Assembly: GCF_044324785.1 (NCBI RefSeq)
Contig: NZ_CP172129.1
Reading direction: 5' to 3' (one strand)
DNA: 64,000 nucleotides
Source of the DNA: Escherichia coli
GTDB taxonomy: Bacteria; Pseudomonadota; Gammaproteobacteria; Enterobacterales; Enterobacteriaceae
Program-made: the position numbers and the translations under genes
Notes under the pieces: generated by a model
What the model saw: only the letters and a program-made list of their open reading frames with translations
Told to the model about the DNA's origin: nothing
Databases searched by the model: none
Part shown: positions 1 through 64,000 of the stretch, piece by piece
How positions within the stretch are numbered: the stretch's first letter is position 1
Layout of the letters: each line of letters begins with the position of its first letter

Positions 1-978
1 GTGGATAAGTCCTCCGGTGAGCTGGTGACACTGACACCAAACAATAACAACACCGTACAACCTGTGGCGCTGATGCGTCTGGGCGTTTTTGTACCGACCC
101 TTAAATCACTGAAGAACAGTAAAAAAAATACACTGTCACGTACTGATGCCACGGAAGAGCTGACACGTCTTTCCCTGGCCCGTGCTGAGGGATTCGATAA
201 GGTTGAGATCACCGGCCCCCGCCTGGATATGGATAATGATTTCAAGACCTGGGTGGGGATCATTCATTCCTTTGCCCGCCATAACGTGATTGGTGACAAA
301 GTTGAACTGCCTTTTGTTGAGTTTGCAAAACTGTGTGGTATACCTTCAAGCCAGTCATCCCGCAGGCTGCGTGAGCGCATCAGCCCTTCCCTGAAGCGCA
401 TTGCCGGTACCGTGATTTCGTTTTCCCGTACCGATGAGAAGCACACCCGGGAATATATCACCCATCTGGTACAGTCAGCTTACTACGATACTGAGCGGGA
501 TATTGTGCAGTTACAGGCCGATCCCCGCCTGTTTGAACTGTACCAGTTTGACAGAAAAGTCCTTCTCCAGCTTAAGGCGATTAATGCCCTGAAGCGACGG
601 GAGTCCGCCCAGGCACTCTACACCTTTATAGAGAGCCTGCCCCGGGATCCGGCACCGATATCGCTGGCGCGGCTGCGTGCACGCCTCAATCTGAAGTCTC
701 CTGTATTTTCCCAGAACCAGACGGTCAGACGGGCAATGGAGCAGTTGCGCGAGATTGGATATCTTGATTACACGGAGATCCAGCGGGGGCGGACAAAATT
801 CTTCTGTATTCACTACCGGCGTCCCCGGTTAAAAGCGCCGAATGACGAGAGTAAGGAAAATCCGTTGCAACCTTCACCTGCGGAAAAAGTCAGTCCGGAG
901 ATGGCGGAGAAGCTTGCCCTGCTTGAGAAACTGGGCATCACGCTGGATGACCTGGAAAAACTCTTCAAATCCCGCTGA
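1..978 (+). CDS. repA: RepFIB replication initiator protein RepA (iteron-binding Rep); ORF begins with GTG at the window edge
   Basis: 325-aa translation matches the RepFIB RepA family as I recall it ([17 protein letters not shown]...); followed immediately by an iteron array. Confidence 0.85.
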
Positions 979-980
979 AC

Positions 981-1248
981 ATAAACTGTAGTCAGTGAAG
1001 AGCGCTCCTTTACTGACTACAGCTTATATTAACCGGTGCAGTGAGTGGTCTGCTCACTGCAGTTTATATTCTGTTTCCTGCAGTGCTGTCTGTAGCTGAG
1101 CTGCCATCTGCCTGTCCCTTACGTAAGTGATCCCGTAACCTGATGCTGAGGCATTGCTCCCTTCATAAAACATGACTTACTCACTACAGCTTATATACAT
1201 GCTCCAGCTTATGTTATGTCTGTTCTGCTGACCACAGCTTATATAAGG
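981..1248. repeat. RepFIB iteron cluster: direct repeats with core CAGCTTATAT (cores near 1018, 1058, 1187, 1206, 1236) plus one inverted copy at 981-1000
   Basis: Repeated motif ACTACAGCTTATAT seen directly in sequence downstream of repA; 981-1000 is the reverse complement of the iteron core. Confidence 0.8.
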
Positions 1249-1262
1249 AAGCGCGTATGCCG

Positions 1263-2003
1263 TCACCTCAGGGGAGGCAGTGTACGCAGGATCTCCGCAG
1301 CATCCCCCCCGTCACCTGTGAAAGGCACTGCCAGCGTGGCAGCCATATCCAGTGCAAACACTCTGGTATAAACCTCCATCGAACGTGGATCCCTGTGACC
1401 AGCCAGTGCCTGGATGACTTTCCGGGGCTGGCGGTGATAGAGCATGTGCATGATATAGCTGTGCCGGAAGGTGTGTGGTGTGACCGGAATCGAAAAGTGT
1501 ACTCCGTCAGCTTCGGCCCGTCTGACAGCCTGCTTCAGCCAGTTGCGCATGGTTTCGTCGGTCACGGCCCATAATGGTTCACGACGACGGGGCCGGGTGG
1601 TGATCATCCAGCTTTCCATCTGCCTGACATAGCTTATATCTGTCAGCGGAACCAGGCGCACTTCATCTTTTGGCGGGCGTCCGCGTCGCGCACGCACTTT
1701 TTCGGACAGGATCCGCACAAACGGTCTTACTCCATTCAGGTCAAATGATTCCGGCGTCAGCATCCGGGCTTCGCCAATACGCATTCCGGTATTCCAGAGG
1801 GTGGCGAACAGCATATGGTGACGCTGATCCGGCATATAGAAAAGAAGGGCACTCACTTCCGGGGCCAGCAGGTAGGCCGGTGTGGCCCCCGTGGAAGTGG
1901 CCATTCTTCTCAGGGAGAGCGCTGTTGCAAAATCCACCCCCGGCGCAATGGGTAACAGGGAGACGCGTTCTGGTGAATTCTGCAGGGGAATGACATTGTT
2001 CAT
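1263..2003 (-). CDS. int: Tyrosine site-specific recombinase (phage integrase family), RepFIB-associated int
   Basis: 246-aa ORF with the C-terminal catalytic region typical of tyrosine recombinases (HTFRHSY...LAGHRD...Y). Confidence 0.8.
1625..1645. repeat. Additional isolated iteron-like copy (GACATAGCTTATATCTG) lying inside the int coding region
   Basis: Same core motif as the iteron array. Confidence 0.5.
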
Positions 2004-2685
2004 GAGTTATTTTTCACGTAGCACACGCACTGTTTATGGATACAGGTATTCTGACCTGAACGCCCGGATCCTTCCACGACAATAAATCGCAGCGCGCGGA
2101 TCCTTTTGTTTGATTATCACGCATTATTGCGGGTAAAACCAAATACGTAAAGGCGCATTTTGCCGCTGGGATCCCGTCTTAAGCCAGTCATGGTGCGGGC
2201 TGAGGGCTGGTTTACTGTTTTTGGGAGAATTGGGGTAATGCCAGGACAGGCAGAAACGGAGAAAAAATCCTGCAGACGCCCTTAAAAGACAACTGAAAAT
2301 TTCTGACTCCATATTCCTCTGGTTTCAGACTGCTTAATCACATCATCAACCTGATACATAACAAACAGATTCTGTTCACAGAATGAACAATTAAGTAAAT
2401 GGTTAGATTATGCGAAAAAGTACAGATATTTCTCACCATCGTTATTGAATAATATGTCTTCACACAAACAATATTAATATTTTGAGTGTAAGCCCTGACT
2501 CAAAGAAAGAAATGTCTGTTTTCGGAATCAAAAATATATAGTTATCAAAATACATTAATTTCAAATTTGAAATTAATGTAAAACGATTTAGTAAATGTTA
2601 TGATATTATAAATCTACTCCTCCATGTTTAGAGGAGTATTTGCAGACTGGACGCTCTTATATAGTTACTTACCTTTATACATATT

Positions 2686-3594
2686 CTAACATAAGCATTT
2701 ACCAACCTTACAGGGAACAGACCATAGTAGTTTATATTTCCATTCAGGTCTGAATGCACCGATAGAATATATCATCTTTTTATTATTATCCTGACAATAC
2801 CTTCGCGCTTTATCTATATTCAGCCACATAAGGACACTTCCCGGACTTAGTTTCATGCAATTCTCATCATTCAGAACTGCACCATTTGGAACGTCATAAT
2901 AAACATTACATGAGCTTTCAGATTTCAGTACTATATCAATAGCACACGGTTTATTATCCCAGAATAGCACATGGCCAAACATAAGTTCTCGTAAGTGAGA
3001 AATAAACATTAACAGATTATCATATTCGTAGCAAGGTAGGGTACCTCCAAACCGGGAATGAAAAAGTGATATATAAGAGCTGGATATTTCTTTATCGGAT
3101 AACTGGCTTATACACTTAATCTCTCCGCCATTCCTGATAAATCGCTGGATTTCATTTCGGCGAGTTTTTTCAAATTTAGGTGAAAAAGATTCCTTTATAA
3201 TACAATTTTGTTTTTTTCTGGCTATTTTCCATGTTGCATTGATAATATTTTGTTTATTTATAATTGATAATTTATTAGTTTTATCCGGAAAAAAACATCT
3301 TGCATGTGGGGAAAAAGGAATTAATACCTCATCAGATGAAAGAGGATAAGACCTTCTTGCCATTATCCCAATTTGTTTTCCATTGCACAGAAAATATGAG
3401 CCTTTGATATCACCATCTTTTTCATAGTGAAAAAAATCAAACTTCCAGTCATGATGTATCATAAAGTATGAAACAACATCCGGATGCATGTTTACACTAC
3501 CACCGTATTTTTCAAAAGTTTTTTTGTACGTTTCGAATGTAGATGGTTTCCAGGCCGTAATAATGCGCTTTATATTTTTAATTGACAAAGTCAT
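2686..3594 (-). CDS. mig-14: Mig-14 family protein
   Basis: 302-aa AT-rich ORF; position next to hlyF-ompT matches the ColV-plasmid mig-14 arrangement; sequence resembles the Mig-14 family as I recall it. Confidence 0.65.
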   Translation of the reverse strand: MTLSIKNIKRIITAWKPSTFETYKKTFEKYGGSVNMHPDVVSYFMIHHDWKFDFFHYEKDGDIKGSYFLCNGKQIGIMARRSYPLSSDEVLIPFSPHARCFFPDKTNKLSIINKQNIINATWKIARKKQNCIIKESFSPKFEKTRRNEIQRFIRNGGEIKCISQLSDKEISSSYISLFHSRFGGTLPCYEYDNLLMFISHLRELMFGHVLFWDNKPCAIDIVLKSESSCNVYYDVPNGAVLNDENCMKLSPGSVLMWLNIDKARRYCQDNNKKMIYSIGAFRPEWKYKLLWSVPCKVGKCLC

Positions 3595-3656
3595 ATCCTC
3601 GGCGTTTTTATATATTATGAGTGCAACACCAACAATAATTCTGATTATGATAAATA

Positions 3657-4766
3657 TTATTTAAAATCAACTTCCATTTGTTGTTGAATTGAAAGGTGTT
3701 TTGTCGTTTCTATACAGTATTTAATATAATCAGTAAACTTTGGCGGTTTAGGCATTCCGATACTCAGTAGCTTGTCGTTACTGAAACAAACATTGAGCAT
3801 ACTGAACGCTCCATATAAACGAATGGCTTTTAACATAAGGCGTTCGTTACAGGGACCAAAAATATTTTTAAAATCATGACGGCTCATTGCCAGTATGTCA
3901 TAACTGACTTTAGTATATCTGTCTCCAACAGGATCACAGTTCAAAGCACGGGCTACAGCTTCGTCAATAGCAGAGAACGTCACACTACTTTCTTTACCTG
4001 CTGATATATGAACAATCTCACCATTAATTAACGAGCTTTCAAGCAACATTAGCAATGCATCAGCACAATAATCTACAGGGATAACATCTATTTTATCATC
4101 CAGAGAGCACATAAATTTTTGCAACATTAACCCCATTCTGAATACCCAGAAAATACTGGTTGAAGGTAAGCACCCTAAACGACTGTGGCCAACAATAATT
4201 GATGGTCGGGCAACCAACAAAGGTAAATCAGGACACTGCTTACGCATCAGATATTCTATTGTTGCTTTTGAATGCGTATACTCCACTAAATGTTCACCTG
4301 TTTCTGATGAAGCAGACTCTTCCTTAACTAGCGACCCCGTATGAGGTGTACAAGACATAGCAGTACCAACATGAAGGAAGCGTTTCAGTCCTGCCACTTT
4401 TGCCATTCTTCTTGCAAAAGCAAGTGTACCTGTAACATTCACATTCCATATAAAAGGATTATTACCAAAAGAAGCTATAGCCGCACAGTTTATAACATGA
4501 GTGACTTCATCAAGACGAGGATCCATGAGAAAGGCTTCCGGATTATTTAGATCCCCAGGCAAGATGTTATCATTAGTTAATGCATGCAACCTTTCCTCAC
4601 AAACATTAAATTTACGCATATTTTCTTTAATTCTTTCCAGTCCCGCTTGTGGAGTAGGTGCTCGTACTAAAAGTAGCAAATTTATATTATTACAGTTATC
4701 CAGCAGCTTATCCAGGACCGCGCCACCAAGAAATCCTGTTGCACCTGTAAGTAATAATAATTTCAT
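3657..4766 (-). CDS. hlyF: HlyF, SDR-family NAD(P)-dependent epimerase/dehydratase-like protein
   Basis: 369-aa ORF with N-terminal Rossmann motif TGATGFLG; matches ColV-plasmid HlyF. Confidence 0.85.
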   Translation of the reverse strand: MKLLLLTGATGFLGGAVLDKLLDNCNNINLLLLVRAPTPQAGLERIKENMRKFNVCEERLHALTNDNILPGDLNNPEAFLMDPRLDEVTHVINCAAIASFGNNPFIWNVNVTGTLAFARRMAKVAGLKRFLHVGTAMSCTPHTGSLVKEESASSETGEHLVEYTHSKATIEYLMRKQCPDLPLLVARPSIIVGHSRLGCLPSTSIFWVFRMGLMLQKFMCSLDDKIDVIPVDYCADALLMLLESSLINGEIVHISAGKESSVTFSAIDEAVARALNCDPVGDRYTKVSYDILAMSRHDFKNIFGPCNERLMLKAIRLYGAFSMLNVCFSNDKLLSIGMPKPPKFTDYIKYCIETTKHLSIQQQMEVDFK

Positions 4767-5198
4767 ATCTAACCTCTTTTGTTTTCATGTGATCATTATA
4801 AAAATAAATTATCTTACATAAACAATGATTAAACAAAATCAAGAGAGATTAAATGTAAAAACAATGTTTATTTTTATACGGCAGAATCCTTCAGGTTATT
4901 GCGTGTGTTTTTATTGGATGGTCTTCTTATTATTGACGAGTAATAGAATTATAATAAAGTTCATATTGTTAACATCGCTTATCAATTATTTTTATGTCGA
5001 TAACACTGTGTCGTTATGCATGAAGAGTGGCAGGGCAGCATCTTTAAAAATACAAGAGTTAACAGAAACACTTTTATCGTTGAGCACATATACCCTCCAC
5101 ATATTATAAAAAATCAAAAGACCACCATCAGAAGTGCTGGCCTTTTGTTTATCATATTTAAAGTGTCATGAAAAAGTTAAAAACAGGCATGCTTCAGG

Positions 5199-6158
5199 TT
5201 AAAAATAATACTTCAGACCAGCTGTGGTCATAAAGTTATAGCTTTCAATGCCTGCACCATTTTTGGTGTGATCAGATATATTCAAATTTCTGGAGTACAG
5301 AGAAGTATCACCTTTCTTATTAGTAATACGGTTCCATGTTCCTTCGACATAAACTTTAGCTGCAGGTGTAATATAATAACCAGCATGTAGTGAGACAGAG
5401 TAATAGTTCTGATTATTTACATCGCTACGATAGGTGATCCTTTTCTCAGGGTTGTAATGCTCATCATTATCCGATGCCTTCACCCATCCGCTATATTTGA
5501 AACTCCCCCCGAACTCAAAGCTATCATACCGATAATTACCGGTTAACCCTATATAGGGCATTTTAAAGTGTTGTTTGTAGCCTATAGCTCTTTCACCATC
5601 TGGAAATGATCCCGTTTCATCCCGGAAGCCTCCCTCACTACTATAGATATAAGAGCCTCCTTTTGCTGTAAAGCTATAACGATTTTCCTGGTAACCAGCC
5701 ATAAGACCTAACTGATAGTCTGGTTGATTCAGGAGCCATCCCTTAATATTCAGGTCGAATTCATTAGCAAAATTTAGACGGGTATTCGGATGTTTACTCT
5801 CATCAGTCCAGGTTCCGGGATTGCTCGTATCCAGCCAGTCCCTGTCCACCATATTGCCTCCACGACCAGCTAATGTTGTCCACCCTGAGGCACCGACAGA
5901 TACTCTGGGTAACAGATCCCAGTTAAATGCCCCCTTGACAATTGGCGCATTACTGTATTTCCAGTCCAGCTGGCTGGCTTTGCGCCCTTTTTCTTCAGGC
6001 AGATAAACCCGTTCTTTGGCCTTGCCACTTAAAGTGCCAAAATCAATCTCCGTACTGATTTTCTCCGGTGTAAAAGAAAGCCCAGTATCAGAAGCCAGTG
6101 CAGCAAACGCTACAGGAGCTGAGAGTGCAGTAGCAAGAATCTTTAAGTACATAGACAA
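5199..6158 (-). CDS. ompT: Plasmid-borne omptin outer-membrane protease (OmpT-like)
   Basis: 319-aa ORF with signal peptide and strong similarity to the omptin family (…NMVDRDWLDTSNPGTWTDES…AGLKYYF). Confidence 0.85.
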   Translation of the reverse strand: MSMYLKILATALSAPVAFAALASDTGLSFTPEKISTEIDFGTLSGKAKERVYLPEEKGRKASQLDWKYSNAPIVKGAFNWDLLPRVSVGASGWTTLAGRGGNMVDRDWLDTSNPGTWTDESKHPNTRLNFANEFDLNIKGWLLNQPDYQLGLMAGYQENRYSFTAKGGSYIYSSEGGFRDETGSFPDGERAIGYKQHFKMPYIGLTGNYRYDSFEFGGSFKYSGWVKASDNDEHYNPEKRITYRSDVNNQNYYSVSLHAGYYITPAAKVYVEGTWNRITNKKGDTSLYSRNLNISDHTKNGAGIESYNFMTTAGLKYYF

Positions 6159-6246
6159 GTTAACTCCATTCCACTCGTTTGTTTTTGATAAATATTTTTT
6201 TATTTACTCGTAGTAGTCAACTGAAAAATGCTGTTTTGTTTAACGT

Positions 6247-6645
6247 TTGTTTACAATGTGGCCACATGTCGCTTTATTTATTCCCTTTTATGTCAGAATA
6301 TCAGGGGAGTCAGTCAAACCCGGTATGATTACTGCCCCGGTCATCCATGTTCCAGAAAATATCAGGGCATACAGGGCGCTGGTAACTGCGAATAAGGCCC
6401 TGGTCGGACACTTTATGCCGGGAACGTCTGTAACGTGGAAACCGGTACCTTCTTCCTGGGGTTATTTTGTTAACTCTTATCTAAAGGGAGACAAAATGGC
6501 CAAATCCTGCGATTATGAAGCAATCAGGGTCTTTATTAGCGTTAATGTCGGCAAATATACCAATAACGCCATTACAGTTAATTATTCAGATAGCGTTTGT
6601 GCGACAAGACATTACCATTCGACGAAAATAAACTCAGGTGGTTGA
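6247..6645 (+). CDS. Hypothetical protein, divergent from ompT
   Basis: 132-aa ORF with no recognisable family; low coding confidence. Confidence 0.25.
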   Translation: MFTMWPHVALFIPFYVRISGESVKPGMITAPVIHVPENIRAYRALVTANKALVGHFMPGTSVTWKPVPSSWGYFVNSYLKGDKMAKSCDYEAIRVFISVNVGKYTNNAITVNYSDSVCATRHYHSTKINSGG

Positions 6646-7439
6646 TATCAGAAATCAACCGTGGCTCCACCTACAAAAAAAGTTGCTGGTTTATAAATCC
6701 CTCCTTTCTGATTAATAAGAAAACTAATAACATATGAGTGTGATTACTTGTTCAGATAAGTTAATTATCTTAGTGATTGATATTTATTTTGTTTCAGTGA
6801 AAATGATGCTTTTATTAGAAAATTTATAAATACCAAGTCGGTGGTGTTTATTAGTGTAATGGAGGGGAGTGCGTAAATCGTTCATGTAACACTTCCTTCC
6901 AATAATACTTTATAAATCAATAGATGTATGATTACTTATTTCCTGAAATATCATATATATTGCTATATTTCTTAACGAGATATTCTTATTTTATTGATAA
7001 TTGCATCTCTTTTATTTAATGTAAAGCTTTCTTATTAATCTTCTAATGTATTGCAAAATGGTAGATGCTGAGTAATCAACAGACTTGTATGTAAAGTCAA
7101 GATTAACGTTGCTAAAGCACGCATCAATTTTCTGATAAAAGGATGGGGTTGTTTTTTTCGATAAAAAAAATTCTTGTCTAACCACTGGTGAAATAAGATT
7201 ATTATTACCCCGAATTAATACTGAGCCTAACAATAGAATACAAAAAAAACAAAATGCTTTAAATAAGGGGAGCACTATAAGTTATCCTCTTTACTTTATG
7301 CTTACCAACTCATTTATGTTACTTTATAACATAACCCATCTTGCGTTGTAAACAGACTCGTTTTAGTTCCATGCACCTTTTGAGATCGTGACCAAATAAT
7401 GGCGTTAGTGATGTTCTTCCAGTGTCATATGGTTAAGTA

Positions 7440-7712
7440 GTTGATATGGCGTTCACTGTTATATTCTGACAACCAGTTTGCCGCCAGTTCCCGCTTTTCA
7501 TCCAGCGTTCTGAACAGACAAAAACCGAGTATTTTTGTTCGGTATGTCCGGTTAAAACTCTCGATAAAAGCGTTCTGCGCCAACTTACCTGATTGGGTAA
7601 TCTCCAGTTTTACTACATGTTTTTCTGCGCATTACGTCCGTGTTGGATAAAAAAAATCCTGGCCATAATCTATGCGAATCATAGCTGGATAGACATGGTT
7701 TTCCGCAATCCT
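7440..7712 (-). pseudogene. C-terminal fragment of an IS3-family transposase OrfB, cut by the IS629 insertion
   Basis: Minus-strand translation gives …AFIESFNRTYRT…NWLSEYNSERH…, a typical IS3-family OrfB C-terminus; abuts the IS629 left inverted repeat. Confidence 0.5.
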
Positions 7713-7766
7713 TGAACCGCCCCGGGAATCCTGGAGACTAAACTCCCTGAGAAAGAGGTAAACAGG

Positions 7767-8093
7767 ATGACTAAAAATACTCGTTTTTCCCCCGAAGTCC
7801 GTCAGAGGGCGATTCGTATGGTTCTGGAAAGTCAGGGCGAATATGACTCACAGTGGGCGGCAATTTGTTCCATTGCCCCAAAGATTGGCTGTACACCGGA
7901 GACTCTGCGTGTCTGGGTACGCCAGCATGAGCGGGATACCGGAGGCGGTGATGGCGGGCTCACCACCGCTGAACGTCAGCGTCTGAAAGAGCTGGAACGT
8001 GAAAATCGTGAACTGCGCCGCAGTAACGATATCCTTCGCCAGGCTTCCGCTTATTTTGCGAAGGCGGAGTTCGACCGCCTCTGGAAAAAATGA
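7767..8093 (+). CDS. IS629 transposase OrfA
   Basis: 108-aa HTH protein [19 protein letters not shown]… matching IS629/IS1203 OrfA. Confidence 0.85.
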
Positions 8094-8980
8094 TGCCACT
8101 GCTGGATAAGCTGCGTGAGCAGTACGGGGTCGGACCGCTATGCAGCGAACTGCATATTGCCCCGTCAACGTATTACCACTGTCAGCAACAGCGACATCAT
8201 CCGGATAAACGCAGTGCCCGTGCGCAGCGCGATGACTGGCTGAAGAAAGAGATACAGCGCGTATACGATGAAAATCACAAGGTATACGGTGTGCGTAAAG
8301 TCTGGCGTCAGTTGTTACGGGAAGGTATCAGAGTGGCCAGATGCACTGTGGCACGTCTCATGGCGGTTATGGGACTTGCCGGTGTTCTCCGTGGTAAAAA
8401 GGTCCGTACGACCATCAGCCGGAAAGCCGTTGTCGCAGGCGACCGCGTAAACCGTCAGTTCGTGGCAGAACGTCCTGACCAGTTGTGGGTGGCTGATTCT
8501 ACTTACGTCAGCACATGGCAGGGGGTCGTCTATGTGGCGTTCATCATTGATGTGTTTGCCGGATACATCGTGGGGTGGCGGGTCTCATCGTCTATGGAAA
8601 CGACATTCGTGCTGGATGCTCTGGAGCAGGCGTTATGGGCCCGTCGACCGTCCGGCACAGTCCATCACAGTGATAAAGGTTCTCAGTATGTATCGTTGGC
8701 CTACACACAGCGGCTTAAGGAAGCCGGATTACTGGCATCAACAGGAAGTACAGGCGACTCGTATGACAACGCGATGGCGGAGAGCATCAATGGCCTTTAC
8801 AAAGCGGAGGTAATACACCGTAAGAGCTGGAAAAACCGTGCAGAAGTGGAACTGGCCACACTCACGTGGGTGGACTGGTATAACAATCGACGATTGCTGG
8901 AAAGGCTGGGCCATACTCCTCCGGCAGAAGCAGAAAAAGCTTATTATGCTTCCATCGGAAACGATGATCTGGCAGCCTGA
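8090..8980 (+). CDS. IS629 transposase OrfB (DDE integrase-core domain)
   Basis: 296-aa ORF overlapping orfA by 4 bp; DDE region …[10 protein letters not shown]…[15 protein letters not shown]…. Confidence 0.85.
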
Positions 8981-9117
8981 GTTCACAGATAAAACACTCT
9001 CCAGGAAACCCGGGGCGGTTCACCTACAGAGTACCGCTACCACTTGTGAAGCTGGCAGATTCAGATTGTTTTCAATCGACAACGCCTCATAGTTAAAGTC
9101 ATCAACGACATTGAACG

Positions 9118-9835
<718 letters not shown>

Positions 9836-10412
9836 TTGATGGAGATATAAATGGCTCACTTTTTATCGGTTGTTGACGATACGTTTATCAAGTATACATG
9901 AAAATTTCTTCATACCAGCTATATGAGACGTTAAGACTAATAATCTTACTCCCAAAATGACTATGTTGTTGCAGTTTGGTTTATTGACTCTTGTCTATAG
10001 TTCACCGAATGCCAAGATGAGGGAGCGAGGAACTTTACTGTCTACGCCTCTCTTCCTGGTTACAAAGACAAGCGTAAAACTCACCATCCATTAGAACTAA
10101 AGGCACTTTCCTGAGCAGAGTTTTCATCTGCAAGATAAAAGCTATTTTACAGCCGTAAAGTCCAGTGAAACGAAAGAGAGGTTAGTGAATTAATTACTTG
10201 ATGTATTAAAGTATAATGGGCGTAGATAACACCTTAATACGAAATCTTGTCAGGCTTTCCCGGTAATTAGTAATACTGTTGAAACAAAGCGAGAGGGGGT
10301 TAGCCCAATTTACGCAAATAAATAATAATCTTGATTATGATTAATTCCAAATAAGTATATTTTTCCAGTAGATGCTGGGCATTAACTAAGAAAACCCAGA
10401 ATACCACTTTCA

Positions 10413-11621
10413 TTGTTATGGAAAACATGGACAATGTTAATGAAATATATTTCTCACCGCGCCATCATTTGTACCTTGACACTGTTGATCATTATTATCA
10501 CCGTTTTGTTCACCTTTCTGAGAAGCTCTGATGTGCCAGAATATATTACTGCCCCGGTGCGCAAAGGCGATATAGAAAATTCTGTTCTGGCGACAGGCCG
10601 TATTGATGCAATTGAACGGGTAAACGTAGGGGCACAGGTATCAGGGCAATTAAAATCACTGAAAGTGAAACAGGGCGACCATGTGACTAAAGGGCAGTTG
10701 ATTGCCGAAATTGACGACCTACCTCAGTGTAACGATTTGCGTAATGCCGAAGCTGCACTCAACGAAGTGAAAGCAGAACTTCAATCCAAGCAGGCGCTCC
10801 TGAAACAGGCTGAACTGCGTTTTAAACGCCAGCTCCGGATGCTAAGAGAAAATGCCAGCTCACACGAAGATTTTGAGTCTGCGGAGGCAATGCTTGCGAC
10901 CACTCGCGCTGAATTACATTCTCTGAATGCCAAACTGGTCCAGGCACAGATAGAAGTAGATAAGAAAAAGCTTGCCCTTGAATATACGCGAGTCGTAGCG
11001 CCAATGGATGGAATTGTTATTGCCATTGTCACTCAGCAAGGGCAAACCGTTAACTCAAACCAGAGTGCCCCAACAATTATTAAACTCGCTCGTCTGGATG
11101 TCATGACCATTAAAGCACAGATCTCCGAGGCTGATATAACCCGTATTTCTGTGGGGCAAAAAGCCCGCTTCTCTATCTTCTCCGAACCGGACAAGCACTA
11201 CAGCGCAACACTGCGTGCCGTTGAACTGGCACCAGAATCGGTAATGAAAGATGACTCTCTCGCCAGCAACACTTCAGCATCAGGCTCCGGAACTTCAAAT
11301 GCGTCCGTTTATTACAATGCTCTATTCGATGTGCCTAACCCAGAAAATCGACTTCGTATTGCCATGACTGCTCAGGTTACCCTGATTACTGATGAAGCCC
11401 AAAATACACTGCTGGTACCCATTCAGGCAGTGCACAGAAATGAGGGGAAGAAGCAACAGGTCCTGGTGCTGCCAGCAGATGGCAGGCTGGAACCCCGGAA
11501 TGTGAAAACTGGTATCACGAACAGCGTGGATATTCAGATCCTCGAAGGTTTAAATGTCGGAGAAAATGTCGTGCTGTCGCTGCCGGATAAGAAAGAGCCC
11601 GAAGAAAGGATTATGCTGTGA
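10413..11621 (+). CDS. etsA: EtsA, MacA-like periplasmic adaptor (HlyD/membrane-fusion family) of an ABC efflux system
   Basis: 402-aa ORF with N-terminal TM segment and coiled-coil adaptor architecture; first gene of a three-gene operon with 4-bp overlap to etsB. Confidence 0.8.
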   Translation: MLWKTWTMLMKYISHRAIICTLTLLIIIITVLFTFLRSSDVPEYITAPVRKGDIENSVLATGRIDAIERVNVGAQVSGQLKSLKVKQGDHVTKGQLIAEIDDLPQCNDLRNAEAALNEVKAELQSKQALLKQAELRFKRQLRMLRENASSHEDFESAEAMLATTRAELHSLNAKLVQAQIEVDKKKLALEYTRVVAPMDGIVIAIVTQQGQTVNSNQSAPTIIKLARLDVMTIKAQISEADITRISVGQKARFSIFSEPDKHYSATLRAVELAPESVMKDDSLASNTSASGSGTSNASVYYNALFDVPNPENRLRIAMTAQVTLITDEAQNTLLVPIQAVHRNEGKKQQVLVLPADGRLEPRNVKTGITNSVDIQILEGLNVGENVVLSLPDKKEPEERIML

Positions 11622-13558
11622 AAAAACTTATTGAGTTAAAAGGGGTTAGCCGAACTTATGGCAACGGAGATCAAACGCGGACCGTCCTGAAAAATGTCGA
11701 TTTGACAATCGTTGCTGGAGAAATGGTGGCAATCATTGGAGTCTCTGGCTCAGGCAAATCAACCTTAATGAACATAATGGGTTGCCTTGACGTACCCAAT
11801 AGAGGTGATTACTACATCGACGGACAAAATGCCGCCTGTCTTTCACCCGATGAGCTGGCTAGAGTGCGCCGGGAACACATTGGCTTTATATTCCAGCGCT
11901 ACCATTTGATACCTGATCTTAGCGCACTTGGTAACGTGGAGATCCCGGCCATTTACGCCAACAGCGAACGCGACAGCCGTCGGCAACGTGCAACGGCGTT
12001 GCTGGGCAGACTGGGACTGGAAGGACGTGAGCATCATAAACCTTGCGAACTTTCAGGCGGTCAGCAGCAACGCGTCAGTATTGCCCGAGCACTGATCAAC
12101 GGTGGAAAGATAATTTTGGCGGATGAGCCAACTGGTGCTCTGGATTCGCAATCCGGGCAAGAAGTGTTAGCCATTCTGAATGAACTTAATCGACGTGGTC
12201 ATACTGTAGTAATGGTGACCCACGATATGAAGGTCGCCCGGCACGCAAAGCGAATCATTGAGCTGTGTGATGGCGAAATCATCGCTGATAGTGGAGGTTG
12301 CGTATCTGCGACGGAAACACTACCAAAAACCAACAGAATCCGGCAAAGCTATTGGAAAACACTGCTCGATCGAACGCGTGAATCGATGCAAATGGCGCTA
12401 AAAGCGATGAAGACGCATCGCTTACGCACCACGCTTACCATGATCGGGATTGTTTTTGGTATCGCCTCCGTTGTCACTGTTGTGGCATTGGGTGAAGGAG
12501 CCAGGCAAGAAACACTGGAAGAGATTAAAAGTCTGGGGACAAACGTGGTCAGCATTTATCCCGGGCAGGATTTGTTCGATGACAGCATTGAGAGTATTAG
12601 AACATTGGTACCTGCTGACGCAAATGCACTGGCGAAGCAAGGGTTTATCGATAGCGTCAGCCCGGAAGTTAGCGCTTCAGACAACATTCGTTTTCTGGGT
12701 AAATCTGCGATAGCGTCCATTAACGGCGTTGGGCGGGAACATTTCCGGGTAAAAGGTATTGAGTTGTTGCAAGGGACTACTTTTAGAGACGATCGCAACG
12801 CTCTACAGGAAGTTATTATCGATGAGAATACTCGTAAGGCCATTTTCGACAACACAGGGTTACAGGCTCTGGGGCAAATAGTCTTTCTTGGTTCTGTACC
12901 AGCACGAGTGGTTGGCATCGCTAAAAGTAACAACCGTAGTGATGCATCAAATCGCATTACTGTGTGGATGCCTTACAGCACGGTGATGTACCGTATTGTG
13001 GGTAAACCAGTTCTGACCGGTATTAGCGTCAGGCTAAAAGACAATGTGGATAACGAGGCTGCAATCAGCGCTATCTCCCAACTATTAACCCGGCGTCACG
13101 GCATAAAAGACTTCCAGCTTTATAACTTTGAACAAATAAGAAAGTCTATCGAACACACCTCAATGACCTTCAGTATTTTAATTCTTATGGTCGCATGTAT
13201 CTCACTAATGATCGGCAGTATCGGGGTGATGAACATCATGTTGATTTCTGTAACGGAACGAACTCATGAAATTGGCGTACGAATGGCGGTTGGCGCGAGA
13301 CGCAGCGACATTATGCAACAGTTTATTATTGAGGCCGTATTGGTTTGCCTGATTGGTGGCGCACTCGGTATTGCACTGTCGTATATCACAGGTGCGCTCT
13401 TTAACGCTCTGGCGGACGGGATATTCGCAGCTATATATTCGTGGCAGGCTGCTGTTGCTGCATTTTTTTGCTCAACCTTAATCGGCATAATCTTCGGGTA
13501 TCTCCCAGCCCGCAAGGCAGCAAGGATGGACCCGGTTATTTCACTGGCCAGCGAATAA
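11618..13558 (+). CDS. etsB: EtsB, MacB-like ABC transporter (N-terminal ATPase fused to permease)
   Basis: 646-aa ORF with Walker A GVSGSGKST, ABC signature LSGGQQQR and C-terminal FtsX-like permease region. Confidence 0.85.
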   Translation: MKKLIELKGVSRTYGNGDQTRTVLKNVDLTIVAGEMVAIIGVSGSGKSTLMNIMGCLDVPNRGDYYIDGQNAACLSPDELARVRREHIGFIFQRYHLIPDLSALGNVEIPAIYANSERDSRRQRATALLGRLGLEGREHHKPCELSGGQQQRVSIARALINGGKIILADEPTGALDSQSGQEVLAILNELNRRGHTVVMVTHDMKVARHAKRIIELCDGEIIADSGGCVSATETLPKTNRIRQSYWKTLLDRTRESMQMALKAMKTHRLRTTLTMIGIVFGIASVVTVVALGEGARQETLEEIKSLGTNVVSIYPGQDLFDDSIESIRTLVPADANALAKQGFIDSVSPEVSASDNIRFLGKSAIASINGVGREHFRVKGIELLQGTTFRDDRNALQEVIIDENTRKAIFDNTGLQALGQIVFLGSVPARVVGIAKSNNRSDASNRITVWMPYSTVMYRIVGKPVLTGISVRLKDNVDNEAAISAISQLLTRRHGIKDFQLYNFEQIRKSIEHTSMTFSILILMVACISLMIGSIGVMNIMLISVTERTHEIGVRMAVGARRSDIMQQFIIEAVLVCLIGGALGIALSYITGALFNALADGIFAAIYSWQAAVAAFFCSTLIGIIFGYLPARKAARMDPVISLASE

Positions 13559-13561
13559 TAT

Positions 13562-14932
13562 ATGAAAATTTTATCATCGTTGACTTTATGCCTTATCACC
13601 GCACTCTGTTCAGGTTGCACAAACGTGCTGAAAAGTGACTATCGCGCTCCCGAAGTGAACTATCCCATCAACTGGACCAAGGGCGATGTGGACGGAAATA
13701 CATCCCCGTTTGACTGGGAAGAATTTAACGATCCTAATCTCGATAACTGGCTTCACCTGGTGATGACAAGTAATAACGACATAGCTATAGCTGCACTGCG
13801 GATACATCGGGCGCAGCTGGATGCGGAAAGAACAGGTATCACCAATACTCCTGCACTAAAGGCGGCACTGAGTATGGACGGAAAAAAACAGCTGAATAAC
13901 TCGTCCGGCTGGGCAAAAAGCGGTTCTGCCAGCCTTGGCACCAGCTATGAGCTGGATCTCTGGGGAAAAATTGCCCGTCAGCGTGATGTTGCTGAGTGGG
14001 CAGTCCATGCCAGTGAAGAAGATTTTCGCTCCGCGCGCCTGATGCTGCTTTCAGAGGCCAGCAATAATTACTGGCGTATCGGTTTTGTAAATCAACAAAT
14101 TACCACCCTCCAGCAGAGTATTGACTATGCAAAAGAGACGCTGCGTCTGGCCGAGGTTCGCTATCGTGCAGGAAATATCTCGTCGCTGGATGTGATTGAC
14201 GCGCAGCAAAACCTGCTCACGCAAGAGAACCAGCTTACAGGGCTACAACGAGAACATTCACAGCTACTCAATCAGCAGGCCGTTTTGCTCGGCACCGTGC
14301 CCGGTTGCCAGATAGTCGAGCCCACAACGCTGCCAAAAGGAAGCCTGCCTAAGGTCAATGCGAATATTCCTGCCAGCATACTGATGCGCCGGCCTGACAT
14401 AAGTGCTAAAGAGTGGCAGTTGCGTGAGGCGCTAGCTACGGTTGATATCAAGCGTAGCGAATATTACCCCACCTTCAACCTGACAGGCGCTTTGGGTACC
14501 AGCAGCGCTTCGCTACTGGCATTACTGCATAATCCGGTCGGTTCCGTAGGCGCTAACCTGACGCTACCGTTCCTGGAGTGGCGACAGCGGGACATAGAGG
14601 TAAAAATTGCCCGTAACGATTACGAACAGCGAGTGCTGGAGTTTAAACAGCTACTTTATAAGGCAATGAGCAGTATAGAGGACGCGCTTTCATTTCGTAA
14701 CCAGTTGCTGCTTCAGGAGACAAGACTCAGGGAAGAACTGGAACTTGCACGTAAGTCAGAGTGGTTAAACGAAGTTCGTTACCGGCATGGTGCAGTACGT
14801 ATTTCATTCTGGCTTGATGCTCAGGAAAAACGTCGTCAGGCGGAGCTGCGACTGGATGAAAACCGCTTCAATCAGTTGCAGAATCTAGCAAAAATTTATC
14901 TTGAGTTTGGCGGGGCATCAACCTTTCCTTAA
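13562..14932 (+). CDS. etsC: EtsC, TolC-family outer-membrane efflux protein
   Basis: 456-aa ORF with lipoprotein-like signal (…LCSGC…) and outer-membrane factor repeats. Confidence 0.8.
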   Translation: MKILSSLTLCLITALCSGCTNVLKSDYRAPEVNYPINWTKGDVDGNTSPFDWEEFNDPNLDNWLHLVMTSNNDIAIAALRIHRAQLDAERTGITNTPALKAALSMDGKKQLNNSSGWAKSGSASLGTSYELDLWGKIARQRDVAEWAVHASEEDFRSARLMLLSEASNNYWRIGFVNQQITTLQQSIDYAKETLRLAEVRYRAGNISSLDVIDAQQNLLTQENQLTGLQREHSQLLNQQAVLLGTVPGCQIVEPTTLPKGSLPKVNANIPASILMRRPDISAKEWQLREALATVDIKRSEYYPTFNLTGALGTSSASLLALLHNPVGSVGANLTLPFLEWRQRDIEVKIARNDYEQRVLEFKQLLYKAMSSIEDALSFRNQLLLQETRLREELELARKSEWLNEVRYRHGAVRISFWLDAQEKRRQAELRLDENRFNQLQNLAKIYLEFGGASTFP

Positions 14933-15254
14933 GTCTAATTGGGGACAACCAGGAGCAATAAGGAGTGAAAAATAGCCACAGCTGAAAACACCATAGCCAT
15001 TGACATTTGAGCTTTACCTGCTCTTGAAAACAAAAAATCACTGTTAAGCGCAATGCTATTCACTTCAGCAGAGCAGTATTGCGTGTCACGAGCATGTTTA
15101 CCATTCTGTGTAAATATCTTTTCTTAAAAGTGATCATCAAAGCAGTCATCAAACTCGATAAATATCCACCGGCATAGCGTAATGCCGAGCAATTAAGGAT
15201 CAATTGACCGCTCCTTAAACTGCGGCACTATAACGGCTTCTACAACAGGGAGCC

Positions 15255-15633
15255 GTTTTCTTGTGCATAGAAAACCCCCAGCTAGGCTGGGGGTTCCGGA
15301 AAGCTTTCAGCTTTGAGCCAGTTATTAAAACCCCTTTTGATTTGTTAAAACACCTTGCGGTCTGGCAACTGCAAGTGTCAAACAAGAAATCAAAAGGGGG
15401 TCCCAATGGGGAACGAAAAGAGCTTAGCGCACACCCGATGGAACTGTAAATATCACATAGTATTTGCGCCAAAATACCGAAGACAGGTGTTCTACAGAGA
15501 GAAGCGTAGAGCAATAGGCTGTATTTTGAGAAAGCTGTGTGAGTGGAAAAGTGTACGGATTCTGGAAGCTGAATGCTGTGCAGATCATATCCATATGCTA
15601 CAATGTTTGTCAAAGCTCAGTGAAAATGTCTAA
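15255..15633 (+). mobile_element. IS200 remnant: left-end hairpin plus the first ~75 codons of tnpA (15406-15633), 3' truncated
   Basis: Hairpin CCCCCAGCTAGGCTGGGGG followed by an ORF MGNEKSLAHTRWNCKYHIVFAPKYRR… matching IS200 TnpA, which diverges after …ADHIHML. Confidence 0.75.
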
Positions 15634-15728
15634 TCACTGGCTCATTATAAATGTCCATATATTGAAAAGGCCGCTGCGAAAATCCCTCCCGCAGCGGCCT
15701 CTTTAGCATAACGTCATTATGCGAACCA

Positions 15729-16670
15729 TCACTTAATGTTCTTCTCGCATTTTAAGAGAAATAGTAAATTTGTAGCAGTAAGATGAAGCATATAGCTTAC
15801 CAATTCTTCCGGAACCTCTTTAATATCAGCTCCTTGCCCATGACCTGCATTTTTGTTTCTGATGGTTGGAATTCCTGTTTCCAGCATTGTTTTCAGACTT
15901 GTGAACTGGCTTTGTAAATATGCCGGAATTAAATTTTGACTTAAACAGCTATTTATTAGTTTTGATGCTGTATCATTAGGACTATATTTCCAGTTATTCT
16001 TATCATGTATTGCTTTCATTATACTTTCAAATGATTTCAGACAATCATTTAGACATTCTTTATAACGCTTATGCCTGTAATGCTCATGCGCAGCAAGGAA
16101 TTCATCATTGGCGCCTTCAAACAAGGGTTCTCCACTTAAAAGAATCAGGGTTGGCTTTACGACATCAGCATGAATCAATTGAGAGTCTATCCTTATTATC
16201 TCTTCAGATTCAAACTGATAACCAACCCCATGTTCTCTAAACCTTTCATTTAGTTCAATAACTGCATCTCCAGGACTTTGACTTGTTATGTCTTTGAATT
16301 CATAATGGTTTTTCGCAACGTGGCTCACTAGTATCTGGAAGCATATTTCTATGAAATCTAGGCATTTCTCTGTATTTCTCTCTTTAAGGAAAAAGTCGAC
16401 AAGAGCGTCAAAGTCATTCTTTGCAAATTCCTTCAAAGAAAAAACACCATATTCCTTAGAAAGTATCTCATGGATATATGCATATACTTTGTCAGCTTCA
16501 TTTCTATACGATGTGTAGCGTTCATTAGAAGAGGGGAAGCCGATAGAATCAGTTATTATTTTAATTATTTGCACCCTGAGTGCATGTGGAATATTGTTAT
16601 ATTGATATACGTCATTTACTTCGCCACGAATTTTTCTTTGTCTCTTAGAATAAATATTAATAATTGCCAT
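15729..16670 (-). CDS. AbiJ-like protein with a C-terminal HEPN-type motif; candidate abortive-infection/defence gene
   Basis: 313-aa AT-rich ORF; C-terminal R-x5-H motif (IRNKNAGHG) typical of HEPN RNase domains; sits between IS remnants. Confidence 0.5.
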   Translation of the reverse strand: MAIINIYSKRQRKIRGEVNDVYQYNNIPHALRVQIIKIITDSIGFPSSNERYTSYRNEADKVYAYIHEILSKEYGVFSLKEFAKNDFDALVDFFLKERNTEKCLDFIEICFQILVSHVAKNHYEFKDITSQSPGDAVIELNERFREHGVGYQFESEEIIRIDSQLIHADVVKPTLILLSGEPLFEGANDEFLAAHEHYRHKRYKECLNDCLKSFESIMKAIHDKNNWKYSPNDTASKLINSCLSQNLIPAYLQSQFTSLKTMLETGIPTIRNKNAGHGQGADIKEVPEELVSYMLHLTATNLLFLLKCEKNIK

Positions 16671-16904
16671 GAAATAGCCTCAAGATTTTTTTACATGCTG
16701 TTCTGTGATACTTGCTGTTTGGCTCTTTGCACCGCGAAGCGGTTCGGGGTTCTGTGACACCCGAATTTTACCTCGGTTTCCTTTGTATATAATATCATTG
16801 AAGTTATTTGCATTTCTCAGAAATCTTCTCTGGCTTTGATTGCAATAGCCGAAAGATAGCGCACACATCGCCGTTGGTCAGTTAGTACGAGGTTTCCGCC
16901 AAGT

Positions 16905-18294
16905 TCACCTTTTACCAAAGATGGCCTCAGAGCTTCCCTGAAGCTTTATCATGGCTTCAAGTAGGTCATCTTCGTTCAGTGAGCGCTGAGATTTGTTGAT
17001 GCTAGGGGCGTGCCGTCTGCGGGAAGGCTCATCACCAGAACAAGGTAACGATTGTGAGCGATTATTGTCCCGTTTTCTCTGGACCTGACGGGCAACATCC
17101 AACACATGGCCAAGTCTCTTGTTATCTACAATGGCGACGGGATCAACCTCAGAAAGCCGGTCATAGGTGGAGTAGGGCAGCAGCACGCCATTTAGTCGCA
17201 GCTCCTTATGTCCGTCAGGATAATGCCAGACATCAATATACTTGCCGATGGCTCTTCGACTGTACTCGTTGTCCTCAATCAGATAGAGCATTTTATCGTA
17301 TTGTACAGTCAGATTTTTTGATACCCGGCGAGGCTCTCGCTAGGTAAATTCTGCATCAAGGTCATCGTCTAATGCCTGCGGCCGGTGCGCGTTAAAATCA
17401 TGCAAGGGTTCTTTGGCAAAGCGCCGGTTATAATCCTTCTGCAAATGCATTGGCCGCTTCTATTGTACAGATCCCCTTAAGCCTGAGCTCCTTAACGAGT
17501 CGGTCCTGAAGTGTCAAATGAGCACGTTCAACGCGGCCTTTTGCCTGGCTGGTTTCAGCACACAAAGGAGTAATATTAAGGCAGCGCATGGCCCTGGCAA
17601 ACTGGGTTTCGCCGGGGCCGGTGGTGGCGTGCTTATTATTGACTCTGAATACGCTGGCTTTATCGCTGTAGAGGATCATCGGTTTACCGTATTTCTCGAT
17701 ATAGCCACGTGTAGCTTCAAAATAGGTAAATGTGGACTCAGATTTCACAAACAGCAGGTGCATCAGGCGACTGGTGGCATCGTCAACATAGACCAGGGCA
17801 GAACAGGGTCGACCCCGGTTTTCAAACCAGTGGTGGTCGCAGCCATCAATTTGTATCAGCTCGCCAGTACAAGGACGCCGGTAACGAGGCTGATGAATTT
17901 TCGGTGCGCGTTGTCTGCGGGGAATCCAGAGTCCGGCCTTTATCATGAGACGTCGGATGGTTTCCTTTCCAAGGACCAGACCGTGAACTTCCTCCAGCTT
18001 TTCCCGCGCTAGCGTGGGGCCAAAATCACGGTAGTGCTCCCGGATTATACTGAGTGCCTGATCTGTCAGTGACGCTGGCAACAGACGGTTACCAGTGCGG
18101 CCACGACTCTGGTTGTTCATGCCAAGCGGCCCATACTGGCGATAACGTTTGAGCAGACGGCTGCAATGACGTGGCGTGATGCCCAGCATTTCGGCAGCCT
18201 GTCCAGGACGGATATTGCGATCGATGACATCCTGAAGGATTTTGAGGCGATTGATTTCTTTCACGGTGAACATTCCGGCGTCATTTATAGCCAT
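16905..18294 (-). pseudogene. DDE transposase (HTH plus integrase-core rve domain, IS481/ISNCY-like), split into two ORFs
   Basis: ORF 17428-18294 carries the HTH and DDE core (…LIQIDGCDHHWF…YSDKASVF…); ORF 16905-17291 is the C-terminal continuation in another frame. Confidence 0.55.
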
Positions 18295-18589
18295 AGAAAA
18301 CTCCTCATCAGGAAAAAGTGAGTCGTTGTCTAGACATAGGGATCTGAGAAACTATAGCCTGGACATTCCTAATGAGCCACAAATAGACATTAGCATTGAG
18401 CCTCTACAATGTTTGTGCGCACAATCTATCTTATGTTAAATAACATTGAATATTAACTTACTTCATGAAGCTTACTGCTTCTATTTCCACTTCTTTTTCT
18501 TATTAATCGCTCCCCTAATCCACGCATTCATCTGCTCTACAGGCTCTAAAATATTTTTTCTGAGTACTGAGCACAAACTGCTCCATAAA

Positions 18590-18800
18590 AAACAGACCAC
18601 AAGTTTGGGCATGATACTGATGTAGTCACGTTTTATTGTTTTCATGAAGCTCTCTGCTATTCCATTACTCACCGGACTCCGCACCGCCGTGTTCTTCGAT
18701 TTAAGTCCCAACATCCGAGCGAACTGGCGTGTTTCATTAACCCGGTAGTCAGAGTCAGCGGTCGAAAGACCTCCCAGGTAGCTACTCTGCATACCCACTA
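18590..18800 (-). mobile_element. IS2 fragment (3' part of insD)
   Basis: Minus-strand translation …[45 protein letters not shown]… matches IS2 InsD; DNA near-identical to 21510-21700. Confidence 0.7.
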
Positions 18801-18930
18801 TAATGCAACTATTCTCGTGACGTGTGTTTCAGCTCTCCCCCGGCTATGATACGAGATGGTATGGAGAGCCCTTCTGGGGCCACTGCCTGCACCAGATGCA
18901 ACAGGAAGCCTGATATGAATGCAATTTCTG

Positions 18931-20124
18931 TCAGGACAGGCGGGTAACTTTCTGTGGCCATGGATCAGGGAATACTCCACCCGACATCCACCACTGAATT
19001 TCTTCTTCAGTCAACAAGCAAAGGGATAAGGCATGTGTAAAATCATTAACTTCAGTGGCATTGCCAATGATAGTCAACTGACAGCAGCGATCGCCAAATC
19101 GCCCAGAGGCTGTGTCGATGTGTCGCTGTAGCGCTGAACGTTCTTCACGAGTTAAATTATTGTCAGTATGTTCCAGTACTCCAGCTTTCCAGTAGCCAAT
19201 GAGCGCCAGACTGATGCTTCCTGCTGACTGATTCCAGAGCAGGGCAAGATCATCTCTCCCGGGGAGCCAAAAAAAACCTTTACTGCGATAAACGCCCATG
19301 CCCATAAAGCGGTGACAGGTATCCCATAATCTTTGCGGATGGAATGGCCTGTCGTCCCTGATGACGCGCCATATAAGTTCCTCATTGTTGCACGGAGTAT
19401 CCATGTTTCCTACAAGTGCTTCCAGTTCACTGATGAGTAACTCAACACGGTCAAAATTGTAGTCCGGGATCGCCAGTAATGTGCTCAGTTCAATATTTCC
19501 CCATGATACCGCGAGCACATCCACGGAGGGGTTAAGTGGGTGTATGGCTTTTGCCACAGCGGAGATAATGTCAAAGGGCAGGCGGTCATTTCTGGTCAGC
19601 AGCAGCCTGTTGCAGAACATGATTTGCTCGGCCAGCAAATTCTCCAGGCCGCGTTTGTTATGCCGGAGATTTTCCTGAAGAGTGGGGATCAGTTTTTTCC
19701 CATCATTGTAATCTTCATGGAGCATGACAGTATCAACGAGTGTTAAAAACGCCTTCAGGCGTACACGTGAATGGCGACGCAGGTATTTGACCAGAGGAAG
19801 CGGATGACTGCTTCCGGAGGTTTCAATCAGCATCACATCCGGCTTGTTGTGATCAAGCAGGTGGTTAATTGCGAGATCCATCTTTTTGAGGCCTGCGGGG
19901 CTGCTGATGCTGTCTGCGGTGATACTTACGAAATTATTGTCTTTTGCATCTACAATATCTGTGTTGGCGATCAGCACGCCGTCCACATCCAGTTCGCTCA
20001 TGTCATTGACTATGACAGAGACTGAAAGCTGTTTTTCGTGTGCCTGTATGAGCAGGTTTTTCAGCAGAGTGGTTTTCCCTGCGCCGAGGAAGCCATTGAG
20101 AATGATGACAGATGTTGTTTCCAT
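18931..20124 (-). CDS. CobW/COG0523-family G3E GTPase (putative metallochaperone)
   Basis: P-loop GFLGAGKTT near the N-terminus (start taken at METTSVIILNG…) plus a CobW-like C-terminal domain; the 435-aa ORF in the track has an N-terminal extension unlikely to be translated. Confidence 0.65.
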   Translation of the reverse strand: METTSVIILNGFLGAGKTTLLKNLLIQAHEKQLSVSVIVNDMSELDVDGVLIANTDIVDAKDNNFVSITADSISSPAGLKKMDLAINHLLDHNKPDVMLIETSGSSHPLPLVKYLRRHSRVRLKAFLTLVDTVMLHEDYNDGKKLIPTLQENLRHNKRGLENLLAEQIMFCNRLLLTRNDRLPFDIISAVAKAIHPLNPSVDVLAVSWGNIELSTLLAIPDYNFDRVELLISELEALVGNMDTPCNNEELIWRVIRDDRPFHPQRLWDTCHRFMGMGVYRSKGFFWLPGRDDLALLWNQSAGSISLALIGYWKAGVLEHTDNNLTREERSALQRHIDTASGRFGDRCCQLTIIGNATEVNDFTHALSLCLLTEEEIQWWMSGGVFPDPWPQKVTRLS

Positions 20125-20869
20125 ATCAGCAGTACACCAGTTAGTTAGCGAGGAAGGCGCTTGGTGGTACAAAGAGCATCCGGATTGAATCGCATAACGT
20201 CGACGGGAGTTGTTGTCGTTTTTCCTGTGAGGTCTCAACCTGCCACAGAACGCACCGGACTTATTGGTATTTAGTCTCCATCAGCATAATTATCACCATT
20301 TTTATCTCCGGGGGAAGATTTGTTCTGAACAGGAGTGGGAGGTGTGACCTCCTGAAAGTAATTACAGATTGCTAGTTGTTGTATTTTTATTCGAATATGT
20401 CTCTTCGTATCAGTGATAGCACCTAGATAAAGTATATTCCGGGAGCGTTATCTGTTCTAGATATCAGAGAGTCAGTCATTTGTAAAAAAGAGAGCTGCAT
20501 CATTCTATTTTTCCTGTCTATTCACCCTGTTGTCGTATCTAAAAGACATCCGTTCCGAGGATGTCGGGCACCCGTTCTGTACTAAGATACATAGCTTTTG
20601 GGTCTGCACTATTTGGAACCGACAGAAGTCTGTCTGTGATATCCGCATTTTTCTGTGTGCGATATATTCCGAAAAACTTCAAACCACTTAAAAGAGGTGT
20701 TTCCGGAGGATAAGTTCGACCAGGGAATAGTGTTTCCTGGTAAGTGTGGCGGAGCCAGTTCACCAGGAGTATCTTTCTTATCCAGTTATACTGGATTTTA
20801 TTAGATGATCACCCTACCCTGCAGCAGTACGCTGACGGTGTTTTTTTGGGAGAACCATTATGAATAACG

Positions 20870-21336
20870 TCATCTTTGATTGGTATTTATCTAGGCAAAA
20901 ATTCATTCAACGTCCACTGCCAAGATGCAACAGGCAGAGTCCTTAACTGTCAGAATCCAAGTGCTCGAAATTATTCGAATTCCTTACTAATTCCTCCTAC
21001 ACAACTATTGTTATGGAAGCTTGCGAAGATGCTCACTATATGGCACGGAAATTTTCGGAAATGCGTCATAAAACAAAGCTAATACCTCCTCATTTTGTCC
21101 AACCCTTCGTTAAAATTAATAAAAATGATTTCTTTGAGGCTGAAACCATATGTGAAGTTACATCAAGCCATCAATGAGATTTGTAGCATTAGGAGCTGAA
21201 TCCCAGCAGAGGATTCCACTTTTCATCCGTCGTTGACAATGGCCTTGAAAAACGCCGTTACTCACCGTTCTCCTTCACGGTAATACGCAGTTATAGTTGC
21301 AGAGCAATGTAATGGATCTTTTATATTAAGAAATTG
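20870..21336 (+). pseudogene. IS110-family transposase N-terminal fragment, frameshifted and cut by IS2
   Basis: Frames give MNNVIFDWYLSR…/…GIYLGKNSFNVHCQDATGRVL…/…KLIPPHFVQPFVKINKNDFFEAE… resembling the N-terminal domain of IS110-family transposases; ends at the IS2 terminus. Confidence 0.4.
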
Positions 21337-21347
21337 TGGATTTGCCC

Positions 21348-22253
21348 CTATATTTCCAGACATCTGTTATCACTTAACCCATTACAAGCCCGCTGCCGCA
21401 GATATTCCCGTGGCGAGCGATAACCCAGCGCACTATGCGGATGCCATTCGTTATAATGCTCGAACGCCTCTGCAAGGTTCTTTGCTGCCGTTAACCCGTC
21501 TGGTTTGGGCATGATACTGATGTAGTCACGCTTTATCGTTTTCACGAAGCTCTCTGCTATTCCGTTACTCTCCGGACTCCGCACCGCCGTGTTCTTCGGT
21601 TCAAGCCCCAACATCCGGGCAAACTGCCGTGTTTCATTAGCCCGGTAGCATGAACCATTATCCGTCAGCCACTCTACTGGAGACGCCGGAAGCTCGTTGC
21701 CGAAGCGGCGTTCCACCGCTCCCAGCATGACGTCCTGTACTGTTTCACTGTTGAAGCCGCCCGTAGTAACCGCCCAGTGCAGTGCCTCACGGTCACAGCA
21801 GTCCAGCGCGAACGTGACTCGCAGTTTTTCTCCGTTATCACAGCGGAACTCGAACCCGTCAGAGCACCATCGTTGATTGCTTTCTTTCACGGCCACTTTG
21901 CCAGTATGTGCCCGTTTCGATGGCGGTACAGCGGTTTTTCGCTCAAGCAACAGCGCATTCTGGCGCATGATCCGGTAAACACGTTTGGCATTGATCGCAG
22001 GCATACCATCAAGTTCGGCCTGTCTGCGAAGCAGCGCCCATACCCGACGATAACCATACGTGGGCAGCTCTCCGATAACATGGTGTATACGGAGAAGCAC
22101 ATCCGTATCATCTGAGTGACGGCTGCGGCGACCATCTTTCCAGTCATCGGTTCGTCTGAGAATTACGTGCAACTGCGCACGCGACACCCGGAGACAACGG
22201 CTGACTAAGCTTACTCCCCATCCCCGGGCAATAAGGGCGCGTGCGCTATCCAC
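21348..22253 (-). CDS. insD: IS2 transposase InsD
   Basis: 301-aa ORF matching IS2 InsD ([30 protein letters not shown]…). Confidence 0.9.
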
Positions 22254-22576
22254 TTTTTTGCCCGTCCATATTCAACGGCTTCTTTGAGGAGTTCATTTTC
22301 CATCGTTTTCTTGCCGAGCAGGCGCTGGAGTTCTTTAATCTGCTTCATGGCGGCAGCAAGTTCAGAGGCAGGAACAACCTGTTCTCCGGCGGCGACAGCA
22401 GTAAGACTTCCTTCCTGGTATTGCTTACGCCAGAGAAATAACTGGCTGGCTGCTACACCATGTTGCCGGGCAACGAGGGAGACCGTCATCCCCGGTTCAA
22501 AGCTCTGCTGAACAATTGCGATCTTTTCCTGTGTGGTACGCCGTCTGCGTTTCTCCGGCCCTAAGACATCAATCAT
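22211..22576 (-). CDS. insC: IS2 InsC (HTH transposase-associated protein)
   Basis: [30 protein letters not shown]… matches IS2 InsC; the track ORF includes an upstream extension. Confidence 0.85.
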
Positions 22577-23187
22577 CTGTTCTCCAATGACTAGTCTAAA
22601 AACTAGTATTAAGACTATCACTTATTTAAGTGATACTGGTTGTCTGGAGATTCAGGGGGCCAGTCTAAGGTGCACGAATCCTAGAGGCAGAATGTTTCTC
22701 CACATGCTTGTGGAGAAACCGCCGCATTTTGCCCGTTCTGTACGATACACCGTAGCCAGAGATAAGATATTCTGTTGCTGTATGCTACATACATTACACT
22801 ATACGAAATCAGGTCTGTTCAATCAGTAAGGAAATAAACGGACAAACGTTATGTAACCCAGACAGAGATATATTGTCTGGGAAAATAGTGGCTTTTGTGG
22901 CGAAAACTAGTAAAACAGCAACCCGAACCACTTGATGTGCATCGTTTTTGATTATTCCCGTATACTCTTGCAGAAGGAGTTCTCCGTCGGGCTACTGTCA
23001 TGGTTAATGCGGGGAATATGGCGACAATACAACACACCTAAAAGAGTAATGGACAGATGAAGCGGTTTATTCATTTCCCATGATTCTGAGTACCTACCAA
23101 GTCTGAGTAACCACTTTTATACTTTTAATTTTCGTTCATTTAGCTATCGTTTAATTATTATCACATAGGATTCTGCCGTTTTTAACA

Positions 23188-23496
23188 ATGCAGGATAATA
23201 AGATGAAAAAAATGTTATTTTCTGCCGCTCTGGCAATGCTTATTACAGGATGTGCTCAACAAACGTTTACTGTTGGAAACAAACCGACAGCAGTAACACC
23301 AAAGGAAACCATCACTCATCATTTCTTCGTTTCGGGAATTGGACAAGAGAAAACTGTTGATGCAGCCAAAATTTGTGGCGGTGCAGAAAATGTTGTTAAA
23401 ACAGAAACTCAGCAAACATTCGTAAATGGATTGCTCGGTTTTATCACTTTTGGCATCTATACTCCGCTGGAAGCCCGGGTATATTGCTCACAATAG
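23188..23496 (+). CDS. iss: Iss (increased serum survival) lipoprotein, Bor family
   Basis: ORF MQDNKMKKMLFSAALAMLITGCAQQ… with lipobox; matches Iss/Bor; start may be the MKKML methionine at 23203. Confidence 0.9.
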   Translation: MQDNKMKKMLFSAALAMLITGCAQQTFTVGNKPTAVTPKETITHHFFVSGIGQEKTVDAAKICGGAENVVKTETQQTFVNGLLGFITFGIYTPLEARVYCSQ

Positions 23497-23533
23497 TTGC
23501 CCATCGATATGGGGAGCTCATCTGCACTGTTCA

Positions 23534-23792
23534 TTAATATACTTCTGGGCTCCCTACAGTTGTTTTTGCATAGTGATAAGCCTCTCTCTGAGGGAGGAAA
23601 TAATCCTGTTCAGCGATGTCTGCCAGTCGGGGGGGCTGCATTATCCACGCCCGAGGCGGTGGTGGCTTCACGCGGGGATGGGCAGATTGATCTGATATGC
23701 AACCGACGACGACCAGCGGCAACATCATCACGCAGAGCTTCATTTTCAGATTTGGGCCACCTTTTGATTTCTCGTTTAACTTTTGCAGTCAC
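23534..23792 (-). pseudogene. Lambda-type lysis-cassette remnant: Rz (i-spanin) C-terminal fragment with embedded Rz1 (o-spanin) lipoprotein ORF
   Basis: Minus-strand ORFs …GRRRLHIRSICPSPREATTASGVDNAA… (Rz-like) and MKLCVMMLPLVVVGC…KPPPP…WIMQPP… (Rz1-like, proline-rich lipoprotein) in overlapping frames, as in lambda. Confidence 0.65.
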
Positions 23793-24355
23793 CAGACTGT
23801 GATTTATTTTAACAAATCAATAGCTTTCATAAAATTCTCGAAGCTGAAAGCTTAACTGAACCAACCAGCCTGGCTGGTGTTTTCTAAAGACAAAAAGGCC
23901 ATCAGCAAAACACTGATAGTCTGAATCACCTTTATCAATCATGTATGAAGAAAATATGCGCAATTAGTTGACAGTGATTATCATTTTCATTAAAAAGAGC
24001 GCGTAGCATTCTTATTTCATGAGGAAATTTACCCGCCAACAACCTGAGTAGCGAAAGCTGTTCATCCCCAATATTTTTGCTGGCGGGTTCTTTTTTCTAC
24101 TGTCCTCCTCCCCAGAGGAAGCATTCCCATTAATCATTACTGGCGAGGAGGCAAGAGAAAAAGTCGGTTCTTTGTCCCTAAATAACAGCATCATTTCAGT
24201 CCATGCAAAATCTGATTTACCAGCTCACATAATAACCTGATGATACACAGTGTAAGTTCACAGAGATATTGCAATTGCCTCCGGATAAGTAAGGGGAGAT
24301 TGCACTATGCAAATGCAGCACCTGAGGTTGGCTATCCTAAGCAGCCGATTATGCG

Positions 24356-25406
24356 TTGAGGCTTTCAGTGATGGCTGATATAGCAACAATGAGAATGAAG
24401 GCTCTGCACTTCTGGGATAAACACGGTATTTCTGCAGCTTCTGAAGCCTTTGGCGTATCCTGCCGCACGCTTTACTGGTGGCGTCAGTTACTGATCAAGG
24501 GAGGACCTGAGGGGCTAATCCCGCACAGTAAGGCACCTCTGGTGCGACGAAAAAAGCACTGGCATCCCGATGTGCTGAAAGAGATTCGACGCCTCAGGAC
24601 AGAGCTGCCGAACCTCGGTAAAGAGCAGATTTTTGTTCGCCTGAAGCCCTGGTGCGCATAACGCCATCAGACCTGCCCGAGTGTTTCCACCATCGGCAGA
24701 ATGATCGCCACCGCACACGATAAAATGCGGATGATACCAGTACGTCTGAGCTCGCGGGGTAAGGCTCTGCTTGTCAAAAAGCGAACCACCACCCCCCCGC
24801 AGGCCAAAGCACTACCGTCCGGTAAAGACAGGAGAGCTCATTGGGATGGACGCCATTGAGCTCAGAATGGGTGAAATGCGTCGCTATATCATTACCATGA
24901 TCGACGAACACAGCGATTATGTACTGGCGCTGGCTGTGCCGTCGCTCAACAGTGATATCGTCAATCACTTTTTCAGCCGTGCAGCCCGGCTGTTCCCTGT
25001 CGGTATCAGCCAGATCATCACAGATAACGGGAAAGAGTTCCTGGGAAGCTTTGACAAAACGCTGCAGGAAGCCGCCATCAAACACCTCTGGACCTATCCC
25101 TACACGCCAAAAATGAACGCTATCTGTGAACGTTTTAACCGGGCATTAAGAGAGCAATTCATTGAATTTAATGAAATTTTACTCTTTGAGGATCTGGCGT
25201 TGTTTAACCTGAAACTGGCGGAATATCTGGCGCTGTATAACAGCAAAAGACTCCACAAGGCGCTCGCACTAACGACGCCCGTGGAATATATTTTAAAAGA
25301 GAACAAAAATTGCAATATGTGGTGGACCCATACACAGCAAACGCACAGGCCGCCCCGGTTGGGTAGATATGTGGGATGGCTGGTTCAGACTTCAGGATAT
25401 GGTTGA
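24356..25406 (+). pseudogene. Integrase-core (DDE) transposase, IS481-family-like, interrupted
   Basis: N-terminal HTH ORF 24356-24661 and DDE-domain ORF 24771-25406 (…ITDNGKEF…YTPKMNAICERFNRAL…) separated by a frame break. Confidence 0.55.
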
Positions 25407-26171
25407 GGCTGGTGATGAAGTCTCTTTATCAGGAGATCTGATCAAGAGACAGCCGCGCAGGGGGATTCACTATGCTGGATTCTTTTAACAAATTCTCCGC
25501 TAACCAAAAAATAGACTTTTTGCATTCGTAAATGCGTTAAGAGATAATTTTTAAAGTTCCATCAATCTCCCGGCCAGTTCGTCTCGCGGCATTACTCACT
25601 ATCCGCACAACTTCAGTAAGATCATGACTTTTTCAATCGTTATCTGTTGACCAAGCTTTGAAACCACTAGCGTCCCGTCAACCTGACCTGGAATCGTCTA
25701 GAACCGCCCATAGTTGTGAATTGGCTAGAGTGTGATGGAAAGCAACGCTAAACGACCTAGTCACACATTCTCTTTTCCCTAACAATGACCATTTAGTGAA
25801 ATAACGTATCCAAAATGATGACGTGAAAGCCTGATACTGGCAGCGAAAAGCCGAAAAAACTCACCTGGTCAGGAGCAAAAATCGGATTATTCGCCAACAG
25901 CGTAATATCAGCAGTAGTTCTCGACACGCTTGCGCTATAGACAGAGGATGAAACGCTGCTGGTCGGAGTTCTCTATACATTTTTGGCGACGGCAGAACCG
26001 CTCACCAATGCCTTAACGTCTATCAGCCTTCCGGTGAGTTGGAACAGCATGCTCAGCGTTTGCAAGATATTCTCCACGGTCTGTAGCAGCGTAGGTTTCA
26101 ATTTAAATATCCCCAGATAGCCCTCTGGGAGCTTCCCTTTTTATTAAGTTTTAATTACCGTTGCAATAGTT

Positions 26172-26200
26172 AAATGATATTGGTAATTATTATCATTAGC
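26172..26200. promoter_or_regulatory. Possible Fur box upstream of iroB
   Basis: AAATGATATTGGTAATTATTATCATTAGC resembles the Fur consensus GATAATGATAATCATTATC; about 440 bp from the iroB start, so weak. Confidence 0.3.
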
Positions 26201-26641
26201 ATTTGTGTCTGTGTTGTTTCTGGTAAGGCTGAAAGGGAACAAACATCGCCTGTACAACGGCGTTTTTACTTACAGACCAGCGAAGGCGAGACTATCAGGA
26301 TGATGCATCGTGTGTCTAAGAAATCACGGTTCTTTCCAGATTCGTTGTTCGGTCTAACACTGCACAAATGCGTCAGAACATCCCGGCGTAGCTGTCCGAC
26401 GCCATTTGGGCTGTTCAACAGGACAATGGCGCGTAAGCGTTAATGGAAGTGGGGATACGGAGTTCCCTGTTCACCTGTGTATGTCACGGAAAAGTCTCTG
26501 ACTGAGCTGTCCATAACGCTGGTGAAGCACAAATGGCGCAGCATCTGGTAAAGCAGGTTTAACGAAAAGTCGTGTCCTGCTGCTGGCATATGAGTGCGTC
26601 GACTGCCTGATTTAGATCGTCAAGCGGAGAGGGATTTTCTC

Positions 26642-27757
26642 ATGCGTATTTTGTTTGTAGGCCCGCCTCTCTATGGGCTGTTGTATCCTGTGCTGTCTCT
26701 GGCGCAGGCATTTCGCGTTAACGGTCATGAAGTGCTGATCGCCAGTGGAGGACAATTCGCACAAAAAGCGGCAGAGGCCGGGTTGGTGGTGTTTGACGCC
26801 GCACCCGGTCTGGATTCCGAAGCTGGTTACCGCCACCATGAGGCACAGCGGAAAAAAAGTAATATCGGAACCCAAATGGGCAACTTCTCATTCTTCAGCG
26901 AAGAAATGGCCGACCATCTGGTGGAGTTTGCCGGACACTGGCGGCCTGACCTCATCATCTACCCTCCGCTCGGAGTCATCGGGCCGCTGATTGCCGCCAA
27001 ATATGATATACCGGTCGTGATGCAAACCGTAGGCTTCGGCCATACCCCCTGGCATATCAAGGGTGTAACGCGTTCGCTCACGGACGCCTATCGTCGCCAC
27101 AATGTGGGGGCCACACCACGTGATATGGCCTGGATCGACGTAACACCGCCGAGTATGAGCATTCTGGAAAACGACGGTGAACCCATTATTCCGATGCAGT
27201 ACGTCCCGTATAACGGTGGCGCGGTGTGGGAACCATGGTGGGAGAGAAGGCCCGAGCGTAAACGTCTGCTGGTGAGTCTCGGCACTGTCAAACCGATGGT
27301 TGACGGCCTTGATCTAATCGCCTGGGTTATGGATTCTGCCAGTGAGGTCGATGCCGAGATCATCCTGCATATTTCAGCCAATGCGCGGTCCGATTTGCGC
27401 TCGCTGCCGTCAAATGTTCGCCTGGTTGACTGGATACCCATGGGTGTCTTCCTCAACGGCGCAGATGGTTTCATTCATCATGGCGGAGCAGGCAATACCC
27501 TGACAGCGCTACACGCTGGTATTCCACAAATCGTCTTCGGCCAGGGAGCCGATCGCCCGGTAAATGCCCGCGTTGTTGCCGAACGCGGCTGCGGGATTAT
27601 CCCTGGCGACGTCGGCCTGTCGAGTAACATGATCAATGCTTTCCTCAACAATCGCTCACTTCGCAAAGCCTCTGAAGAGGTAGCAGCGGAAATGGCGGCG
27701 CAACCCTGCCCAGGTGAAGTGGCGAAAAGCCTGATCACAATGGTACAGAAAGGGTAA
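26642..27757 (+). CDS. iroB: IroB, enterobactin C-glucosyltransferase (salmochelin synthesis)
   Basis: GT1-family glycosyltransferase (MRILFVGPPLYG… HHGGAGNT); first gene of the iroBCDE operon; start taken at MRILFVG. Confidence 0.9.
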   Translation: MRILFVGPPLYGLLYPVLSLAQAFRVNGHEVLIASGGQFAQKAAEAGLVVFDAAPGLDSEAGYRHHEAQRKKSNIGTQMGNFSFFSEEMADHLVEFAGHWRPDLIIYPPLGVIGPLIAAKYDIPVVMQTVGFGHTPWHIKGVTRSLTDAYRRHNVGATPRDMAWIDVTPPSMSILENDGEPIIPMQYVPYNGGAVWEPWWERRPERKRLLVSLGTVKPMVDGLDLIAWVMDSASEVDAEIILHISANARSDLRSLPSNVRLVDWIPMGVFLNGADGFIHHGGAGNTLTALHAGIPQIVFGQGADRPVNARVVAERGCGIIPGDVGLSSNMINAFLNNRSLRKASEEVAAEMAAQPCPGEVAKSLITMVQKG

Positions 27758-27770
27758 CCACTACACCTTC

Positions 27771-30700
27771 ATGATAATCATATGCCAGCACCCATCCAGG
27801 AGTCATGCATCCATAACAATGCGGGACCGGAGCGTGCTGGCTTTTTTGCGGAACGATCCGGCCAGTGGATCGTATTTTACAGACGGAGGAGGCTTAATGC
27901 CTGCGAATCACACTCCCACACCGGCTCAGTCATGGATAGTTCGCCTAGCGCGCGTGTGCTGGGAACGTAAGAAACTTAGTGTCATCGTGGTGGTAGCGTC
28001 AGTATCGACTATTTTGCTGGCTGCGCTGACGCCACTGCTGACAAGACAGGCTGTGAATGACGCACTGGCGGGCAATCCGGCCCGCCTGCCGTGGCTGGCC
28101 TGCGGGTTACTGTTGATCGCTTTTTTTGATTTCATCGGTAACTATGTGCGCCGTGGTTATGCCGGGATGCTCTCACTCTGGGTGCAGCATACCCTCAGAG
28201 GACGGGTATTCGACAGTATTCAGAAACTTGACGGCGCAGGCCAGGATGCGCTGCGCACCGGGCAGGTGATTTCACGGACCAACAGCGATCTGCAGCAGGT
28301 GCATACCCTGCTGCAGATGTGCCCGGTGCCGCTGGCAGTGTTCACTTATTACATTGCCGGCATTGCCGTGATGCTGTGGATGTCCCCTGCCATGACGCTT
28401 ATCGTCGTGTGCGTACTGGTATGCCTGGCGATCACCGCGCTTCGTGCGCGTCGTAGGGTCTTCGCGCAAACCGGGCTGGCCTCGGACCAACTGGCGAATC
28501 TCACCGAACATATACGCGAGGTGCTGGCACAGATCTCAGTGGTAAAATCCTGTGTGGCAGAGATGCGTGAAACGCACTGGCTCGATAGGCAGTCGCGGCA
28601 GATTGTGCGTGTACGCATCGGTGCGGTTATCTCGCAGGCGATGCCTGGGGCCACCATGCTGGCGCTACCGGTGCTCGGGCAAATCGTCCTGCTGTGCTAC
28701 GGCGGGTGGTCGGTCATGCACGGGCGGATCGATCTCGGTACCTTCGTTGCATTCGCCAGCTTCCTCGCGATGCTGACCGGGCCAACCCGCGTACTGGCAT
28801 CGTTTCTGGTTATCGCACAGCGCACTCAGGCGTCCGTGGAGCGGGTGTTTGCACTGATCGACACCCGTTCACAGATGGAGGACGGGACGGAGTCGATTAA
28901 CAGTCAGGTTGTCGGACTGGAACTGGAGAATATGAGCTTTGACTACCACCATGGCGACAGACATATCCTCAGCAATATCTCCTTTTCCCTGCGCGCCGGT
29001 GAAACCGTGGCGGTGGTGGGCGCATCGGGTTCAGGAAAATCGACCCTGTTGATGCTACTGGCGCGTTTTTATGATCCCTGCTCCGGAAAGATATGGCTCA
29101 ACACCAGCGAAGGCCGACAAAATCTTCGCGATATCAGACTGGAGGCGCTTCGTCGCCGGGTAGGCATCGTATTTGAAGATGCTTTTCTGTTTGCCGGTAC
29201 GGTGGCGGAAAATATCGCCTATGGCCACCCTCAGGCAACGGCGGACGACATTCGCCGTGCGGCAGCTGCTGCAGGAGCCAGCGATTTTATTAACGCCCTG
29301 CCGAAAGGCTTCGATAGCCTGTTAACCGAACGGGGTACGAATCTTTCCGGCGGGCAGAGGCAGCGAATAGCGCTGGCGCGGGCGCTCATTACTGCACCGG
29401 ACGTGTTAATCCTGGATGATACTACCTCAGCGGTTGATGCTGTTACGGAAGCGGAGATTAATACCGCGCTGGGTCGCTATGCTGACGAAGGGCATATGCT
29501 GCTGGTGATTGCCCGACGGCGTTCAACACTTCAGCTAGCCAGCCGGGTTGTGGTGCTGGATAAGGGCCGTATGGTGGATACCGGAACCCCGGCAGAACTT
29601 GAAGCGCGCTGTCCGGCGTTCCGCGCACTGATGACCGGCGACAGCGATTTTCTGGCCACGTCCCACAATAGCCACAACGAATTGTGGCCGGCTGAACCAG
29701 CGACACAAGACGATGTAACGGATACGGGGGATAAAGGTTTTGTCGCCCGTATGACCCGCGTACCGGAAAATGCAGTACAGCAGGCGCTGGCCGGTAAAGG
29801 TCGCAAAGTCACGTCACTACTGAAGCCTGTGGCGTGGATGTTCGTCATCGCCGCTCTGCTGATCGCACTCGATTCTGCGGCAGGCGTAGGGGTACTGATA
29901 CTGTTGCAGCACGGCATTGACTCCGGTGTCGCCGCAGGCGATATGTCGATCATCGGCCTCTGTGCCCTGCTCGCCCTGTGCCTGGTCATTGTGGGCTGGT
30001 GCAGTTATTCTCTGCAGACGGTCTTCGCCGCCAGAGCGGCGGAATCAGTTCAGCATTCGGTGCGCTTGCGCAGCTTCGGCCATATGCTGCGTCTTGGACT
30101 CCCCTGGCATGAAAAGCATGCCGATTCGCGTCTTACCCGCATGACCGTTGATGTGGACTCTCTCGCCCGCTTTCTGCAAAACGGCCTTGCCGGTGCGGCC
30201 ACCAGTCTGGTGACGATGTTCGCAATCGCCGCCACCATGTTCTGGCTCGACCCGTTCCTGGCGCTGACGGCATTAAGCGCAGTGCCAGTGGCCGCACTGG
30301 CAACCATGATTTATCGCCGCCTCAGTACCCCTGCTTATGCACAGGCACGGCTGGAAATAGGCAAAGTCAACAGCACCCTGCAGGAAAAAGTCTCTGGCCT
30401 GCGTGTCGTGCAATCGCATGGTCAGCAGGAACTGGAGGGCGCCCGGCTGCGCGCGTTATCGGAGCGTTTCCGCGCAACCCGTGTGCGAGCACAAAAATAC
30501 CTTGCAGTCTATTTTCCGTTCCTGACATTCTGCACCGAGGCCTCCTATGCCGCTGTTCTGTTAGTGGGAGCTTCGCAGGTCGCCGCTGGAGAAATGACTG
30601 CCGGGGTACTGGCGGCTTTCTTCCTGTTGCTGGGGCAATTCTATGGGCCAGTGCAGCAGTTATCAGGGATTGTCGACGCCTGGCAGCAGGCGACAGCCAG

Positions 30701-31556
30701 CGGCAAACATATTGATGAACTACTGGCGACAGAAGGCACTGAGAACCTCGGGTCCTCTTCGGTCCTCCCTGTCACCGGTGCACTGCATCTTGATGAGGTC
30801 ACGTTCAGTTATCCCGACAGTCACGAGCCAGCTCTGAACAAACTTACCCTGACGATCCCAGAGGGAATGGTTGTCGCGGTCGTCGGTCGCAGCGGTGCGG
30901 GTAAGTCGACGCTGATTAAGCTGATTGCCGGGTTGTATTTCCCCACGCACGGCAACATCAGAATCGGTGTGCAAATGCTCGATGATGCCTCGCTCACTGA
31001 GTATCGTCGCCAGATTGGGCTTGTCGATCAGGATGTAGCACTGTTTAGTAGTGATATTGCAGAAAACATTCGTTATTCACGGCCATCCGCCACCAATGAA
31101 GACGTTGAAATTGCCTCACAGCGGGCAGGGCTGTATGAGATGGTGTGCAATCTGCCGCAGGGATTCCGGACACCGGTGAATAACGGCGGAGCCGATCTGC
31201 CCGCAGGTCAGCGCCAGTTGATTGCGCTGGCCCGCGCGCAACTGGCGAATGCCCACATCCTGCTGCTCGACGAAGCCACGTCATGTCTGGATCGCACATC
31301 CGAAGAACGACTGATGTCATCGTTAACAGATGTCGTGCATGCCGGGAAGCACTCGGCGCTGATTGTTGCACATCGTCTGACCACCGCGCAACGCTGCGAT
31401 CTGATTGCCGTTATTGATAAGGGGTTACTTGCGGAATACGGAACCCACGAACAGCTGTTATCTGCGGGCGGCCTCTATACCCGCTTATGGCATGACAGCG
31501 TCAGCAGTACTGCTCTCCATCGCCAGCACAACATGAAGGAGGAAACCCCGGGATAG
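27771..31556 (+). CDS. iroC: IroC, ABC exporter with two fused transmembrane/ATPase halves (salmochelin export)
   Basis: Two Walker A motifs (GASGSGKST, GRSGAGKST) and two ABC signatures (LSGGQRQR, LPAGQRQL); an alternative start at MPANHTP (27897) is possible. Confidence 0.9.
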   Translation: MIIICQHPSRSHASITMRDRSVLAFLRNDPASGSYFTDGGGLMPANHTPTPAQSWIVRLARVCWERKKLSVIVVVASVSTILLAALTPLLTRQAVNDALAGNPARLPWLACGLLLIAFFDFIGNYVRRGYAGMLSLWVQHTLRGRVFDSIQKLDGAGQDALRTGQVISRTNSDLQQVHTLLQMCPVPLAVFTYYIAGIAVMLWMSPAMTLIVVCVLVCLAITALRARRRVFAQTGLASDQLANLTEHIREVLAQISVVKSCVAEMRETHWLDRQSRQIVRVRIGAVISQAMPGATMLALPVLGQIVLLCYGGWSVMHGRIDLGTFVAFASFLAMLTGPTRVLASFLVIAQRTQASVERVFALIDTRSQMEDGTESINSQVVGLELENMSFDYHHGDRHILSNISFSLRAGETVAVVGASGSGKSTLLMLLARFYDPCSGKIWLNTSEGRQNLRDIRLEALRRRVGIVFEDAFLFAGTVAENIAYGHPQATADDIRRAAAAAGASDFINALPKGFDSLLTERGTNLSGGQRQRIALARALITAPDVLILDDTTSAVDAVTEAEINTALGRYADEGHMLLVIARRRSTLQLASRVVVLDKGRMVDTGTPAELEARCPAFRALMTGDSDFLATSHNSHNELWPAEPATQDDVTDTGDKGFVARMTRVPENAVQQALAGKGRKVTSLLKPVAWMFVIAALLIALDSAAGVGVLILLQHGIDSGVAAGDMSIIGLCALLALCLVIVGWCSYSLQTVFAARAAESVQHSVRLRSFGHMLRLGLPWHEKHADSRLTRMTVDVDSLARFLQNGLAGAATSLVTMFAIAATMFWLDPFLALTALSAVPVAALATMIYRRLSTPAYAQARLEIGKVNSTLQEKVSGLRVVQSHGQQELEGARLRALSERFRATRVRAQKYLAVYFPFLTFCTEASYAAVLLVGASQVAAGEMTAGVLAAFFLLLGQFYGPVQQLSGIVDAWQQATASGKHIDELLATEGTENLGSSSVLPVTGALHLDEVTFSYPDSHEPALNKLTLTIPEGMVVAVVGRSGAGKSTLIKLIAGLYFPTHGNIRIGVQMLDDASLTEYRRQIGLVDQDVALFSSDIAENIRYSRPSATNEDVEIASQRAGLYEMVCNLPQGFRTPVNNGGADLPAGQRQLIALARAQLANAHILLLDEATSCLDRTSEERLMSSLTDVVHAGKHSALIVAHRLTTAQRCDLIAVIDKGLLAEYGTHEQLLSAGGLYTRLWHDSVSSTALHRQHNMKEETPG

Positions 31557-31659
31557 TTACTGGACACGTAATGTATTAAAAACACAGTCAGAAGCGGCGG
31601 TACCGTGAATAGCCGCTTTAATTATTTATACTGACATCCTTAATTTTTAAAGAGTATGA

Positions 31660-32889
31660 ATGCTGAACATGCAACAACATCTCTCTGCTATCGCCAGCCT
31701 GCGCAACCAACTGGCAGCGGGCCACATTGCTAACCTTACTGACTTCTGGCGCGAAGCTGAGTCGCTGAATGTTCCTCTTGTGACGCCAGTCGAAGGAGCG
31801 GAAGATGAGCGAGAAGTGACCTTTCTGTGGCGCGCCCGACATCCTCTGCAGGGCGTTTATCTGCGTCTGAACCGGGTGACGGATAAAGAGCACGTAGAAA
31901 AAGGAATGATGAGCGCCCTTCCCGAAACGGATATCTGGACACTGACACTGCGTTTACCCGCAAGTTACTGCGGCTCCTATTCGCTGCTGGAAATCCCCCC
32001 CGGCACTACGGCTGAGACGATTGCACTGTCCGGAGGCCGTTTTGCCACCCTTGCCGGAAAGGCCGATCCGCTAAACAAAATGCCGGAGATCAACGTTCGG
32101 GGAAACGCAAAGGAATCAGTGCTGACACTTGATAAAGCTCCCGCCCTGTCGGAATGGAACGGCGGCTTCCACACCGGACAACTGCTTACCTCCATGCGCA
32201 TTATCGCCGGGAAATCTCGCCAGGTTCGGCTCTATATTCCGGATGTTGATATTTCTCAGCCCCTCGGGCTGGTCGTGCTGCCCGATGGTGAAACCTGGTT
32301 TGATCACCTTGGCGTATGCGCGGCAATTGACGCCGCCATAAATAATGGGCGCATCGTGCCCGTGGCTGTACTGGGCATTGACAACATTAATGAACATGAA
32401 CGCACTGAGATACTCGGCGGGCGCAGCAAACTGATAAAGGATATCGCCGGACATCTGCTGCCGATGATTCGCGCTGAACAACCGCAGCGTCAGTGGGCAG
32501 ACCGTTCGCGCACAGTGCTGGCCGGGCAGAGCCTCGGCGGGATCAGTGCGCTAATGGGGGCTCGTTACGCACCGGAAACGTTCGGTCTGGTGCTCAGCCA
32601 CTCTCCTTCAATGTGGTGGACGCCAGAAAGAACCAGTCGACCAGGCTTGTTCAGCGAAACCGATACCTCATGGGTGAGTGAGCATCTGCTTTCTGCCCCA
32701 CCGCAGGGCGTACGTATCAGCCTGTGCGTGGGATCGCTGGAAGGTTCGACAGTGCCTCACGTTCAGCAGCTTCACCAGCGGCTGATTACCGCTGGCGTCG
32801 AAAGCCATTGCGCAATCTACACCGGTGGTCACGATTACGCATGGTGGCGCGGTGCACTGATTGACGGGATTGGTTTACTACAGGGTTGA
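31660..32889 (+). CDS. iroD: IroD, cytoplasmic salmochelin/enterobactin esterase (Fes-like)
   Basis: 409-aa ORF with esterase motif GQSLGG; position within the iro operon. Confidence 0.85.
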   Translation: MLNMQQHLSAIASLRNQLAAGHIANLTDFWREAESLNVPLVTPVEGAEDEREVTFLWRARHPLQGVYLRLNRVTDKEHVEKGMMSALPETDIWTLTLRLPASYCGSYSLLEIPPGTTAETIALSGGRFATLAGKADPLNKMPEINVRGNAKESVLTLDKAPALSEWNGGFHTGQLLTSMRIIAGKSRQVRLYIPDVDISQPLGLVVLPDGETWFDHLGVCAAIDAAINNGRIVPVAVLGIDNINEHERTEILGGRSKLIKDIAGHLLPMIRAEQPQRQWADRSRTVLAGQSLGGISALMGARYAPETFGLVLSHSPSMWWTPERTSRPGLFSETDTSWVSEHLLSAPPQGVRISLCVGSLEGSTVPHVQQLHQRLITAGVESHCAIYTGGHDYAWWRGALIDGIGLLQG

Positions 32890-32973
32890 GTTGACCCACA
32901 AACACTTTCAGGAAACGGTACAGACTTCCTGAATAAATCAAATAGTCACCTGCGGAAAAGGAATAATCATCAG

Positions 32974-33930
32974 ATGTATGCCCGCGAGTATCGCTCAACA
33001 CGCCCGCATAAAGCGATTTTCTTTCATCTTTCTTGCCTCACCCTTATCTGTAGTGCGCAAGTTTATGCGAAGCCGGATATGCGGCCACTGGGGCCGAATA
33101 TAGCCGATAAAGGCTCCGTGTTTTACCATTTCAGCGTCACCTCTTTCGACTCTGTCGATGGCACACGCCATTATCGGGTATGGACGGCCGTGCCGAATAC
33201 AACCGCACCGGCATCGGGTTACCCGATTTTATATATGCTTGACGGTAACGCAGTTATGGATCGCCTGGATGACGAACTGCTCAAACAATTGTCAGAAAAA
33301 ACACCGCCAGTGATCGTGGCTGTCGGGTATCAGACCAACCTCCCTTTCGATCTCAACAGCAGGGCTTACGACTATACGCCAGCAGCAGAAAGCAGAAAAA
33401 CAGATCTCCACTCAGGGCGTTTTAGCCGTAAGAGTGGTGGCAGCAACAACTTCCGCCAGTTACTGGAAACGCGTATTGCCCCAAAAGTGGAACAGGGACT
33501 GAATATCGATCGGCAACGCCGCGGCTTATGGGGGCACTCCTACGGCGGCCTCTTCGTGCTGGATTCCTGGCTGTCCTCCTCTTACTTCCGGTCGTACTAC
33601 AGCGCCAGCCCGTCGTTGGGCAGAGGTTATGATGCTTTGCTAAGCCGCGTTACGGCGGTTGAGCCTCTGCAATTCTGCGCCAAACACCTGGCGATAATGG
33701 AAGGCTCGGCGACACAGGGTGATAACCGGGAAACGCATGCTGTCGGGGTGCTGTCGAAAATTCATACCACCCTCACTATACTGAAAGATAAAGGCGTCAA
33801 TGCCGTATTTTGGGATTTCCCCAACCTAGGACACGGGCCGATGTTCAATGCCTCCTTTCGCCAGGCACTGTTAGATATCAGTGGTGAAAACGCAAATTAC
33901 ACAGCAGGTTGTCATGAGTTAAGCCACTAA
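32974..33930 (+). CDS. iroE: IroE, periplasmic salmochelin esterase
   Basis: 318-aa ORF with signal peptide and esterase motif GHSYGG. Confidence 0.85.
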   Translation: MYAREYRSTRPHKAIFFHLSCLTLICSAQVYAKPDMRPLGPNIADKGSVFYHFSVTSFDSVDGTRHYRVWTAVPNTTAPASGYPILYMLDGNAVMDRLDDELLKQLSEKTPPVIVAVGYQTNLPFDLNSRAYDYTPAAESRKTDLHSGRFSRKSGGSNNFRQLLETRIAPKVEQGLNIDRQRRGLWGHSYGGLFVLDSWLSSSYFRSYYSASPSLGRGYDALLSRVTAVEPLQFCAKHLAIMEGSATQGDNRETHAVGVLSKIHTTLTILKDKGVNAVFWDFPNLGHGPMFNASFRQALLDISGENANYTAGCHELSH

Positions 33931-33974
33931 ACACTGCCCGCTTTTACGCGGGCAGTACGCCTGAAACACTACGA

Positions 33975-36152
33975 TCAGAATGATGCGGTAACTCCGGCAT
34001 AGTAAGCCCGGCCTGGCTCGTTATAGGTATTCGCCCCTTCAGAAGATCGGAAGATCTGTTTATTGAGGATATTACTGACGCCGACATTAAGACGCAGATT
34101 TTTATTAATATCGTAATTGAAGTTCGTCCCCACCAGTGAATAAGCGCCCAGCTCTTTACCTGACAGACCGCCAGTATCTTCACTGCGGGTTTCCGCATGA
34201 GTACGCGGTTTTTGTCTGCCATATAACGTCCAGTTGACGCTGGCAGAAAACGCCTGGGTGATGGTCCAGTTAAGCGAGTTATTGATAGTATATTTCGGGA
34301 TGACCGACAGAGGATTACCGGTGTCTTTTTGCTCCGAAGTGATCATCCATGTGGCATTGGTATTCCAGTTCAGACGATCTTTCACCAGTGGGAAAGACAT
34401 ACTGGCTTCGATACCGTCCACCAGAGCTTTCCCGCCATTCTGCCACTTGAGGATATATGCGCCTGAAGCGGTTTGCCCGATAACGTTATCCCCGGCCACG
34501 ATCTTATTCTGGTAATCATTGCGGAAGTAGGTCACACTTGCGTGGTAATCTTCCCAGGTGAACTCCAGCCCAATTTCTTTATTGACGCTGATTTCCGGAT
34601 CGAGATCTTTATTACCGATCAGGTAGCACCCGCCTGATGTAATATCTTTTGGACAGCCATTGCCTTTCGAGTAGAGCAGATAGCCTTCACTGGATTGATA
34701 CAGGTTTGGGGCTTTAAAGGTTCGGGCAACCCCTGCTTTGACTTTGAAATAATCGCCCAATTCCTGCGAAAGATTCAGACTGGGGCTGAAGTTCCCGCCG
34801 GAGTCGCTGAGATAATCAAAGCGCAGGCCGGGAATGATATTCGTGCCAGGAACCGGCTCAATGTTATCTTCAATATACAGCGCACTGATTTGAGAATGAT
34901 TTTTACTGCTGCGATCCGCAGCAGAGCCAGAAATACCGCTGATATCACTGTCATTCACCGTCAGGCTGGTAGAGGAAGGATCATCGAGCTTATCGCGGTT
35001 CCACTCTGCACCAACGGTCAGCGTTTGATCAACCATCACATTCAAAGGAATATTAAGCTCGCCGCTGGTTCGCCAGGAACTCAGGCGATTGGTCGTAAAC
35101 TTTTCACCCGCTAAAATACGCCCTTCACCACCGCCGGATAATCCTTCATTCATGCGGGTATTATTGGTTTTCTCGTAATAAACACCAAAGCGACTTTGTC
35201 CCCAGTCCCAGATACCATTATGCGTAATGCCATAATTCTGTCGGTACAGGCGGTTCGTCTCTTTGCCGGATTTTGCCAGGCTTTCGGTAACTGCACTGGA
35301 AGAACTGTTTTGCGTATCGCCCGCATAGATATTCCCCTGGCGGCTATATCCGGCTTCGAAATCGAGAATCTGCTGCGGATTTAATTTCCACGAGACAACG
35401 CCGTTAATATCTTTGTTACGTACCCCTTCATGCCCGGCTGCGTTTTTCGTACCGACCGGAGAATTAATATCCCAACTGTCAGCATCCGTTTTATTCAGGT
35501 TACCATACAAACGCGTGGTAAGAGCATTACCAGCCAGAGGCCCACTAAGGCTGAAATTGGCGCGACGCGTAGCGCCCTCATCGCTACTTTCCGGCTGATT
35601 GGTGTATAACGACAGCGAACCGTGCCAGTCGTTGGTGGGACGTTTGGTAATGATGTTCACCACCCCCCCGGCTGCCCCCGAACCGTAGCGCGCCGCCGCA
35701 GGGCCGCGGATCACTTCAATACGCTCAACCTGTTCCGGTGGCACCCAGTTGGTGTCACCGCGGGTATCACGCTCTCCACGCCAGCTATAACGCACGGAGT
35801 TACGTGACGTCACCGGTACACCATCAATTAAAATTAAGGTGTTTTCCGGCCCCATACCACGAATATCGATCTGGCGGTTGTTACCGCGTGTGCCCGAGGC
35901 GCTATTGCCGGTAAGATTGACGCCAGGCATTTTACGAATAATATCTGAAAGGTCGTTTACCGGAGGGGTCTTTTTAATATCCTCGCTGGTAATAACCGAC
36001 ACGCCCGGCTGCTGTTTTAATACCTGCTCAGCGGTGGCTTCCACCACCAGAGTCTCGTCATTATCATCGTCGGAGGATTTGGCTACTGATACCTGGCTAT
36101 TCAACCCAACCAGGAGCACAGTTAGCGACCAGAGGATTTTGTTAATTCTCAT
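33975..36152 (-). CDS. iroN: IroN, TonB-dependent outer-membrane receptor for salmochelin/catecholate siderophores
   Basis: 725-aa ORF with signal peptide, TonB box (…DETLVVEA…), plug and barrel, ending in the terminal aromatic motif …GVTASF. Confidence 0.9.
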   Translation of the reverse strand: MRINKILWSLTVLLVGLNSQVSVAKSSDDDNDETLVVEATAEQVLKQQPGVSVITSEDIKKTPPVNDLSDIIRKMPGVNLTGNSASGTRGNNRQIDIRGMGPENTLILIDGVPVTSRNSVRYSWRGERDTRGDTNWVPPEQVERIEVIRGPAAARYGSGAAGGVVNIITKRPTNDWHGSLSLYTNQPESSDEGATRRANFSLSGPLAGNALTTRLYGNLNKTDADSWDINSPVGTKNAAGHEGVRNKDINGVVSWKLNPQQILDFEAGYSRQGNIYAGDTQNSSSSAVTESLAKSGKETNRLYRQNYGITHNGIWDWGQSRFGVYYEKTNNTRMNEGLSGGGEGRILAGEKFTTNRLSSWRTSGELNIPLNVMVDQTLTVGAEWNRDKLDDPSSTSLTVNDSDISGISGSAADRSSKNHSQISALYIEDNIEPVPGTNIIPGLRFDYLSDSGGNFSPSLNLSQELGDYFKVKAGVARTFKAPNLYQSSEGYLLYSKGNGCPKDITSGGCYLIGNKDLDPEISVNKEIGLEFTWEDYHASVTYFRNDYQNKIVAGDNVIGQTASGAYILKWQNGGKALVDGIEASMSFPLVKDRLNWNTNATWMITSEQKDTGNPLSVIPKYTINNSLNWTITQAFSASVNWTLYGRQKPRTHAETRSEDTGGLSGKELGAYSLVGTNFNYDINKNLRLNVGVSNILNKQIFRSSEGANTYNEPGRAYYAGVTASF

Positions 36153-36247
36153 ACCTATTCCCTAATAAATGCCTAACTTAAAATGTTTGATCGTTAAGCT
36201 CACATCCTTGCCAGATATTTTTTACTGCCATTATTGTTTTTATATAA

Positions 36248-36267
36248 GAATGATAATTAATATCATT
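36248..36267. promoter_or_regulatory. Fur box in the iroN promoter
   Basis: GAATGATAATTAATATCATT, about 100 bp upstream of the iroN start, close match to the Fur consensus. Confidence 0.6.
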
Positions 36268-37006
36268 TAGCAAAAAAAAAAGCAATCCCTCACAAGATAA
36301 ATATATCGATTTTTCATAAATATCAAATTGATATATAACATATGTTTTTTATTTCATTGCACTTGTCGATCATCGGGAATTTTGTCACAATTTCTCACGG
36401 ATAGTGTTCACATTGTTTCTGACCTGCATTTCAGGCGCGGGCGCTGCTTATGTATATAAGGGCCTGTGGTCGACGAATCAGCATAATCAGATCTTCCTGC
36501 GAGCAATTTCTTTCAGCGTATCAGGCAGCACTATCGGATTATCTACGTGCGTTTTTGATTCACATTGTGTGTGAAACTTCATACATCATGATTCGCTTTC
36601 CCTACTCAGTTCTGATGATTGTTTTTTATTCTATTAACACGGAGTTAAGATTCTACCCTCGGTGTCCTCATTATTAATGAGGAATGCTACCTATCTAAAA
36701 ACTGACCGAAACTTTGGGGCATCCCTGGAGGTTTCCAAGGAGAAAAAGGTGACAGTGATAGTGCCACATTGTGAGGAAATTCCTGAGAAACTCCTGGTTC
36801 ACACACATAATTCAGGAGTTTGCCATAGATAGTAACCAATTGTTTTATATTTTAAGACCATTAAATACGCGGCTACGATAGCGCTTTATATAATCATAAA
36901 CTGTAGAGATAAAATATCTGCTTCTCTGATAACACTAATTGAGTGTCTTAAACTAAGTAATTTCATTTTTCCCCCTTTAAAAGCAATATATGTGCAATAG
37001 TTGAAG

Positions 37007-38041
37007 TTAAAGCTGTGCTGCCAGAGTTGATAATAATTGTTCTGTCTGTTGCCATGATATGCATTCATCAGTAACAGACTGACCATACTCTAGCGGAAAA
37101 CTATCGGATTGTTTTCCATCTTGTAAAAAGCTTTCCACCATAATGCCAGCTACATATCCTGGTATTTTTTTCCGATTATCTATAACTTGACGTGCAACGG
37201 AAATTTGCCGTTTAGCCACTTTACCGCTATTACCATGGCTACAATCAATTATCAGACGATGGTTAATACCCTCATCATGCATTAATTTCACTGCCTTAGT
37301 TATATCAGACAAACCATAGTTAGGTTCTCTACCTCCACGTAATATTAGATGTCCATGTGGATTGCCATCGGTTAATAGTGTAGATATACTATTTGTTAAA
37401 GATGTCATATATACAATATGTTGTTCACGGGCTGCAATAATAGCGTCAATAGCTAAGTTAATATTTCCATCAGTACTGTTTTTAAATCCAACTGGACAAT
37501 GTAAACCAGACGCAAGTTGACGATGCGTTTGTGATTCAGTGGTTCTGGCACCAATAGCACCCCAACATATTAAATCAGCAATATAGGGAGTAAGAAAAGG
37601 ATCGAGGAATTCTGTAGCGGTTGCGACACGCATCGTTGTGATTGAAGACAAACACTGGCGAGCATATCGTATCCCTTTCTCAACATCATAACTTCCATTT
37701 AGATCAGGATCGTGCATTATTCCCTTCCAGCCTTTACGGGTTCGAGGTTTCTCAAAATAAGTGCGCATTACAATGTACATTTTCGATAAGTACTTATTCT
37801 GTAATACGAACAATCGCTTCGCATAATCAACTGCGGCCTGAACGTCATGGATTGAGCATGGACCAACAATCACAAGTAAGCGAGGATCTTTTCCCAGCAA
37901 AATATTCGCTATAATATCTCGTTGCAGAGAGATCCATGTTACGGTTTCTTCCGATACTGCGATTTCTTTATGAATCTCGCCCACAGTGGGTAAACTGCCA
38001 AGCAACTTCCCGCGGTAGATTAATTTACTAGCTGACTGCAT
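37007..38041 (-). CDS. Class I 3-deoxy-7-phosphoheptulonate (DAHP) synthase, AroG/AroF/AroH-like
   Basis: 344-aa ORF with DAHP synthase I features (…LLVIVGPCSIHD…IDCSHGNS…). Confidence 0.8.
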   Translation of the reverse strand: MQSASKLIYRGKLLGSLPTVGEIHKEIAVSEETVTWISLQRDIIANILLGKDPRLLVIVGPCSIHDVQAAVDYAKRLFVLQNKYLSKMYIVMRTYFEKPRTRKGWKGIMHDPDLNGSYDVEKGIRYARQCLSSITTMRVATATEFLDPFLTPYIADLICWGAIGARTTESQTHRQLASGLHCPVGFKNSTDGNINLAIDAIIAAREQHIVYMTSLTNSISTLLTDGNPHGHLILRGGREPNYGLSDITKAVKLMHDEGINHRLIIDCSHGNSGKVAKRQISVARQVIDNRKKIPGYVAGIMVESFLQDGKQSDSFPLEYGQSVTDECISWQQTEQLLSTLAAQL

Positions 38042-38244
38042 CTTGTCTCCTAAAAGCGCTATTTCAGACCATCAGTTGCACACAGTAGATGATAATGATA
38101 ATCATTTACTGTATAATTGGCAATATATGGGGATTCATAGTCATTTCTGAGATAATATACGTTAGGCCTTCTCTCCCGTACGGAAATCACTTGTTTTCCG
38201 TAAATTACCTGAATCTTAATCCCTGAGCTGCGGCTAGCTGTGGA

Positions 38245-38582
38245 ACTCACAAAAGCTGACCGGGCCGTGGCACAGCCTCTCTGCTGGCAGAACAGCGTAC
38301 TGCAGAAGTCGTCGTACTGCCGCTGGTCCCGGCATCAGGTCTGCCCGCAGATGGCACTTCTGCCACTGATCTGCCGGTGGAGCTGAACGGCATGACATAT
38401 CAGGCCTGCCGTGGGGATTTTGTGGTGCGCCTCGACGGCAGCACCTGTCTGCAGTTATAGAATAAAGAAGGCGGGGAGGTACGCAGGGAGGGCGATCCGC
38501 TGGAAGTGGCGTAGTGGCTGTAGGCCTGTAATGATGCAGGAATAGAAGTTCGTGTACAGGTTAATGAAAGCATCACCCCGTA
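38245..38582 (+). pseudogene. Decayed copy of the 3' half of the gene at 47720-48310, with in-frame stops
   Basis: DNA aligns with 47955-48310 at high identity but carries stop codons (…CAGTTATAGAATAAA…, …GTGGCGTAGTGGCTGTAGGCC…). Confidence 0.6.
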
Positions 38583-38600
38583 AAAACATGCCGGCACGGT

Positions 38601-38909
38601 TTACACATCATTCCATGGTGGCAGCCGGTTAACTTTCCTGCGCCACCAGTGGAAAGAGGCCATGAGCAGTCCGAACAAAAAACCACTCGTGATACTTATA
38701 ATAATGGCCTCACCTGCTACCATTCCTGACGGCCCCCAGTACATAAACCACATTGCACATCCCCAGGAAATACCCCATAAGCCCCCCATCAGCAGCGTAA
38801 CCTGCCAGAACGGCATAAAGGGCAATGGCGGAAGCCGGATACCCAGCCGCCAGAGAATACGCAGCAGAGGAGGAGCATAATTACTCCGCCACATCTTTTT
38901 GCTGTCCAT
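38601..38909 (-). CDS. Small membrane protein, paralog of 48330-48587
   Basis: 102-aa ORF with hydrophobic segments; 28 aa longer than the paralog at 48330-48587. Confidence 0.45.
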   Translation of the reverse strand: MDSKKMWRSNYAPPLLRILWRLGIRLPPLPFMPFWQVTLLMGGLWGISWGCAMWFMYWGPSGMVAGEAIIISITSGFLFGLLMASFHWWRRKVNRLPPWNDV

Positions 38910-39076
38910 CAGGGCAATTGCCCGGGCTTTTTTTGCTCAAAAGTCACAGGAGCACCTCCGTTCCATGATGTAAACGTGACACAACTTATTGTTATTGATT
39001 ATTATTATCATACCGTGATTATGTTGTCATGCACCTGTACACTGATAAAAGAAAGGGAGAACAGGAGGCTGGCTGA

Positions 39077-39384
39077 ACAACCAATCCGTTCGTCCAGTTC
39101 AATGGCGGCTATCAGGTTCTGCTCCGCAATGTACTCACGAATGCGCTTCCTGTCCTGGCTGGTCAGCATGGTCCAGAATATCTCCATCATTTACCGGCGA
39201 CTTTCCTGCTCATTTCATCCCGCCATGCAGCAGCGGAAGATTCGACCATGTCATGGGGAAGCACATCGCCGCGCTCGAGTTGCTGACGTCCTGCCTCAAC
39301 CTGGTCACGGAACCAGGTATTATGCTGCCGTTCCACGGTCTGGCGCATAAAATCCCGGATTAACTGAGAGCCATTACGGTCCAT
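39077..39384 (-). pseudogene. Remnant of the ParE/RelE-type toxin and RHH antitoxin pair (toxin truncated after ~40 codons; antitoxin frameshifted at its 5' end)
   Basis: DNA aligns with 52190-52580; the toxin ORF runs into unrelated sequence; a 1-bp difference (GCAGGGCCAT versus GCAGCGGCCAT) removes the antitoxin start. Confidence 0.65.
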
Positions 39385-39742
39385 GCTTTTTGCAGGGCCA
39401 TAAAAGCATCCTTCAGTTCAGCGTCAATTCTTAAACTCATATTAACCTGTGCCATTTATCACCCCGTCATTACCACGTATATACACAGTATATAACGATT
39501 CAGATATCGTCACTAGGATATGCCGCGCCAGCGGCATGGAAGGCGGCACTCCGCTGTTTCATATGATACCGCCGAAGCCCGATGTAAGCCGCTACAGTCG
39601 TCCGAAAGTCACCAGCCTCCTCCCCCCTGCCGTCATCCGTGCATCAGCTATGCACTGAGTATGCCTGCCCTTCCCTAGAGAATCCTGCTAGGCTTGCCAC
39701 ACTGATATATCTTGACTTTATGTAAACGATATGACACTTTAA

Positions 39743-39761
39743 CATGATAATGATTACCATT
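39743..39761. promoter_or_regulatory. Fur box upstream of cvaA
   Basis: CATGATAATGATTACCATT in the cvaA promoter region. Confidence 0.5.
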
Positions 39762-40065
39762 CTCTTTTAATATACAGAGAAACTAGGAAATAGATGAATG
39801 AGTTATGTTACTTTAATATTCTCTGACAATAACCTAAATCAGTTAGATTATTGTCATTTAATAAATAATGACATTCTTTCATCATAAATAAAAAGACTAT
39901 TGTTTATAATATTGTTCTCAGCATTATATGATTATTTATCCTGATAACTCTCCTATGCTGTATGTTTATATGATTTTCCTTGAAACATATAATGCAAATT
40001 TTCGATTTATTTTCCATCATTAATCCAGATAAACAACAAACTAATAGTATGCAAGGAGACATTAT

Positions 40066-41340
40066 TTGTTTCGCCAGGATGCTTTAGAAAACAGAAAAAT
40101 GAAGTGGCAGGGACGGGCAATATTACTTCCCGGAATACCACTGTGGTTAATCATGCTGGGAAGCATTGTGTTTATTACGGCATTTCTGATGTTCATTATT
40201 GTTGGTACCTATAGCCGCCGTGTTAATGTCAGTGGTGAGGTCACAACCTGGCCAAGAGCTGTCAATATATATTCAGGTGTACAGGGATTTGTTGTCAGGC
40301 AGTTTGTTCATGAAGGGCAGTTGATAAAAAAAGGGGATCCTGTTTATCTGATTGACATCAGTAAAAGTACACGCAATGGTATTGTCACTGATAATCATCG
40401 CCGGGATATAGAAAACCAGCTGGTTCGTGTGGACAACATTATTTCCCGTCTGGAAGAAAGTAAAAAAATAACGCTAGATACCCTGGAAAAACAACGTCTG
40501 CAATACACAGATGCGTTCCGTCGCTCATCAGACATTATACAGCGTGCAGAGGAAGGGATAAAAATAATGAAAAATAATATGGAGAATTACAGATACTATC
40601 AGTCAAAAGGACTGATTAATAAAGATCAATTAACTAACCAAGTTGCATTATATTATCAACAACAAAACAACCTTCTCAGTCTGAGCGGACAAAATGAACA
40701 AAATGCCCTGCAGATAACCACTCTGGAGAGTCAGATTCAGACTCAGGCAGCAGATTTTGATAATCGTATCTATCAGATGGAACTGCAACGACTCGAATTG
40801 CAGAAAGAACTGGTTAACACTGATGTGGAAGGCGAAATCATTATCCGGGCGTTGTCTGACGGGAAAGTTGACTCCCTGAGTGTCACTGTAGGGCAAATGG
40901 TCAATACCGGAGACAGCCTTCTGCAGGTTATTCCTGAGAACATTGAAAACTATTATCTTATTCTCTGGGTCCCGAATGATGCTGTTCCTTATATTTCGGC
41001 TGGTGACAAAGTGAATATTCGTTATGAAGCCTTCCCCTCAGAAAAATTTGGGCAGTTCTCTGCTACGGTTAAAACTATATCCAGGACTCCTGCGTCAACA
41101 CAGGAAATGTTGACCTATAAGGGAGCACCTCAAAATACGCCGGGTGCCTCTGTTCCCTGGTATAAAGTCATTGCGACGCCTGAAAAGCAGATAATCAGGT
41201 ATGACGAAAAATACCTCCCTCTGGAAAATGGAATGAAAGCCGAAAGTACACTATTTCTGGAAAAAAGGCGTATTTACCAGTGGATGCTTTCTCCTTTCTA
41301 TGACATGAAACACAGTGCAACAGGACCGATCAATGACTAA
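40066..41340 (+). CDS. cvaA: CvaA, colicin V secretion membrane-fusion protein (HlyD family)
   Basis: 424-aa ORF (TTG start as in the track) with N-terminal TM and HlyD-type adaptor; precedes cvaB. Confidence 0.85.
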
Positions 41341-42109
41341 CAGGAATTTCAGACAAATTATAAATCTGCTTGATTTGCGCTGGCAACGTCGTGTTCCGGT
41401 TATTCATCAGACGGAGACCGCTGAATGTGGACTGGCCTGCCTAGCAATGATATGCGGTCATTTTGGTAAGAATATTGACCTGATATATCTTCGCCGGAAG
41501 TTTAATCTCTCTGCCCGTGGAGCAACCCTTGCAGGAATCAATGGAATAGCGGAGCAACTGGGGATGGCCACCCGGGCTCTTTCACTGGAGTTGGATGAAC
41601 TTCGAGTCCTCAAAACGCCGTGTATTCTCCACTGGGATTTCAGTCACTTCGTCGTTCTGGTCAGCGTAAAGCGTAACCGTTATGTACTGCATGATCCGGC
41701 CAGGGGCATAAGATATATCAGCCGGGAGGAAATGAGCCGATATTTTACAGGCGTTGCACTTGAGGTCTGGCCCGGAAGTGAATTCCAGTCGGAAACCCTG
41801 CAGACCCGCATAAGTCTTCGTTCACTGATTAACAGTATTTACGGTATTAAAAGAACGCTGGCGAAAATTTTCTGTCTGTCAGTTGTAATTGAAGCAATCA
41901 ATCTGCTAATGCCGGTGGGGACACAGCTGGTTATGGATCATGCTATTCCTGCGGGGGACAGAGGGCTACTGACGCTAATTTCTGCTGCTCTTATGTTTTT
42001 TATATTACTCAAAGCTGCAACGAGTACGCTGCGCGCATGGTCTTCACTGGTTATGAGCACGCTCATCAATGTACAGTGGCAGTCGGGGCTGTTCGATCAT
42101 CTTCTCAGA
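41333..42109 (+). pseudogene. cvaB: cvaB 5' portion (C39 peptidase domain and first TM segments), interrupted by IS903
   Basis: [20 protein letters not shown]…ETAECGLACLAMI… reading frame ends at the IS903 left end after …LFDHLL. Confidence 0.85.
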
Positions 42110-43166
42110 GGCTTTGTTGAATAAATCGAACTTTTGCTGAGTTGAAGGATCAGATCACGTATCTTCCCGACAACGCAGACCGTTCCGTGGCAAAGCAAAA
42201 GTTCAAAATCACCAACTGGCCCACCTACAATAAAGCCCTCATCAACCGTGGCTCCATAACTTTCTGGCTGGATGATGAAGCTATTCAGGCCTGGTATGAG
42301 TCAGCAACACCTTCTTCACGAGGCAGACCTCAGCGCTATTCTGACCTTGCCATCACTACTGTGCTGGTCATTAAACGCGTATTCAGGCTGACCCTGCGGG
42401 CTGCGCAGGGCTTTATTGATTCCATTTTTTCTCTGATGAACGTTCCGCTACGCTGCCCGGATTACAGCTGTGTCAGCAGGCGGGCAAAGTCGGTTAATGT
42501 CAGTTTCAAAACGCCCACCCGGGGTGAAATCGCACACCTGGTAATTGATTCCACCGGGCTGAAGGTCTTCGGTGAAGGCGAGTGGAAAGTCAAAAAGCAT
42601 GGCCAGGAACGCCGCCGTATCTGGCGTAAGCTGCATCTCGCCGTTGACAGTAAAACACATGAAATCATCTGCGCTGACCTGTCGCTGAACAACGTTACGG
42701 ACTCAGAGGCCTTCCCCGGGTTAATCCGGCAAACCCACCGGAAAATCAGGTCAGCCGCCGCCGATGGCGCTTACGATACCCGGCTATGTCACGATGAACT
42801 GCGGCGTAAGAAAATCAGCGCGCTTATCCCTCCCCGAAAAGGTGCGGGTTACTGGCCCGGTGAATATGCAGACCGTAACCGTGCAGTGGCTAATCAGCGA
42901 ATGACCGGGAGTAATGCGCGGTGGAAATGGACAACAGATTACAACCGTCGCTCGATAGCGGAAACGGCGATGTACCGGGTAAAACAGCTGTTCGGGGGTT
43001 CACTGACGCTGCGTGACTACGATGGTCAGGTTGCGGAGGCTATGGCCCTGGTACGAGCGCTGAACAAAATGACGAAAGCAGGTATGCCTGAAAGCGTGCG
43101 TATTGCCTGAAAACACAACCCGCTACGGGGGAGACTTACCCGAAATCTGATTTATTCAACAAAGCC
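42110..43166 (+). mobile_element. IS903 (IS5 family), 1057 bp, flanked by 9-bp target-site duplication CTTCTCAGA
   Basis: Terminal inverted repeats GGCTTTGTTGAATAAATCG… at 42110 and …TTTATTCAACAAAGCC ending at 43166; direct repeats CTTCTCAGA at 42101-42109 and 43167-43175. Confidence 0.85.
42142..43110 (+). CDS. IS903 transposase
   Basis: 322-aa ORF filling the element; DDE-type transposase. Confidence 0.8.
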   Translation: MKDQITYLPDNADRSVAKQKFKITNWPTYNKALINRGSITFWLDDEAIQAWYESATPSSRGRPQRYSDLAITTVLVIKRVFRLTLRAAQGFIDSIFSLMNVPLRCPDYSCVSRRAKSVNVSFKTPTRGEIAHLVIDSTGLKVFGEGEWKVKKHGQERRRIWRKLHLAVDSKTHEIICADLSLNNVTDSEAFPGLIRQTHRKIRSAAADGAYDTRLCHDELRRKKISALIPPRKGAGYWPGEYADRNRAVANQRMTGSNARWKWTTDYNRRSIAETAMYRVKQLFGGSLTLRDYDGQVAEAMALVRALNKMTKAGMPESVRIA

Positions 43167-44495
43167 CTTCTCAGACTACCGCTGGCGTTTTTTGAACGCC
43201 GAAAATTAGGTGATATCCAGTCACGTTTTGACTCCCTTGACACATTGAGGGCCACATTTACCACCAGTGTGATCGGGTTCATAATGGACAGCATTATGGT
43301 TGTCGGTGTTTGTGTGATGATGCTGTTATACGGAGGATATCTCACCTGGATAGTTCTCTGCTTTACCACAATTTACATTTTTATTCGTCTGGTGACATAC
43401 GGCAATTACCGACAGATATCAGAAGAATGTCTTGTCAGGGAGGCCCGTGCCGCCTCCTATTTTATGGAAACATTATATGGTATTGCCACGGTAAAAATCC
43501 AGGGGATGGTCGGAATTCGGGGGGCACACTGGCTTAATATGAAAATAGATGCGATAAATTCGGGTATTAAGCTAACCAGGATGGATTTGCTCTTCGGAGG
43601 AATAAATACCTTTGTTACCGCCTGTGATCAGATTGTAATTTTATGGCTGGGAGCAGGCCTTGTGATCGATAATCAGATGACAATAGGAATGTTTGTAGCG
43701 TTTAGTTCTTTTCGTGGGCAGTTTTCGGAAAGAGTTGCCTCTCTGACCAGTTTTCTTCTTCAGCTAAGAATAATGAGTCTGCACAATGAGCGCATTGCAG
43801 ATATTGCATTACATGAAAAGGAGGAAAAGAAACCTGAAATTGAAATCGTTGCTGATATGGGGCCAATATCCCTGGAAACCAATGGTTTAAGCTATCGTTA
43901 TGACAGTCAGTCAGCACCGATATTCAGTGCTCTGAGTTTATCTGTAGCTCCGGGGGAAAGTGTGGCTATAACTGGTGCTTCCGGTGCGGGAAAAACCACA
44001 TTAATGAAAGTACTATGTGGACTATTTGAACCTGATAGCGGGAGGGTACTGATAAATGGTATAGATATACGCCAAATTGGAATAAATAATTATCACCGGA
44101 TGATAGCCTGTGTTATGCAGGATGACCGGCTATTTTCAGGCTCAATTCGTGAAAATATCTGTGGTTTTGCAGAGGAAATGGATGAAGAGTGGATGGTAGA
44201 ATGTGCCAGAGCAAGTCATATTCATGATGTTATAATGAATATGCCAATGGGATATGAAACATTAATAGGTGAACTTGGGGAAGGTCTTTCTGGCGGTCAA
44301 AAACAGCGTATATTTATTGCACGAGCCTTATACCGGAAACCAGGAATATTATTTATGGATGAGGCAACCAGTGCTCTTGATTCAGAGAGTGAACATTTCG
44401 TGAATGTTGCCATAAAAAACATGAATATCACCAGGGTAATTATTGCACACAGAGAAACAACGTTGAGAACTGTTGATAGAGTTATTTCTATTTAA
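43167..44495 (+). pseudogene. cvaB: cvaB 3' portion (remaining TM domain and ABC ATPase)
   Basis: Frame resumes …RLPLAFFERRKLGDIQSRF… after the IS903 duplication; Walker A GASGAGKTT, signature LSGGQKQR. Confidence 0.85.
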
Positions 44496-44664
44496 ACCAT
44501 AGAGGAATTACAAGCGTATGAGGAATATTTCTTCCTGTTATAATTCCTCGTTATGCTCAGATATCTGTTGGAGGTGGAATGGAAGATAGACAATCCACCA
44601 AGAAGAAATATCATTCTGTGTGGATTGTCCAATAACTGTTCTTTCTTATATTAAATAATACTAT

Positions 44665-44976
44665 TTATAAACAAACATCACTAAGATTATTTGGACTCCA
44701 ATTACACAATCTTCCCGCAGCATAGTTCCATGCTTCTGAAGGTATCCCTTCGGGTTTTTGCTTAATTGTTCCCCCTAAACCGGATGGAGACATTGCAGGA
44801 TTAGGTTTGTGAGTGGATGCATAGTCATATATTGCACCTCCAGCCACACCCCCAGCAGCTGCTCCAATTCCTCCTGCAACAAATTGCCCGGATAGTGTTC
44901 CTATAGCCATCGCAATATCACGCCCTGAAGCACCACCAGAAACAGAATCTAATTCATTTAGAGTCAGAGTTCTCAT
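44665..44976 (-). CDS. cvaC: CvaC, colicin V (microcin V) precursor with double-glycine leader
   Basis: 103-aa ORF MRTLTLNELDSVSGGASGRD… matching CvaC. Confidence 0.9.
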   Translation of the reverse strand: MRTLTLNELDSVSGGASGRDIAMAIGTLSGQFVAGGIGAAAGGVAGGAIYDYASTHKPNPAMSPSGLGGTIKQKPEGIPSEAWNYAAGRLCNWSPNNLSDVCL

Positions 44977-45190
44977 ATGATCTCCTTTTTATCTTATCGG
45001 ATATTGAATAATAATTATCACCAACAAAGTAACATATTGCAGACATTAATGCAGAGAAGCAAAATGTATGCATGGATAAAAAGTCCTTTCCTCTAAAAAC
45101 ACAATCATATATAGCTAATGCAATATATATTGCGGTGGCATTTATTATAAATGCAAATAACAACTCTAATTTTGTTCTTTTTCTATCCAT
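44954..45190 (-). CDS. cvi: Cvi, colicin V immunity protein
   Basis: 78-aa hydrophobic ORF directly upstream of and overlapping cvaC. Confidence 0.85.
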   Translation of the reverse strand: MDRKRTKLELLFAFIINATAIYIALAIYDCVFRGKDFLSMHTFCFSALMSAICYFVGDNYYSISDKIKRRSYENSDSK

Positions 45191-45237
45191 TACTTTTTAT
45201 CCCATTACTTTCTATCCCATTACCACACAAACACTAA

Positions 45238-45256
45238 CGATAATGATTATCGTTAA
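45238..45256. promoter_or_regulatory. Fur box in the cvi-cvaC promoter
   Basis: CGATAATGATTATCGTTAA about 50 bp upstream of the cvi start. Confidence 0.6.
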
Positions 45257-45308
45257 CATAGTCAAGAGTGAAGGGTAGGAGGCCCTCAACCCCCTATAAG
45301 GGGTCCGC

Positions 45309-46128
45309 TTGGAAAACGGATTTCCCCACGTCAAGAGAATTGATTTGAACGAGTGGCTTCGCTACAAACAGCTCCCGTTTGTGTGTGAAAAACCCCTCTC
45401 AACAGATCTCAACTCTGCACGATATCTACAGGAGATTGCTCCAAAAGGCAGTATCGTGTCTTTTAACTACCGATATAACCCCGTCATCGACATGATAATG
45501 CGTCTGAGAAATGAGAAGAAATTAGGTGAACTGCATTTCTTCTCAGCAGAATTTAATAAAAATTCTGCACTGACCCGCCATCACCTGACCTGGCGAGACT
45601 CCGCACAACAGAGCAAAAGCAGCGGTGCTCTGGGCGATCTATCCTGTCATCTGCTTGATTTATTTTGTTTTATAGGGGAAAGCCCGGTAGTGGTTCATGG
45701 GATCAAAACGGTAAAGGGGACACGTGGGTACAAAATCAGATGGTCAGGTTGAAGTGGATGATAACGGCTATGTAATGGGCAGTTCAGAAAAGGGAGCTTA
45801 TTTCAGAGTTCATGCCAGTAAATCGGAAACAGATCATAATTTGGGACTGCATATACAGCTTGTATTTGAAAATGGTGAAATCAGATATTCAACCCACCAT
45901 GAAAATCGCCTGCTCCTGATTCTATTTAATGATACGAATACGGAAACAATTGGCTTCGACGCTCTGAAACGCTTGCCTGATCCACCACGGGAGCTTCCAT
46001 TCTGGTCTGATTCGTTTATTCATCTTCATGACGACTGGTGTGCTCTTATTAAATATGGTCACTCGTCTCCTAAGCTGGCGGACCTGTCATCCGGCCTTCA
46101 TATACAGGAAATAATTGAGGCATTCTGA
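45309..46128 (+). pseudogene. Gfo/Idh/MocA-family oxidoreductase remnant (lacks N-terminal Rossmann domain, internal frameshift)
   Basis: ORFs 45309-45752 and 45724-46128 in different frames; first contains the conserved EKP motif region (…FVCEKPLS…). Confidence 0.45.
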
Positions 46129-46129
46129 T

Positions 46130-46399
46130 ATGGATACCATTCTTTTAACCGGGCTGTTTGCTGCATTTTTCACAACGTTTGCGTTCGCTCCCCAGAGCAT
46201 AAAAACTATCAGGACACGCAATACCGAAGGTATCTCCGTTGTTATGTATATCATGTTCCTGACAGGTGTAATCTCATGGATAGCGTATGGCATTATGCGA
46301 TCTGATTTTGCCGTACTGATCGCCAATATTGTCACACTGTTTCTGGCTGCACCAGTGCTTGTAATAACACTTATCAACCGCAGGAAAAAACACGTATGA
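46130..46399 (+). CDS. Small membrane protein with a PQ-loop (SemiSWEET-like) motif
   Basis: About 89 aa, three hydrophobic segments and an AFAPQ motif. Confidence 0.4.
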   Translation: MDTILLTGLFAAFFTTFAFAPQSIKTIRTRNTEGISVVMYIMFLTGVISWIAYGIMRSDFAVLIANIVTLFLAAPVLVITLINRRKKHV

Positions 46400-46662
46400 A
46401 TATTGCAATCATCGGCGCGGGTCCTGCCGGCATCATTTCTGCCCGTAATGCGATTAAAGCAGGTCACTCCGTGGTTCTGTTTGAGAAGAATACCCGAATT
46501 GGGGGGATCTGGAACCCCTGGAGTGGTGGCGCTTACCGTAATGCCTGTATGCAGAACTCTCGTTATACATTTCATTATACTGGCTTTCCCCCTGGCGATA
46601 TCGATGAACGAAGTTGGATGCAAATGTCAGATCGTGTGCGCCTGTTAGGGCGCGGCTGGTAA
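46396..46662 (+). pseudogene. N-terminal fragment of an FAD/NAD(P)-binding oxidoreductase
   Basis: Dinucleotide-binding motif IAIIGAGPAG followed by premature termination at 88 aa. Confidence 0.4.
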
Positions 46663-46717
46663 GAGAGCCTTATAGGCGCATTTGAAAAACCTCCGGCTAT
46701 GCCGGAGGATATTTATT

Positions 46718-47170
46718 TCATAATATTCTGAGCAGTCTTGCCGGGTTTCCTGCATAAATGCCTTTGTTCTCAATCGGTTTTACCACAACTGAACCCGCAC
46801 CAATAACAGCTCCGCTGCATATATACGGAGACAGAATAATGGCTCCACTGCCAACAGTAACCGAATCCCCCAGGGTAATGCTGATCCAGTTATCCGGTGA
46901 CGGATCTGGTGCTCCTGAACGAAACAGATCGTTGGCGAACGTCACGTTATGACCAATGAAGCAGTTCTCCCCCAGTGTTACGTTCTCACAAATAAACGTG
47001 TGCGACTGTATCCGGCTTCCACTACCAATGACACAGCCTTTCTGTATCTCAACGAAGGGGCCGACAAACACGTTGTCCCTGAGTTCACATTCATAAATGT
47101 TGACCGGTTTGACAATACGGACATTGGTCCCATAAATCACATCCCGGACAGCACATTCCATAAATTTCAT
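46718..47170 (-). CDS. Hexapeptide-repeat (left-handed beta-helix) acyl/acetyltransferase
   Basis: Repeated [LIV]-G-x-x-x-x hexapeptide pattern through the ORF. Confidence 0.55.
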   Translation of the reverse strand: MKFMECAVRDVIYGTNVRIVKPVNIYECELRDNVFVGPFVEIQKGCVIGSGSRIQSHTFICENVTLGENCFIGHNVTFANDLFRSGAPDPSPDNWISITLGDSVTVGSGAIILSPYICSGAVIGAGSVVVKPIENKGIYAGNPARLLRIL

Positions 47171-47462
47171 ACTCACACGTCCTTTAAATACAGATGACAC
47201 TTGCCGGAATTATACAGCCCAGATTCACTTGCTATGTTTCAGAATAGCTTATAAGCCGCACTTTTACCGATACTCAGCAACAAATCAGGTCTGGATCCAC
47301 TTCAGCCGGAAACCGGATCTGCGCGGCGGGGAACGGGCATACAATATGATAATTAAGCAACTTATATAAAACCATATCTGATATTATTAATAATAAATAA
47401 CACACAAATCATGCGGGATATGATTTTTATTTGTCAGAACATTATCAGATGGAGCGTGCAGG

Positions 47463-47723
47463 ATGGATGAAGAAAGGGTGTTTTCACTCAGCTATGAACA
47501 ACTGACCCGGTTTGCGGAAAAACGCATCCGGGAATGCAATCTGGACAGCCAGGGCGTAACTTATCTCTGCGAGTCAGCCAAAGCCGGAGCTGTGCTGATC
47601 TTCTGGCATGAACTGGCCATAAATGGCTATGCCTCAATGAATGCCATAAAGAGACAGGAGATCATTGACGCCGACCATCAGCGCCTCAGAAAGCTCATCT
47701 GGCCGGAGGATGACTGGAAATGA
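47463..47723 (+). CDS. Hypothetical protein (86 aa), first gene of an overlapping two-gene unit
   Basis: ORF with ATGA stop/start overlap to the next gene. Confidence 0.4.
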   Translation: MDEERVFSLSYEQLTRFAEKRIRECNLDSQGVTYLCESAKAGAVLIFWHELAINGYASMNAIKRQEIIDADHQRLRKLIWPEDDWK

Positions 47724-48310
47724 CTCAGAGCCGCCGACCGTCGCCACTGCAGCGAAGAATGCTGATTGTGCTGGCTGCCCTTGATGAAAAACGGCCAGGA
47801 CCCGTGCTGACGCGGGACATAGAACGGGTGCTGGAGCGAAGCGGGGAAGCCCCAGTCTACGGGCCAAACCTGCGCGCCTCCTGCCGTCGTCTGGAGGATG
47901 CCGGCTGGCTGCGTACCCTGCGCGCTCCGAACCTGCAGCTGGCAGTGGAGCTGACGGACGTCGGCCGGGCCGTGGCACAGCCTCTGCTGCTGGCAGAACA
48001 GGACCGCCTCCGGGCAGAACAGCGTGCGGCAGAAGTCGTCGTACTGCCGCTGGTCCCGGCAGCAGGTCTGCCCGCAGATGGCACTTCTGCCACTGATCTG
48101 GCGGTGCAGCTGAACGGCATAACGTATCAGGCCTGCCGTGGGGATTTTGTGGTGCATCTCGACGGCAGCACCTGTCTGCAGTTATGGAATAAAGAAGGCA
48201 GGGTGGTACGCCGGGAGGGCGATCCGCTGGAAGTGGCGCAGTGGCTGCAGGCCTGTCACGATGCAGGAATGGAGGTTCGCGTACAGATAAATGAAAGTGC
48301 CGCTCCGTAA
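47720..48310 (+). CDS. Hypothetical protein (196 aa), GC-rich
   Basis: Coupled to the upstream ORF; a decayed second copy exists at 38245-38582. Confidence 0.45.
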   Translation: MTQSRRPSPLQRRMLIVLAALDEKRPGPVLTRDIERVLERSGEAPVYGPNLRASCRRLEDAGWLRTLRAPNLQLAVELTDVGRAVAQPLLLAEQDRLRAEQRAAEVVVLPLVPAAGLPADGTSATDLAVQLNGITYQACRGDFVVHLDGSTCLQLWNKEGRVVRREGDPLEVAQWLQACHDAGMEVRVQINESAAP

Positions 48311-48329
48311 GAACACGCCTGTGCACGGT

Positions 48330-48587
48330 TTACACATCATCCCATGGTGGCAGCCGGTTAACTTTCCTGCGCCCCCAGTAGATAAACCACATTGCACATC
48401 CCCAGGAAATGCCCCATAAGCCCCCCGTCAGCACCGTGACCTGCCAGAACGGCATAAAGGGTAATGGCGGAAGCCGGATACCCAGCCGCCAGAGAATACA
48501 CAGAAGAGGAGGGGCATAATTGCTCCGCCACATCTTTTTGCTGTCCATCAGGGCAATGGCCCGGGCTTTTTTCTGCTCAAAGGTCAC
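48330..48587 (-). CDS. Small membrane protein (85 aa), paralog of 38601-38909 with a 28-aa in-frame deletion
   Basis: Hydrophobic ORF; aligns with 38601-38909. Confidence 0.4.
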   Translation of the reverse strand: MTFEQKKARAIALMDSKKMWRSNYAPPLLCILWRLGIRLPPLPFMPFWQVTVLTGGLWGISWGCAMWFIYWGRRKVNRLPPWDDV

Positions 48588-48715
48588 AGGAGCACCTCCG
48601 TTCCATGATGTAAACGTGACACAGCTTATTGTTATTGATTATTATTATCATGCTGTGGTTATGTTGTCATGCATCAGTACACTGACAAAAGTGCAAAAGA
48701 AAGGAAAACAGGCAG

Positions 48716-49051
48716 ATGAACAGAAAATATTATTTTAATAATATGTGGTGGGGATGGGTGACGGGGGGATATATGCTGTATATGTCATGGGATTATGATT
48801 TTAAATACAGATTACTGTTCTGGTGTATTTCTCTCTGCGGAATGGTTTTGTATCCGGTTGCAAAATGGTATATTGAAGATACAGCTCTGAAATTTACCCG
48901 GCCTGATTTCTGGAACAGCGGTTTTTTTGCTGATACACCTGGAAAAATGGGATTGCTTGCTGTTTATACGGGTACTGTTTTCATATTATCTCTTCCGTTA
49001 AGTCTGATATATATTCTTTCTGTTATTATAAAAAGGCTGTCTGTAAGATAG
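48716..49051 (+). CDS. Colicin Ia immunity protein
   Basis: 111-aa membrane protein MNRKYYFNNMWWGWVTGGYMLYMSWDY… matching colicin Ia/Ib immunity; convergent with cia. Confidence 0.85.
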   Translation: MNRKYYFNNMWWGWVTGGYMLYMSWDYDFKYRLLFWCISLCGMVLYPVAKWYIEDTALKFTRPDFWNSGFFADTPGKMGLLAVYTGTVFILSLPLSLIYILSVIIKRLSVR

Positions 49052-49072
49052 ACAGCCTGTCTTATATTTTAT

Positions 49073-50953
49073 TTAAATACCCCAGAACTTATTCGCTTTT
49101 TCCACAAGCGATTCATCAATCAGCGCACCGGTGACAGCCATCAGTAAACCATACCCGATAATGCCTAAAGCGCTTCCGGTAAGAATACTGAAGACCAGTG
49201 CAACAAGAGCCGTTGCGGCATTGCCTGCTATAATGGCTTCTGTTTTAACAAAAAGAGGACGCCAGTTCTCTGTCCGGACACCCTTACCAAACTCAGTGAT
49301 CCAGTCAGCAAGACTTGTAAATTTTCCTGCATATCCCAGTCCCCGACTGAATCTGTTCAGATTAGACGATATATCAGACAGCTTCACTGACTCAAGGGCT
49401 GCGGCAATCGCTGCACGATCTTTTGCATTAATTTTTTTGTTAATGTCAGCCCGGTACTTTTCATACGTTTTTAATGCCTCTTCAACATTACGTATTTTCT
49501 TCCCTTTAGCCTGCCCGGCCATCTCTCTGGCTAACTGCTCAGCTTTTGCACCATATTTTTCTGAAACTGATTTCAGGAACTCTGTTGTGAAATTAATTGC
49601 GTCTTTCGTTGCCTTCAGTTCATCCTGTTTTCTTTTCTCTTCCGCTATCTTCTGATTGATGCCGGCAAGCTGGTTACGGATATTCTCTTTTTCCTTCAAC
49701 AGGGCATTAAGAGCGTCATTTGCATGCTTTTGCTCATTTGTTCTGGCACTGAGGTTATTTCTCGCAGAATTTACCGCAGATTCAGCAGAGGTGATTTTAT
49801 TTCTGGCATCAAGCAATCTTTGCCGTAACTTATCCCATTCAGCAACTTCAGCATTATAAATTTTCTTGTCACCTTCCACATCCTCTGTCACCACCGGATT
49901 CCGGTCATTCAGAATATTGCGTTTATAGTCCAGACCGGAATGGGTCAGAAGATAATTCAGGTTTGCACGGTTATCGATGACTGCGCTGGTTGTGATTTTT
50001 ATCGTACCGGCAAATCTCGGATCACCGCTCACAACAATAGAATGATTTGTTGATGAACGCCCCGGGAATTTTTCAGGGGAAACTATCGTTTTGCCGTCAA
50101 GCGTGTTTTTCTGTTGCGTCAGCTGTTGCTCAGCTCTGGTTAATGCATTACGGGCCGTGTTAAGCGATTCCGTCACTGAACTGAGTTTATTCCGGGCCTC
50201 TGAAATGGCCCTGTCATTCCGTGTCTGCTGCCCGAGCAGACGGGCCTGTTGTGCATCAAGAACGGCAAGGGCTGCCCCGCCATTTTTTTCCAGCTCTGAC
50301 AACCGCGTGTCCAGAATACCTTTTCTGCGCTCGTATTCAGCAAGCATATCAGCGGCCTTCTTGTCTGCGTTCTGCGCATCCTTCTGCCGTTTTTCAGCCT
50401 GTTCGATTAACGACCTGGCCTCCCGGGGAGATATACGAAGAGAATCAGCATCAGCAAAGAGCATCCGGCTCTCTGTATGCAGCCGGAGGGCATCATATCC
50501 GGCGATTTCAGTACGGAATCCGTATTCTCTCAGCTCTGCCTGCAGGAGTCTGAACTCCTGTCGTGTAATATCAGCGGCATCTGCGTTTCCGGCACGGAGT
50601 GTTTTCAGTGTGTTTTCATCTTTTTCCCTTGCAGCAATCGCCGCAGAGAGGCGTTTTGCGGCTTCAGTACGCTTATTCTCATTCTCTTTCTGCTGCGCGC
50701 TGAGCGTCATTTTGTACGCTGTGATTTCCTTGTCCCTTTTTTCGATATCACTTCGGGTTGGGGAATCATCGACCCACTCGTTTCCGCCCCAGATGGTTTT
50801 GTTCCCGAAGGAACTCCATGCAGGCGGGGTACCATGAAAGACATCGACACGTGGAGGGTTTACATAAATATCAACGGCCATAATTTCATGGCCATCTGAA
50901 TCATACCCCAGCGATTCTGCACCGGGATTTGTAATACGTACAGGGTCAGACAT
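49073..50953 (-). CDS. cia: Colicin Ia (pore-forming colicin)
   Basis: 626-aa ORF MSDPVRITNPGAESLGYDSDGHEIMAVDIYVNPPRVDVFHG… with long coiled coil and C-terminal hydrophobic channel domain. Confidence 0.9.
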   Translation of the reverse strand: MSDPVRITNPGAESLGYDSDGHEIMAVDIYVNPPRVDVFHGTPPAWSSFGNKTIWGGNEWVDDSPTRSDIEKRDKEITAYKMTLSAQQKENENKRTEAAKRLSAAIAAREKDENTLKTLRAGNADAADITRQEFRLLQAELREYGFRTEIAGYDALRLHTESRMLFADADSLRISPREARSLIEQAEKRQKDAQNADKKAADMLAEYERRKGILDTRLSELEKNGGAALAVLDAQQARLLGQQTRNDRAISEARNKLSSVTESLNTARNALTRAEQQLTQQKNTLDGKTIVSPEKFPGRSSTNHSIVVSGDPRFAGTIKITTSAVIDNRANLNYLLTHSGLDYKRNILNDRNPVVTEDVEGDKKIYNAEVAEWDKLRQRLLDARNKITSAESAVNSARNNLSARTNEQKHANDALNALLKEKENIRNQLAGINQKIAEEKRKQDELKATKDAINFTTEFLKSVSEKYGAKAEQLAREMAGQAKGKKIRNVEEALKTYEKYRADINKKINAKDRAAIAAALESVKLSDISSNLNRFSRGLGYAGKFTSLADWITEFGKGVRTENWRPLFVKTEAIIAGNAATALVALVFSILTGSALGIIGYGLLMAVTGALIDESLVEKANKFWGI

Positions 50954-50993
50954 TCGGTATCTCCTTCATCCGCTGAGGAAAACAAATGAATTA

Positions 50994-51024
50994 ACTGCTT
51001 ACGTATGTGGATACATATACAGTA
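50994..51024. promoter_or_regulatory. Probable SOS operator (tandem overlapping LexA boxes) in the cia promoter
   Basis: On the cia strand: TTGACA …17 nt… TACTGTATATGTATCCACATACGTAAGCAG, containing CTGT-N8-type half sites. Confidence 0.55.
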
Positions 51025-51138
51025 TTAATTTATTAAGGAGAAAATGGCATGTCAAGATTTAATGATAGTGATTATCATTAACATGAAGTGATTTTACGTC
51101 TGGATAACGTAAATGATTGCGGTATACAGGCCAGGCGG

Positions 51139-51987
51139 TCAGATTTTCAGCCGTGCCTGTTCCTGCAGCAGTTCCAGATGATATGCAGCAATAGCGTTTA
51201 CCACCCCTGCCGTCATCCGTGCGTCGGCGATCGCTGAGTGTGCCTGCCCTTCCCAGGTCAGTCCGGCCTGGCTGGCAGCACAGGCCAGTGAAATCGTGCC
51301 ATAGCGGTTGGTGGCCCCATAATATCCTGCAGCCAGCTCCATCGCACAATATACCGTCAGTTCTTCCAGCCAGTCAGCCGGATCGCTATGTGCGGCAGCA
51401 GTCTGTTTCAGAATGCGGATGTCGAACCGGGCATTAAAGATAATTACTGGTCGGTCCCCGATTGCATGACGCAGTTGCCGCGCCACATCTGTCCATGATG
51501 GTGCGCCGCAGAGAGCCTGCTCGCTGATACCATGCACAGCGGCGGCCTGCGCCCCGATGGCGACCGTGGGCTTCAGCCTGGTTTCAAATACCACCTGACC
51601 GGACGCATCGGTCAGGCCGATTTCCAGAGCTTCCGCGGTATTGTCCAGTCCTGTCGTTTCAGTATCCAGAAAGAGCGGTGCCAGACTCAGCCAGTCATAT
51701 GCCTGCCGTGCCATCCGGCCACTGGTGCTGTTAAGTCTGGATAAAACGGAAAGTCGCTGGCCAGCCAGAAGTTGTTTACTCGTCAGTGGGCGTTTCTCAC
51801 GCATCGGAACACAGTCTGCAATTCGGTATACAGCGAACCTGCCACCATAAGTGTTTTTATACCACTTAACCGGCTCAGCACCGGGGGCTGGCTTCATTCT
51901 GAATTCATCGCGCAGCCGTTCTTTCGAGAAACACCTGTCTTCGGCAATCGCCTGCGCACGTCTGGTGGCCAGCTCATCATTATTCAT
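51139..51987 (-). CDS. DnaQ-like 3'-5' exonuclease (DEDDh) domain protein with an N-terminal extension
   Basis: 282-aa ORF with Exo I motif (…LFLDTETTGLD…) and later H/D motifs (…HSAIADARMTA…). Confidence 0.6.
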   Translation of the reverse strand: MNNDELATRRAQAIAEDRCFSKERLRDEFRMKPAPGAEPVKWYKNTYGGRFAVYRIADCVPMREKRPLTSKQLLAGQRLSVLSRLNSTSGRMARQAYDWLSLAPLFLDTETTGLDNTAEALEIGLTDASGQVVFETRLKPTVAIGAQAAAVHGISEQALCGAPSWTDVARQLRHAIGDRPVIIFNARFDIRILKQTAAAHSDPADWLEELTVYCAMELAAGYYGATNRYGTISLACAASQAGLTWEGQAHSAIADARMTAGVVNAIAAYHLELLQEQARLKI

Positions 51988-52032
51988 GGTTCTTGCATCT
52001 CCGTCAGACCTTTTTATATCCGGACAGCCCCT

Positions 52033-52314
52033 CTATGGCCACTTCTGTGCAGTATGCAATACACGCAGGATATACACTTTTCCCCACTGGCTGTCGACCT
52101 CATAAACCAGAACAAAATGCGGGTGAATAACCAGTTCCCGGGTACCTTCCACACGACCGTTGCGGCCTTTATACGGCTGCCCGGCCAGGCTGCTGGCTGA
52201 ATAACCAATCCGTTCGTCCAGTTCAATGGCGGCCATCAGGTTCTGCTCCGCAATGTACTCACGAATGCGCTTCCTGTCCTGGCTGGCCAGCATGGTCCAG
52301 AATATCTCCATCAT
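52033..52314 (-). CDS. RelE/ParE-superfamily type II toxin
   Basis: 93-aa ORF overlapping the upstream antitoxin by 4 bp; ParE/RelE-like C-terminus (…HPHFVLVYEVDSQWGKVYILRVLH…). Confidence 0.65.
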   Translation of the reverse strand: MMEIFWTMLASQDRKRIREYIAEQNLMAAIELDERIGYSASSLAGQPYKGRNGRVEGTRELVIHPHFVLVYEVDSQWGKVYILRVLHTAQKWP

Positions 52315-52580
52315 TTACCGGCGACTTTCCTGCTCATTTCATCCCGCCATGCAGCAGCGGAAGATTCGACCATGTCATGGGGAAGCACATCGCCGCGCTC
52401 GAGTTGCTGACGTCCTGCCTCAACCTGGTCACGGAACCAGGTATTATGCTGCCGTTCCACGGTCTGGCGCATAAAATCCCGGATTAACTGAGAGCCATTA
52501 CGGTCCATGCTTTTTGCAGCGGCCATAAAAGCATCCTTCAGTTCAGCGTCAATTCTTAAACTCATATTAACCTGTGCCAT
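52311..52580 (-). CDS. Ribbon-helix-helix type II antitoxin
   Basis: 89-aa ORF MAQVNMSLRIDAELKDAF… upstream of the toxin. Confidence 0.6.
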   Translation of the reverse strand: MAQVNMSLRIDAELKDAFMAAAKSMDRNGSQLIRDFMRQTVERQHNTWFRDQVEAGRQQLERGDVLPHDMVESSAAAWRDEMSRKVAGK

Positions 52581-53190
52581 TTATCACCTCGTCATTACTA
52601 CGTATATACACAGTATATAACGATTCAGATATCGTCACCAGAATATGCCGCGTCAGCGGCATGGAAGGCGGCACTCTGTTGTTGCATATGACACAGGAGT
52701 AAAACCGCCGAAGCCCGGCGTAAGCCGGTACGGACTGATAGATTTCACCTTACCCATCCCCAGCCCTGCTAGGCCATATCCGCTTTCAGCCATGATAAAG
52801 CTTCTGTGCGCGGTCGGAGTGGTCCCGACGAGGGTTTACCCGAAGTCGGGGCGTATCTCCGCGTTAGCGGGCCGTCAGGGCCGCTTACGAGCGTGTACTC
52901 AATACTTTCAGCGAGAAGACTGACAGCCATGATGGAGTATAGTTACAACATTCATAATTAAAAGCGACTCTGTTCCGGCCCGAAGGGCCGGGGCGGGGCC
53001 GCTTTTCAGTTATGAGGGAGGGGCTTTGTGGTTTCAGTTCTGCGCTGGTTCGGGGTTTTTCTGGAGGTTGGTTTTGTGTGTTGTAACTAAAGTGGCTCCG
53101 GTTGGGGCCCGCCGTTTACGGTGGGAGGTGCATATCTGTCTGTCCACAGGACAGGCAGTGAATAGGTTTTCTTTTTAAATGAATGTAATT

Positions 53191-53228
53191 GGGGAGCCCG
53201 CAGAATTCGGAAAAAATCGTACGCTAAG
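53191..53228. repeat. 38-bp Tn3-superfamily terminal inverted repeat (GGGGAGCCCGCAGAATTCGGAAAAAATCGTACGCTAAG)
   Basis: GGGG…ACGCTAAG pattern overlapping the tnpA stop. Confidence 0.8.
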
Positions 53229-56190
53229 GTTTTCCGGGCATCCGTAAGGGCCGAAACTTCCCGTCTTCCAGTCTGCGGCTCTGCCGCCAGACGTAATCGC
53301 CGGTTAGGTTGATGTGCTCCCAGCCCAGCGGCGACAGGAATTGCAGCAGCTCGCCGTCCACCGGCTTGCCGGCCTCGACCAACCCCTGGGTGGCGCGTTC
53401 CAGGTACACCGTGTTCCACAGCACGATAGCCGCCGTCACCAGGTTGAGGCCGCTGGCCCGGTAGCGCTGCTGCTCGAAGCTCCGATCCCTGATTTCCCCA
53501 AGGCGGTTGAAGAACACCGCCCTGGCCAGCGAGTTGCGCGCCTCACCTTTGTTCAGGCCGGCATGCACGCGGCGGCGCAGTTCAACACTTTGCAGCCAGT
53601 CCAGGATGAACAGCGTGCGCTCGATCCGGCCCAGCTCGCGCAGGGCCACGGCCAGTCCGTTCTGGCGCGGGTAGCTGCCGAGCTTGCGCAGCATCAGCGA
53701 GGCGGTGACGGTGCCCTGCTTGATCGAGCTGGCCAGGCGCAGGATGTCGTCCCAGTGGGCACGCACGTGCTTGATGTTCAGGGTGCCGCCGATCAGCGGG
53801 CGCAACGTCGGGTAGGCTTGCACGCCCTGCGGCACGTACAGCTTGGTTTCGCCGAGGTCGCGGATGCGCGGCGCGAAGCGGAAGCCTAGCAGGTGCATCA
53901 GGGCAAAGACGTGATCGGTGAAGCCGGCCGTGTCGGTGTAGTGCTCCTCGATCCGCAGGTCGGACTCGTGGTACAGCAGGCCGTCGAGCACATAGGTGGA
54001 ATCGCGGACGCCGACATTCACCACGCGGGTGCTGAACGGCGCGTACTGGTCGGAGATATGGGTATAGAACAGCCGTCCCGGCTCGCTACCGTACTTCGGG
54101 TTGACGTGCCCGGTGCTCTCGCCCCGGCCACCCGCGCGGAAGCGCTGGCCATCGGAGGATGAGGTCGTGCCGTCGCCCCAGTGGGCGGCAAAGGCGTGGC
54201 GATACTGGTGGTTGACCAGCTCGGCCAAGGCCGCCGAATAGGTTTCGTCGCGGATGTGCCAGGCTTGCAGCCAGGACAGCTTGGCGTAGGTCAGGCCGGG
54301 GCTCGACTCGGCCATCTTGGTCAGCCCGAGGTTGATCGCATCACCGAGGATTGCGGACAGCAGCAACGTCCTGTCTTTGGCCTCGGCCCCGTCCTTCAAG
54401 TGGGTGAAGTGGCGGCTGAAGCCCGTCCAGTCGTCCACGTCCATCAGCAGTTCGGTGATCTTGATGCGCGGCAGTAACTGGCTGGTTTGGTCGATCAGCG
54501 CCTGCGCCCGATCCGGCACCGCCGCATCCAGCGGGGTGATTTTCAGCCCTGACTCGGTGAGGATGGCATCGGGCAGCTCGTTGTCCTTGGCCAGGCGGGT
54601 GACGGTGGCCAACTGCTCGTCCAGCAGCTGCAAACGCTCTTCCAGGTACTGGTCGCTGTTCGGGTTGATCGCCAGGGGCAGGGCCTGCTCGCGCTTGAGT
54701 GCGGCGAACTTCTCGGCCGGCAGCAGGTAGTCGTCGAAGTCGCGGAACTGCCGCGAGCCCTTGACCCAGATGTCGCCGGAGCGCAGGGCGTTCTTCAGCT
54801 CGGACAGGGCGCAGATTTCGTAGAATTTCCGGTCGAGGCCTTCCGGGGTGATCACCAGCGGCTTCCAGCGCGGCTTGATGAAGGCCGTGGGTGCATCGGC
54901 CGGCACCTTGCGCAGGTTGTCGGCGTTCATCTCACGCAGGGTCTGCACGGCTGCCAGCACGCCTTGCGCGGCCGGCGCGGCGCGCAGTTCCAGCACCTCC
55001 AGCAAGGCCGGCGTGTAACGGCGCAGGGTGGCGAAGTTCTCGCCGACCAGGTGCAGGTGGTCGAAGCCTTCCGGCCGGGCCAGCAGCTCGGCCTCGCTGA
55101 CGCTCTCGGTGAACTCGTCCCAGGGAATCACCGCCTCGATGGCGGCATAGGGGTCGCTGCCGCTTTCCTTCGCTTCCAGCAGCGCCTGGCCGATCCTGGA
55201 GTACAGGCGCACCTTGTCGTTGATCGCCTTGCCCTGCTTCTGGAACTGCTGCTGATGCTTGTGCTTCGCGCCGCTGAACAGCTTGACCAGGATGCGGTCA
55301 TGCAGATCGACCAGCTCATCGATCACGGTCGCGGTGCTCTCCAGCACCACGGCGGCCAGGGTCGCGTAGCGGCGCTGCGGCTCGAACTTACCGAGGTCTT
55401 TGGGCGTCATCTGCCCACCCTCGCGGGCCAGCTTGAGCAGGCGGTTCTGGTGGATGTGCCGGCCCAGGCCTTCGGGCAAGTCCACCAACTGAAATGTCTT
55501 CAGCCGCTCGATGTGTTCCAGCATGTGCCGAGAGTTGGGTTTCAGCGGTGCCTGGCGCAGCCAGGTCAACCAGGTGATGCTGCTGCCGGCCTTGAGCTTC
55601 AACAGCTCGTCCAGCTTGGCCCGATGCGAGTCCGTGAGTGGTTCGACCAGGGCGCGGTAGACCCGCCGATTGGCTCGCGCAATGGCTTCCGAGCAGGCCC
55701 GGTCAATCACGCTCAGCGCCGGCAGGATGCGTCGTTTCTGCCGTAGGCTCTCCAGGGCCTGACCGGCCAGCAGCAAGCCTTTGTCGGTCTGCTGGGCCAG
55801 CTCGGTTAGCTCGCGCACCAGGGCGCGGAAGTCGGACAGGCCGAACGGGGCCAGTTGCAGGTAGGTGCGCAGTTCCTGGGCATGCTCGCGACGGGTCACG
55901 TCGCGCTCGCCGTACTTTGCCCAGCTCGCCGGCTCGGCCTGGACTTGCTTCGCCACCCACAGGATGACCGGCTCGGGCAGCTCGCTGTCGGTTCCCAGCG
56001 CGTAACCGGGGTAGCGCAGCAGGCAGAGCTGCACGGCGAAGCCGAGGCGGTTGGCGTCGCCGCGTCGCTGGCGGATCAGCGACAGGTCGGAGTCGTTGAA
56101 GGTGTAGTAGCGGATCAGGTCATCCTGGCTTTCCGGCAGCGCAAGCAGGGTGTCCCGCTCCGTGGCCGAGAGGATCAAGCGACGCGGCAT
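53224..56190 (-). CDS. tnpA: Tn21-family transposase TnpA
   Basis: 988-aa ORF with DDE transposase of the Tn3 family. Confidence 0.9.
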
Positions 56191-56193
56191 GTG

Positions 56194-56754
56194 TCAGTCG
56201 TCCGTGCGGAGGTACTGGTAGAGGGTTTCCCGGCTGATGTTGAACTCGCGGGCAAGCTGCGCCTTGGGCTCGCCGGCCGTCGCTCGCTGCCGCAGGGTAG
56301 CAGCCTGCTCATCGGACAGGGCTTTCTTGCGGCCCCGGTACGCGCCACGCTGCTTGGCCAAGGCGATGCCCTCACGCTGCCGCTCGCGGATCAGGGCGCG
56401 CTCGAACTCAGCGAAGGCCCCCATCACCGACAGCATCAGGTTGGCCATCGGCGAGTCCTCGCCAGTGAACACCAGGCCCTCCTTCAGGAACTCGATGCGC
56501 ACGCCGCGCTGAGTCAGCTTCTGTACCAAGCGACGCAGGTCATCGAGGTTGCGGGCCAGCCGATCCATGCTGTGCACCACCACTGTATCGCCTTCGCGGA
56601 CGAAGCTCAGCAGCGCTTCGAGCTGGGGGCGCTGGGTGTCCTTGCCCGATGCCTTGTCGGTGAACACCTTGCTCACCTGGGTTTGTTCCAGCTGGCGTTC
56701 CGGGTTCTGGTCAAAGCTGCTGACCCGGACGTAGCCGATGCGGTGCCCCTGCAC
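56194..56754 (-). CDS. tnpR: Tn21-family resolvase TnpR (serine recombinase)
   Basis: 186-aa ORF MQGHRIGYVRVSSFDQNPERQ… with catalytic serine region and C-terminal HTH. Confidence 0.9.
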   Translation of the reverse strand: MQGHRIGYVRVSSFDQNPERQLEQTQVSKVFTDKASGKDTQRPQLEALLSFVREGDTVVVHSMDRLARNLDDLRRLVQKLTQRGVRIEFLKEGLVFTGEDSPMANLMLSVMGAFAEFERALIRERQREGIALAKQRGAYRGRKKALSDEQAATLRQRATAGEPKAQLAREFNISRETLYQYLRTDD

Positions 56755-56929
56755 GATGTCTCCTTGGTTGAAGGCGGCTTAAGTGCACTTTCTGTTCCGT
56801 TGTGCCTCAAAGCCCATTTCTGTCAGGCTGAAATCTATAACCTTCGCGGGCATGTGTCAAAAAATGGGAAAGCAGACTCTATTCTGACGAAGCGGCGCGG
56901 CCCTGCCTGACATCAAGTTAGGGTATGCC
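56755..56929. promoter_or_regulatory. res (resolution) site region between tnpR and tnpM
   Basis: Position immediately upstream of tnpR as in Tn21; sub-sites not individually mapped. Confidence 0.5.
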
Positions 56930-57280
56930 TCAACCTGACGGCGGCGAATCACAAGCGTCCGGTTTGACGCTGGTTTCGGTCGCAGTGCTGGCCCGCGCCT
57001 GGAAGCGCTGATAGCACTCCAGCCCGCAGAAATGCTCCACGTACTCGGCCCCTTCCGGCGTGAAGGCGGCATCGAGCGGGATTTCCTTGCAGCACACGCA
57101 GCAACTGGTGCTCGGTTCATTGGCGTTCATGGTGGTGTTCCTCCATTGGTTGACGAAGCCGACGAAGGCCGCCGCCGGCATCGGCCTGGCGAACAGGAAA
57201 CCCTGCACCGTGTCGCAACCCGCCTGCCGCAACCACGCAAGGCAGTCGGGTGTTTCCACACCCTCGGCTACCACCTCCAT
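56930..57280 (-). CDS. tnpM: TnpM (urf2M), Tn21 transposition modulator
   Basis: 116-aa ORF starting [19 protein letters not shown]…, ending adjacent to res and beginning at IRi. Confidence 0.7.
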
Positions 57281-57305
57281 TGTCGTTTTCAGAAGACGGC
57301 TGCAC
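57281..57305. repeat. IRi, 25-bp inverted repeat at the intI1 end of the class 1 integron
   Basis: TGTCGTTTTCAGAAGACGGCTGCAC. Confidence 0.8.
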
Positions 57306-57482
57306 TGAACGTCAGAAGCCGACTGCACTATAGCAGCGGAGGGGTTGGATCCATCAGGCAACGACGGGCTGCTGCCGGCCATCAGCGGACGCAGGGAGGA
57401 CTTTCCGCAACCGGCCGTTCGATGCGGCACCGATGGCCTTCGCGCAGGGGTAGTGAATCCGCCAGGATTGACTTGCGCTGCC

Positions 57483-58496
57483 CTACCTCTCACTAGTGAG
57501 GGGCGGCAGCGCATCAAGCGGTGAGCGCACTCCGGCACCGCCAACTTTCAGCACATGCGTGTAAATCATCGTCGTAGAGACGTCGGAATGGCCGAGCAGA
57601 TCCTGCACGGTTCGAATGTCGTAACCGCTGCGGAGCAAGGCCGTCGCGAACGAGTGGCGGAGGGTGTGCGGTGTGGCGGGCTTCGTGATGCCTGCTTGTT
57701 CTACGGCACGTTTGAAGGCGCGCTGAAAGGTCTGGTCATACATGTGATGGCGACGCACGACACCGCTCCGTGGATCGGTCGAATGCGTGTGCTGCGCAAA
57801 AACCCAGAACCACGGCCAGGAATGCCCGGCGCGCGGATACTTCCGCTCAAGGGCGTCGGGAAGCGCAACGCCGCTGCGGCCCTCGGCCTGGTCCTTCAGC
57901 CACCATGCCCGTGCACGCGACAGCTGCTCGCGCAGGCTGGGTGCCAAGCTCTCGGGTAACATCAAGGCCCGATCCTTGGAGCCCTTGCCCTCCCGCACGA
58001 TGATCGTGCCGTGATCGAAATCCAGATCCTTGACCCGCAGTTGCAAACCCTCACTGATCCGCATGCCCGTTCCATACAGAAGCTGGGCGAACAAACGATG
58101 CTCGCCTTCCAGAAAACCGAGGATGCGAACCACTTCATCCGGGGTCAGCACCACCGGCAAGCGCCGCGACGGCCGAGGTCTTCCGATCTCCTGAAGCCAG
58201 GGCAGATCCGTGCACAGCACCTTGCCGTAGAAGAACAGCAAGGCCGCCAATGCCTGACGATGCGTGGAGACCGAAACCTTGCGCTCGTTCGCCAGCCAGG
58301 ACAGAAATGCCTCGACTTCGCTGCTGCCCAAGGTTGCCGGGTGACGCACACCGTGGAAACGGATGAAGGCACGAACCCAGTGGACATAAGCCTGTTCGGT
58401 TCGTAAGCTGTAATGCAAGTAGCGTATGCGCTCACGCAACTGGTCCAGAACCTTGACCGAACGCAGCGGTGGTAACGGCGCAGTGGCGGTTTTCAT
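57483..58496 (-). CDS. intI1: Class 1 integron integrase IntI1
   Basis: 337-aa [52 protein letters not shown]…. Confidence 0.95.
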
Positions 58497-58651
58497 GGCT
58501 TGTTATGACTGTTTTTTTGTACAGTCTATGCCTCGGGCATCCAAGCAGCAAGCGCGTTACGCCGTGGGTCGATGTTTGATGTTATGGAGCAGCAACGATG
58601 TTACGCAGCAGGGCAGTCGCCCTAAAACAAAGTTAACCCGGAACCAAAATT
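58497..58651. other. attI1 recombination site and cassette promoter region (5'-conserved segment)
   Basis: …GCCCTAAAACAAAGTTA… junction immediately before the first cassette. Confidence 0.7.
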
Positions 58652-59125
58652 GTGAAAGTATCATTAATGGCTGCAAAAGCGAAAAACGGAGTGATTGGTT
58701 GCGGTCCACACATACCCTGGTCCGCGAAAGGAGAGCAGCTACTCTTTAAAGCCTTGACGTACAACCAGTGGCTTTTGGTGGGCCGCAAGACGTTCGAATC
58801 TATGGGAGCACTCCCTAATAGGAAATACGCGGTCGTTACTCGCTCAGCCTGGACGGCCGATAATGACAACGTAATAGTATTCCCGTCGATCGAAGAGGCC
58901 ATGTACGGGCTGGCTGAACTCACCGATCACGTTATAGTGTCTGGTGGCGGGGAGATTTACAGAGAAACATTGCCCATGGCCTCTACGCTCCATATATCGA
59001 CGATTGATATTGAGCCGGAAGGAGATGTTTTCTTTCCGAATATTCCCAATACCTTCGAAGTTGTTTTTGAGCAACACTTTAGCTCAAACATTAACTATTG
59101 CTATCAAATTTGGCAAAAGGGTTAA
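58652..59125 (+). CDS. dfrA5: Trimethoprim-resistant dihydrofolate reductase cassette, DfrA5-like (possibly DfrA14)
   Basis: 157-aa ORF with GTG start, [40 protein letters not shown]…; first cassette after attI1. Confidence 0.8.
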
Positions 59126-59202
59126 CAAAGCTATGCAATTGACGGTAAAAAGCTTCGTTCGCTTCGCTTGCTACGCTTCTTACCGCAATTGATAACGGCG
59201 TT
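59126..59202. other. attC (59-base element) of the dfrA cassette, followed by about 21 bp of 3'-conserved segment before IS26
   Basis: Imperfect palindrome ending in core GTTAGAT; then GCACTAAGCACATAATTG (start of 3'-CS) abutting the IS26 end. Confidence 0.6.
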
Positions 59203-59223
59203 AGATGCACTAAGCACATAATT

Positions 59224-60383
<1,160 letters not shown>

Positions 60384-60553
60384 TACGCCTATTTTTATAG
60401 GTTAATGTCATGATAATAATGGTTTCTTAGACGTCAGGTGGCACTTTTCGGGGAAATGTGCGCGGAACCCCTATTTGTTTATTTTTCTAAATACATTCAA
60501 ATATGTATCCGCTCATGAGACAATAACCCTGGTAAATGCTTCAATAATATTGA

Positions 60554-61426
<873 letters not shown>

Positions 61427-61535
61427 CTGTCAGACCAAGTTTACTCATATATACTTTAGATTGATTTAAAACTTCATTTTTAATTTAAAAGGATCTAGGT
61501 GAAGATCCTTTTTGATAATCTCATGACCAAAATCC

Positions 61536-61573
61536 CTTAACGTGAGTTTTCGTTCCACTGAGCGTCAGACCCC
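61536..61573. repeat. 38-bp terminal inverted repeat of Tn2/Tn3 (bla end)
   Basis: CTTAACGTGAGTTTTCGTTCCACTGAGCGTCAGACCCC. Confidence 0.9.
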
Positions 61574-61575
61574 TT

Positions 61576-61960
61576 ATGGCAGAGCAGGGAAAGGAATTGC
61601 CGGGCTATGTGCAACGGGAATTTGAAGAATTTCTCCAATGCGGGCGGCTGGAGCATGGCTTTCTACGGGTTCGCTGCGAGTCTTGCCACGCCGAGCACCT
61701 GGTCGCTTTCAGCTGTAAGCGTCGCGGTTTCTGCCCGAGCTGTGGGGCGCGGCGGATGGCCGAAAGTGCCGCCTTGCTGGTTGATGAAGTACTGCCTGAA
61801 CAACCCATGCGTCAGTGGGTGTTGAGCTTCCCGTTTCAGCTGCGTTTCCTGTTTGGGGTCGTTTGCGGGAAGGGGCGGAATCCTACGCTAAGGCTTTGGC
61901 CAGCGATATTCTCCGGTGAGATTGATGTGTTCCCAGGGGATAGGAGAAGTCGCTTGATAT
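61576..61960 (+). pseudogene. N-terminal fragment of an IS91-family-like transposase (zinc-ribbon domain), truncated by IS26
   Basis: ORF …GRLEHGFLRVRCESCHAEHLVAFSCKRRGFCPSCGARRMAESAALLVDE… with Cys/His cluster typical of IS91-family N-termini; ends at the IS26 terminus. Confidence 0.5.
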
Positions 61961-62780
61961 GGCACTGTTGCAAATAGTCGGTGGTGATAAACTTATCATC
62001 CCCTTTTGCTGATGGAGCTGCACATGAACCCATTCAAAGGCCGGCATTTTCAGCGTGACATCATTCTGTGGGCCGTACGCTGGTACTGCAAATACGGCAT
62101 CAGTTACCGTGAGCTGCAGGAGATGCTGGCTGAACGCGGAGTGAATGTCGATCACTCCACGATTTACCGCTGGGTTCAGCGTTATGCGCCTGAAATGGAA
62201 AAACGGCTGCGCTGGTACTGGCGTAACCCTTCCGATCTTTGCCCGTGGCACATGGATGAAACCTACGTGAAGGTCAATGGCCGCTGGGCGTATCTGTACC
62301 GGGCCGTCGACAGCCGGGGCCGCACTGTCGATTTTTATCTCTCCTCCCGTCGTAACAGCAAAGCTGCATACCGGTTTCTGGGTAAAATCCTCAACAACGT
62401 GAAGAAGTGGCAGATCCCGCGATTCATCAACACGGATAAAGCGCCCGCCTATGGTCGCGCGCTTGCTCTGCTCAAACGCGAAGGCCGGTGCCCGTCTGAC
62501 GTTGAACACCGACAGATTAAGTACCGGAACAACGTGATTGAATGCGATCATGGCAAACTGAAACGGATAATCGGCGCCACGCTGGGATTTAAATCCATGA
62601 AGACGGCTTACGCCACCATCAAAGGTATTGAGGTGATGCGTGCACTACGCAAAGGCCAGGCCTCAGCATTTTATTATGGTGATCCCCTGGGCGAAATGCG
62701 CCTGGTAAGCAGAGTTTTTGAAATGTAAGGCCTTTGAATAAGACAAAAGGCTGCCTCATCGCTAACTTTGCAACAGTGCC
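61961..62780 (+). mobile_element. IS26 (820 bp), copy 2, inverted relative to copy 1
   Basis: GGCACTGTTGCAAA at 61961 and TTTGCAACAGTGCC at 62767-62780. Confidence 0.95.
62024..62728 (+). CDS. tnp26: IS26 transposase Tnp26
   Basis: Protein sequence identical to copy 1. Confidence 0.95.
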   Translation: MNPFKGRHFQRDIILWAVRWYCKYGISYRELQEMLAERGVNVDHSTIYRWVQRYAPEMEKRLRWYWRNPSDLCPWHMDETYVKVNGRWAYLYRAVDSRGRTVDFYLSSRRNSKAAYRFLGKILNNVKKWQIPRFINTDKAPAYGRALALLKREGRCPSDVEHRQIKYRNNVIECDHGKLKRIIGATLGFKSMKTAYATIKGIEVMRALRKGQASAFYYGDPLGEMRLVSRVFEM

Positions 62781-63238
62781 CTCTTGTCCTCGTCCGGTAA
62801 GAAGTCGGGATTGACGGCATTGCGGGACACCACATCAACGGCGCGTCCGAACATTCGCGACAGCCTGCGCTCAAACGGACATTGATCAACCGATAGGCTG
62901 TGAACAGCGCCAAGTTGCTGCCCCATTGACGGCCACGCTTTGAGCAAATCCGCTCCAGACAGATCAGCCGCCGGTACTCCCGGAATTGCCGTTATCACCA
63001 AGCATGCACCCTCCTGTTCCTCCTGCCAGTTGATGACCTCGGGGCAAGCCACACCTCGACCTTTGAGCCAAATGAGGCGGTCACGCTCTCCAGCGAGCTC
63101 ACCGCGGCGGGAAGCAGGTGCGATTTTCGCGAAGGCATGCCCGTCACCACGTCGAAAAACAAAATCACCAGATTCTCCGCCTCTGACAGGCAACCAGTCA
63201 GAATGCGATTCACCAAAAAAAATATTAGTTCGATTCAA
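62781..63238 (-). pseudogene. strA: strA / aph(3'')-Ib, 5' portion only (about 153 codons), 3' end removed by IS26
   Basis: MNRTNIFFGESHSDWLPVRGGESGDFVFRRGDGHAFAKIAPASRRGELAGERDRLIWLKG… then …DEDK fused to IS26 sequence. Confidence 0.9.
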
Positions 63239-63298
63239 TGGAGGTTCCTTCAGTTTTCTGATGAAGCGCGAATATAGAGAAATATCCCGAATGTGCAG

Positions 63299-64000
63299 TT
63301 AACGAATTCTTGCGGTTTCTTTTAGCGCCGCCAATACCGCCAGCCCGTCGCGCAAGGGGCGCGGCTCGTGTGTGCGGATGAAGTCAGCTCCACCTGCGGC
63401 GGCGGCAAGCTCTGCAGCGAGTGTCGCGGCCCCGACATCCCCCGGACCACGGCCTGTGAGCGCGCGCAGAAAGGATTTGCGCGAAACAGACAGAAGCACC
63501 GGCAAATCGAAGCGCAGCCGCAATTCATCGAACCGCGCCAGCACCGAGAGCGAGGTTTCGGGAGCAGCCCCCAGAAAAAACCCCATGCCGGGATCAAGGA
63601 CAAGGCGGTTGCGTTTGATACCGGCACCCGTCAGCGCCGCGATGCGCGCGTCAAAGAACGCCGCAATGTGATCCATGATGTCGCCAGCGGGTGCCTCGCG
63701 CCGATCTGCCTGCCCGTCTTGCACCGAATGCATAACGACGAGTTTGGCAGATGATTTCGCCAATTGCGGATAGAACGCAGCGTCTGGAAAACCGCGAATA
63801 TCATTGAGATAGGCCACACCACGCGACAAGGCATAGGCTTGCGTCGCGGGTTGATAACTGTCGAGCGAGACGGGAATGCCATCTGCCTTGAGCGCGTCCA
63901 GCACCGGCGCGATACGCTCGATTTCTGTGTCGGACGAAACAGGCGCGGCGTCGGGGTTGCTGGATGCCGGACCGAGGTCGATCACATCTGCCCCCTCGGC
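63299..64000 (-). CDS. sul2: Sul2 sulfonamide-resistant dihydropteroate synthase; 5' end lies beyond the window
   Basis: …DLGPASSNPDAAPVSSDTEIERIAPVLDALKADGIPVSLDSYQPATQAYALSRGVAYLNDIRGFP…; the reading frame continues to the window edge. Confidence 0.9.
   Translation of the reverse strand, partial: AEGADVIDLGPASSNPDAAPVSSDTEIERIAPVLDALKADGIPVSLDSYQPATQAYALSRGVAYLNDIRGFPDAAFYPQLAKSSAKLVVMHSVQDGQADRREAPAGDIMDHIAAFFDARIAALTGAGIKRNRLVLDPGMGFFLGAAPETSLSVLARFDELRLRFDLPVLLSVSRKSFLRALTGRGPGDVGAATLAAELAAAAGGADFIRTHEPRPLRDGLAVLAALKETARIR

Follow-up and report, generated by a model that had tools for sequence, protein, structure and literature searches.

The closest described relatives of the locus considered here are the RepFIB replicons of the plasmids F, pO157 and P307. 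In incC of the F RepFIA replicon (mini-F) and in incA of P1, a second cluster of iterons likewise lies beyond the rep gene, and P1 incA also has repeats in both orientations. For P307, binding of RepA to the repeats was reportedly described by Spiers et al. in 1993. The FIB replicons of F and pO157 were aligned by Lloyd, Stephens, Di Maio and Thomas (NAR 2025, PMC11983097), whose Supplementary Fig. S2 marks iterons B to D* upstream of rep and iterons E to K downstream of it. In the same work each of the two blocks was placed by itself on a P15A vector, and a pO157 FIB replicon was displaced by the downstream block alone but not by the upstream block BCDD' (PMC11983097, Table 3). The displacing block is called EFGHIJ in the text of that paper and "E to K" in the footnote of Table 3. 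Its authors propose RepA handcuffing between the downstream and the origin iterons, as in the incC/ori2 system of mini-F. Second clusters of this type are dispensable for initiation, exert incompatibility and negative copy control, and are thought to handcuff the origin (PMC11983097). The FIB block differs from incC and incA in several respects. The iteron sequences are unrelated and the initiators only distantly related; a further difference is that two of the FIB iterons stand head-to-head right at the rep stop codon and another lies within the neighbouring gene.

In the window (the whole stretch of 64,000 nucleotides of Escherichia coli DNA that was analysed), repA occupies positions 1-978 on the plus strand and encodes a RepFIB initiator of the Rep3/RepB family (Pfam Rep3_N, E=5.9e-11), which differs from the F plasmid Rep by one amino acid. 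The gene is annotated from an internal GTG codon, and many database records begin repA in the same way. Translation of FIB repA starts 14 codons upstream of this position, at a CTG codon (MENENSDIKKLFGE...; PMC11983097). The identical plasmid L007 agrees with this: the DNA upstream of its GTG reads CTGGAAAACGAAAAT... and encodes the MENENSDIKKLFGE N-terminus of Fig. S2 in PMC11983097. The CTG start lies upstream, outside the window, and the annotated RepA is thus N-terminally short. Convergent with repA is int (1263-2003, minus strand), encoding a tyrosine recombinase of 246 amino acids (Pfam Phage_integrase, E=1.4e-14) with three amino-acid differences from the F Int. In the F record NC_002483, rep was located at 36643-37620 (minus) and int at 35618-36358 (plus) and then aligned with the window. 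The identity between the window and F was 97.4% over positions 940-1700.

Six copies (E to J) of a repeat of about 22 bp, with the core CAGYTTATRT, lie within the 285 bp separating the stop codons of repA and int. Iteron E (979-1000, minus strand; ACATAAACTGTAGTCAGTGAAG) has its first base 1 nt past the repA stop codon. It is followed on the plus strand by iteron F (1008-1029; CTTTACTGACTACAGCTTATAT), the closest of all copies to the consensus, and both are identical to their counterparts in the F plasmid. Three further plus-strand copies differ from the F plasmid: G (1048-1069; GTCTGCTCACTGCAGTTTATAT) by one base, H (1175-1196) by three, and I (1193-1214; core CCAGCTTATGT), the 22-mer of which overlaps H by 4 nt, by two. 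Iteron J (1223-1244, plus strand) is again identical to the F plasmid and ends 18 nt ahead of the int stop codon. Iteron K (1618-1639, plus strand; ATCTGCCTGACATAGCTTATAT) is located inside int, with its core ATAGCTTATAT at 1629-1639, and coincides with int codons 121-129 (T-D-I-S-Y-V-R-Q-M). The copies listed in the initial annotation, namely at least five direct repeats, an inverted one at 981-1000 and one more at about 1628-1638 within int, are all present, the coordinates being off by 1-2 nt.

The origin iterons B, C, D, D' and D* lie outside the window and were read from plasmid L007, which matches window positions 900-1700 at 100%. In this plasmid they run in a single direction with the regular spacing of 21, 21, 21 and 23 bp, and in L013, too, they share one direction and lie 21-23 bp apart. 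In contrast, the downstream iterons are spaced irregularly (40, 127, 18, 30 and 395 bp), and all of them but E are opposite to the origin orientation. Iteron E is inverted with respect to F-K, yet it points the same way as iterons B-D* upstream of repA; hence the five "direct" copies are those that are inverted relative to the origin. Both groups constitute one repeat family, the CAGYTTAT core being common to origin and downstream iterons.

The repeats are non-random. The 64 kb contain just three exact copies of the 11-mer ACAGCTTATAT (1019, 1186 and 1234), all of them within 226 bp. When one mismatch at most is allowed, the core has seven matches against 1.14 expected in 64 kb, a number reached in none of 100 shuffles. 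A 22-nt weight matrix was applied in leave-one-out fashion over 12 iterons of the replicon, five of them being the origin iterons from L007. All 12 scored between 14.6 and 27.4 bits (15.5-27.4 for the downstream iterons E-K), and not one of 117,978 background positions reached the leave-one-out score of any iteron. An Rfam scan of 900-2700 returned nothing beyond a sub-threshold miRNA match, considered to be noise.

The number, order and orientation of the copies are those of the published map, with E inverted, F-J direct and K about 375 bp further on. The locus shares gene order, positions and orientations with the RepFIB replicons of F, pO157 and P307, and the sequences are nearly the same; they differ only at single bases of the spacers and of iterons G, H and I, and in the backbone, which is of the ColV type here. 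The initial annotation had recognized a RepFIB iteron array in this DNA. This holds: the array runs in the same order as iterons E-K of F and pO157 and is nearly identical to them, and on alignment with the characterised F RepFIB origin the repeats match the consensus. We consider it highly probable that 979-1244 and 1618-1639 together make up the control (incompatibility) block of downstream RepFIB iterons, the same element as E-K of F and pO157. The array is an ordinary one that is already known: the standard, nearly F-identical E-K block.

The suggestion that these repeats contribute to copy-number control agrees with the published displacement of the FIB replicon by the downstream block, bearing in mind that the displacement data were obtained with the pO157 block and that the window array is 97.4% identical to that of F, which is set beside pO157 in Fig. 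S2 (PMC11983097). According to the handcuffing model, RepA encoded by 1-978 would bind the sites of about 21 bp in the downstream block, and the bound RepA would pair with RepA on the origin iterons B-D*. The pairing could take place within one plasmid or between plasmids, so that the origin would be shut as the copy number rises, and it would also render co-resident FIB plasmids incompatible. Iteron E would simply be an iteron that is oriented as in the origin and faces F head-to-head. We infer both the binding of RepA to E and K individually and handcuffing as the mechanism. The anatomy of the locus, a regular one-way origin array and an irregular downstream array mostly in the opposite direction, fits this model.

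A comparable layout recurs in replicons with entirely different iterons. In the Klebsiella FIB(K) replicon the iterons have an unrelated sequence, TTGACTGNNNTATGC. In a Pantoea plasmid they read CATGAAAGTRRATACCT, with about 14 downstream copies in both orientations. The relatives from Klebsiella, Pantoea and Erwinia all combine a regular origin array with an irregular downstream array of mixed orientation, in spite of unrelated iteron sequences, so that an inverted copy in the control block is nothing unusual among replicons of this class. The IncFIB(K) and Pantoea/Erwinia Rep3-int modules resemble the present locus in having Rep convergent with a conserved int and the same two-array arrangement. 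They differ from it in the iteron sequences, in the extra DNA between the array and int, and in having no iteron inside int. In Klebsiella, a lone iteron is found about 290 bp past the array, in the spacer before int, and this hints that a remote iteron copy may be a recurring feature.

Natural variants of the E-K block were encountered as well. Iteron J, single in the window, occurs elsewhere as a palindromic double iteron (e.g. ACAGCTTATATAAGCTGT) whose copies share a TATATA core. This double J is present in Salmonella, Citrobacter and Enterobacter lineages and in one lineage of E. coli (L001, 3001-3036; L004, about 1262-1300; L005, about 1260-1296; L015, 2072-2111). In L014 an insertion of about 1.75 kb separates G from H (1090-2845), and the plasmid also carries a FIA replicon.

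Iteron K scores 15.5 bits with the matrix built from the other 11 iterons, as compared to 15.2 and 14.6 for the accepted origin iterons C and D'. A full scan with the iteron matrix gave, within the first 5 kb, one site at 3899-3920 (plus strand), CATAACTGACTTTAGTATATCT, in a gene encoding an hlyF-like SDR protein; this site scores 17 bits, slightly more than K. It resembles the origin iteron D' and is probably a chance match in AT-rich DNA. Since such a site outscores K, the iteron status of K cannot rest on the sequence match alone; it is conservation that supports it.

The int DNA was compared in the window, L006, L005, Citrobacter L004 and Salmonella L001, which diverge by up to 22%. In these five sequences positions 1616-1640 form an unbroken invariant run of 25 nt, the second-longest in int, against 49% of invariant columns in the gene as a whole. 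Altogether K is invariant in seven plasmids, and it is identical in F and in an Enterobacter plasmid. The invariant copies include that of a Salmonella pSLT-like plasmid, where int is frameshifted and reduced to a truncated remnant. In the protein, K sits on the most variable dipeptide of Int, homologues of which read, among others, LTD-IS-Y, AS-F, GS-F, ES-Y, PA-Y, AG-Y and QG-Y. The only ATA codon of int lies in K, as does an AGG codon. All this speaks for K being preserved as a DNA sequence and not solely through its codons.

An alternative is that K is a fortuitous match in int which persists through coding constraint and shared ancestry and has no iteron function. Its core carries one mismatch, and about one such match per 64 kb is expected by chance; the chance site at 3899-3920 is the stronger of the two; and the int genes of Klebsiella, Pantoea and Erwinia lack K altogether. 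Viable plasmids without K also exist. In L013 (1800-2711) iterons E-J are kept, and IS1 stands immediately after J in place of int and K. K can thus be dispensed with, at least where the plasmid has a FIA replicon as well, as in L013. Against a fortuitous match stand the invariant run in an otherwise variable gene, its position over the least constrained residues of Int, its survival in the frameshifted Salmonella remnant, the sole ATA codon together with the AGG codon, the left extension TCTGC held in common with G and J, and the lone outlying iteron of the Klebsiella replicons. A chance origin of K is on balance unlikely, though by no means negligible. To judge from the sequence comparisons, K is most likely an auxiliary, non-essential RepA site placed in a tolerant stretch of the int frame.

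Two further ideas concerning int were considered and rejected. The first was that the variable Int dipeptide (LTD-xx-Y/F) always hides a local iteron; it was abandoned because there is none at this place in Klebsiella and none anywhere in the int genes of Pantoea and Erwinia. The second concerned the longest invariant run in int, 1447-1472, as another hidden iteron. This run holds ATATAGCTGT, which is one base short of the inverted core. It encodes the catalytic R-H-S-Y-I-M-H box, which is equally conserved in Klebsiella with its different iterons, and is therefore explained by coding constraint.

The head-to-head iterons E and F form a palindrome at 986-1022, with a stem of 15 bp and a spacer of 7 nt. 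As the stem is flanked by the iteron cores, it has T-rich tails on both strands. Another hairpin, at 1037-1061, pairs iteron G with an inverted repeat of its left half (TGCAGTGAG) that precedes it; the GTGAG-N7-CTCAC element of this hairpin is retained in diverged plasmids. The two hairpins start 8 and 59 nt past the repA stop codon, and both are terminator-like matches. The RNA of the E/F palindrome folds with -26.5 kcal/mol on the plus (repA) strand (z -6.4) and with -33.1 kcal/mol on the minus (int) strand (z -8.2); the corresponding value for 1037-1061 is -16.4 kcal/mol (z -2.7, plus strand). The number of terminator-like matches in the region, two as compared to 1.4 in shuffles, is not above expectation. 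Across nine plasmids the spacing between E and F is invariant, the spacer sequence is free, and 91% of the pairs (counted as cells) hold.

It is plausible that the E/F palindrome serves as a bidirectional hairpin terminator between the convergent repA and int. This could be carried further by assuming that the palindrome and the 1037-1061 hairpin are mainly terminators or mRNA 3' stabilisers of repA and int and that their likeness to iterons is secondary. In favour of this stand the strong hairpins with T-rich tails shortly past the repA stop codon and the several E/F differences that are G-U-compatible on the repA strand. However, the matrix scores of E and F are those of complete iterons, with the core beyond the stem included, and in the covariation test the two-sided E/F changes were explained equally well by a concerted, lineage-wide change of all iterons. 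We regard a primarily terminator-type role as unlikely. A terminator role and the binding of RepA are not mutually exclusive.

Combining these possibilities, K could be a working RepA site about 375 bp away from the main block, and E/F could be both a RepA site and a bidirectional terminator. Such a joint reading is quite doubtful as a whole. If it were true, K might help to loop or handcuff the replicon, or RepA bound to K might block the transcription of int. K would then couple RepA occupancy, and with it copy number, to the expression of a ResD-like recombinase, while the E/F palindrome would insulate the convergent repA and int from each other. Selection at the level of DNA would in this case explain the perfect conservation of K both on a hypervariable dipeptide and in an int pseudogene.

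The initial annotation also allowed that the inverted pair or the intragenic iteron might form the recombination site of Int. Int is a paralogue of the ResD resolvase of the F plasmid (47% identity over the full length, E=3e-66). Between the window and Klebsiella FIB(K), the Int protein is about 92% identical and the DNA about 80%; on sequence grounds, int is under strong purifying selection. In the rep-int intergenic DNA, no significant similarity was found between the E. coli and the Klebsiella types. Since Int is conserved across lineages of which the iteron regions share nothing, the iterons as an Int target are unsupported. It is accordingly very improbable that the E/F pair or K is an Int core site with an Int monomer on each of its two arms of about 15 bp, as in lox, dif and rfs: the inverted arms, the 7-nt spacer of fixed spacing and free sequence in nine plasmids and the closeness to int do recall a tyrosine-recombinase core, but the arms are full iterons of the RepA-binding family, which explains the geometry without Int, Klebsiella FIB(K) keeps Int with unrelated iterons and no head-to-head pair after rep, the Pantoea and Erwinia plasmids have different iterons and none within int, and the DNA that co-varies with int lies upstream of it.

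This upstream DNA is a conserved non-coding block (2004-2260, minus strand) with a promoter-like site and GGATCC elements. Its 256 bp are 86% identical to Klebsiella and are thus more conserved than int itself. The motifs AAAGGATCCTTTACG ... CGCAATAATGCG ... GGATCC ... GCGATTTATTG persist in Pantoea and Erwinia. The promoter-like site faces int on the minus strand, with a -35 element TTTACG at 2151 and a -10 element AATAAT ending at 2123. Of the GGATCC palindromes, the first is degenerate in the window; they stand out better in Klebsiella, Citrobacter, Pantoea and Erwinia. No inverted-repeat core site above noise was found in 1995-2320 of this copy. The block, and not the iterons, is the DNA that varies together with int, and it is a better candidate than the iterons both for the regulation of Int, as a likely promoter/operator of int, and for its target site. 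An ORF of 62 amino acids (2124-2312, minus strand) is listed as a "hypothetical protein" in related records and once as a "serine/threonine protein kinase"; lying wholly within the upstream block, it is probably not a gene.

Int can be compared with the ResD/rfsF system of multimer resolution in F, in view of its 47% identity to ResD and of its similar linkage to an iteron replicon. The rfsF site is presumably located upstream of ccdA in F. Neither the int-upstream block nor the iteron block showed DNA similarity to the rfsF/oriV1 region upstream of ccdA, and a literature search found no target site or function for this Int. From E. coli to Pantoea and Erwinia, the gene for Int converges on a rep gene of the Rep3 family, so that rep-int looks like a conserved module.

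The replicon is situated on a ColV-type virulence and resistance backbone, with mig-14, hlyF (SDR), ompT and etsABC after int (2686-6152) and cvaB, a colicin Ia-related gene, TnAs1 and a class 1 integron further along (40000-64000). In PLSDB, 4,393 of 72,556 records match the 800 bp of window 900-1700, 2,883 of these over at least 80% of the length. Thousands of Enterobacteriaceae plasmids with virulence and resistance genes thus have a FIB replicon, and the downstream iterons have been the best-working part in plasmid-curing cassettes (PMC11983097). Recognition of the standard E-K block in this plasmid helps annotation and the prediction of incompatibility, without bringing new biology. The orientation logic of E and the possible bidirectional terminator add supporting detail and leave the classification unchanged. 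Two points go modestly beyond the literature: the conservation of K at the level of DNA, independent of int coding, and the probable action of Int on the conserved block ahead of int instead of on the iterons.

Follow-up and report, generated by a model that had tools for sequence, protein, structure and literature searches.

An intact CXCC-less CobW-family GTPase in an IS-scarred junction of a ColV-type Escherichia coli virulence plasmid

A 64,000-nt segment of an E. coli virulence plasmid of the ColV type (henceforth the window, to which all positions refer) contains, at 15255-22667, an intact COG0523/CobW-family GTPase gene that is best explained overall as an orphaned hitch-hiker, a reading to which we give a probability of roughly 0.68. 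The surrounding region would be the IS-scarred boundary at which the ets efflux operon meets the iss/iro modules, in the virulence region conserved among ColV/ColBM plasmids; successive rounds of IS insertion and deletion would have left two unrelated passengers stranded there. In its native settings, the gene is found in zinc-starvation islands, preceded by a Zur-type operator, flanked by a Fur-family repressor and followed by dksA2, folE2 and further zinc-sparing paralogues; there its product would act as an accessory, driven by GTP, of the response to zinc limitation, and would presumably be unable to carry zinc at the canonical thiolate site. The ColV plasmid would have captured the coding sequence alone and, since operator, regulator and partner genes are gone, the level of its transcript would not respond to metal-poor host fluids. 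We infer that, instead of being a zinc-regulated fitness factor, the ColV copy mostly hitch-hikes with the virulence module, and that it brings the host no benefit. While the region as such is ordinary, the clade of CXCC-less GTPases is mildly interesting.

The region at 15255-22667 is colinear with NZ_CP033091.2 and pECOS88 and corresponds to the ets-iss junction found in ColV/ColBM plasmids, pS88 and the ATCC 11775 plasmid among them; of 20 SNPs relative to the latter, 17 fall within the complete IS2. We estimate that IS sequence makes up ~57% of the 7.4 kb and the two cargo genes ~29%. A preliminary description of this DNA as an IS graveyard with two cargo genes proved accurate, all elements it listed being recovered in place or nearly so, i.e., an IS200 remnant, an ISNCY pseudogene, a small IS2-like fragment, an N-terminal IS110 fragment, a complete IS2 and the two passengers. 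Homology statistics, not chance, support these elements.

The IS200C remnant (15255-15650, plus strand; Pfam Y1_Tnp; 'IS200C family transposase, incomplete' in PGAP) retains its left end and lacks its 3' part. It comprises the STnc490 5'-UTR RNA of IS200 (15273-15396, plus strand; Rfam RF01405, 146 bits, E 1e-30) and the first ~65 codons of a truncated tnpA (15406-15600, plus strand; PGAP; NF033573, 66.5 bits). A split transposase on the minus strand (16905-18294), previously labelled IS481/ISNCY-like, is an ISNCY-family pseudogene: it passes the NF033594 (ISNCY) cut-off with 382 bits against 250, whereas an IS481 identity was rejected at 94.8 bits against a cut-off of 224. Its two pieces (17428-18294 and 16905-17291) are separated by a frameshift and a stop, in line with the PGAP annotation 'frameshifted; internal stop'. 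The predicted IS2 fragment was likewise found, as a diverged ORF (18481-18798, minus strand) matching residues 190-270 of IS2 TnpB (NF006918), that is, part of the OrfB C-terminus; at the DNA level, only 18603-18748 aligns to IS2, with 92% identity over 146 nt to 21503-21648.

On the far side of the GTPase lies the N-terminal fragment of an IS110-family transposase (~20873-21209, plus strand; NF033542, E 1.9e-9; residues ~5-117 of 334 aa), which bears two frameshifts, was left unannotated by PGAP and shares 61% identity with an E. coli IS110 transposase (tblastn). A complete, 1331-bp IS2 ('IS3-like element IS2' in PGAP) occupies 21337-22667 on the minus strand, with both terminal inverted repeats and orfA/orfB with their programmed frameshift. 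The two elements exist as initially described, but the proposed truncation of IS110 by IS2 is not demonstrable, as IS110 homology ends ~127 bp short of the IS2 end. Short matches to the 127-bp spacer (21210-21336) occur at other places in E. coli; one of these lies under a PerC-family regulator gene. Comparison of the bases flanking IS2 (AATTG and AGGTG) revealed no 5-bp target duplication, which points to a later rearrangement rather than to a defective element.

The smaller passenger (15729-16670, minus strand) encodes a 313-aa protein of the STM4504/CBY_0614 family (NCBIfam NF046078, 431.7 bits). Its earlier designation as AbiJ-like is borne out by an N-terminal AbiJ_NTD4 domain (PF18863; 86.8 bits, cut-off 34), followed by a C-terminal DUF7014 (Pfam, 210.7 bits). 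Within the C-terminal part, RNKNAGH forms an Rx5H string resembling the HEPN motif; the HEPN models of Pfam gave no match. The gene is labelled 'abortive infection family protein' in some RefSeq records, and it probably encodes a putative stand-alone abortive-infection-type (HEPN-like) protein. Just 3' of its stop codon, an inverted repeat with 29-nt arms (15650-15718; 76% complementary) is a possible terminator. The gene is present in 382 of 5426 complete E. coli genomes and would be an independent passenger, separable from the GTPase. Plasmid pAMM, for example, carries the GTPase and lacks pS88142/143 (PMC3438092), which, judged from gene order, probably include the AbiJ-like gene.

The second passenger (18931-20124, minus strand) encodes a 397-aa protein that corresponds to pS88137, a 'putative GTPase' (PMC3438092). 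As the preliminary description had it, this is a COG0523/CobW-type protein with intact GTPase motifs: Pfam cobW and CobW_C (PF07683, 54.8 bits) both match, and Walker A (G1, GFLGAGKTT) and Walker B (G3, DVMLIETSG) are preserved. In an alignment of 55 sequences, the core residues G11-G14, G16-T19 and E101-G104 are invariant (G14, K17, E101, T102 and G104 among them), as are H107 and R280-S-K-G283; the plasmid protein, itself among the 55, keeps all 66 invariant columns. R280-S281-K282-G283 constitutes the RxKG motif, which is reported to be the sole motif invariant in the C-terminal domain of COG0523 proteins and to serve as an arginine finger (PMC13001444). The G4 motif reads TRND against a family consensus of TKND (K in 97% of members), and this K178R exchange might weaken guanine binding; Asp180 is kept. 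An AlphaFold2 model (pLDDT 88.2, pTM 0.83) predicts a two-domain, YjiA-like fold, the top Foldseek matches in the PDB being YjiA chains (4ixn, 1nij and 4ixm; E ~1e-15 to 4e-15), then HypB and UreG.

What sets the protein apart is the stretch from switch I to Walker B, where the CXCC metal site is absent and D71-S72-I73-S74 occupies its position. The GCICC of YjiA aligns opposite NFVSITADS, and C171 is the sole cysteine of the G-domain. All 72 family members possess zero or one cysteine in the CXCC region. The clade may bind metal at some other site; H107, H262, C348 and C369 each show conservation of 95% or more. Among NCBIfam models, the best match was NF038288 (ZigA/YciC), at 200.2 bits and below the cut-off of 600. 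Identity with CobW (TIGR02475) was rejected at 80.2 bits against a cut-off of 332.1, and neither this region of the window nor the orthologue neighbourhoods contain cob genes. Membership in NF008578, described just as 'GTPase' and which we take to be YjiA-type, was also rejected (48.4 bits, cut-off 361). Relative to YjiA, YeiR and ZigA, to which the protein was to be compared, it falls near the YciC/ZigA type, but the CXCC by which ZigA, YjiA, YeiR and ZNG1 are defined, and which makes zinc chaperones of the first three, is missing throughout its clade. The protein belongs to a distinct and widely conserved COG0523 clade, branching near the YciC/ZigA type with the CXCC zinc site replaced.

GTPase orthologues with 47-70% identity are found in many bacteria, and a 60-80% identical copy is present on 688 plasmids, mostly from Klebsiella. 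Those of Enterobacterales, including the ones on pLVPK-type virulence plasmids of Klebsiella, sit in zinc-starvation islands: across 34 loci, dksA2 lies downstream of the orthologue in 22, a second COG0523 gene with CXCC is present in 12, folE2 in 10 and a divergent Fur-family gene in nine. In 21 of 33 enterobacterial orthologue loci, a predicted Zur-type operator scoring at least 15 bits lies no more than 135 bp upstream. One such gene cluster, that of pLVPK, was described as Zur-regulated by Haas et al. 2009 (PMC2770081).

On the ColV plasmid, homology to the orthologues is confined to 20125-18923, beginning at the start codon, and the GTPase flanks yielded zero matches to 80 orthologous loci by blastn, blastx and tblastx. 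The upstream stretch (20125-20872) is of unknown origin and occurs on ColV-type plasmids only. The Zur box that had been anticipated upstream of 20124 did not materialize: within 20101-20900, the best position-weight-matrix (PWM) scores were -4.4 (gamma-type) and 1.6 bits (beta-type), compared with training minima of 13.2 and 22.3 bits, respectively. PWM scanning identified no Fur box upstream of the gene, and consensus scans, crude as they are, identified no sigma-70 consensus promoter in 20125-20872; a terminator-like hairpin lies upstream of the GTPase on the minus strand (20565-20545). The pS88137 transcript was detected by qRT-PCR and was not induced in iron-chelated LB, human serum or urine (fold changes of 0.40, 0.52, 0.64 and 1.59; PMC3438092). 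Its expression may stem from read-through of adjacent IS elements, or be governed by a promoter or operator that escaped recognition. This copy may still contribute to zinc homeostasis in the host but, with CXCC and Zur box absent and no induction under those conditions, nothing specific to it points that way.

These data bear on the suggestion, improbable in our view, that zinc limitation induces the protein as a zinc metallochaperone like ZigA, YeiR or YjiA, with which plasmid-bearing E. coli would counter zinc withholding by the host. It is true that the protein belongs to COG0523 with ZigA as its best NCBIfam match, that its orthologues reside in Zur-controlled islands, one of them on a Klebsiella virulence plasmid, and that the plasmid carries many metal-acquisition systems. 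The zinc-based interpretation holds only in part, however: the CXCC site is absent, the ZigA, NF008578 and CobW cut-offs are all missed (for ZigA, 200 bits against 600), MDTPCNNEELIW takes the place of the PETEEY linker, and the ColV copy has neither Zur box nor island partner genes and is uninduced in serum or urine. Still less credible is the notion that a single defence system comprising the AbiJ-like gene and the GTPase was split in two by IS insertions. The genes share an IS-bounded stretch, the AbiJ-like protein weakly matches a PADLOC candidate (PDC-S32, E 4e-9), and the GTPase shows weak, sub-cut-off Pfam matches to STAND-NTPase P-loops; its own PADLOC matches, however, cover the P-loop only (E ~1e-3), an AbiJ-like gene adjoins the GTPase in none of 83 orthologous loci, and E. 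coli genomes carry the GTPase and the AbiJ-like gene independently of each other (643 versus 382 genomes). Context analysis thereby effectively refutes the idea.

A more serious question is whether the gene is a functionless relic whose intact-looking ORF persists through the recent spread of a plasmid lineage, with background transcription only. The GTPase is found in 643 of 5426 complete E. coli genomes at no less than 99% identity, and none of the 648 E. coli records falls below that value, which would have left too little time for decay; such retention fits recent spread and would fit selection too. The surroundings of dead IS elements, the lack of a recognisable promoter, the upstream hairpin and the unregulated expression in published data are all compatible with a relic, as are K178R and deviations at five columns of at least 90% conservation, where the family median is one. 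Yet all five changes are conservative, the protein is full-length with every one of the 66 invariant columns kept, and its divergence from the out-group (mean identity 46.9%) is typical of chromosomal orthologues (43.6-48.8%). Judged by these features, the GTPase is not decaying. Its transcript is, moreover, detectable, and the gene is retained more often than the adjacent AbiJ-like gene. We thus regard a relic as rather unlikely, and favor an intact, orphaned hitch-hiker.

Both passengers resemble known systems in part. The AbiJ-like protein resembles lactococcal AbiJ in its N-terminal AbiJ_NTD4, and its C-terminal domain includes the Rx5H string that recalls HEPN; it differs by ending in DUF7014 rather than matching the HEPN_AbiJ model, and NCBI files it in the STM4504/CBY_0614 family. 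The GTPase shares with YciC/ZagA/ZigA (subfamily 1 of Haas 2009; SSN cluster 1) the two-domain G3E architecture, an identical Walker A, a VNDMSE-type switch I, the ExxG Walker B and the C-terminal motifs RPFHPxR, RSKG-FFW, CLLTxxE and DPWP. Its orthologues, too, occupy Zur-regulated islands, often adjoining a true YciC/ZigA paralogue, to which the clade GTPase is, however, just 28% identical. Besides having no PETEEY linker, the GTPase departs from YciC/ZigA in that CXCC has become D-S-I-S on the plasmid and C-x-L-S in marine members, and that the Glu of GxSEP is replaced by the invariant H107. E. coli YjiA and YeiR adopt the same fold, YjiA being the best solved-structure match, but both contain CXCC, and the match in sequence is confined to the G-domain (E 1e-9).

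CobW3 (Rmet_0125) of Cupriavidus metallidurans is a COG0523 protein of the Zur regulon without an internal GCxCC site (PMC11340326), a feature it has in common with the plasmid GTPase. Orthology was rejected, as the CobW3 sequence, rebuilt from the supplementary alignment of that paper, is 26% identical (82 bits), compared with at least 47% within the GTPase clade across phyla. In CobW3, moreover, the entire switch I/metal-site segment has been lost and Walker B is degenerate, whereas the plasmid GTPase retains switch I; and CobW3 binds metal via a His-rich C-terminal tail, while the plasmid protein, ending in FPDPWPQKVTRLS, has no such tail. A parallel in setting is the Zur-regulated cluster of the K. 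pneumoniae plasmid pLVPK, where a 67% identical orthologue resides on a virulence plasmid that also bears the iro and iuc siderophore loci. There the island is complete, with a Fur-family regulator, dksA2-folE2-cam, hisI2-yciC, znuA and the operators, whereas the ColV plasmid holds the coding sequence only.

The stretch at 15255-22667 is well known from ColV virulence plasmids and has been annotated before. Over its full length it is matched at 99.8% identity by hundreds of IncFIB/FIC ColV/ColBM-type virulence plasmids from E. coli and Salmonella, pECOS88 (pS88) and that of E. coli ATCC 11775 among them. The ATCC 11775 plasmid (NZ_CP033091.2) is colinear with the window at identical coordinates, and across 9255-28667 the two differ by 20 SNPs, 17 of which fall within the IS2 copy. 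In the RefSeq annotation, the region is preceded by the etsABC efflux operon (10434-14932) and followed by iss (23203-23496) and then the iro locus. Given how well known and annotated the ColV region is, its IS mosaic is ordinary.

Homology matches recovered every element that the preliminary description had listed here, with an IS-derived share of ~57% by our own estimate. The series begins with the IS200 remnant, made up of an STnc490 5′-UTR RNA (15273-15396, plus strand; 146 bits in Rfam) and a tnpA gene cut off after ~65 codons (15406-15600; profile and annotation matches). The split transposase at 16905-18294 (minus strand), annotated by PGAP as frameshifted and with an internal stop, had been called IS481/ISNCY-like; the ISNCY half of that name stands (382 bits, cut-off 250) and the IS481 half does not (95 bits, cut-off 224). 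Next come an IS2 OrfB piece (18481-18798, minus strand), of which 146 nt only align to IS2 DNA (92% identity), an IS110 fragment (~20873-21209) covering residues ~5-117 of a 334-aa transposase with two frameshifts, and an intact IS2 (21337-22667) of exactly 1331 bp with both terminal repeats. The IS110 fragment had been described as truncated by this IS2, which cannot be demonstrated since IS110 homology already stops 127 bp short of it. Parts of this spacer (21210-21336) gave short 88-97% matches elsewhere in E. coli, one of which underlies a PerC-family regulator gene. The IS2 lacks a 5-bp target duplication (flanks AATTG vs AGGTG), which, together with the concentration of SNPs inside the element, suggests later recombination or deletion; recombination appears to have swapped this copy for a different IS2 variant.

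A second IS200 5′ end, again the Hfq-binding STnc490 RNA, lies at 23761-23882 on the minus strand (91 bits), inverted relative to the first, so that the two enclose everything from the AbiJ-like gene through iss and the Rz/Rz1 remnants. We considered a composite transposon bounded by these ends at 15.3 and 23.8 kb and rejected it: at just ~76% identity, they represent two different IS200-family elements and no recent pair. An Rfam scan of 14500-24500 returned these two STnc490 copies only, with no riboswitch and no IS110-associated RNA family. Adjoining iss are Rz1 and Rz spanin pseudogene remnants (23580-23792), which mark another module boundary of the mosaic. These remnants fit an origin of iss from a lambdoid bor region.

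Two genes of this region are not IS-derived. For the one at 15729-16670 (minus strand; NCBIfam STM4504/CBY_0614), the earlier label "AbiJ-like" applies to the N-terminal half, which matches AbiJ_NTD4, the C-terminal half being DUF7014. The latter contains RNKNAGH, resembling the HEPN Rx4-6H motif; HEPN models in a Pfam search did not match the protein, and PADLOC returned a weak candidate match only. The gene is present in 382 of 5426 complete E. coli genomes and was never found as a neighbour of GTPase orthologues in the surveyed loci. Plasmid pAMM lacks pS88142/143, which, judged from gene order, probably include the AbiJ-like gene, yet retains the GTPase. This separate occurrence indicates the two cargo genes to be unrelated passengers.

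The other cargo gene (18931-20124, minus strand; pS88137 in pS88) encodes a 397-aa protein, hereafter the plasmid GTPase, that matches Pfam cobW and CobW_C. Its assignment as a COG0523/CobW-type GTPase was borne out, with Walker A (GFLGAGKTT) and Walker B (DVMLIETSG) intact; the G4 motif reads TRND vs TKND in the family. An AlphaFold2 model based on 55 homologues reached a pLDDT of 88, its best PDB matches being YjiA chains, followed by HypB and UreG. Scores against curated models were 200 bits for ZigA (cut-off 600), 80 bits for CobW (cut-off 332) and 48 bits for the NF008578 'GTPase' model (cut-off 361), which we take to be of YjiA type. A role in a defence system was also considered and dismissed, as PADLOC returned P-loop noise only. 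In the C-terminal domain, the RxKG motif (R280-S-K-G) is intact and invariant in the family alignment; a 2026 preprint (PMC13001444) describes it as an arginine finger and the sole invariant motif of COG0523 C-terminal domains. What the protein lacks is the CXCC metal site: the GCICC of YjiA aligns to Cys-free residues, the single Cys of the G-domain lies outside the metal-site region, and that region holds zero or one Cys in 72 family members. According to Haas et al. 2009 (PMC2770081), every COG0523 member has CXCC, and the MigC paper reports it as invariant in all studied COG0523 proteins. Judged from its sequence, the plasmid GTPase cannot be a CXCC-type zinc chaperone.

Protein searches placed the plasmid GTPase in a tight family of ~400-aa proteins, 50-70% identical, from Kosakonia, Klebsiella, Pectobacterium, Pantoea, Erwinia, Brenneria and others; to this CXCC-less clade, a genome scan added more distant members (45-52% identity) from marine Bacteroidota, Planctomycetota, Lentisphaeria and others. 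The GTPase gene of Kosakonia and Klebsiella is divergent from a 150-aa Fur-family gene and followed on its 3′ side by genes for a Cys-poor DksA paralogue, FolE2 (GCHY-1), a hexapeptide-repeat protein, a PTPS/QueD-like protein and a ThrRS paralogue. Nearby are a CysRS paralogue, a flavoprotein, a FeoB-like protein, a second, CXCC-bearing COG0523 gene, another Fur-family gene and znuA. Haas et al. 2009 (PMC2770081) described this classical Zur-regulon island of zinc-sparing paralogues and noted such a cluster on pLVPK, a K. pneumoniae virulence plasmid. Of 34 enterobacterial loci, 22 have dksA2 downstream of the GTPase, 12 include a second COG0523 gene, 10 include folE2 and 9 the divergent Fur-family gene. 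Recurrent neighbours in marine loci are MerC-like proteins, the same flavoprotein family, other COG0523 genes, hisI2 and flavodoxin. A tblastn search of plasmids found 688 with a 60-80% identical copy, mostly from Klebsiella.

Some neighbourhoods deserve separate mention. The Pyr_redox_3 flavoprotein (~372-376 aa, with a Cys-rich C-terminus) is the sole neighbour common to enterobacterial and marine loci, occurring in 15, and is a possible functional partner of the clade. It lies at 4770-5900 in L004 and 4786-5916 in L005 (Kosakonia and Klebsiella islands) and adjoins the GTPase in loci L063, L064, L068, L075 and L086. The gene after it often encodes a 94-aa membrane protein or, in enterobacteria, a FeoB-like protein. 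A 59% identical member at 7001-8194 of a Pseudomonas graminis contig (L089) sits in a plasmid-like setting with Rep3, ParA/ParG and toxin-antitoxin genes, and a Peptidase_M24 (methionine-aminopeptidase-like) gene lies 1.7 kb 3′ of it. Methionine aminopeptidase is a known client of eukaryotic ZNG1, so this gene is perhaps of interest. With a possible match of the clade to Haas subfamily 11 (PA5532) in mind, the one Pseudomonas member that we located, P0053, was seen to lie on a plasmid-like contig, outside the dksA2-yciC-DUF1826 cluster.

The orthologue loci were scanned with position weight matrices built from the Zur sites in Additional file 5 of Haas et al. A gamma-proteobacterial-type Zur box lies no more than 135 bp upstream of 12 of the 33 enterobacterial orthologues; another 9 have, over the same distance, a TGCAAC-N5-TTGCA box, a type that Haas et al. 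2009 (PMC2770081) list for beta-proteobacteria and that we found where the Fur-family gene is divergent. Both types occur in the Kosakonia and Klebsiella islands (operator sites at 7951-7973 and 12364-12386 in L004 and at 7952-7974, 15346-15368 and 15377-15399 in L005). There, gamma-type boxes precede dksA2, the flavoprotein operon and hisI2-yciC, and TGCAAC-N5-TTGCA boxes precede the CXCC-less GTPase, the ThrRS paralogue and znuA; the Klebsiella site TTATTGCAACTTGATTGCATTAA is distinct from the gamma-type boxes of that island. Both island Fur-family proteins (150 and 160 aa) score well under the E. coli Zur cut-off. Because TGCAAC-N5-TTGCA boxes coincide with the divergent Fur-family gene, we infer an island-borne repressor: operators and Fur-family genes together suggest that the islands encode a Zur-like repressor with a regulon of its own. 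Some zinc islands appear to combine a Fur-family repressor of their own with a second type of operator.

On the plasmid, DNA-level similarity to the genes of Kosakonia and Klebsiella covers 20125 to 18923, the coding sequence only. A tblastn of the window with Fur-family, DksA2, FolE2 and CysRS2 proteins gave no match, nor did blastx/tblastx of the immediate GTPase flanks against 80 loci. The Zur box proposed upstream of 20124 did not materialize: neither type occurs in the 800 bp upstream, the best scores being -4.4 and 1.6 bits against training minima of 13.2 (gamma-type) and 22.3 bits (beta-type). Nor do these 800 bp contain a Fur box (best site with at least six mismatches); elsewhere in the window, Fur-box sites have 2-3 mismatches, several of them within the siderophore-locus part. 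No sigma-70 consensus promoter turned up in a simple scan upstream of the gene, which did show a single terminator-like hairpin on the coding strand. The ~750 bp upstream are found on ColV-type plasmids only, and a search for an intact IS110 parent element yielded none, the nearest E. coli IS110 transposases being 66-70% identical at the DNA level. In the pS88 transcriptome (PMC3438092), a transcript of pS88137 ('putative GTPase') was detected. Its fold changes were 0.40 (iron-chelated LB), 0.52 (human serum), 0.64 (urine) and 1.59 (urine in vivo), against increases of 15- to 350-fold for the siderophore genes measured alongside.

The gene is full length. Its product departs from five columns that are at least 90% conserved (family median one), all by conservative changes. 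Accelerated decay was rejected, as mean identity to the marine out-group (46.9%) is mid-range among orthologues (chromosomal relatives, 43.6-48.8%). The GTPase occurs in 643 of 5426 complete E. coli genomes (~12%), nearly always plasmid-borne and always at 99% identity or more, which fits a single recent acquisition. In the tblastn search of plasmids, 544, mostly from E. coli and Salmonella, carry a copy at least 99% identical. SFGN01000100.1 (6866 bp), labelled 'MAG: Lachnospiraceae bacterium', encodes the ColV GTPase and flanks at 100% protein-level identity and is almost certainly a mis-binned E. coli plasmid fragment.

The gamma-type matrix also picked out a palindrome at 7313-7335, TTTATGTTACTTTATAACATAAC, scoring 24.5 bits against a training median of 25.3; the second-best site in the window, at 2592, reached 17.2 bits. 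It lies ~38 bp upstream of an unannotated 87-aa ORF (7012-7275, minus strand) that has a hydrophobic N-terminus and no Pfam match, between ompTp and IS3-family remnants. Among 5426 E. coli genomes, 724 carry this 500-bp segment, where no feature is annotated. Given the strength of this box, the plasmid may hold a Zur-controlled locus, though not at the GTPase.

The most probable reading (roughly 0.7) is of a GTPase gene that is intact but orphaned and hitch-hikes in a junction of the ColV virulence region scarred by IS elements. Of the zinc interpretation offered in the preliminary description, the family link to zinc limitation is real, through orthologues in Zur-controlled islands, and exceeds what could be known from the window; the reading as a zinc chaperone, for a gene with neither CXCC nor a Zur box, is not supported. 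As far as sequence can tell, the regulation and partners on which the role of its relatives rests are gone from the plasmid copy. An unlikely alternative is that the clade forms a functionally distinct class of COG0523 GTPases. Its members, from E. coli plasmids through to marine Bacteroidota and Planctomycetota, are 47-70% identical and keep the GTP switch and arginine finger. Native copies, predicted to be Zur-controlled and usually directly upstream of dksA2, would either bind metal at another site, formed by H107, H262, C348 and C369 (at least 95% conserved), or serve the zinc-starvation response as a regulator or adaptor without metal. ColV and pLVPK, two major enterobacterial virulence plasmid lineages, each carry a clade member, and this independent presence could reflect selection in zinc-poor host niches, in which case the ColV copy would be expressed constitutively.

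What is useful here amounts to a negative result on the plasmid and a mildly positive one on the protein family. The family name alone is no ground to call the plasmid GTPase a zinc chaperone or virulence factor. The protein has neither the metal site nor the zinc regulation of its family. Also brought to light is a conserved CXCC-less COG0523 clade in zinc-starvation islands, a natural test of what such a GTPase does when the canonical site cannot hold zinc.

As a variant of a familiar kind of protein, the clade is of modest interest. The one published CXCC exception in the COG0523 literature consulted is Cupriavidus CobW3 (PMC11340326), a Zur-regulon COG0523 protein that, like the clade, lacks the internal CXCC-type site. 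Comparison with its sequence, rebuilt from the supplementary alignment of that paper, led us to reject CobW3 as an orthologue: identity is 26% and the lesion differs, the whole switch I segment being lost in CobW3, which binds metals via a His-rich tail that the plasmid GTPase does not have. Although just 28% identical to the YciC-type paralogue of the zinc island and missing the PETEEY linker of the YciC/ZagA/ZigA/CobW1 group, the clade shares with that group the C-terminal motifs RPFHPQR, RSKGFFW, CLLTxxE and DPWP.

Follow-up and report, generated by a model that had tools for sequence, protein, structure and literature searches.

The window analysed here is a stretch of 64,000 nucleotides, whose coordinates coincide with those of the opening 64 kb of the IncFIB/FIC plasmid, of ColV type, from Escherichia coli ATCC 11775 (NZ_CP033091.2). 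Its annotated gene order is mig-14, an hlyF-like SDR gene, ompT(p), etsABC, an AbiJ-type gene, a CobW/ZigA-like GTPase gene, iss and iroBCDEN. The AbiJ-type gene, on the minus strand at 15729-16670, is a complete coding sequence that starts with ATG and encodes 313 aa. Its product, RefSeq WP_000974762.1, belongs to the STM4504/CBY_0614 family and combines an AbiJ-NTD4 domain with a HEPN domain (Abi_C/DUF7014). The GC content of the gene is 0.345 (34.5%) versus 0.489 (48.9%) for the window, and a dip of the GC profile to 0.35-0.37 coincides exactly with positions 15729-16670. A preliminary description of this DNA had reported a 313-aa AT-rich ORF, and its coordinates, length and low GC content all proved correct.

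The gene is an intact, self-contained expression unit with its own ribosome-binding site and terminator. The ribosome-binding site, a GAGG read from the sequence itself, lies at 16678-16681 on the minus strand, 7 nt 5' of the ATG. About 26 nt past the stop codon, between the gene and an IS200 remnant, an intrinsic terminator at 15661-15703 on the same strand consists of a 17-bp G+C-rich stem and a 5-nt loop followed by UUUUC. Its RNA folds at -29.1 kcal/mol (z -5.6), a stability reached by none of 200 shuffled sequences; the hairpin was also recovered as an inverted repeat and was not among the calls of a consensus terminator scan. The AT-rich cassette thus seems to have come with its own terminator. 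A consensus scan of the gene's strand between the neighboring ISNCY fragment and the start codon (16671-16904, 230 bp) found no sigma-70-like promoter. Transcription may start from a non-consensus promoter, or it may enter the gene by read-through from the IS fragment.

The preliminary description had placed the gene between an IS200 remnant and a disrupted transposase, and this is what the flanks contain. On one side an IS200 remnant on the plus strand (15273-15633) retains the 5'UTR RNA STnc490 and a tnpA gene cut to its first half; the TnpA fragment at 15355-15633 covers only positions 2-62 of 126 in the IS200/IS605 model NF033573. STnc490, an Hfq-binding RNA of the IS200 5'UTR (15273-15396, plus strand), is itself intact, matching Rfam RF01405 over its full length with 146 bits (gathering score 56), although the tnpA gene behind it is truncated to about half its length. 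Just before it, at 15230-15266, is a weak, sub-threshold match to ctRNA_p42d (27 bits). On the other side an ISNCY-family transposase gene on the minus strand (16905-18294) is disrupted into two out-of-frame pieces; the piece at 17428-18294 matches positions 1-270 of 368 in NF033594 with 382 bits, and the piece at 16905-17291 has no family match of its own. Farther out on the minus strand, the CobW/ZigA-like GTPase gene (18931-20238) scores 199.7 bits against the ZigA model, well below the 600-bit cut-off. It is likewise isolated amid IS fragments, with an IS2 TnpB-like piece at 18481-18798. In the study of plasmid pS88 the "putative GTPase" pS88137 corresponds to this gene and showed no induction in serum or urine (PMC3438092). 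The same study recorded no induction by qRT-PCR under iron depletion, in serum or in urine for pS88142 and pS88143, two "conserved hypothetical" ORFs located between the GTPase gene and etsC that are tied to the AbiJ-type gene by position only (PMC3438092).

The slot between etsABC and iss is a conserved position of the AbiJ-type gene on ColV/ColBM IncF virulence plasmids. The allele was found in 318 plasmids of PLSDB, at ≥99% identity in 316 and essentially full length in 313. The hosts were E. coli (288), Salmonella (18), Klebsiella (10) and Shigella (2), nearly all of the plasmids are conjugative, and the carriers include pS88 (NC_011747), pAPEC-O1-ColBM (NC_009837) and chicken-associated ColV plasmids of Salmonella. 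The preliminary view that such a gene stands outside the usual ColV set is contradicted by these 316 near-identical copies. As a point of reference, etsC is present in 403 PLSDB plasmids (380 at ≥99% identity), so that the AbiJ-type gene is carried by about four-fifths of the etsC-bearing plasmids (318 vs 403 records) and missing from about one-fifth. Among complete E. coli genomes, 398 of 5426 (∼7%) contain a match, near full length in 377; the matching places number 388 for plasmids and 45 for chromosomes. In RefSeq the product is called "STM4504/CBY_0614 family protein", or "abortive infection family protein" where the record is newer.

Disrupted alleles are rare and comprise an IS1 insertion, a frameshift, truncations and a fusion to an IS helix-turn-helix protein. 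In NZ_CP134371.1 (15730-17448) an IS1B insertion splits the gene into "STM4504" and "AbiJ-NTD4 domain" ORFs, and OR902841.1 holds a two-piece, frameshifted copy. A C-terminal fragment occurs in CP128786.1 from Klebsiella, and the 364-aa protein P0016 joins an IS helix-turn-helix protein to residues 97-313. Since the ColV copies are nearly clonal, their intactness tells little about selection on the plasmid.

Domain architecture and the predicted HEPN active site

The preliminary description had likened the overall architecture to AbiJ-type abortive-infection proteins and had suggested profile searches as a check; both the likeness and the checks against Pfam came out in its favor. In the Pfam release that we scanned directly, residues 5-174 matched AbiJ_NTD4 (PF18863) with E 2.6e-24 over model positions 1-150 of 152, and residues 182-312 matched DUF7014 (PF22809.1) with E 8.8e-63. 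The NCBIfam model of the STM4504/CBY_0614 family (NF046078) was matched with 431.7 bits, far above its cut-off of 150, over positions 1-280 of 281, and PHROG 20794 (function unknown) matched the protein over its full length. Precomputed Pfam assignments gave Abi_C (PF14355.13) together with AbiJ_NTD4 (PF18863) both for the 99%-identical cluster, which has 1304 member sequences, and for all 120 best homologues listed; these Abi_C matches are unmarked, which corresponds to E≤1e-5. In the directly scanned release the same residues are named DUF7014, and Abi_C gave no match there even at E≤10. The two Pfam releases thus split the family differently, and the annotation of the family consequently depends on the release used. 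One 144-nt remnant is called "DUF7014 domain-containing protein" in its RefSeq record.

The novelty that the preliminary description had implied is not supported. The family and its architecture have been described (PMC3710099) and are built into Pfam and NCBIfam, and WP_000974762.1 is already so annotated on hundreds of records. In 2013 Anantharaman et al. took CBY_0614 of Clostridium butyricum as the prototype of the AbiJ-NTD4 domain and noted that the domain is fused to the HEPN domain of AbiJ (PMC3710099). This published prototype also gives the NCBIfam family its name. In the same paper the N-terminal domains were proposed to be sensors or antitoxins and the HEPN domain a suicide RNase (PMC3710099).

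The N-terminal AbiJ_NTD4 domain is encoded at 16149-16658 on the minus strand (residues 5-174), is of alpha+beta type and is presumed to be the sensor or regulatory module. The HEPN domain follows at 15735-16127 on the same strand (residues 182-312), with helices at 182-199, 203-224, 250-265 and 288-311, an insert at 235-244 and a loop before the last helix. In that loop lies the predicted catalytic motif R271-N272-K-N-A-G-H277 (15840-15860, minus strand), an R-x5-H with a polar N after the R; the peptide IRNKNAGHG that had been singled out earlier spans residues 270-278. The second HEPN signature, the acidic E-x3-[KR], is present as E215-x3-K219 (16014-16028, minus strand). Catalytic HEPN domains are characterized by Rx4-6H, a polar residue (N/D/H) after the R and an upstream acidic E-x3-[KR] (PMC3710099), and the protein contains all three signatures: R271-x5-H277, N272 and E215-x3-K219.

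A search for relatives yielded 2634 clusters at 50% identity with E≤1e-3, of which 887 reached E≤1e-30. In an alignment of 87 sequences with 36-73% identity to the query, R271, N272, H277 and G278 are each conserved in 86 of 87, E215 is conserved in all 87, and K219 is retained in 83 with R in three more. The pattern R-[polar]-x4-H-G is kept in 131 of 137 full-length cluster representatives; three of the other six have the R and H at a different spacing, one is changed only in the following G, and two are without the R. The bare R-x4-6-H pattern, whose R-x5-H form the preliminary description had treated as a hallmark of HEPN RNases, is by itself not more than chance, as shuffles of the protein contained on average 1.47 such motifs and at least one with a probability of 0.79. 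The motif was correctly located and is nearly invariant, but it carries weight because it is conserved and placed in a HEPN fold.

That fold was seen in an AlphaFold model built from the 87-sequence alignment (mean pLDDT 90.6), in which only the catalytic loop, residues 270-275, is poorly defined. The C-terminal domain forms a four-helix up-down bundle, the arrangement by which the HEPN superfamily is recognized, and an insert separates its second and third helices, as is often the case in that superfamily. In the fold comparison, which the preliminary description had named as a further check, solved HEPN domains were the first matches of the model, followed by AbiA (10.1), LsoA (9.1), HepT toxins (8.4-8.9), Csm6 (7.7-7.9), HepS (7.5) and RnlA (7.3). 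The five best Foldseek matches were the same HEPN domains, at weak E-values. When the PDB was searched by sequence, neither the protein nor the 87-sequence profile returned matches above chance level, and thus no sequence-detectable family member with a solved structure. We regard it as all but certain that the protein belongs to the AbiJ/Abi_C class of HEPN proteins.

The fold comparison found no informative structural relative of the N-terminal domain. This domain contains many invariant polar residues (R10, Y24, Q34, N141, R143, D162, S163, H167) and a second R-x6-H, R160-H167, inside the conserved block "IIRVDSxxxHxEVVKP", of which H167 is invariant. The invariant polar residues hint at a ligand-binding or even a catalytic site, and not at a variable sensor of phage proteins.

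Homologue contexts and candidate partner genes

Homologues with 57-70% identity are always solitary and have no recurring neighbor in seven contexts, the ColV copy included. In Salmonella the homologue is carried at the end of an integrated filamentous (Inovirus-type) prophage, which is sometimes present in tandem. On one Salmonella metagenome scaffold (1-16930), as at two further loci, such a prophage ends with a 61%-identical homologue and also has Zot, G2P/Phage_CRI, secretin and HTH repressor genes. On that scaffold the prophage is tandemly duplicated, so that the homologue occurs twice, about 9.4 kb apart. Tandem duplication of this kind may also be the source of E. coli records with several matching places. 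On chromosome 2 of Vibrio cholerae a 59%-identical homologue is a superintegron cassette among toxin-antitoxin and acetyltransferase cassettes; once it adjoins a cassette encoding DUF4145, another HEPN family. In Enterobacteriaceae the homologue forms a one-gene islet by a tyrosine integrase downstream of proA, and once adjoins a gene for a YobI-type ATPase. It lies at the end of a tailed prophage in Citrobacter, beside an IS-like gene on the E. coli chromosome, and as an isolated insert between housekeeping genes in Shewanella. Relatives were also found in phage-collection records and small plasmids. The early description of the gene as isolated single-gene cargo extends beyond the ColV plasmid, and single-gene modules of this kind on mobile elements are what usually marks a defence gene.

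Two candidates for a partner were considered and rejected. The first, a 62-aa ORF just upstream (16680-16868, minus strand), was a possible antitoxin gene but is without a PHROG or any other family match, is not annotated in RefSeq and is absent from the other contexts. The second was a type III RNA antitoxin, for which neither a tandem repeat array nor a relevant Rfam match was present; the only strong Rfam match is the IS200 5'UTR RNA. The two-component toxin-antitoxin reading is not supported, because there is no recurring neighbor and no antitoxin-like RNA or repeat array.

Proposed function and alternative explanations

We consider it probable that the gene product is a one-protein, infection-triggered RNase effector of the AbiJ class that serves in defence. 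In an uninfected cell the RNase would be kept inactive by the N-terminal domain or by the monomeric state of the protein. The N-terminal domain would sense some cue of invasion by a phage or another element, and the HEPN domains would then pair into a composite active site and cut cellular RNA, phage RNA or both. Translation would halt and the infection abort, with arrest or death of the infected cell, and as an outcome the sister cells would be protected, and the ColV plasmid with them. R271, N272 and H277, together with E215-x3-K219, would make the HEPN site a metal-independent endoribonuclease. What is known of HEPN and Abi systems is our basis for inferring RNase activity, activation through dimers, autoinhibition by the N-terminal domain, a trigger and an anti-phage phenotype.

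The best-supported reading is the class proposal of 2013, a HEPN RNase causing suicide or growth arrest with an N-terminal sensor that possibly restrains it (PMC3710099). Experimental anti-phage support comes only from relatives with other N-terminal domains (lactococcal AbiJ and Taranis), and in the literature searched we found no experiment on any AbiJ-NTD4 protein. Points that we counted against this reading are the restriction of the PADLOC match to PDC-S32, the missing Abi_C match in the directly scanned Pfam release, a promoter scan that found no sigma-70-like sequence upstream, the near clonality of the ColV copies, the poorly modelled catalytic loop, and an N-terminal domain that has no informative structural relative and is unusually rich in invariant polar residues for a sensor of phage proteins.

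The same HEPN effector could instead be aimed at other mobile elements, such as incoming plasmids, filamentous or temperate phages and satellites, and thus serve competition between elements and not defence against lytic phages. All carriers are mobile themselves (the ColV plasmid, the Inovirus prophage, the integron cassette, the integrase islets and the prophage end), and a phage protein that evolves fast would suit the highly conserved N-terminal domain less well than a conserved cue such as a nucleotide or some form of nucleic acid. Yet it was as anti-phage systems that the characterized Abi_C relatives were discovered and assayed, and we regard this alternative as unlikely.

The chances are lower still that the gene is a passenger trapped between IS remnants, no longer useful on ColV and intact only as the plasmid lineage is young. 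Such a history would fit the decayed IS200 and ISNCY elements on both sides, the 99-100% identity among copies, which leaves no time for decay, the absence of the gene from roughly one-fifth of the etsC-bearing plasmids and the occasional disrupted alleles. The two hypothetical ORFs of pS88, mapped by position only, would fit as well, being uninduced in serum, urine and low iron (PMC3438092). Against it stand the 313 full-length copies among 318, the intact ribosome-binding site, terminator and full set of catalytic residues, and a constraint on the family that is clear across thousands of clusters.

A toxin that stabilizes the ColV plasmid, by addiction (post-segregational killing) or as part of a classical toxin-antitoxin pair, would suit a large low-copy plasmid, and the HEPN toxins of HepT-MntA and RnlAB modules are among the structural matches. 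We hold this to be very improbable, given that no neighbor is conserved in seven independent contexts, that neither the upstream ORF nor any RNA or repeat array fits the part of an antitoxin, and that one stable polypeptide alone cannot cause post-segregational killing. Equally improbable is that the protein, as a HEPN protein without catalysis, regulates by binding RNA or a partner, or that it is secreted as a virulence effector. The catalytic R, N, H and E hardly vary in the family, whereas non-catalytic HEPN families are without these residues (PMC3710099), and family members in free-living Shewanella, Halomonas, Zymomonas and Clostridium argue against a host-directed role. The idea of secretion goes back to one in-silico list, which itself labels the protein cytoplasmic, and was rejected.

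Plasmids of the ColV type, the main virulence plasmids of extraintestinal E. coli from birds and humans, have also spread to Salmonella and Klebsiella. In the ColV literature that we searched the gene appears only as a hypothetical protein, with no paper discussing it, and a predicted defence gene as a regular resident of the conserved ColV virulence region is absent from that literature. If the protein works as predicted, it would be a barrier to phages encoded on a plasmid, with a bearing on phage therapy and on biocontrol in poultry, and would make the AbiJ-NTD4 subfamily accessible to experiment for the first time. A bolder version, which we think unlikely, is that the ColV gene is active in immunity and influences which phages or rival mobile elements can infect ColV-carrying APEC/ExPEC and Salmonella Kentucky, and that its N-terminal domain is a new kind of sensor for a conserved small-molecule or nucleic-acid cue and not for a phage protein. 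As judged from its sequence, the gene is an ordinary member of a known family of predicted phage-defence RNases and a regular passenger of ColV plasmids. It is a reasonable target at the bench but no surprise, its family, architecture and predicted role having been published in 2013.

Relation to known systems

PADLOC includes an AbiJ model, which the ColV protein did not match. When the whole protein and each domain were compared with PADLOC-DB v2, the sole match was a partial, N-terminal one to the candidate system PDC-S32, and the C-terminal domain had none at E≤10. PADLOC, which the preliminary description had proposed, gave nothing over the HEPN domain. The likeness to PDC-S32 is weak (residues 11-226 aligned with positions 12-211 of a 285-position model, E 4e-9), and PDC-S32, itself only a candidate, adds no functional information.

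HEPN RNase toxins of defence systems with solved structures include the C-terminal HEPN domain of AbiA (8oz7), LsoA/RnlA, HepT-MntA, Csm6/Csx1 and HepS (9oik), and the ColV protein shares only 7-12% identity with them. Their sensor or regulator parts are different ones (a reverse transcriptase, a Dmd/RnlB or MNT antitoxin, or a CARF domain), and none of them carries an AbiJ-NTD4.

AbiJ of Lactococcus lactis (Abi-859) is closer in kind, being also a plasmid-borne single gene, and the likeness runs through the C-terminal Pfam family Abi_C, to which the precomputed assignments place the homologues of the ColV protein and its 99%-identical cluster. This family was built on the C-terminus of Abi-859/AbiJ and is classed as HEPN with a conserved Rx4-6H. 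The N-terminal domains of the AbiJ family vary (NTD1-5), and that of the ColV protein is NTD4. Lactococcal AbiJ gives phage resistance, with escape mutations in a phage ssDNA-annealing protein (PMC11381338; PMC13064643).

Taranis, a single-gene Abi_C (HEPN) cassette of the V. cholerae superintegron, is reported to be anti-phage (bioRxiv 10.1101/2024.07.02.601686). It resembles the ColV gene as single-gene HEPN cargo of a mobile element, and the 59%-identical homologue of the ColV protein is likewise a cassette of the V. cholerae superintegron. [quoted passage not shown]

The closest relation is with the STM4504/CBY_0614 family (NF046078), of which the ColV protein is a member with the same two-domain architecture, the same length and the same R-N-x4-H and E-x3-K motifs. 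There is no structural difference between the two, and only the carrier is specific, namely the slot between etsABC and iss on ColV/ColBM plasmids.

Follow-up and report, generated by a model that had tools for sequence, protein, structure and literature searches.

The plasmid gene iss lies within the apparent remnant of a lambda-like prophage lysis region that carries an IS200-family scar

Overall Organization of the iss Region

Comparison of a 64,000-nucleotide stretch of Escherichia coli DNA (the window) with phage and prophage sequences indicated, with high confidence, that the 1.3-kb segment at 22936–24247 is a decayed piece of the lysis (late) region of a lambda-like prophage in which the lysis genes, including both spanin genes, are dead. 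The only gene of this segment that still works is iss, a plasmid-borne allele of bor, a phage "moron." The window belongs, by identity and shared context, to the ColV/ColBM-type family of IncF virulence plasmids (e.g. pECOS88 and the ATCC 11775 plasmid), in which RepFIB, ompT, an hlyF-like SDR gene, ets, IS2, iss, iroBCDEN, and cvaABC form a common context. Over 22600–24400 the window matches pECOS88 of E. coli S88 with 100% identity, and as a whole it is 99.9% identical to, and collinear with, NZ_CP033091.2. On this ColV/IncFIB plasmid the prophage piece has become a fixed part of the conserved virulence region.

The segment at 22936–23753 matches 448 phage records across Bor and an Rz-like spanin, the top ones among the matches listed being ∼88.5% identical. 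Within it, 23149–23753 aligns with lambda 46191–46809 at 86.5% identity over 621 columns (E 0), and the DNA is 88.6% identical to phage 434. The gene order and convergent orientation are those of the bor-Rz/Rz1 region of lambda (45966–46752), of phage 434, and of borD-rzpD-rzoD in the K-12 prophage DLP12, with bor/iss facing the 3′ end of Rz and Rz1 embedded in the +1 frame. This agreement in sequence and layout upholds the original prediction that iss sits within the remnant of a lambda lysis region. The interval first proposed, 22668–23800, takes in this match and was inexact at both ends: phage-like DNA begins at 22936, not at the end of IS2 at 22667, and it resumes at 23886–24247. None of the phages and prophages compared is closer than ∼89–90% to the plasmid segment, and the actual donor is probably not among them.

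Remnants of the Spanin Genes

The minus strand immediately downstream of iss contains an Rz (i-spanin) pseudogene at 23518–23753, corresponding to residues 76–153 of lambda Rz and interrupted by two frameshifts and one in-frame stop. A tblastn search with lambda Rz returned three pieces in three different frames with a joint E of 2e-27: residues 76–117 at 23753→23628 (81% identity), residues 117–128 at 23632→23597, and residues 129–153 at 23595→23518, the last of which includes the stop. The C-terminal Rz fragment expected on the strand opposite iss is thus present, and the N-terminal 75 residues, membrane anchor included, are missing. The fragment scores 50.8 bits against Pfam PF03245 (Phage_lysis; cut-off 25.4), covering positions 47–90 of 126 only, and 52.4 bits against phrog_13. 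It is homologous to Rz and lacks an intact reading frame with an N-terminal anchor and a full periplasmic domain.

Embedded in the Rz remnant is an Rz1 (o-spanin) pseudogene (23580–23749, minus strand) that has kept its signal peptide and the lipobox LVVVGC. Residues 4–43 of lambda Rz1 align at 23749→23630 (80% identity, E 1e-20, tblastn), and the remainder is found in other frames, the Rz1 frame being lost after residue 43 in a run of C near 23630. The lipoprotein signal (LPLVVVGC) lies in the +1 frame of Rz, positioned as in lambda. The intact mature region, from the proline-rich segment to the C terminus, is absent, and lambda Cys29 has been replaced (SQC to HPR). The remnant scores 22 bits against Pfam PF06085, under the cut-off of 27.9, and 49.3 bits against phrog_3198. 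The 69-codon ORF at 23534–23743 (minus strand) opens as Rz1 (MKLCVMMLPLVVVGC) and enters the Rz frame after a 2-bp loss in the C-run, the length of which differs between plasmids and alters ORF calls. The Rz1-like lipoprotein ORF of the original prediction consequently has a genuine Rz1 start and lipobox but is a frameshifted chimera, and no intact lipoprotein gene exists here. PGAP/RefSeq likewise marks both spanins as pseudogenes, with Rz1 noted as "frameshifted; incomplete." Because the remaining Rz/Rz1 sequence is frameshifted, the 22936–24247 segment would be unable to lyse a cell.

At 60 and 69 codons the two ORFs are short, and the GTG start of one is an ORF-calling artefact, features that might be expected of ORFs arising by chance in the DNA of mixed AT/GC content that follows iss. 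That explanation can be dismissed in view of the 86.5% DNA identity to lambda, the tblastn scores for both Rz and Rz1, and the agreement of the Pfam and PHROG matches. Since the Rz/Rz1 similarity is highly significant, the outcome on which the original prediction would have fallen, fragments without significant resemblance to spanin genes, did not arise. Alignment of 23497–23800 with lambda, as had been suggested, shows this similarity, but the spanin remnant itself extends only over 23518–23753.

iss and Its Upstream DNA

The iss gene (23203–23496, plus strand) is an intact 97-codon ORF encoding a Bor-family outer-membrane prolipoprotein. The product matches Pfam PF06291 (Lambda_Bor) with 107.3 bits (cut-off 25) over the full profile (1–75 of 75) and phrog_260 ("Bor-like outer membrane protein") with 196.9 bits over residues 1–97 of 97. 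Its identity to lambda Bor is 91% (E 6e-64), and only two residues separate it from the proteins of phage 434 and of an intact chromosomal lambdoid prophage, L011. The signal peptide ends in the lipobox LITGC with its cysteine (MKKMLFSAALAMLITGC), which aligns with the lipobox LITGC of lambda Bor and from which lipidation is predicted. A search of NCBIfam gave no usable model match for Iss or for the spanin fragments. AMRFinder and PGAP both label 23203–23496 iss.

Going by the literature, Iss would act as a small outer-membrane lipoprotein that raises serum survival. Deletion of plasmid iss in APEC O78-9 abolished serum survival, and neither chromosomal iss nor bor complemented the loss (PMC4313913). 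The gene is routinely given as the homologue of lambda bor (PMC4313913; PMC4723317).

Upstream of iss, the contiguous phage match continues through 22936–23202 (plus strand), which corresponds to the bor upstream/promoter region of lambdoid phages and is 82.9% identical to phage 434; lambda can be aligned with it in part only (76% across 22936–23039). On these alignments, iss arrived together with ∼270 bp of upstream DNA that likewise derives from phage. A promoter scan found no sigma-70 consensus match oriented toward iss, and promoter-like sites were fewer than in shuffled sequences, an uninformative result. An ORF on the minus strand at 22849–23037 was considered as an Rz-like spanin and rejected; its match to phrog_6954 is weak (25 bits, E 3e-5), it sits in the bor-upstream region, and the "Rz-like spanin" cluster phrog_6954 is probably a mis-named small-ORF cluster. 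On the other side of iss, the spacer that separates the convergent iss gene and Rz remnant (23497–23517) contains a short hairpin (CCCATCGATATGGG) and is 9 bp shorter than that of lambda.

A Second Prophage Fragment Collinear with an Intact Prophage

The search for further prophage fragments recommended in the original prediction yielded one at 23886–24247 (minus strand), outside the interval first proposed. This segment is 84.7% identical (E 6e-115) to positions 5001–5368 of L011, which lie directly upstream of the holin gene, as in lambdoid prophages, and end 29 bp from the start of a class II holin gene. It includes a terminator-like hairpin followed by a T-run (23919→23899, minus strand). 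Small ORFs on the minus strand of 23817–24194 gave no PHROG matches.

L011 carries terminase, holin, ydfR, lysozyme, rzpD, iss, and Q, and its positions 2467–3308 match 22936–23753 in the same orientation in which 5001–5368 match 23886–24247, so that the two plasmid segments are collinear with the prophage. Missing from the window is the 1.69 kb that separates the matched segments in L011 and holds holin, ydfR, lysozyme, and the 5′ portion of Rz. The remnant does not amount to a lysis cassette, as no holin or endolysin gene is found upstream of Rz/Rz1; unlike lambda, phage 434, and DLP12, it has lost both of these genes, its Rz is frameshifted and without codons 1–75, and its Rz1 is frameshifted. 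When the late regions of lambda, phage 434, and L011, together with the phage ev058 locus, were compared with all 64 kb by blastn, the only matches were the two segments described and pieces of IS200C.

Transfer of iss from phage to plasmid is argued for because lysis-region DNA is present on both sides of the deletion and is collinear with a prophage. The spanin similarity, the lambda-like layout, and the L011-collinear second fragment together support the earlier suggestion that iss came as prophage cargo. Transfer in the reverse direction, with iss an original plasmid gene from which lambdoid phages took bor, could account for bor being a "moron" that is dispensable and read in opposition to the late operon, and for the mosaic left boundary near 22936, where lambda, phage 434, and L011 each have different neighbors. 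It is nevertheless extremely improbable, given that beyond iss the plasmid holds non-functional pieces of an essential lysis region, collinear with an intact prophage, whereas phages hold intact versions and thousands of chromosomal prophages have bor/iss beside an intact rzpD.

An IS200-family Scar at the Deletion Junction

In place of the 1.69 kb of holin-to-Rz DNA stands an IS200-family left-end remnant of ∼132 bp (23754–23886, minus strand), comprised of a terminator hairpin and the tnpA 5′UTR stem-loop. Rfam RF01405 (STnc490) matches at 90.8 bits (gathering threshold 56), with the full model (1–124) placed at 23761–23882 on the minus strand. Both elements of the IS200/IS200C left end (the Rfam STnc490 / art200 region), namely the terminator hairpin and the stem-loop that sequesters the Shine-Dalgarno (SD) sequence, are matched by the remnant; the published left-end architecture (PMC4513863) was the basis for this comparison. 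The remnant is 75.7% identical to the IS200 left ends that immediately precede tnpA in phages ev058 and PhiR63_2, and overall only ∼70–76% identical to IS200C copies in the window (15252–15599) and in phages.

Homology to IS200 ends 3 nt before the tnpA start, where it is fused to Rz codon 76. The junction reads ...AAAAGGTGGCCCAAA|TCTGAAAATGAAGC..., where IS200 would have CCCAATGGGG (the tnpA start) and lambda has GCTAAAGCTGAAAATGATGC. With a left end present and both tnpA (Y1 transposase) and the right end absent at this site, the IS200 remnant is a scar, not an element, as judged from these matches.

Elements Flanking the Remnant

On the iss side lies a complete IS2 of 1331 bp (21337–22667, minus strand), with ORFs of 136 and 301 amino acids and both ends readable, annotated in RefSeq on the 99.9%-identical plasmids as "IS3-like element IS2 family transposase." Its flanks (AATTG and AGGTG) show no 5-bp target-site duplication. 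The original prediction had the remnant bounded on one side by IS2. IS2 is not the direct boundary of the phage-like DNA: 268 bp without a phage match (22668–22935) intervene, in addition to the lack of a target duplication. This spacer, which is not demonstrably phage-derived, has no blastn match in 50,697 phage records and contains hairpin-forming palindromes at 22694–22719 and 22858–22880, neither of which was found in IMG/VR by exact scans. It is almost confined to the same plasmid family, with 637 plasmid places against 14 chromosomal ones and 553 PLSDB records.

The right bound is a degenerate IS481-family element (24252–25331, plus strand), the start of which was set by chromosomal matches to 24250–24300 and by TGTAAG at 24252. 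Its transposase is frameshifted with an internal stop, and the ORF pieces score 55.7 and 144.4 bits against NCBIfam NF033577, under the cut-off of 224. Pfam HTH_28 and rve domains are present, and PGAP gives an "integrase core domain-containing protein," likewise frameshifted with an internal stop.

A Related Copy beside pap Islands

By estimate, more than 600 E. coli chromosomes have the same junction next to pap islands, at 85–90% identity, for example at 413.7 kb in NZ_CP018957 and at 894.4 kb in the ATCC 25922-type chromosome NZ_CP149500. The island relic is the same three-part composite as that of the plasmid (holin-upstream segment, IS200 left end, and Rz from codon 76), the two being 87, 85, and 90% identical in these parts, respectively. 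An IS3-family element interrupts it at the equivalent of 23664, so that the Rz 3′ end and bor/iss are both lacking; its other side is an ISL3 fragment, where the plasmid has the IS481-like element. With 23300–24100 as query, no chromosomal copy carrying both iss and the IS200 junction in divergent form was found, full-length matches being essentially only of the plasmid type at ≥99% identity. For this reason, the common ancestor of the plasmid and island copies is inferred rather than observed.

These copies bear on whether the ColV plasmid once took up an entire lambdoid prophage that then decayed in place, IS2 and the IS481-like element having inserted only afterwards. A remnant flanked by IS elements is typical of erosion, and the lack of a divergent chromosomal copy with iss plus the junction would fit such a course. 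It is unlikely, however, as the junction and the holin-upstream segment occur in pap islands at only 85–90% identity, and the deletion therefore predates the present context of the plasmid copy. Moreover, the window holds no other lambdoid fragment from the four phage/prophage loci compared, and an IS2 without target duplication suggests rearrangement and not simple insertion.

At 13%, the plasmid and island copies diverge widely for a single deletion event within E. coli, which requires that the event be old or that the DNA passed through other hosts. An old, horizontally circulating module, kept for a useful RNA derived from the IS200 5′UTR or for a small Rz1-type lipoprotein made with the translation signals of tnpA, seems very unlikely; were it so, the presence of the composite in two unrelated virulence contexts (pap islands and the ColV iss-iro region) at 13% divergence would mean retention, not hitch-hiking.

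The observed homologies, collinearity, pseudogene lesions, and shared junction are consistent with a prophage-derived composite with the history that follows, for which we infer the succession of steps, which way the DNA spread, and what the flanking IS elements contributed. An IS200-family element would have inserted just past the terminator-like hairpin, ∼30 bp upstream of the holin gene and in the direction of the late operon. A deletion with its endpoints at the tnpA start codon and Rz codon 76 would then have removed tnpA, the IS right end, holin, endolysin, and the 5′ part of Rz; its mechanism could be illegitimate recombination at a 2–3-nt overlap or an IS200-related event. This order, insertion followed by deletion, is somewhat favored. 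The composite may subsequently have spread horizontally, one lineage coming to lie beside pap islands and losing bor to the IS3-family insertion, the other keeping bor/iss and being captured on a ColV plasmid between IS2 and the IS481-family element.

The prophage origin of iss is already known, the iss/bor homology being standard in the literature and the pseudogenes being annotated in RefSeq; because the conclusion is established and these annotations exist, the finding adds no new biology. The segment shows in textbook fashion how a phage "moron" (bor) turned into a plasmid virulence gene (iss), with loss of the lethal lysis genes. What is added is the extent of the remnant to 24247, the IS200 scar that marks the holin-to-Rz deletion, the sister copy beside pap islands, and the recognition that IS2 is probably not the true boundary. 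These additions are of value mainly for the assembly history of the ColV virulence region and, in typing, for telling iss alleles of plasmids apart from those of prophages.

Distribution and Possible Function of the Remnant

The region is present in 614 RefSeq records (609 of 5426 complete E. coli genomes) and in at least 507 PLSDB plasmids. With 23300–24100 as query, 628 records cover at least 80% and 649 records match at ≥99% identity, and the spanin-remnant sequence is 99–100% conserved in ∼620–630 E. coli records.

Such conservation could be taken to mean that the spanin remnant still functions, either through the 69-codon chimeric lipoprotein, expressed from the IS200 promoter/5′UTR, or through the 5′UTR remnant as a regulatory RNA. 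The ORF at 23534–23743 has kept its start codon, signal peptide, and lipobox and begins ∼10 nt downstream of the tnpA ribosome-binding region of IS200; the 5′UTR structure is well preserved, as its Rfam score indicates, and RNAs derived from the IS200 5′UTR are reported to regulate genes in Salmonella (PMC5435999). A function of either kind is nonetheless highly unlikely. The product is a frameshift chimera with no family match past residue 38; neither the counterpart of lambda Rz1 Cys29 nor the C-terminal part is present in it, and an Rz to pair with is missing. The plasmid and island lineages share no ORF because the island copy has other frames and is cut by the IS3-family element, and even among plasmids the variable C-run changes the ORF calls. 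The tnpA SD sequence is, in addition, normally sequestered and expression is very low (PMC4513863). The near-identity between plasmids reflects recent spread, not selection.

Within the iss interval itself, there are no differences between the window and the iss region of the ColV/ColBM-type plasmids. Elsewhere, cvaB in the window has a 1057-bp insertion that NZ_CP033091.2 lacks.

The iss Gene and Its Phage-derived Surroundings

The iss gene is an intact 97-codon ORF (23203–23496, plus strand). Its product matches Pfam Lambda_Bor at 107.3 bits and phrog_260 at 196.9 bits, shares 91% identity with lambda Bor, and is only two residues away from the Bor-like proteins found in phage 434 and in one chromosomal prophage. 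Alignment with the lambda Rz/Rz1 region, in which similarity had been predicted, placed 23149–23753 against lambda 46191–46809 at 86.5% identity, and 448 phage records align with 22936–23753 across genes annotated as Bor and Rz-like spanin, with identities of ∼88.5% in the top matches listed. The gene is phage-derived, as are ∼270 bp of the DNA upstream of it. A 62-codon ORF in this upstream region (22849–23037, minus strand) gives a weak match to phrog_6954, labeled "Rz-like spanin" (25 bits, E 3e-5), which probably reflects a mis-named small-ORF family and not a spanin.

According to the literature, Iss/Bor is a lipoprotein of the outer membrane that enhances survival in serum. APEC O78-9 required plasmid iss to survive in serum, and neither chromosomal iss nor bor complemented it (PMC4313913). 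The gene has been described as a homologue of lambda bor (PMC4723317), and PMC4384309 cites Johnson et al. 2008 for its lambda origin.

The Spanin Genes Are Disabled

As in lambda, iss and Rz are convergent, with Rz1 embedded in the +1 frame. On the minus strand, residues 76–117, 117–128, and 129–153 of lambda Rz were recovered by tblastn at 23753→23628, 23632→23597, and 23595→23518, respectively, in three different frames and with an in-frame stop in the last (joint E 2e-27). Residues 4–43 of lambda Rz1 match 23749→23630 (E 1e-20), with the rest of Rz1 in other frames. The predicted lambda-like arrangement of an Rz fragment and Rz1 opposite iss is therefore real and, on the strength of the DNA identity and the tblastn matches, far beyond chance. 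The 69-codon ORF at 23534–23743 (minus strand), originally called Rz1-like, does retain a signal peptide and lipobox, but it is not an Rz1 throughout, as 2 bp are missing from a C-run, so that reading passes into the Rz frame, and 1 extra bp then changes the frame once more. Rz is left without its membrane anchor, Rz1 without its frame and without the Cys29 of lambda, and both holin and endolysin are absent from the remnant, such that its lysis genes are deleted or disabled. The view of iss as prophage cargo is supported with minor corrections. RefSeq already annotates the pseudogenes "Rz1 family lipoprotein" and "lysis system i-spanin subunit Rz" at these positions.

The C-run itself (23626–23634, minus strand) varies in length among plasmids that are otherwise 99.8–100% identical, so that PGAP calls a 38-amino acid "Rz1" in some records and a pseudogene in others. 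The variation appears to stem from slippage at the homopolymer, or from sequencing errors, in a neutral relic.

An IS200 Scar Replaces the Remaining Lysis Genes

Directly beyond 23753, where the Rz homology ends, Rfam STnc490, a model of the tnpA 5′-UTR region of IS200, is matched over its full length (23761–23882, minus strand; 90.8 bits, gathering score 56). At 75.7% identity, this sequence resembles the left end of the IS200 copies in two lambdoid phages, where that end sits immediately upstream of tnpA. In the junction alignment IS200 stops at the would-be tnpA ATG, and Rz codon 76 starts there. The IS200 left end comprises a terminator hairpin (nt 12–34) and an SD-sequestering stem-loop (nt 69–138) (PMC4513863); both are kept in the scar, whereas tnpA and the right end are missing.

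A search for further prophage fragments in 22668–24350, as originally suggested, identified 23886–24247. The phage-isolate collection gave no match to it, but it is 84.7% identical (E 6e-115) to a segment of L011, an intact chromosomal lambdoid prophage (NZ_CP178654). The matching L011 segment ends 29 bp upstream of a class II holin, in the order Q ... matching segment, holin, ydfR, lysozyme, rzpD, iss, and then packaging genes. L011 also carries a collinear match to 22936–23753; thus, the prophage-derived stretch is 22936–24247, with a 132-bp IS200 left-end scar standing in place of 1.69 kb (holin through Rz codon 75). In a comparison with the late regions of lambda, phage 434, and L011 and with the ev058 locus, no further lambdoid fragments were found elsewhere in the 64-kb window.

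A second IS200, IS200C, is apparently split. Its left end and the 5′ part of tnpA lie at 15252–15599 (98% identity with IS200 from phage ev058; STnc490 at 15273–15396, 146 bits) and its last 112 bp at 46607–46718 (100% identity), in the same orientation, ∼31 kb apart and with the middle 263 bp missing. The two pieces bracket iss, iroBCDEN, and cvaABC-cvi, which suggests that this block was inserted or rearranged through IS200C.

Boundaries of the Remnant

IS2 (21337–22667) is complete at 1331 bp. That it bounds the remnant proved only approximately right, as it is nearby but separated from the first phage-like base by 268 bp (22668–22935), for which the phage collections searched gave no match. 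Outside this ColV-type plasmid family the spacer is hardly ever found; it contains two palindromes, at 22694–22719 (GTTTCTCCAC-ATGCTT-GTGGAGAAAC) and 22858–22880 (CCAGACAGAGATATATTGTCTGG). In some plasmids the match starts only at its third base or is confined to its final 99 bp, pointing to more than one left junction. IS2 lacks a 5-bp target duplication (AATTG at 21332–21336 versus AGGTG at 22668–22672); its flanks were therefore probably joined by IS2-mediated rearrangement rather than simple insertion.

On the right, a degenerate IS481-family element starts at ∼24252. The mutual homology of the plasmid copy, a chromosomal copy beside pap islands, and the intact prophage ends within 1–2 nt of the same position (window 24247–24252, L011 5368, and 5557 in a second locus, L012), beyond which lie an IS481-like end, an ISL3 end, and unrelated phage DNA, respectively. 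The ends of two different ISs and a mosaic breakpoint in phage DNA thus fall at one site.

A Sister Copy and the Spread of the Region

Many E. coli chromosomes also contain, adjoining pap fimbrial islands, the holin-upstream segment joined to the IS200 left end and to Rz from codon 76, with the same junction (e.g. NZ_CP018957 and NZ_CP149500). With 23700–24300 as query, 1363 records cover at least 80%, and because ∼720 of these are of the plasmid type (at least 99%), the chromosomal copies are estimated at ∼600 or more. Identity between the two types is 90, 85, and 87% in the Rz, IS200, and holin-upstream sub-segments, respectively, which fits one old event with divergence afterwards. An IS3-family element cuts the chromosomal copies at the equivalent of window 23664, and bor/iss is consequently missing from them; no divergent copy keeping iss was found.

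We propose that IS200 first inserted behind a terminator-like hairpin that precedes the holin (phage ev058 likewise has its IS200 directly behind such a hairpin) and that a subsequent deletion extended from the start of tnpA as far as codon 76 of Rz. The resulting relic would have spread horizontally and been captured by the plasmid via IS-mediated events.

The window is a ColV/IncFIB virulence plasmid (RepFIB, mig-14, an hlyF-type SDR, ompT, ets efflux genes, IS2, iss, iroBCDEN, and cvaABC-cvi), collinear with the plasmid of E. coli ATCC 11775 (NZ_CP033091.2) at 99.9% identity; pECOS88 is 100% identical over 22600–24400. The stretch 22668–24350 recurs with almost no change in 614 RefSeq records (609 of 5426 complete E. 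coli genomes), and at least 507 PLSDB plasmids cover 22000–25000. It is the iss region known from ColV-type plasmids, and the observation is already known: Chuba et al. (1989) reportedly first sequenced iss and noted homology of its region with lambda DNA, and Barondess and Beckwith, then Johnson et al. (2008), are said to have taken this further. No description of the IS200 scar, the holin-upstream fragment, or the pap-island copy was found in the literature; these refine the iss story and do not change it.

Elsewhere in the window, a 1057-bp insertion absent from NZ_CP033091.2 (42110–43166) contains a 322-codon ORF, has the ends GGCTTTGTTGAATAAATC..., and lies between two copies of the 9-bp direct repeat CTTCTCAGA. 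In size, ends, and duplication it corresponds to IS903/IS102. The insertion interrupts cvaB, the colicin V exporter gene, and colicin V export may therefore be lost. At 58586–58658, a match to Rfam AAC_AAD_leader/attI (66.9 bits) suggests an attI region of the class 1 integron type.

Follow-up and report, generated by a model that had tools for sequence, protein, structure and literature searches.

Strong candidate Fur boxes in the conserved virulence region of an Escherichia coli ColV-Ia plasmid

Gene content of the window

The stretch of Escherichia coli DNA analysed here, hereafter the window, comprises 64,000 nucleotides of contig NZ_CP172129.1 (assembly GCF_044324785.1). Megablast against plasmid records identified it as the beginning of an IncFIB virulence plasmid of the ColV/ColIa type, with several records, pCFS3313-1 among them, collinear with the window from position 1. 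At the level of sequence, these comparisons confirm that the window represents the conserved ColV-Ia virulence region, and its annotation is borne out. The genes, together with the candidate regulatory features discussed below, are collected in Table 1.

Table 1. Genes, candidate Fur boxes and other features of the window, in order of position
Feature	Coordinates	Strand	Remarks
RepFIB	1-978		
mig-14	2686-3588	-	
hlyF	3657-4766	-	
ompT	5199-6152	-	
Weak Fur-like sequence upstream of etsA	10321-10345	+	19-mers 10321-10339 and 10327-10345; 89-113 bp upstream of etsA
etsABC	10434-14932	+	etsA ATG at 10434
iss	23203-23493		
iroB Fur array	26176-26206	+	2-3 overlapping 19-mers; ~440-466 bp upstream of ATG
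iroB leader/insert	26207-26641	+	~400-430 bp; between Fur-box promoter region and iroB ribosome binding site
iroBCDE	26642-33927	+	iroB ATG at 26642
iroN	33975-36152	-	ATG at 36152
iroN double Fur box	36246-36270	-	19-mers 36246-36264 and 36252-36270, 6-bp offset; 94-118 bp upstream of ATG
ssbL, DAHP synthase (pS88 ORF123, CFT073 c1220)	37007-38041	-	ATG at 38041
ssbL promoter Fur box	38085-38109	-	on -10; best 19-mer starts at 38091; 24.0 bits
ybaA/DUF6404 gene, copy A	38601-38894	-	
ybaA/DUF6404 copy A Fur box	38991-39015	-	on -10 of ATGACA-18-AATAAT, 39030-39001; 20.2 bits
cvaA promoter Fur box	39740-39764	+	best 19-mer 39746-39764; 302 bp upstream of cvaA start
cvaA	40066-41340	+	TTG start at 40066
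cvaB	from 41333		split by IS903-like element
IS903-like insertion in cvaB	42110-43166	+	1057 bp; 9-bp target duplication; BLAST against pCFS3313-1
cvaC	44665-44976	-	overlaps cvi, downstream of it
cvi	44954-45190	-	ATG at 45190
cvi promoter Fur box	45233-45257	-	19-mers 45239-45257 and 45233-45251
ybaA copy B Fur box	48631-48655	-	between divergent ybaA and imm; 20.2 bits
Colicin Ia immunity gene (imm)	48716-49051	+	ATG at 48716
cia (colicin Ia)	49073-50953	-	ATG at 50953
cia promoter	51005-51082	-	Fur box 51058-51082, ending 3 bp upstream of -35 TTGACA (51055-51050)

Methods

Fur sites were sought with a symmetrised 19-bp matrix built from 13 K-12 sites, namely 12 footprinted regions and the fhuA promoter. 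The footprint coordinates were those of Table 3 in Chen et al. 2007 (PMC2189734), shifted to NC_000913.3. The consensus of this matrix is the classical Fur consensus, GATAATGATAATCATTATC. In a leave-out test of the training set, the true K-12 sites scored from 9.3 to 22 bits, the weakest being tonB (9.3), fhuF2 (9.8) and fecA (11.1). The level of matches expected by chance was estimated from global dinucleotide shuffles and from shuffles within local blocks of 200 bp, the latter keeping the local AT-richness.

For expression, we relied on the study of Lemaitre et al. 2012 (PMC3438092), whose qRT-PCR covered 88 ORFs of plasmid pS88 under four conditions, namely LB plus an iron chelator, serum, urine and in vivo. 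Of the 12 sites examined, 11 have the identical 145-bp context in the window and in pS88; at the remaining one, iroN, a 45-bp core is identical. Because the site sequences are identical, the pS88 chelation transcriptome is directly applicable to the window. For occupancy, we used the work of Banerjee et al. 2020 (PMC7157518), who mapped Fur by ChIP-seq in CFT073. Additionally, a scan for IroN with one genome per species returned 59 loci. Five of these are true iro loci, from Klebsiella, two Salmonella subspecies, Yokenella and Citrobacter; most of the 59 proved to be FepA-like receptors of ~60-70% identity and were set aside as not belonging to iro.

Results

Eight strong Fur boxes

In the matrix scan, eight clusters of the window reached 18 bits or more, where 0.02 would be expected from the global shuffles and 0.10 from the local-block shuffles, and the most found in any of 200 shuffles was one. 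All eight are intergenic, with a start codon 45-470 bp downstream. Their scores, 24.1 bits for cvaA, 24.0 for ssbL, 22.1 for cvi, 20.8 for iroB, 20.2 for each of two ybaA copies, 19.8 for cia and 19.0 for iroN, all fall in the score range of E. coli Fur sites known from footprints. Counted against the classical consensus, 17 of 19 positions match at both cvaA and cvi, 16 at iroB, 15 at iroN and 13 at the weak site upstream of ets. By pattern matching, the boxes of cvi, cvaA, ssbL and ybaA lie on sigma-70-like hexamers, and that of cia adjoins the -35 hexamer; at iroN and iroB, the same pattern search found no strict sigma-70 pattern over the box. Thus the sites exist, exceed chance and in part overlap promoter-like sequence, and, as described below, some are also conserved across genera.

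The initial annotation had reported close matches to the Fur consensus upstream of iroN, cvaA and cvi, and had asked for a Fur matrix scan. All three boxes are present, as are the two weaker candidates that it added at iroB and ets, the best 19-mers of all five lying 0-4 bp from where they had been placed; the scores of the three stand far above those of the shuffled sequences. That list was nevertheless incomplete, as it missed ssbL, both ybaA copies and cia.

A further three sites have intermediate scores, at 23970 (15.8 bits), at 5453 inside ompT (15.4 bits) and at 3643 (15.2 bits). These are within chance, which would supply ~1.4 clusters at 14 bits or more. We rejected them as Fur operators on their chance-level scores and on the behaviour of the neighbouring genes in pS88, which are not induced by chelator, and we regard them as non-functional or unproven. 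Among other pS88 genes, the values with chelator were 0.48 for ompT, 1.0 for hlyF, 1.1 for mig-14 and 0.28 for iss (PMC3438092). Overall, seven of the eight high-scoring sites accord with the iron induction seen in pS88, and none of the low-scoring ones does.

The iroN box

Upstream of iroN, two overlapping 19-mers score 19.0 and 16.7 bits. The first, AAGAATGATAATTAATATC (36246-36264), is exactly the motif beneath the Fur ChIP-seq peak at CFT073 iroN (Banerjee et al. 2020, PMC7157518). The double box recurs in S. arizonae, S. diarizonae, Yokenella and Citrobacter, that is, in four of four loci with an upstream region, where it lies at -110 to -118. Sequence likeness across these loci ends ~15 bp 5' of the box, and the leader 3' of the box is strongly conserved. 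A Fur box at iroN had also been predicted before, in ExPEC O78 (PMC4145685).

In a CFT073 fur mutant, iroN is up 137-fold, but only 16-fold without RyhB (PMC7157518), and activation of the iroN leader by RyhB has been described (Balbontin et al. 2016, as cited in PMC7157518). With chelator, iroN of pS88 rises 2.9-fold, which is not significant, and in vivo it rises 29-fold (PMC3438092). The low induction ex vivo is plausibly due to the need of iroN for RyhB activation.

The ssbL box

The promoter pattern of ssbL consists of a -35 hexamer, TTGCCA (38123-38118), and a -10 hexamer, TATCAT (38100-38095), at a spacing of 17. Its box is unchanged in a ~90%-identical chromosomal copy located in a microcin H47 island, where the flanks have many substitutions. 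The gene was first known as ORF123 of pS88 and was later named ssbL; its product raises siderophore production via the shikimate pathway. With chelator, ORF123 is induced 355-fold, and its Fur box was remarked by the authors (PMC3438092). The CFT073 counterpart, c1220, lies at a Fur ChIP peak and is up 147-fold in the fur mutant (PMC7157518).

Colicin V: the cvaA and cvi boxes

At cvaA, the box of 24.1 bits is accompanied by a second match of 11.9 bits at -6 bp. It overlaps a sigma-70-like ATGACA-18-TACCAT (39731-39760), and an AT-rich leader lies between box and gene. In pS88 with iron chelator, cvaA is induced 26-fold and cvaB 12.9-fold (PMC3438092).

The cvi box, with 19-mers of 22.1 and 16.8 bits, spans the spacer and -10 of a promoter pattern 47 bp upstream of the cvi ATG (-35 TTGACT, 45265-45260; -10 TATCGT, 45242-45237; 17-bp spacing). 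Both ColV operons are stated to be Fur-repressed in PMC6071977, which cites Boyer and Tai 1998. In pS88 with chelator, cvaC rises 22-fold, but cvi stands at 0.84-fold, which is not significant (PMC3438092). Inside cvi there is a weak Fur-like site of 10.1 bits (45007-45025); a search for an internal cvaC promoter found no strict sigma-70 pattern near it. As a side observation, the 0.84-fold value for cvi in pS88 runs against reading its box as a Fur operator, though the downstream cvaC is induced.

The element that splits cvaB carries a 322-aa transposase ORF (42142-43110), and the annotation in a relative is IS903B. With cvaB split, this plasmid is probably unable to export ColV, judging by the gene structure, and Fur control of that export is probably without consequence, or vestigial, here.

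The ybaA copies and cia

The two ybaA boxes belong to a duplicated segment, the copies of which are 91-94% identical. With chelator, the pS88 gene pS88118, tentatively assigned to ybaA copy A, rises 4.0-fold and the pS88106 ybaA 5.25-fold, neither of which is significant (PMC3438092).

The Fur 19-mers of cia score 19.8 bits (at 51064) and 16.6 bits. The cia promoter shows the layout of the colicin I type, in which the Fur box is upstream and a single LexA-like box, CTGTATATGTATCCAC, is downstream of the -10 hexamer; the LexA-like sequence reads TACTGTATATGTATCCACAT at 51024-51005. Fur and LexA both control ColIa/Ib (PMC3879352), and in pS88 cia is up 5.1-fold with chelator and 21-fold in serum (PMC3438092).

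The iroB box and the ~400-bp insert

The iroB array had been noted in the initial annotation as a weaker candidate. The site is there, but the label is not apt: its 19-mers score 20.8 bits (26176-26194), 20.4 bits (26182-26200) and, for a third, 10.7 bits, which makes it as strong as the three main boxes of that list. The reverse complement of 26182-26200 is GCTAATGATAATAATTACC, an exact copy of the ChIP-seq motif at CFT073 iroB (PMC7157518). The whole iro module (25809-36337) is 98.3% identical to that of CFT073, from which it follows that both iro boxes travel with the island.

The array is ~440 bp from iroB because an insert of ~400 bp separates the box from the ribosome binding site. In Salmonella and Yokenella, which lack the insert, the box is at -62 to -71; in Citrobacter, it is at -493 to -499, and in CFT073 the spacing is likewise ~440 bp. 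The insert is carried by the window, CFT073, Citrobacter MGH106 and a Klebsiella MAG. It has no match in Rfam, and a search for a coding gene found short ORFs only, with protein poorly conserved across E. coli, Citrobacter and Klebsiella. We also considered the insert as a structured RNA, a proposal left unsupported by a single-sequence fold z-score of -1.09; in a consensus fold of three sequences, the covariation term was just -1.08 kcal/mol, with no real covariation.

A more ambitious reading would combine the iroB insert as a regulatory leader, split control of cvaC and cvi, and ybaA as a Fur-regulated partner of colicin I. Its parts are as follows. The insert might subject salmochelin synthesis to a second tier of control. 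The divergence between cvaC and cvi could reflect either a promoter within cvi that responds to iron or a constitutive immunity transcript of separate origin. Finally, ybaA, present in two copies with a 20-bit box on the -10 hexamer, might be an unrecognised partner of the colicin I modules. We consider this reading unlikely.

Somewhat less likely still is the proposal that E. coli iroB has a separate promoter of its own within the insert and that the distal box serves the c1255-like gene only. The distance from box to iroB is unusually long, no plus-strand sigma-70 pattern was detected at the iroB box, and in CFT073 a divergent ORF under the same ChIP peak is derepressed 8.6-fold (PMC7157518). 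However, no further Fur site between the distal box and iroB reaches 11 bits, and iroB is the most derepressed gene of the locus, marked in CFT073 by just one ChIP peak, which lies over the distal box, and up 512-fold in the fur mutant of that strain (PMC7157518), and 72-fold with chelator in pS88 (PMC3438092). The same box moreover lies 62-71 bp from iroB in Salmonella, and the c1255-like ORF (25973-26101, minus strand) is frameshifted in the window. We favour the distal array as the operator of iroB, one that probably also serves the divergent c1255-like ORF.

The ets pump

The initial annotation had further suggested a weaker Fur box upstream of etsA, and with it possible iron control of the Ets efflux pump. 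The two 19-mers found there score 10.1 and 10.0 bits, and since chance gives ~13 clusters per window at 10 bits or more, the site is indistinguishable from chance. Could it nonetheless be a true low-affinity Fur operator, placing EtsABC within the iron regulon of the plasmid? Such scores do lie among those of the weakest K-12 training sites, tonB, fhuF2 and fecA, the position 89-113 bp upstream of etsA would suit an operator, and etsABC was up in chicken serum in one study of APEC O1, as reported in the pS88 paper (PMC3438092). Against this, no plus-strand promoter pattern overlaps the site, and in pS88, whose ets upstream sequence is identical, etsA stands at 0.49-fold and etsC at 1.05-fold with chelator, with no rise in serum, urine or in vivo (PMC3438092). 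A low-affinity operator is therefore very unlikely, and we judge the sequence not functional. The published pS88 data show no iron-dependent change in expression, the outcome that the initial annotation had itself named as telling against its proposal. Thus etsABC is outside the Fur set of the plasmid and drops out of the predicted iron regulon. The wider suggestion of joint iron control stands for salmochelin and colicin V, on published results with identical sequences, and falls for ets.

Discussion

The strong sites are very probably ordinary operators of the E. coli Fur regulon. Hardly credible for them is the reading of the matches as by-products of AT-rich intergenic DNA, whether promoter or H-NS-type, rather than specific Fur operators: Fur boxes are AT-rich and palindromic, local shuffles do yield ~13 clusters at or above 10 bits against 35 observed, a low-score excess which suggests that composition or structure inflates weak matches, and second matches at a 6-bp offset are partly automatic because the motif is hexamer-based, but the composition-keeping shuffles come nowhere near eight clusters of at least 18 bits, the boxes are kept across genera where their flanks are not (iroN and iroB, and ssbL in its chromosomal copy), CFT073 ChIP-seq peaks lie on the identical iroN and iroB 19-mers, and identical sequences show strong iron-dependent induction in pS88. 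This reading has failed for the eight strong sites and stands only for those of up to ~16 bits, ets included.

Fur occupancy and the dependence on iron and fur are taken here from the literature, and we infer the same for this plasmid. If the strong sites act as ordinary Fur operators, Fe2+-Fur dimers would, under iron sufficiency, bind the overlapping arrays of 19-bp sites on or beside the -35 and -10 hexamers, and bound Fur would block RNA polymerase. Upon iron limitation, Fur would depart and the genes would be transcribed. The set under such control would comprise iroN, iroBCDE, ssbL, cvaAB, cvi-cvaC, cia (jointly with LexA) and, probably, ybaA, where SsbL is a DAHP synthase feeding the synthesis of catecholate siderophore. 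The Fur sites move with their gene modules, and the iro boxes belong to an island common to the Salmonella and CFT073 chromosomes.

Comparison with known systems

That Fur controls the salmochelin, colicin V, colicin Ia and SsbL genes of ColV plasmids is already known, either published or at textbook level. The finding is real and mechanistically ordinary; it has little weight as discovery and practical worth for annotation.

The nearest system is pS88 (NC_011747), in which the order is the same: mig-14, hlyF, ompT, etsABC, iss, iroBCDEN, ssbL, cvaAB, cvaC-cvi and the cia module. The window differs in the IS903-like insertion in cvaB and in the upstream flank of iroN, which is slightly different outside the 45-bp core, possibly in the A-run beside the box. 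The iroBCDEN locus of the UPEC strain CFT073, which ChIP-seq places directly under Fur (PMC7157518), has both Fur 19-mers and the iroB spacing of the window. There, however, the locus is chromosomal, in a pathogenicity island, and the c1255-like ORF is intact, whereas that of the window is frameshifted.

The iroA locus of Salmonella enterica has orthologous double boxes. Its iroN box is equally distant from the gene (-110 to -116), and the sequence of its iroB box, GATATTGGTAATTATTATCATT, is nearly that of the window. Salmonella and Yokenella have iroB without the ~400-bp insert; E. coli, Citrobacter and Klebsiella have it with the insert. For colicin I, the cia layout of the window agrees with the published Fur and LexA control of Ia/Ib (PMC3879352), and no difference from it was detected.

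Lastly, the prototype of a footprinted Fur operator is that of iucA on pColV-K30, the operon of which, iuc, is absent from the window. The iucA footprint covers 103 bp with 13 predicted overlapping sites ("sequence walkers"), whereas the arrays of the window consist of 2-3 19-mers; the architecture of overlapping 19-bp sites at a 6-bp offset (Chen et al. 2007) is the same in both.

Colicin V and colicin I genes

The colicin V export gene cvaB is split by an IS903-like element, whose transposase ORF of 322 aa occupies 42142-43110. To judge from the sequence, this insertion probably leaves the colicin V exporter of the plasmid non-functional, despite which its Fur-controlled promoter is still intact. 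In pS88, a ColV-Ia plasmid with a cvi/cvaC promoter sequence identical to the one found here (44954-45257 region), iron chelation induced cvaC 22-fold, whereas the overlapping upstream immunity gene cvi was not induced (0.84-fold; PMC3438092). A weak Fur-like site (45007-45025), scoring 10.1 bits with a symmetrised 19-bp matrix built from 13 K-12 Fur sites, falls inside the cvi gene, at 31-49 bp before the start codon of cvaC.

The cvi leader (~45190-45225, minus strand) carries a motif of ~16 bp, AGTAATGG(G)ATA(G/A)AA, three times in tandem immediately upstream of the cvi start codon, which is included in the array; copies 1 and 2 form ATG-GGA-stop mini-ORFs.

The colicin I module, yacA-yacB-yacC-cia-imm-ybaA, is found at ~48-52.7 kb. 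A remnant copy without the colicin, consisting of yacA, a truncated yacB and ybaA (DUF6404), is placed between ssbL and cvaA and is 91-97% identical to the module. Both ybaA copies retain a 20.2-bit Fur box on the -10.

Features identified in the window
Feature	Coordinates	Strand	Details
STnc490 Hfq-binding sRNA	23761-23882	minus	Rfam match, 90.8 bits (gathering threshold 56)
ORF divergent from iroB	25973-26101	minus	frameshifted to 42 aa
iroB upstream segment, ~400 bp	26207-26641		Fur-box promoter region to iroB ribosome binding site
Duplicated segment, remnant	38286-39566
Duplicated segments, colicin I module	48013-48691; 52186-52691
IS903-like element in cvaB	42110-43166		1057 bp; 9-bp target duplication

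Middling Fur-like sites

Two further Fur-like 19-mers of ~15 bits each lie at the hlyF/mig-14 junction (3643-3661) and inside ompT (5453-5471). Chance alone would give the window ~1.4 clusters scoring 14 bits or more; mig-14, hlyF and ompT of pS88 were not induced by chelator (PMC3438092). The STnc490 match sits within a lambda-like Rz/Rz1/bor(iss) remnant, with a middling Fur-like pair ~90 bp upstream, at 23970 (15.8 bits) and 23976 (14.4 bits). The neighbouring pS88 ORFs 130-132 likewise showed no chelator induction (PMC3438092).

Salmochelin gene leaders

The 5' leader of iroN (36153-36245), from the Fur box to the ATG, contains a block, CTGGCAAGGATGTGAGCTTAACGA...TTAGGGAATAGGT, that shows very strong conservation in five genera, a pattern in keeping with published work on the activation of iroN mRNA by RyhB.

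The Fur box of iroB is shared with the divergent ORF, whose counterpart in the uropathogenic strain CFT073 is intact (99 aa) and is probably c1255, a gene derepressed 8.6-fold in a CFT073 fur mutant (PMC7157518). Within the iroB upstream segment, an Rfam search returned no match, folding gave no significant signal and no convincing ORF was found. Citrobacter and Klebsiella carry the segment, as does E. coli both on the plasmid and in CFT073, whereas the Salmonella and Yokenella loci are without it.

Follow-up and report, generated by a model that had tools for sequence, protein, structure and literature searches.

ssbL, a gene for a fourth DAHP synthase isozyme on a ColV-type virulence plasmid: a Fur box over its promoter, replaced inhibitor-contact residues in its product, and a proposed role in siderophore precursor supply

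The 64,000-nt stretch of Escherichia coli DNA analyzed here (contig NZ_CP172129.1 of assembly GCF_044324785.1; hereafter, the window) contains a local gene set consisting of iroBCDE, iroN, ssbL, a DUF6404 gene, yacAB remnants, cvaA, cvaB, cvaC, and cvi. A first-pass annotation of the window had placed a class I DAHP synthase at positions 37007-38041; the open reading frame was confirmed, although no strand had been given and the gene lies on the minus strand. The gene is ssbL, which encodes a fourth DAHP synthase isozyme and is carried on ColV-type virulence plasmids. The gene and the elements around it are as follows.

33975..36152, minus strand: iroN, salmochelin receptor gene (from the annotation of the 100% identical plasmid NZ_CP151051.1)
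36153..36895, unstranded: AT-rich spacer between ssbL and iroN, about 35% GC, comprising the iroN promoter region and a plasmid-specific stretch (from GC content)
36896..37006, minus strand: 3' flank of the ssbL cassette (nucleotides 747-2054 of the query 36150-38300 match chromosomes at about 90% identity)
37007..38041, minus strand: ssbL (open reading frame and translation), ATG at 38041, 344 codons plus stop
38042..38203, minus strand: ssbL 5' leader and promoter region, including AGGAG (from homology to c1220-type loci)
38091..38109, unstranded: Fur box GATAATGATAATCATTTAC, 17 of 19 consensus matches (2 mismatches), 50-68 nt upstream of the ssbL ATG
38095..38123, minus strand: sigma-70-like promoter TTGCCA-17 nt-TATCAT reading into ssbL, 10 of 12 consensus matches, joint top score in the region
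42142-43110: transposase open reading frame of an insertion sequence (Pfam DDE_Tnp_1_5 / DDE_Tnp_1)

The segment from 36150 to 38300 occurred with 100% identity in many ColV/ColIa-type plasmids from E. coli and Salmonella Kentucky, in several of them at the same coordinates as in the window; by this identity the gene is plasmid-borne, as had been stated. The ssbL stop codon is 854 bp from the iroN start codon (36152), in agreement with the earlier estimate of about 900 bp, and the two genes lie on the same strand with ssbL upstream of iroN. The iroN promoter region is common to chromosomal iro loci up to about position 36460, and UTI89-type chromosomes match only nucleotides 1-311 of the same query. 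Relevant to any co-transcription of ssbL and iroN, the latter has its own promoter region, which is shared with chromosomal loci that lack ssbL; no convincing terminator was found in the spacer between the two genes, where only one weak terminator-like hairpin was detected (36767-36749).

An AGGAG ribosome-binding site is located 6 nt before the ssbL start codon, and the product is an intact class I-alpha (AroF/G/H-type) DAHP synthase (3-deoxy-7-phosphoheptulonate synthase) of 344 amino acids. SsbL matched the full-length Pfam profile DAHP_synth_1 (PF00793) with an E value of 7.6e-76 and a score of 255 bits (cut-off, 25.5), and it scored 420 bits against NCBIfam TIGR00034 (aroFGH; cut-off, 173) and 437 bits against PRK12755 (cut-off, 343). 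The curated profile cut-offs for class I-alpha DAHP synthases were thus exceeded over the full length, and on this sequence evidence membership of the fold is certain; the nearest solved structures were those of the Neisseria meningitidis enzyme, followed by E. coli AroF and AroG. In an alignment with AroG, the metal ligands (C62, H269, E303, and D325) and the substrate residues (R93, K98, R100, T101, A165, R166, K187, and R235) were kept in SsbL. We take the active site of AroG to comprise the metal ligands Cys61, His268, Glu302, and Asp326 and the substrate-binding residues Arg92, Lys97, Arg99, Thr100, Arg165, Lys186, and Arg234; these four metal ligands and seven substrate-binding residues are conserved in SsbL and in all of the aligned relatives. 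The assignment to class I was therefore confirmed by PF00793, TIGR00034, and the intact active site, and the inactive catalytic residues that the first-pass annotation had named as an argument against its reading were not found. From these residues we infer that SsbL would condense phosphoenolpyruvate and erythrose-4-phosphate to DAHP, the first step towards chorismate.

The protein was 100% identical to SsbL/ORF 123 (pS88123; WP_001190234.1; L014:7965-8999) of pS88, a ColV-Ia plasmid of E. coli S88, which was described as ORF 123 by Lemaître et al. (2012, BMC Microbiol; PMC3438092) and later named ssbL. As in the window, the pS88 gene is flanked by iroN on one side and by the DUF6404 gene, yacA, and cvaA on the other and has the same Fur box; the nucleotide changes are synonymous or intergenic only. 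The cvaB genes differ, however, in that no IS903-like insertion is apparent in the annotation of pS88, whereas cvaB in the window carries one. The pS88 study also pointed out that the gene has a Fur box, is linked to iroN, and has chromosomal homologues in c1220 (strain CFT073) and ECP_0281 (strain 536) (PMC3438092). ssbL belongs to the virulence region conserved on ColV plasmids and is listed within the core genome of virulence plasmids from neonatal-meningitis E. coli (PMC4723317).

Inspection of the promoter for a Fur box, which the first-pass annotation had recommended, revealed the site at 38091-38109. By consensus match, it covers the spacer and the -10 element of the predicted promoter, and an overlap of this kind is classic for repressors that occlude a promoter. 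The chromosomal copy has a box equally far from its ATG. The window holds 13 sites with three or fewer mismatches, where chance would give 0.03; further 19-mers of this kind were located at 23970, 26176-26200, 39746-39764, 45239-45257, and 51064-51082, one of them on the iroB promoter side and another upstream of cvaA. Transcription of ORF 123 was reported to be induced more than 100-fold in serum, urine, and iron-depleted medium, the strongest response in serum and urine of any pS88 ORF assayed (PMC3438092), and Fur acts directly on c1220 of CFT073 (PMC7157518).

The enzyme had also been suggested to be differently feedback-regulated, and an alignment with AroG, AroF, and AroH had been proposed for predicting the type. 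SsbL was nearest to AroH (49% identity, compared with 44% for both AroG and AroF), and its pocket matched none of the three. Its best score among the isozyme models was on that of AroH (NCBIfam NF009396), at 442 bits, below the cut-off of 463; it falls outside the AroH clade and lacks the ppsA-ppsR-aroH synteny, so it does not qualify as an AroH equivalog, and it was also below the cut-off of the NCBIfam AroG family. SsbL shares its length, the class I-alpha family, and the metal and substrate residues with AroH (Trp-sensitive), AroG (Phe-sensitive), and AroF (Tyr-sensitive); however, the inhibitor-contact residues are replaced, and Fur control is found on the SsbL side. The housekeeping enzymes AroG, AroF, and AroH are under TyrR/TrpR control. 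For the Phe-contact residues of AroG other than Gln151, Lys214, Pro150, and Ser180, we assumed those of the 1KFL structure work. The aligned pocket positions are as follows.

AroG Gln151: Pro152 in SsbL
AroG Lys214: Leu215 in SsbL
AroG Ser180: His181 in SsbL
AroG Pro150: Thr151 in SsbL
AroG Phe209: Val210 in SsbL
AroG Ser211: Met212 in SsbL
AroG Asp6/Asp7: Leu7/Ile8 in SsbL

Asp146 of AroG is retained, but the residue pattern of the feedback-inhibited isozymes (the AroG/AroF/Aro3/Aro4-type site, with Gln151, Lys214, Pro150, Ser180, and a polar or acidic pair near the N terminus) was not found in SsbL. In yeast Aro3, two residues are key to the hydrogen bonding of Phe, namely the counterparts of Gln151 and Lys214, and K229L of Aro4 is the classical feedback-resistant allele (PMC10349828); feedback-resistant mutants also include P150L and S180F of AroG and P148L and Q152I of AroF (PMC11843938). 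Because the inhibitor-contact residues of AroG and Aro3 are replaced, SsbL is predicted to lack canonical binding of Phe, Tyr, or Trp and to escape the corresponding feedback, which at the sequence level supports the suggestion of a different regulation. No gaps were found between SsbL and AroG/F/H in the N-terminal region or at residues 209-222, and invariant residues flank the pocket segments. Since the pocket scaffold appears to be retained, a different effector, instead of none, could bind there. Classification of SsbL by similarity as a Phe-, Tyr-, or Trp-sensitive type was rejected, as it is below the AroH cut-off and lacks the inhibitor contacts of all three. The literature searched yielded no enzymological work on SsbL or on other members of the subfamily.

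The nearest proteins outside E. coli were those of Citrobacter amalonaticus and Morganellaceae (70% identity), followed by an unassigned sequence (59%), by proteins of Vibrio, Veronia, Psychromonas, and Shimwellia (51-55%), and then by ordinary AroH orthologues (about 50%). In a neighbour-joining tree, SsbL and 19 relatives formed a 20-sequence clade with 100% bootstrap support that was sister to AroH (93%). All members of the clade have Pro at the position of Gln151, a residue other than Ser at that of Ser180, and Arg after the KPRT motif; among the best 120 database matches, 37 carried this Pro/non-Ser/KPRTR signature and 82 had the canonical Gln/Ser. Replacement of the inhibitor contacts Gln151, Lys214, Ser180, Pro150, and the Asp6/Asp7 pair extends through the subfamily. 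Where genomic context was checked, a catechol-siderophore cluster contained or adjoined the gene in every case (six of six subfamily members). These clusters hold genes for NRPS condensation and adenylation domains, an EntA-like dehydrogenase, isochorismate synthase, and EntE-/EntB-like proteins, together with TonB-dependent receptors and FecCD/periplasmic binding proteins; as a control, the AroH-type gene of Providencia was found at the housekeeping ppsA-ppsR locus. Fur boxes were present upstream of the SsbL-type genes of Veronia, V. vulnificus, V. splendidus, and Shimwellia. For the C. amalonaticus and Morganellaceae relatives, no Fur box with four or fewer mismatches was found in the 400 bp upstream; both have a degenerate Fur-like site with five mismatches at -58, a comparable position (L006 9943-9961 and L007 9943-9961). 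The same two proteins have a 7-residue N-terminal extension, and in the Morganellaceae relative about 3 kb without called genes lies between the gene and the NRPS/receptor genes.

The DAHP synthases of Vibrio catechol clusters belong to the SsbL subfamily (51-53% identity) and share its allosteric signature and upstream Fur boxes. However, the Vibrio gene lies inside the biosynthetic cluster beside entA/entC-like genes, whereas ssbL of E. coli is a stand-alone 1.3-kb cassette that, unlike its Vibrio counterparts, adjoins a receptor gene or a microcin cluster. The DAHP synthase gene of the vab cluster of V. anguillarum is presumably vabG, which is reportedly dispensable. The published vanchrobactin (vab) map of this species includes a DAHP synthase (PMC12421891). 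In the Vibrio clusters with an SsbL-type enzyme there is also a gene for a small chorismate mutase-type protein of the stand-alone kind (Pfam CM_2, 109-113 aa; L010 17242-17571 and L012 16968-17309), which is unexpected where chorismate goes via isochorismate. The logic of a dedicated enzyme encoded with a chorismate-derived secondary-metabolite cluster is shared by PhzC. PhzC is a class II enzyme, so it would not be homologous to SsbL at the subfamily level, and we know of no iron regulation of PhzC through a Fur box. One study describes PhzC of Pseudomonas phenazine operons as distinct from aroF/G/H and as a pathway-dedicated DAHP synthase that raises the supply of chorismate-derived precursors (PMC8772962).

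Neither this subfamily, sister to AroH, nor its replaced pocket residues were found described in the literature searched. We put at about even the chances that SsbL represents a distinct, undelineated class I-alpha subfamily (KPRT-R, Pro151, non-Ser180, and non-Lys214) dedicated to catechol siderophores across Enterobacterales and Vibrionaceae, with a pocket that is blind to Phe, Tyr, and Trp or tuned to another ligand (a catechol or a chorismate-derived intermediate), and with entry into the pathway governed by Fur and iron rather than by aromatic amino acids. The remaining interest of ssbL is biochemical and lies in the predicted insensitivity of this siderophore-linked subfamily to aromatic amino acids. 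Natural feedback insensitivity, if true, would explain how pathogens sustain catechol siderophore output amid plentiful aromatic amino acids and would make SsbL-type enzymes ready-made feedback-resistant DAHP synthases for metabolic engineering; similarly, control of shikimate entry by iron and Fur would explain the need for such an enzyme in amino-acid-rich host fluids.

We propose, with a probability of roughly 0.9, that SsbL is a Fur-repressed extra DAHP synthase that feeds siderophore precursors in iron scarcity, to which the allosteric escape may be added. Fur-Fe2+ would repress the ssbL promoter, so that production of the enzyme, along with that of iroBCDEN, would be restricted to iron scarcity. 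The added chorismate flux would pass to 2,3-dihydroxybenzoate and salicylate and thereby raise the output of enterobactin/salmochelin and yersiniabactin. In amino-acid-rich host fluids, AroG, AroF, and AroH would be inhibited, and SsbL, whose pocket appears to lack the residues that hold Phe, Tyr, and Trp in the housekeeping isozymes, may keep the pathway open under the control of iron alone. In our analysis, the basis for this proposal is the enzyme family, the active site, the overlap of Fur box and promoter, selection, and the subfamily with its genomic association; in the literature, in part as summarized by later papers, it is the induction of ssbL, its effect on siderophores, and its role in virulence.

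The first-pass annotation had likewise held that the gene could boost precursor supply under iron limitation, and the literature bears this out. The pS88 group proposed the same for ORF 123 in 2012 and reported the induction described above (PMC3438092), and a positive effect of ssbL on siderophore yield is attributed to Lemaître (2014, J Bacteriol 196:1343) in PMC6918656 and PMC4723317; the siderophore and shikimate-pathway phenotype summarized in PMC6918656 lends indirect support to the predicted DAHP synthase activity. Expression under iron limitation and an effect on siderophore production, the absence of either of which had been named as an objection, are thus both published. The feature and the precursor-boost reading are already known under the names ssbL, ORF 123, and c1220, and as stated that finding adds nothing to the literature. 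ssbL matters for the virulence of extra-intestinal E. coli through siderophore output and systemic fitness.

The segment common to the plasmid and chromosomal copies is confined to 36896-38203 and consists of the gene plus flanks of 111 bp downstream and 162 bp upstream. The c1220-type copies of CFT073, 536 (ECP_0281), Nissle 1917, and ABU 83972 are located on the chromosomal serX pathogenicity island. At the nucleotide level, the CFT073-type copy was about 92% and the Rb-3-type locus about 90% identical to the plasmid sequence, and the Rb-3 protein was about 94% identical to SsbL. Like plasmid ssbL, c1220 has the conserved Fur box and promoter and is a fitness factor induced in infection; in a transposon screen of systemic infection, it was the highest fitness factor in Table 1, and a defined mutant was outcompeted in the spleen and liver (PMC3855560). 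The two differ in position: c1220 lies beside the microcin H47/M cluster and, as in strain 536, 20-30 kb from iro (PMC3438092), whereas plasmid ssbL is 0.85 kb from iroN. UTI89 is iro-positive without ssbL (PMC3438092); the gene is therefore not universal among iro-positive strains and is an accessory, not a requirement.

In CFT073 and Rb-3, roughly 3 kb separates the chromosomal copy from mchI-mchB and mchF-mcmA (microcins H47 and M), and this interval holds nothing more than an IS3 remnant. The regions are as follows.

L015 (CFT073), 10166-21035: chromosomal ssbL-microcin region
L001 (Rb-3), 8324-13139: chromosomal ssbL-microcin region

On the plasmid, the related genes for colicin V export, cvaA-cvaB, are about 2 kb from ssbL, and the HlyD-family proteins of the plasmid cvaA-cvaB and chromosomal MchE-type loci have near-consecutive accessions (WP_000489608 and WP_000489610). 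Since microcin export genes are next to ssbL in both contexts, this arrangement suggests an older module in which microcin export, ssbL, and iro were combined. Fur targets also include MchBCDEF (PMC7157518). Along with the chromosomal distance from iro, these observations raise the idea that SsbL mainly supplies the catechol of glucosylated enterobactin for siderophore-microcins, or is left over from a microcin island of this kind, and does not serve salmochelin as such. Colicin V, however, carries no siderophore modification, ssbL is intact in the window despite the disruption of cvaB, and the more distant relatives of SsbL are found in siderophore clusters, not microcin clusters. The published ssbL phenotype, as summarized in PMC6918656, also concerns siderophores, and we consider a mainly microcin-directed role unlikely. 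The siderophore and microcin roles are not exclusive, because the same precursor pool serves both.

Iron-independent paralogues that are induced under iron limitation exist in other systems, and SsbL might by analogy be an iron-sparing isozyme: the housekeeping metalloenzymes would lose activity when Fe2+ is scarce or oxidized, and a Fur-derepressed paralogue that is sturdier or prefers another metal would keep the whole shikimate pathway going. Fur control of ssbL/c1220 and the subfamily's own substitutions beside the substrate motif (KPRT-R and ITDEC) are consistent with this idea, as is the general fitness defect of the c1220 mutant in the spleen and liver (PMC3855560). However, the four metal ligands are identical to those of AroG and thus point to no change of metal, and the catechol-siderophore linkage throughout the subfamily members checked argues for a pathway-specific role. 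The tight linkage to siderophore clusters therefore favors precursor supply over iron-sparing replacement, to which we give only a slim chance.

The plasmid and Rb-3 chromosomal copies differ at 69 of 1035 nucleotides (dS 0.23, dN 0.028, and dN/dS 0.12), and ssbL is under purifying selection. Of 5426 complete E. coli genomes, 621 carried the gene plus its promoter (598 at a query coverage of at least 80%), with 448 plasmid and 188 chromosomal locations; the carriers include CFT073, Nissle 1917, and ABU 83972. A functionless hitchhiker, linked to iroN and the colicin V operon by mosaic plasmid assembly, could have the AT-rich foreign composition seen here (35-40% GC, with about 40% for the cassette, vs 56% for iroBCDE), the pseudogenes and IS remnants on its other side, and a cassette that moves independently of iro, but this is scarcely credible against such prevalence and the published induction, and a pseudogene or hitchhiker reading was ruled out by the dN/dS ratio, the conserved active site with all catalytic residues intact, and the published phenotypes.

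Directly upstream of the AT-rich ssbL promoter, a GC-rich segment (about 55%; 38222-38523) marks the edge of the cassette; in the identical plasmid, it is annotated as a frameshifted, N-terminally truncated hypothetical gene. The DUF6404 gene (38601-38894) and its flanks, just upstream of ssbL (38286-39051), are a diverged duplicate (91-93%) of 48013-48691, a copy that adjoins the colicin Ia immunity and colicin Ia genes, and a site resembling a Fur box is present in either copy (38991 and 48631). The interval from the DUF6404 gene to cvaA holds what is left of the yacA/yacB type II toxin-antitoxin pair (39062-39455), with a frameshifted antitoxin and a truncated toxin; a diverged copy of the segment 39062-39566 (97% identity) is located at 52186-52691. 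Further along, an IS903/IS102-like element of 1057 bp (42110-43166; region, 42101-43175) disrupts cvaB, the gene for the ABC transporter that exports colicin V; its terminal inverted repeats are 18 bp long (GGCTTTGTTGAATAAATC), and the target duplication measures 9 bp (CTTCTCAGA). Since NZ_CP151051.1, an otherwise identical plasmid, has an intact cvaB, colicin V export has probably been lost in the plasmid of the window.
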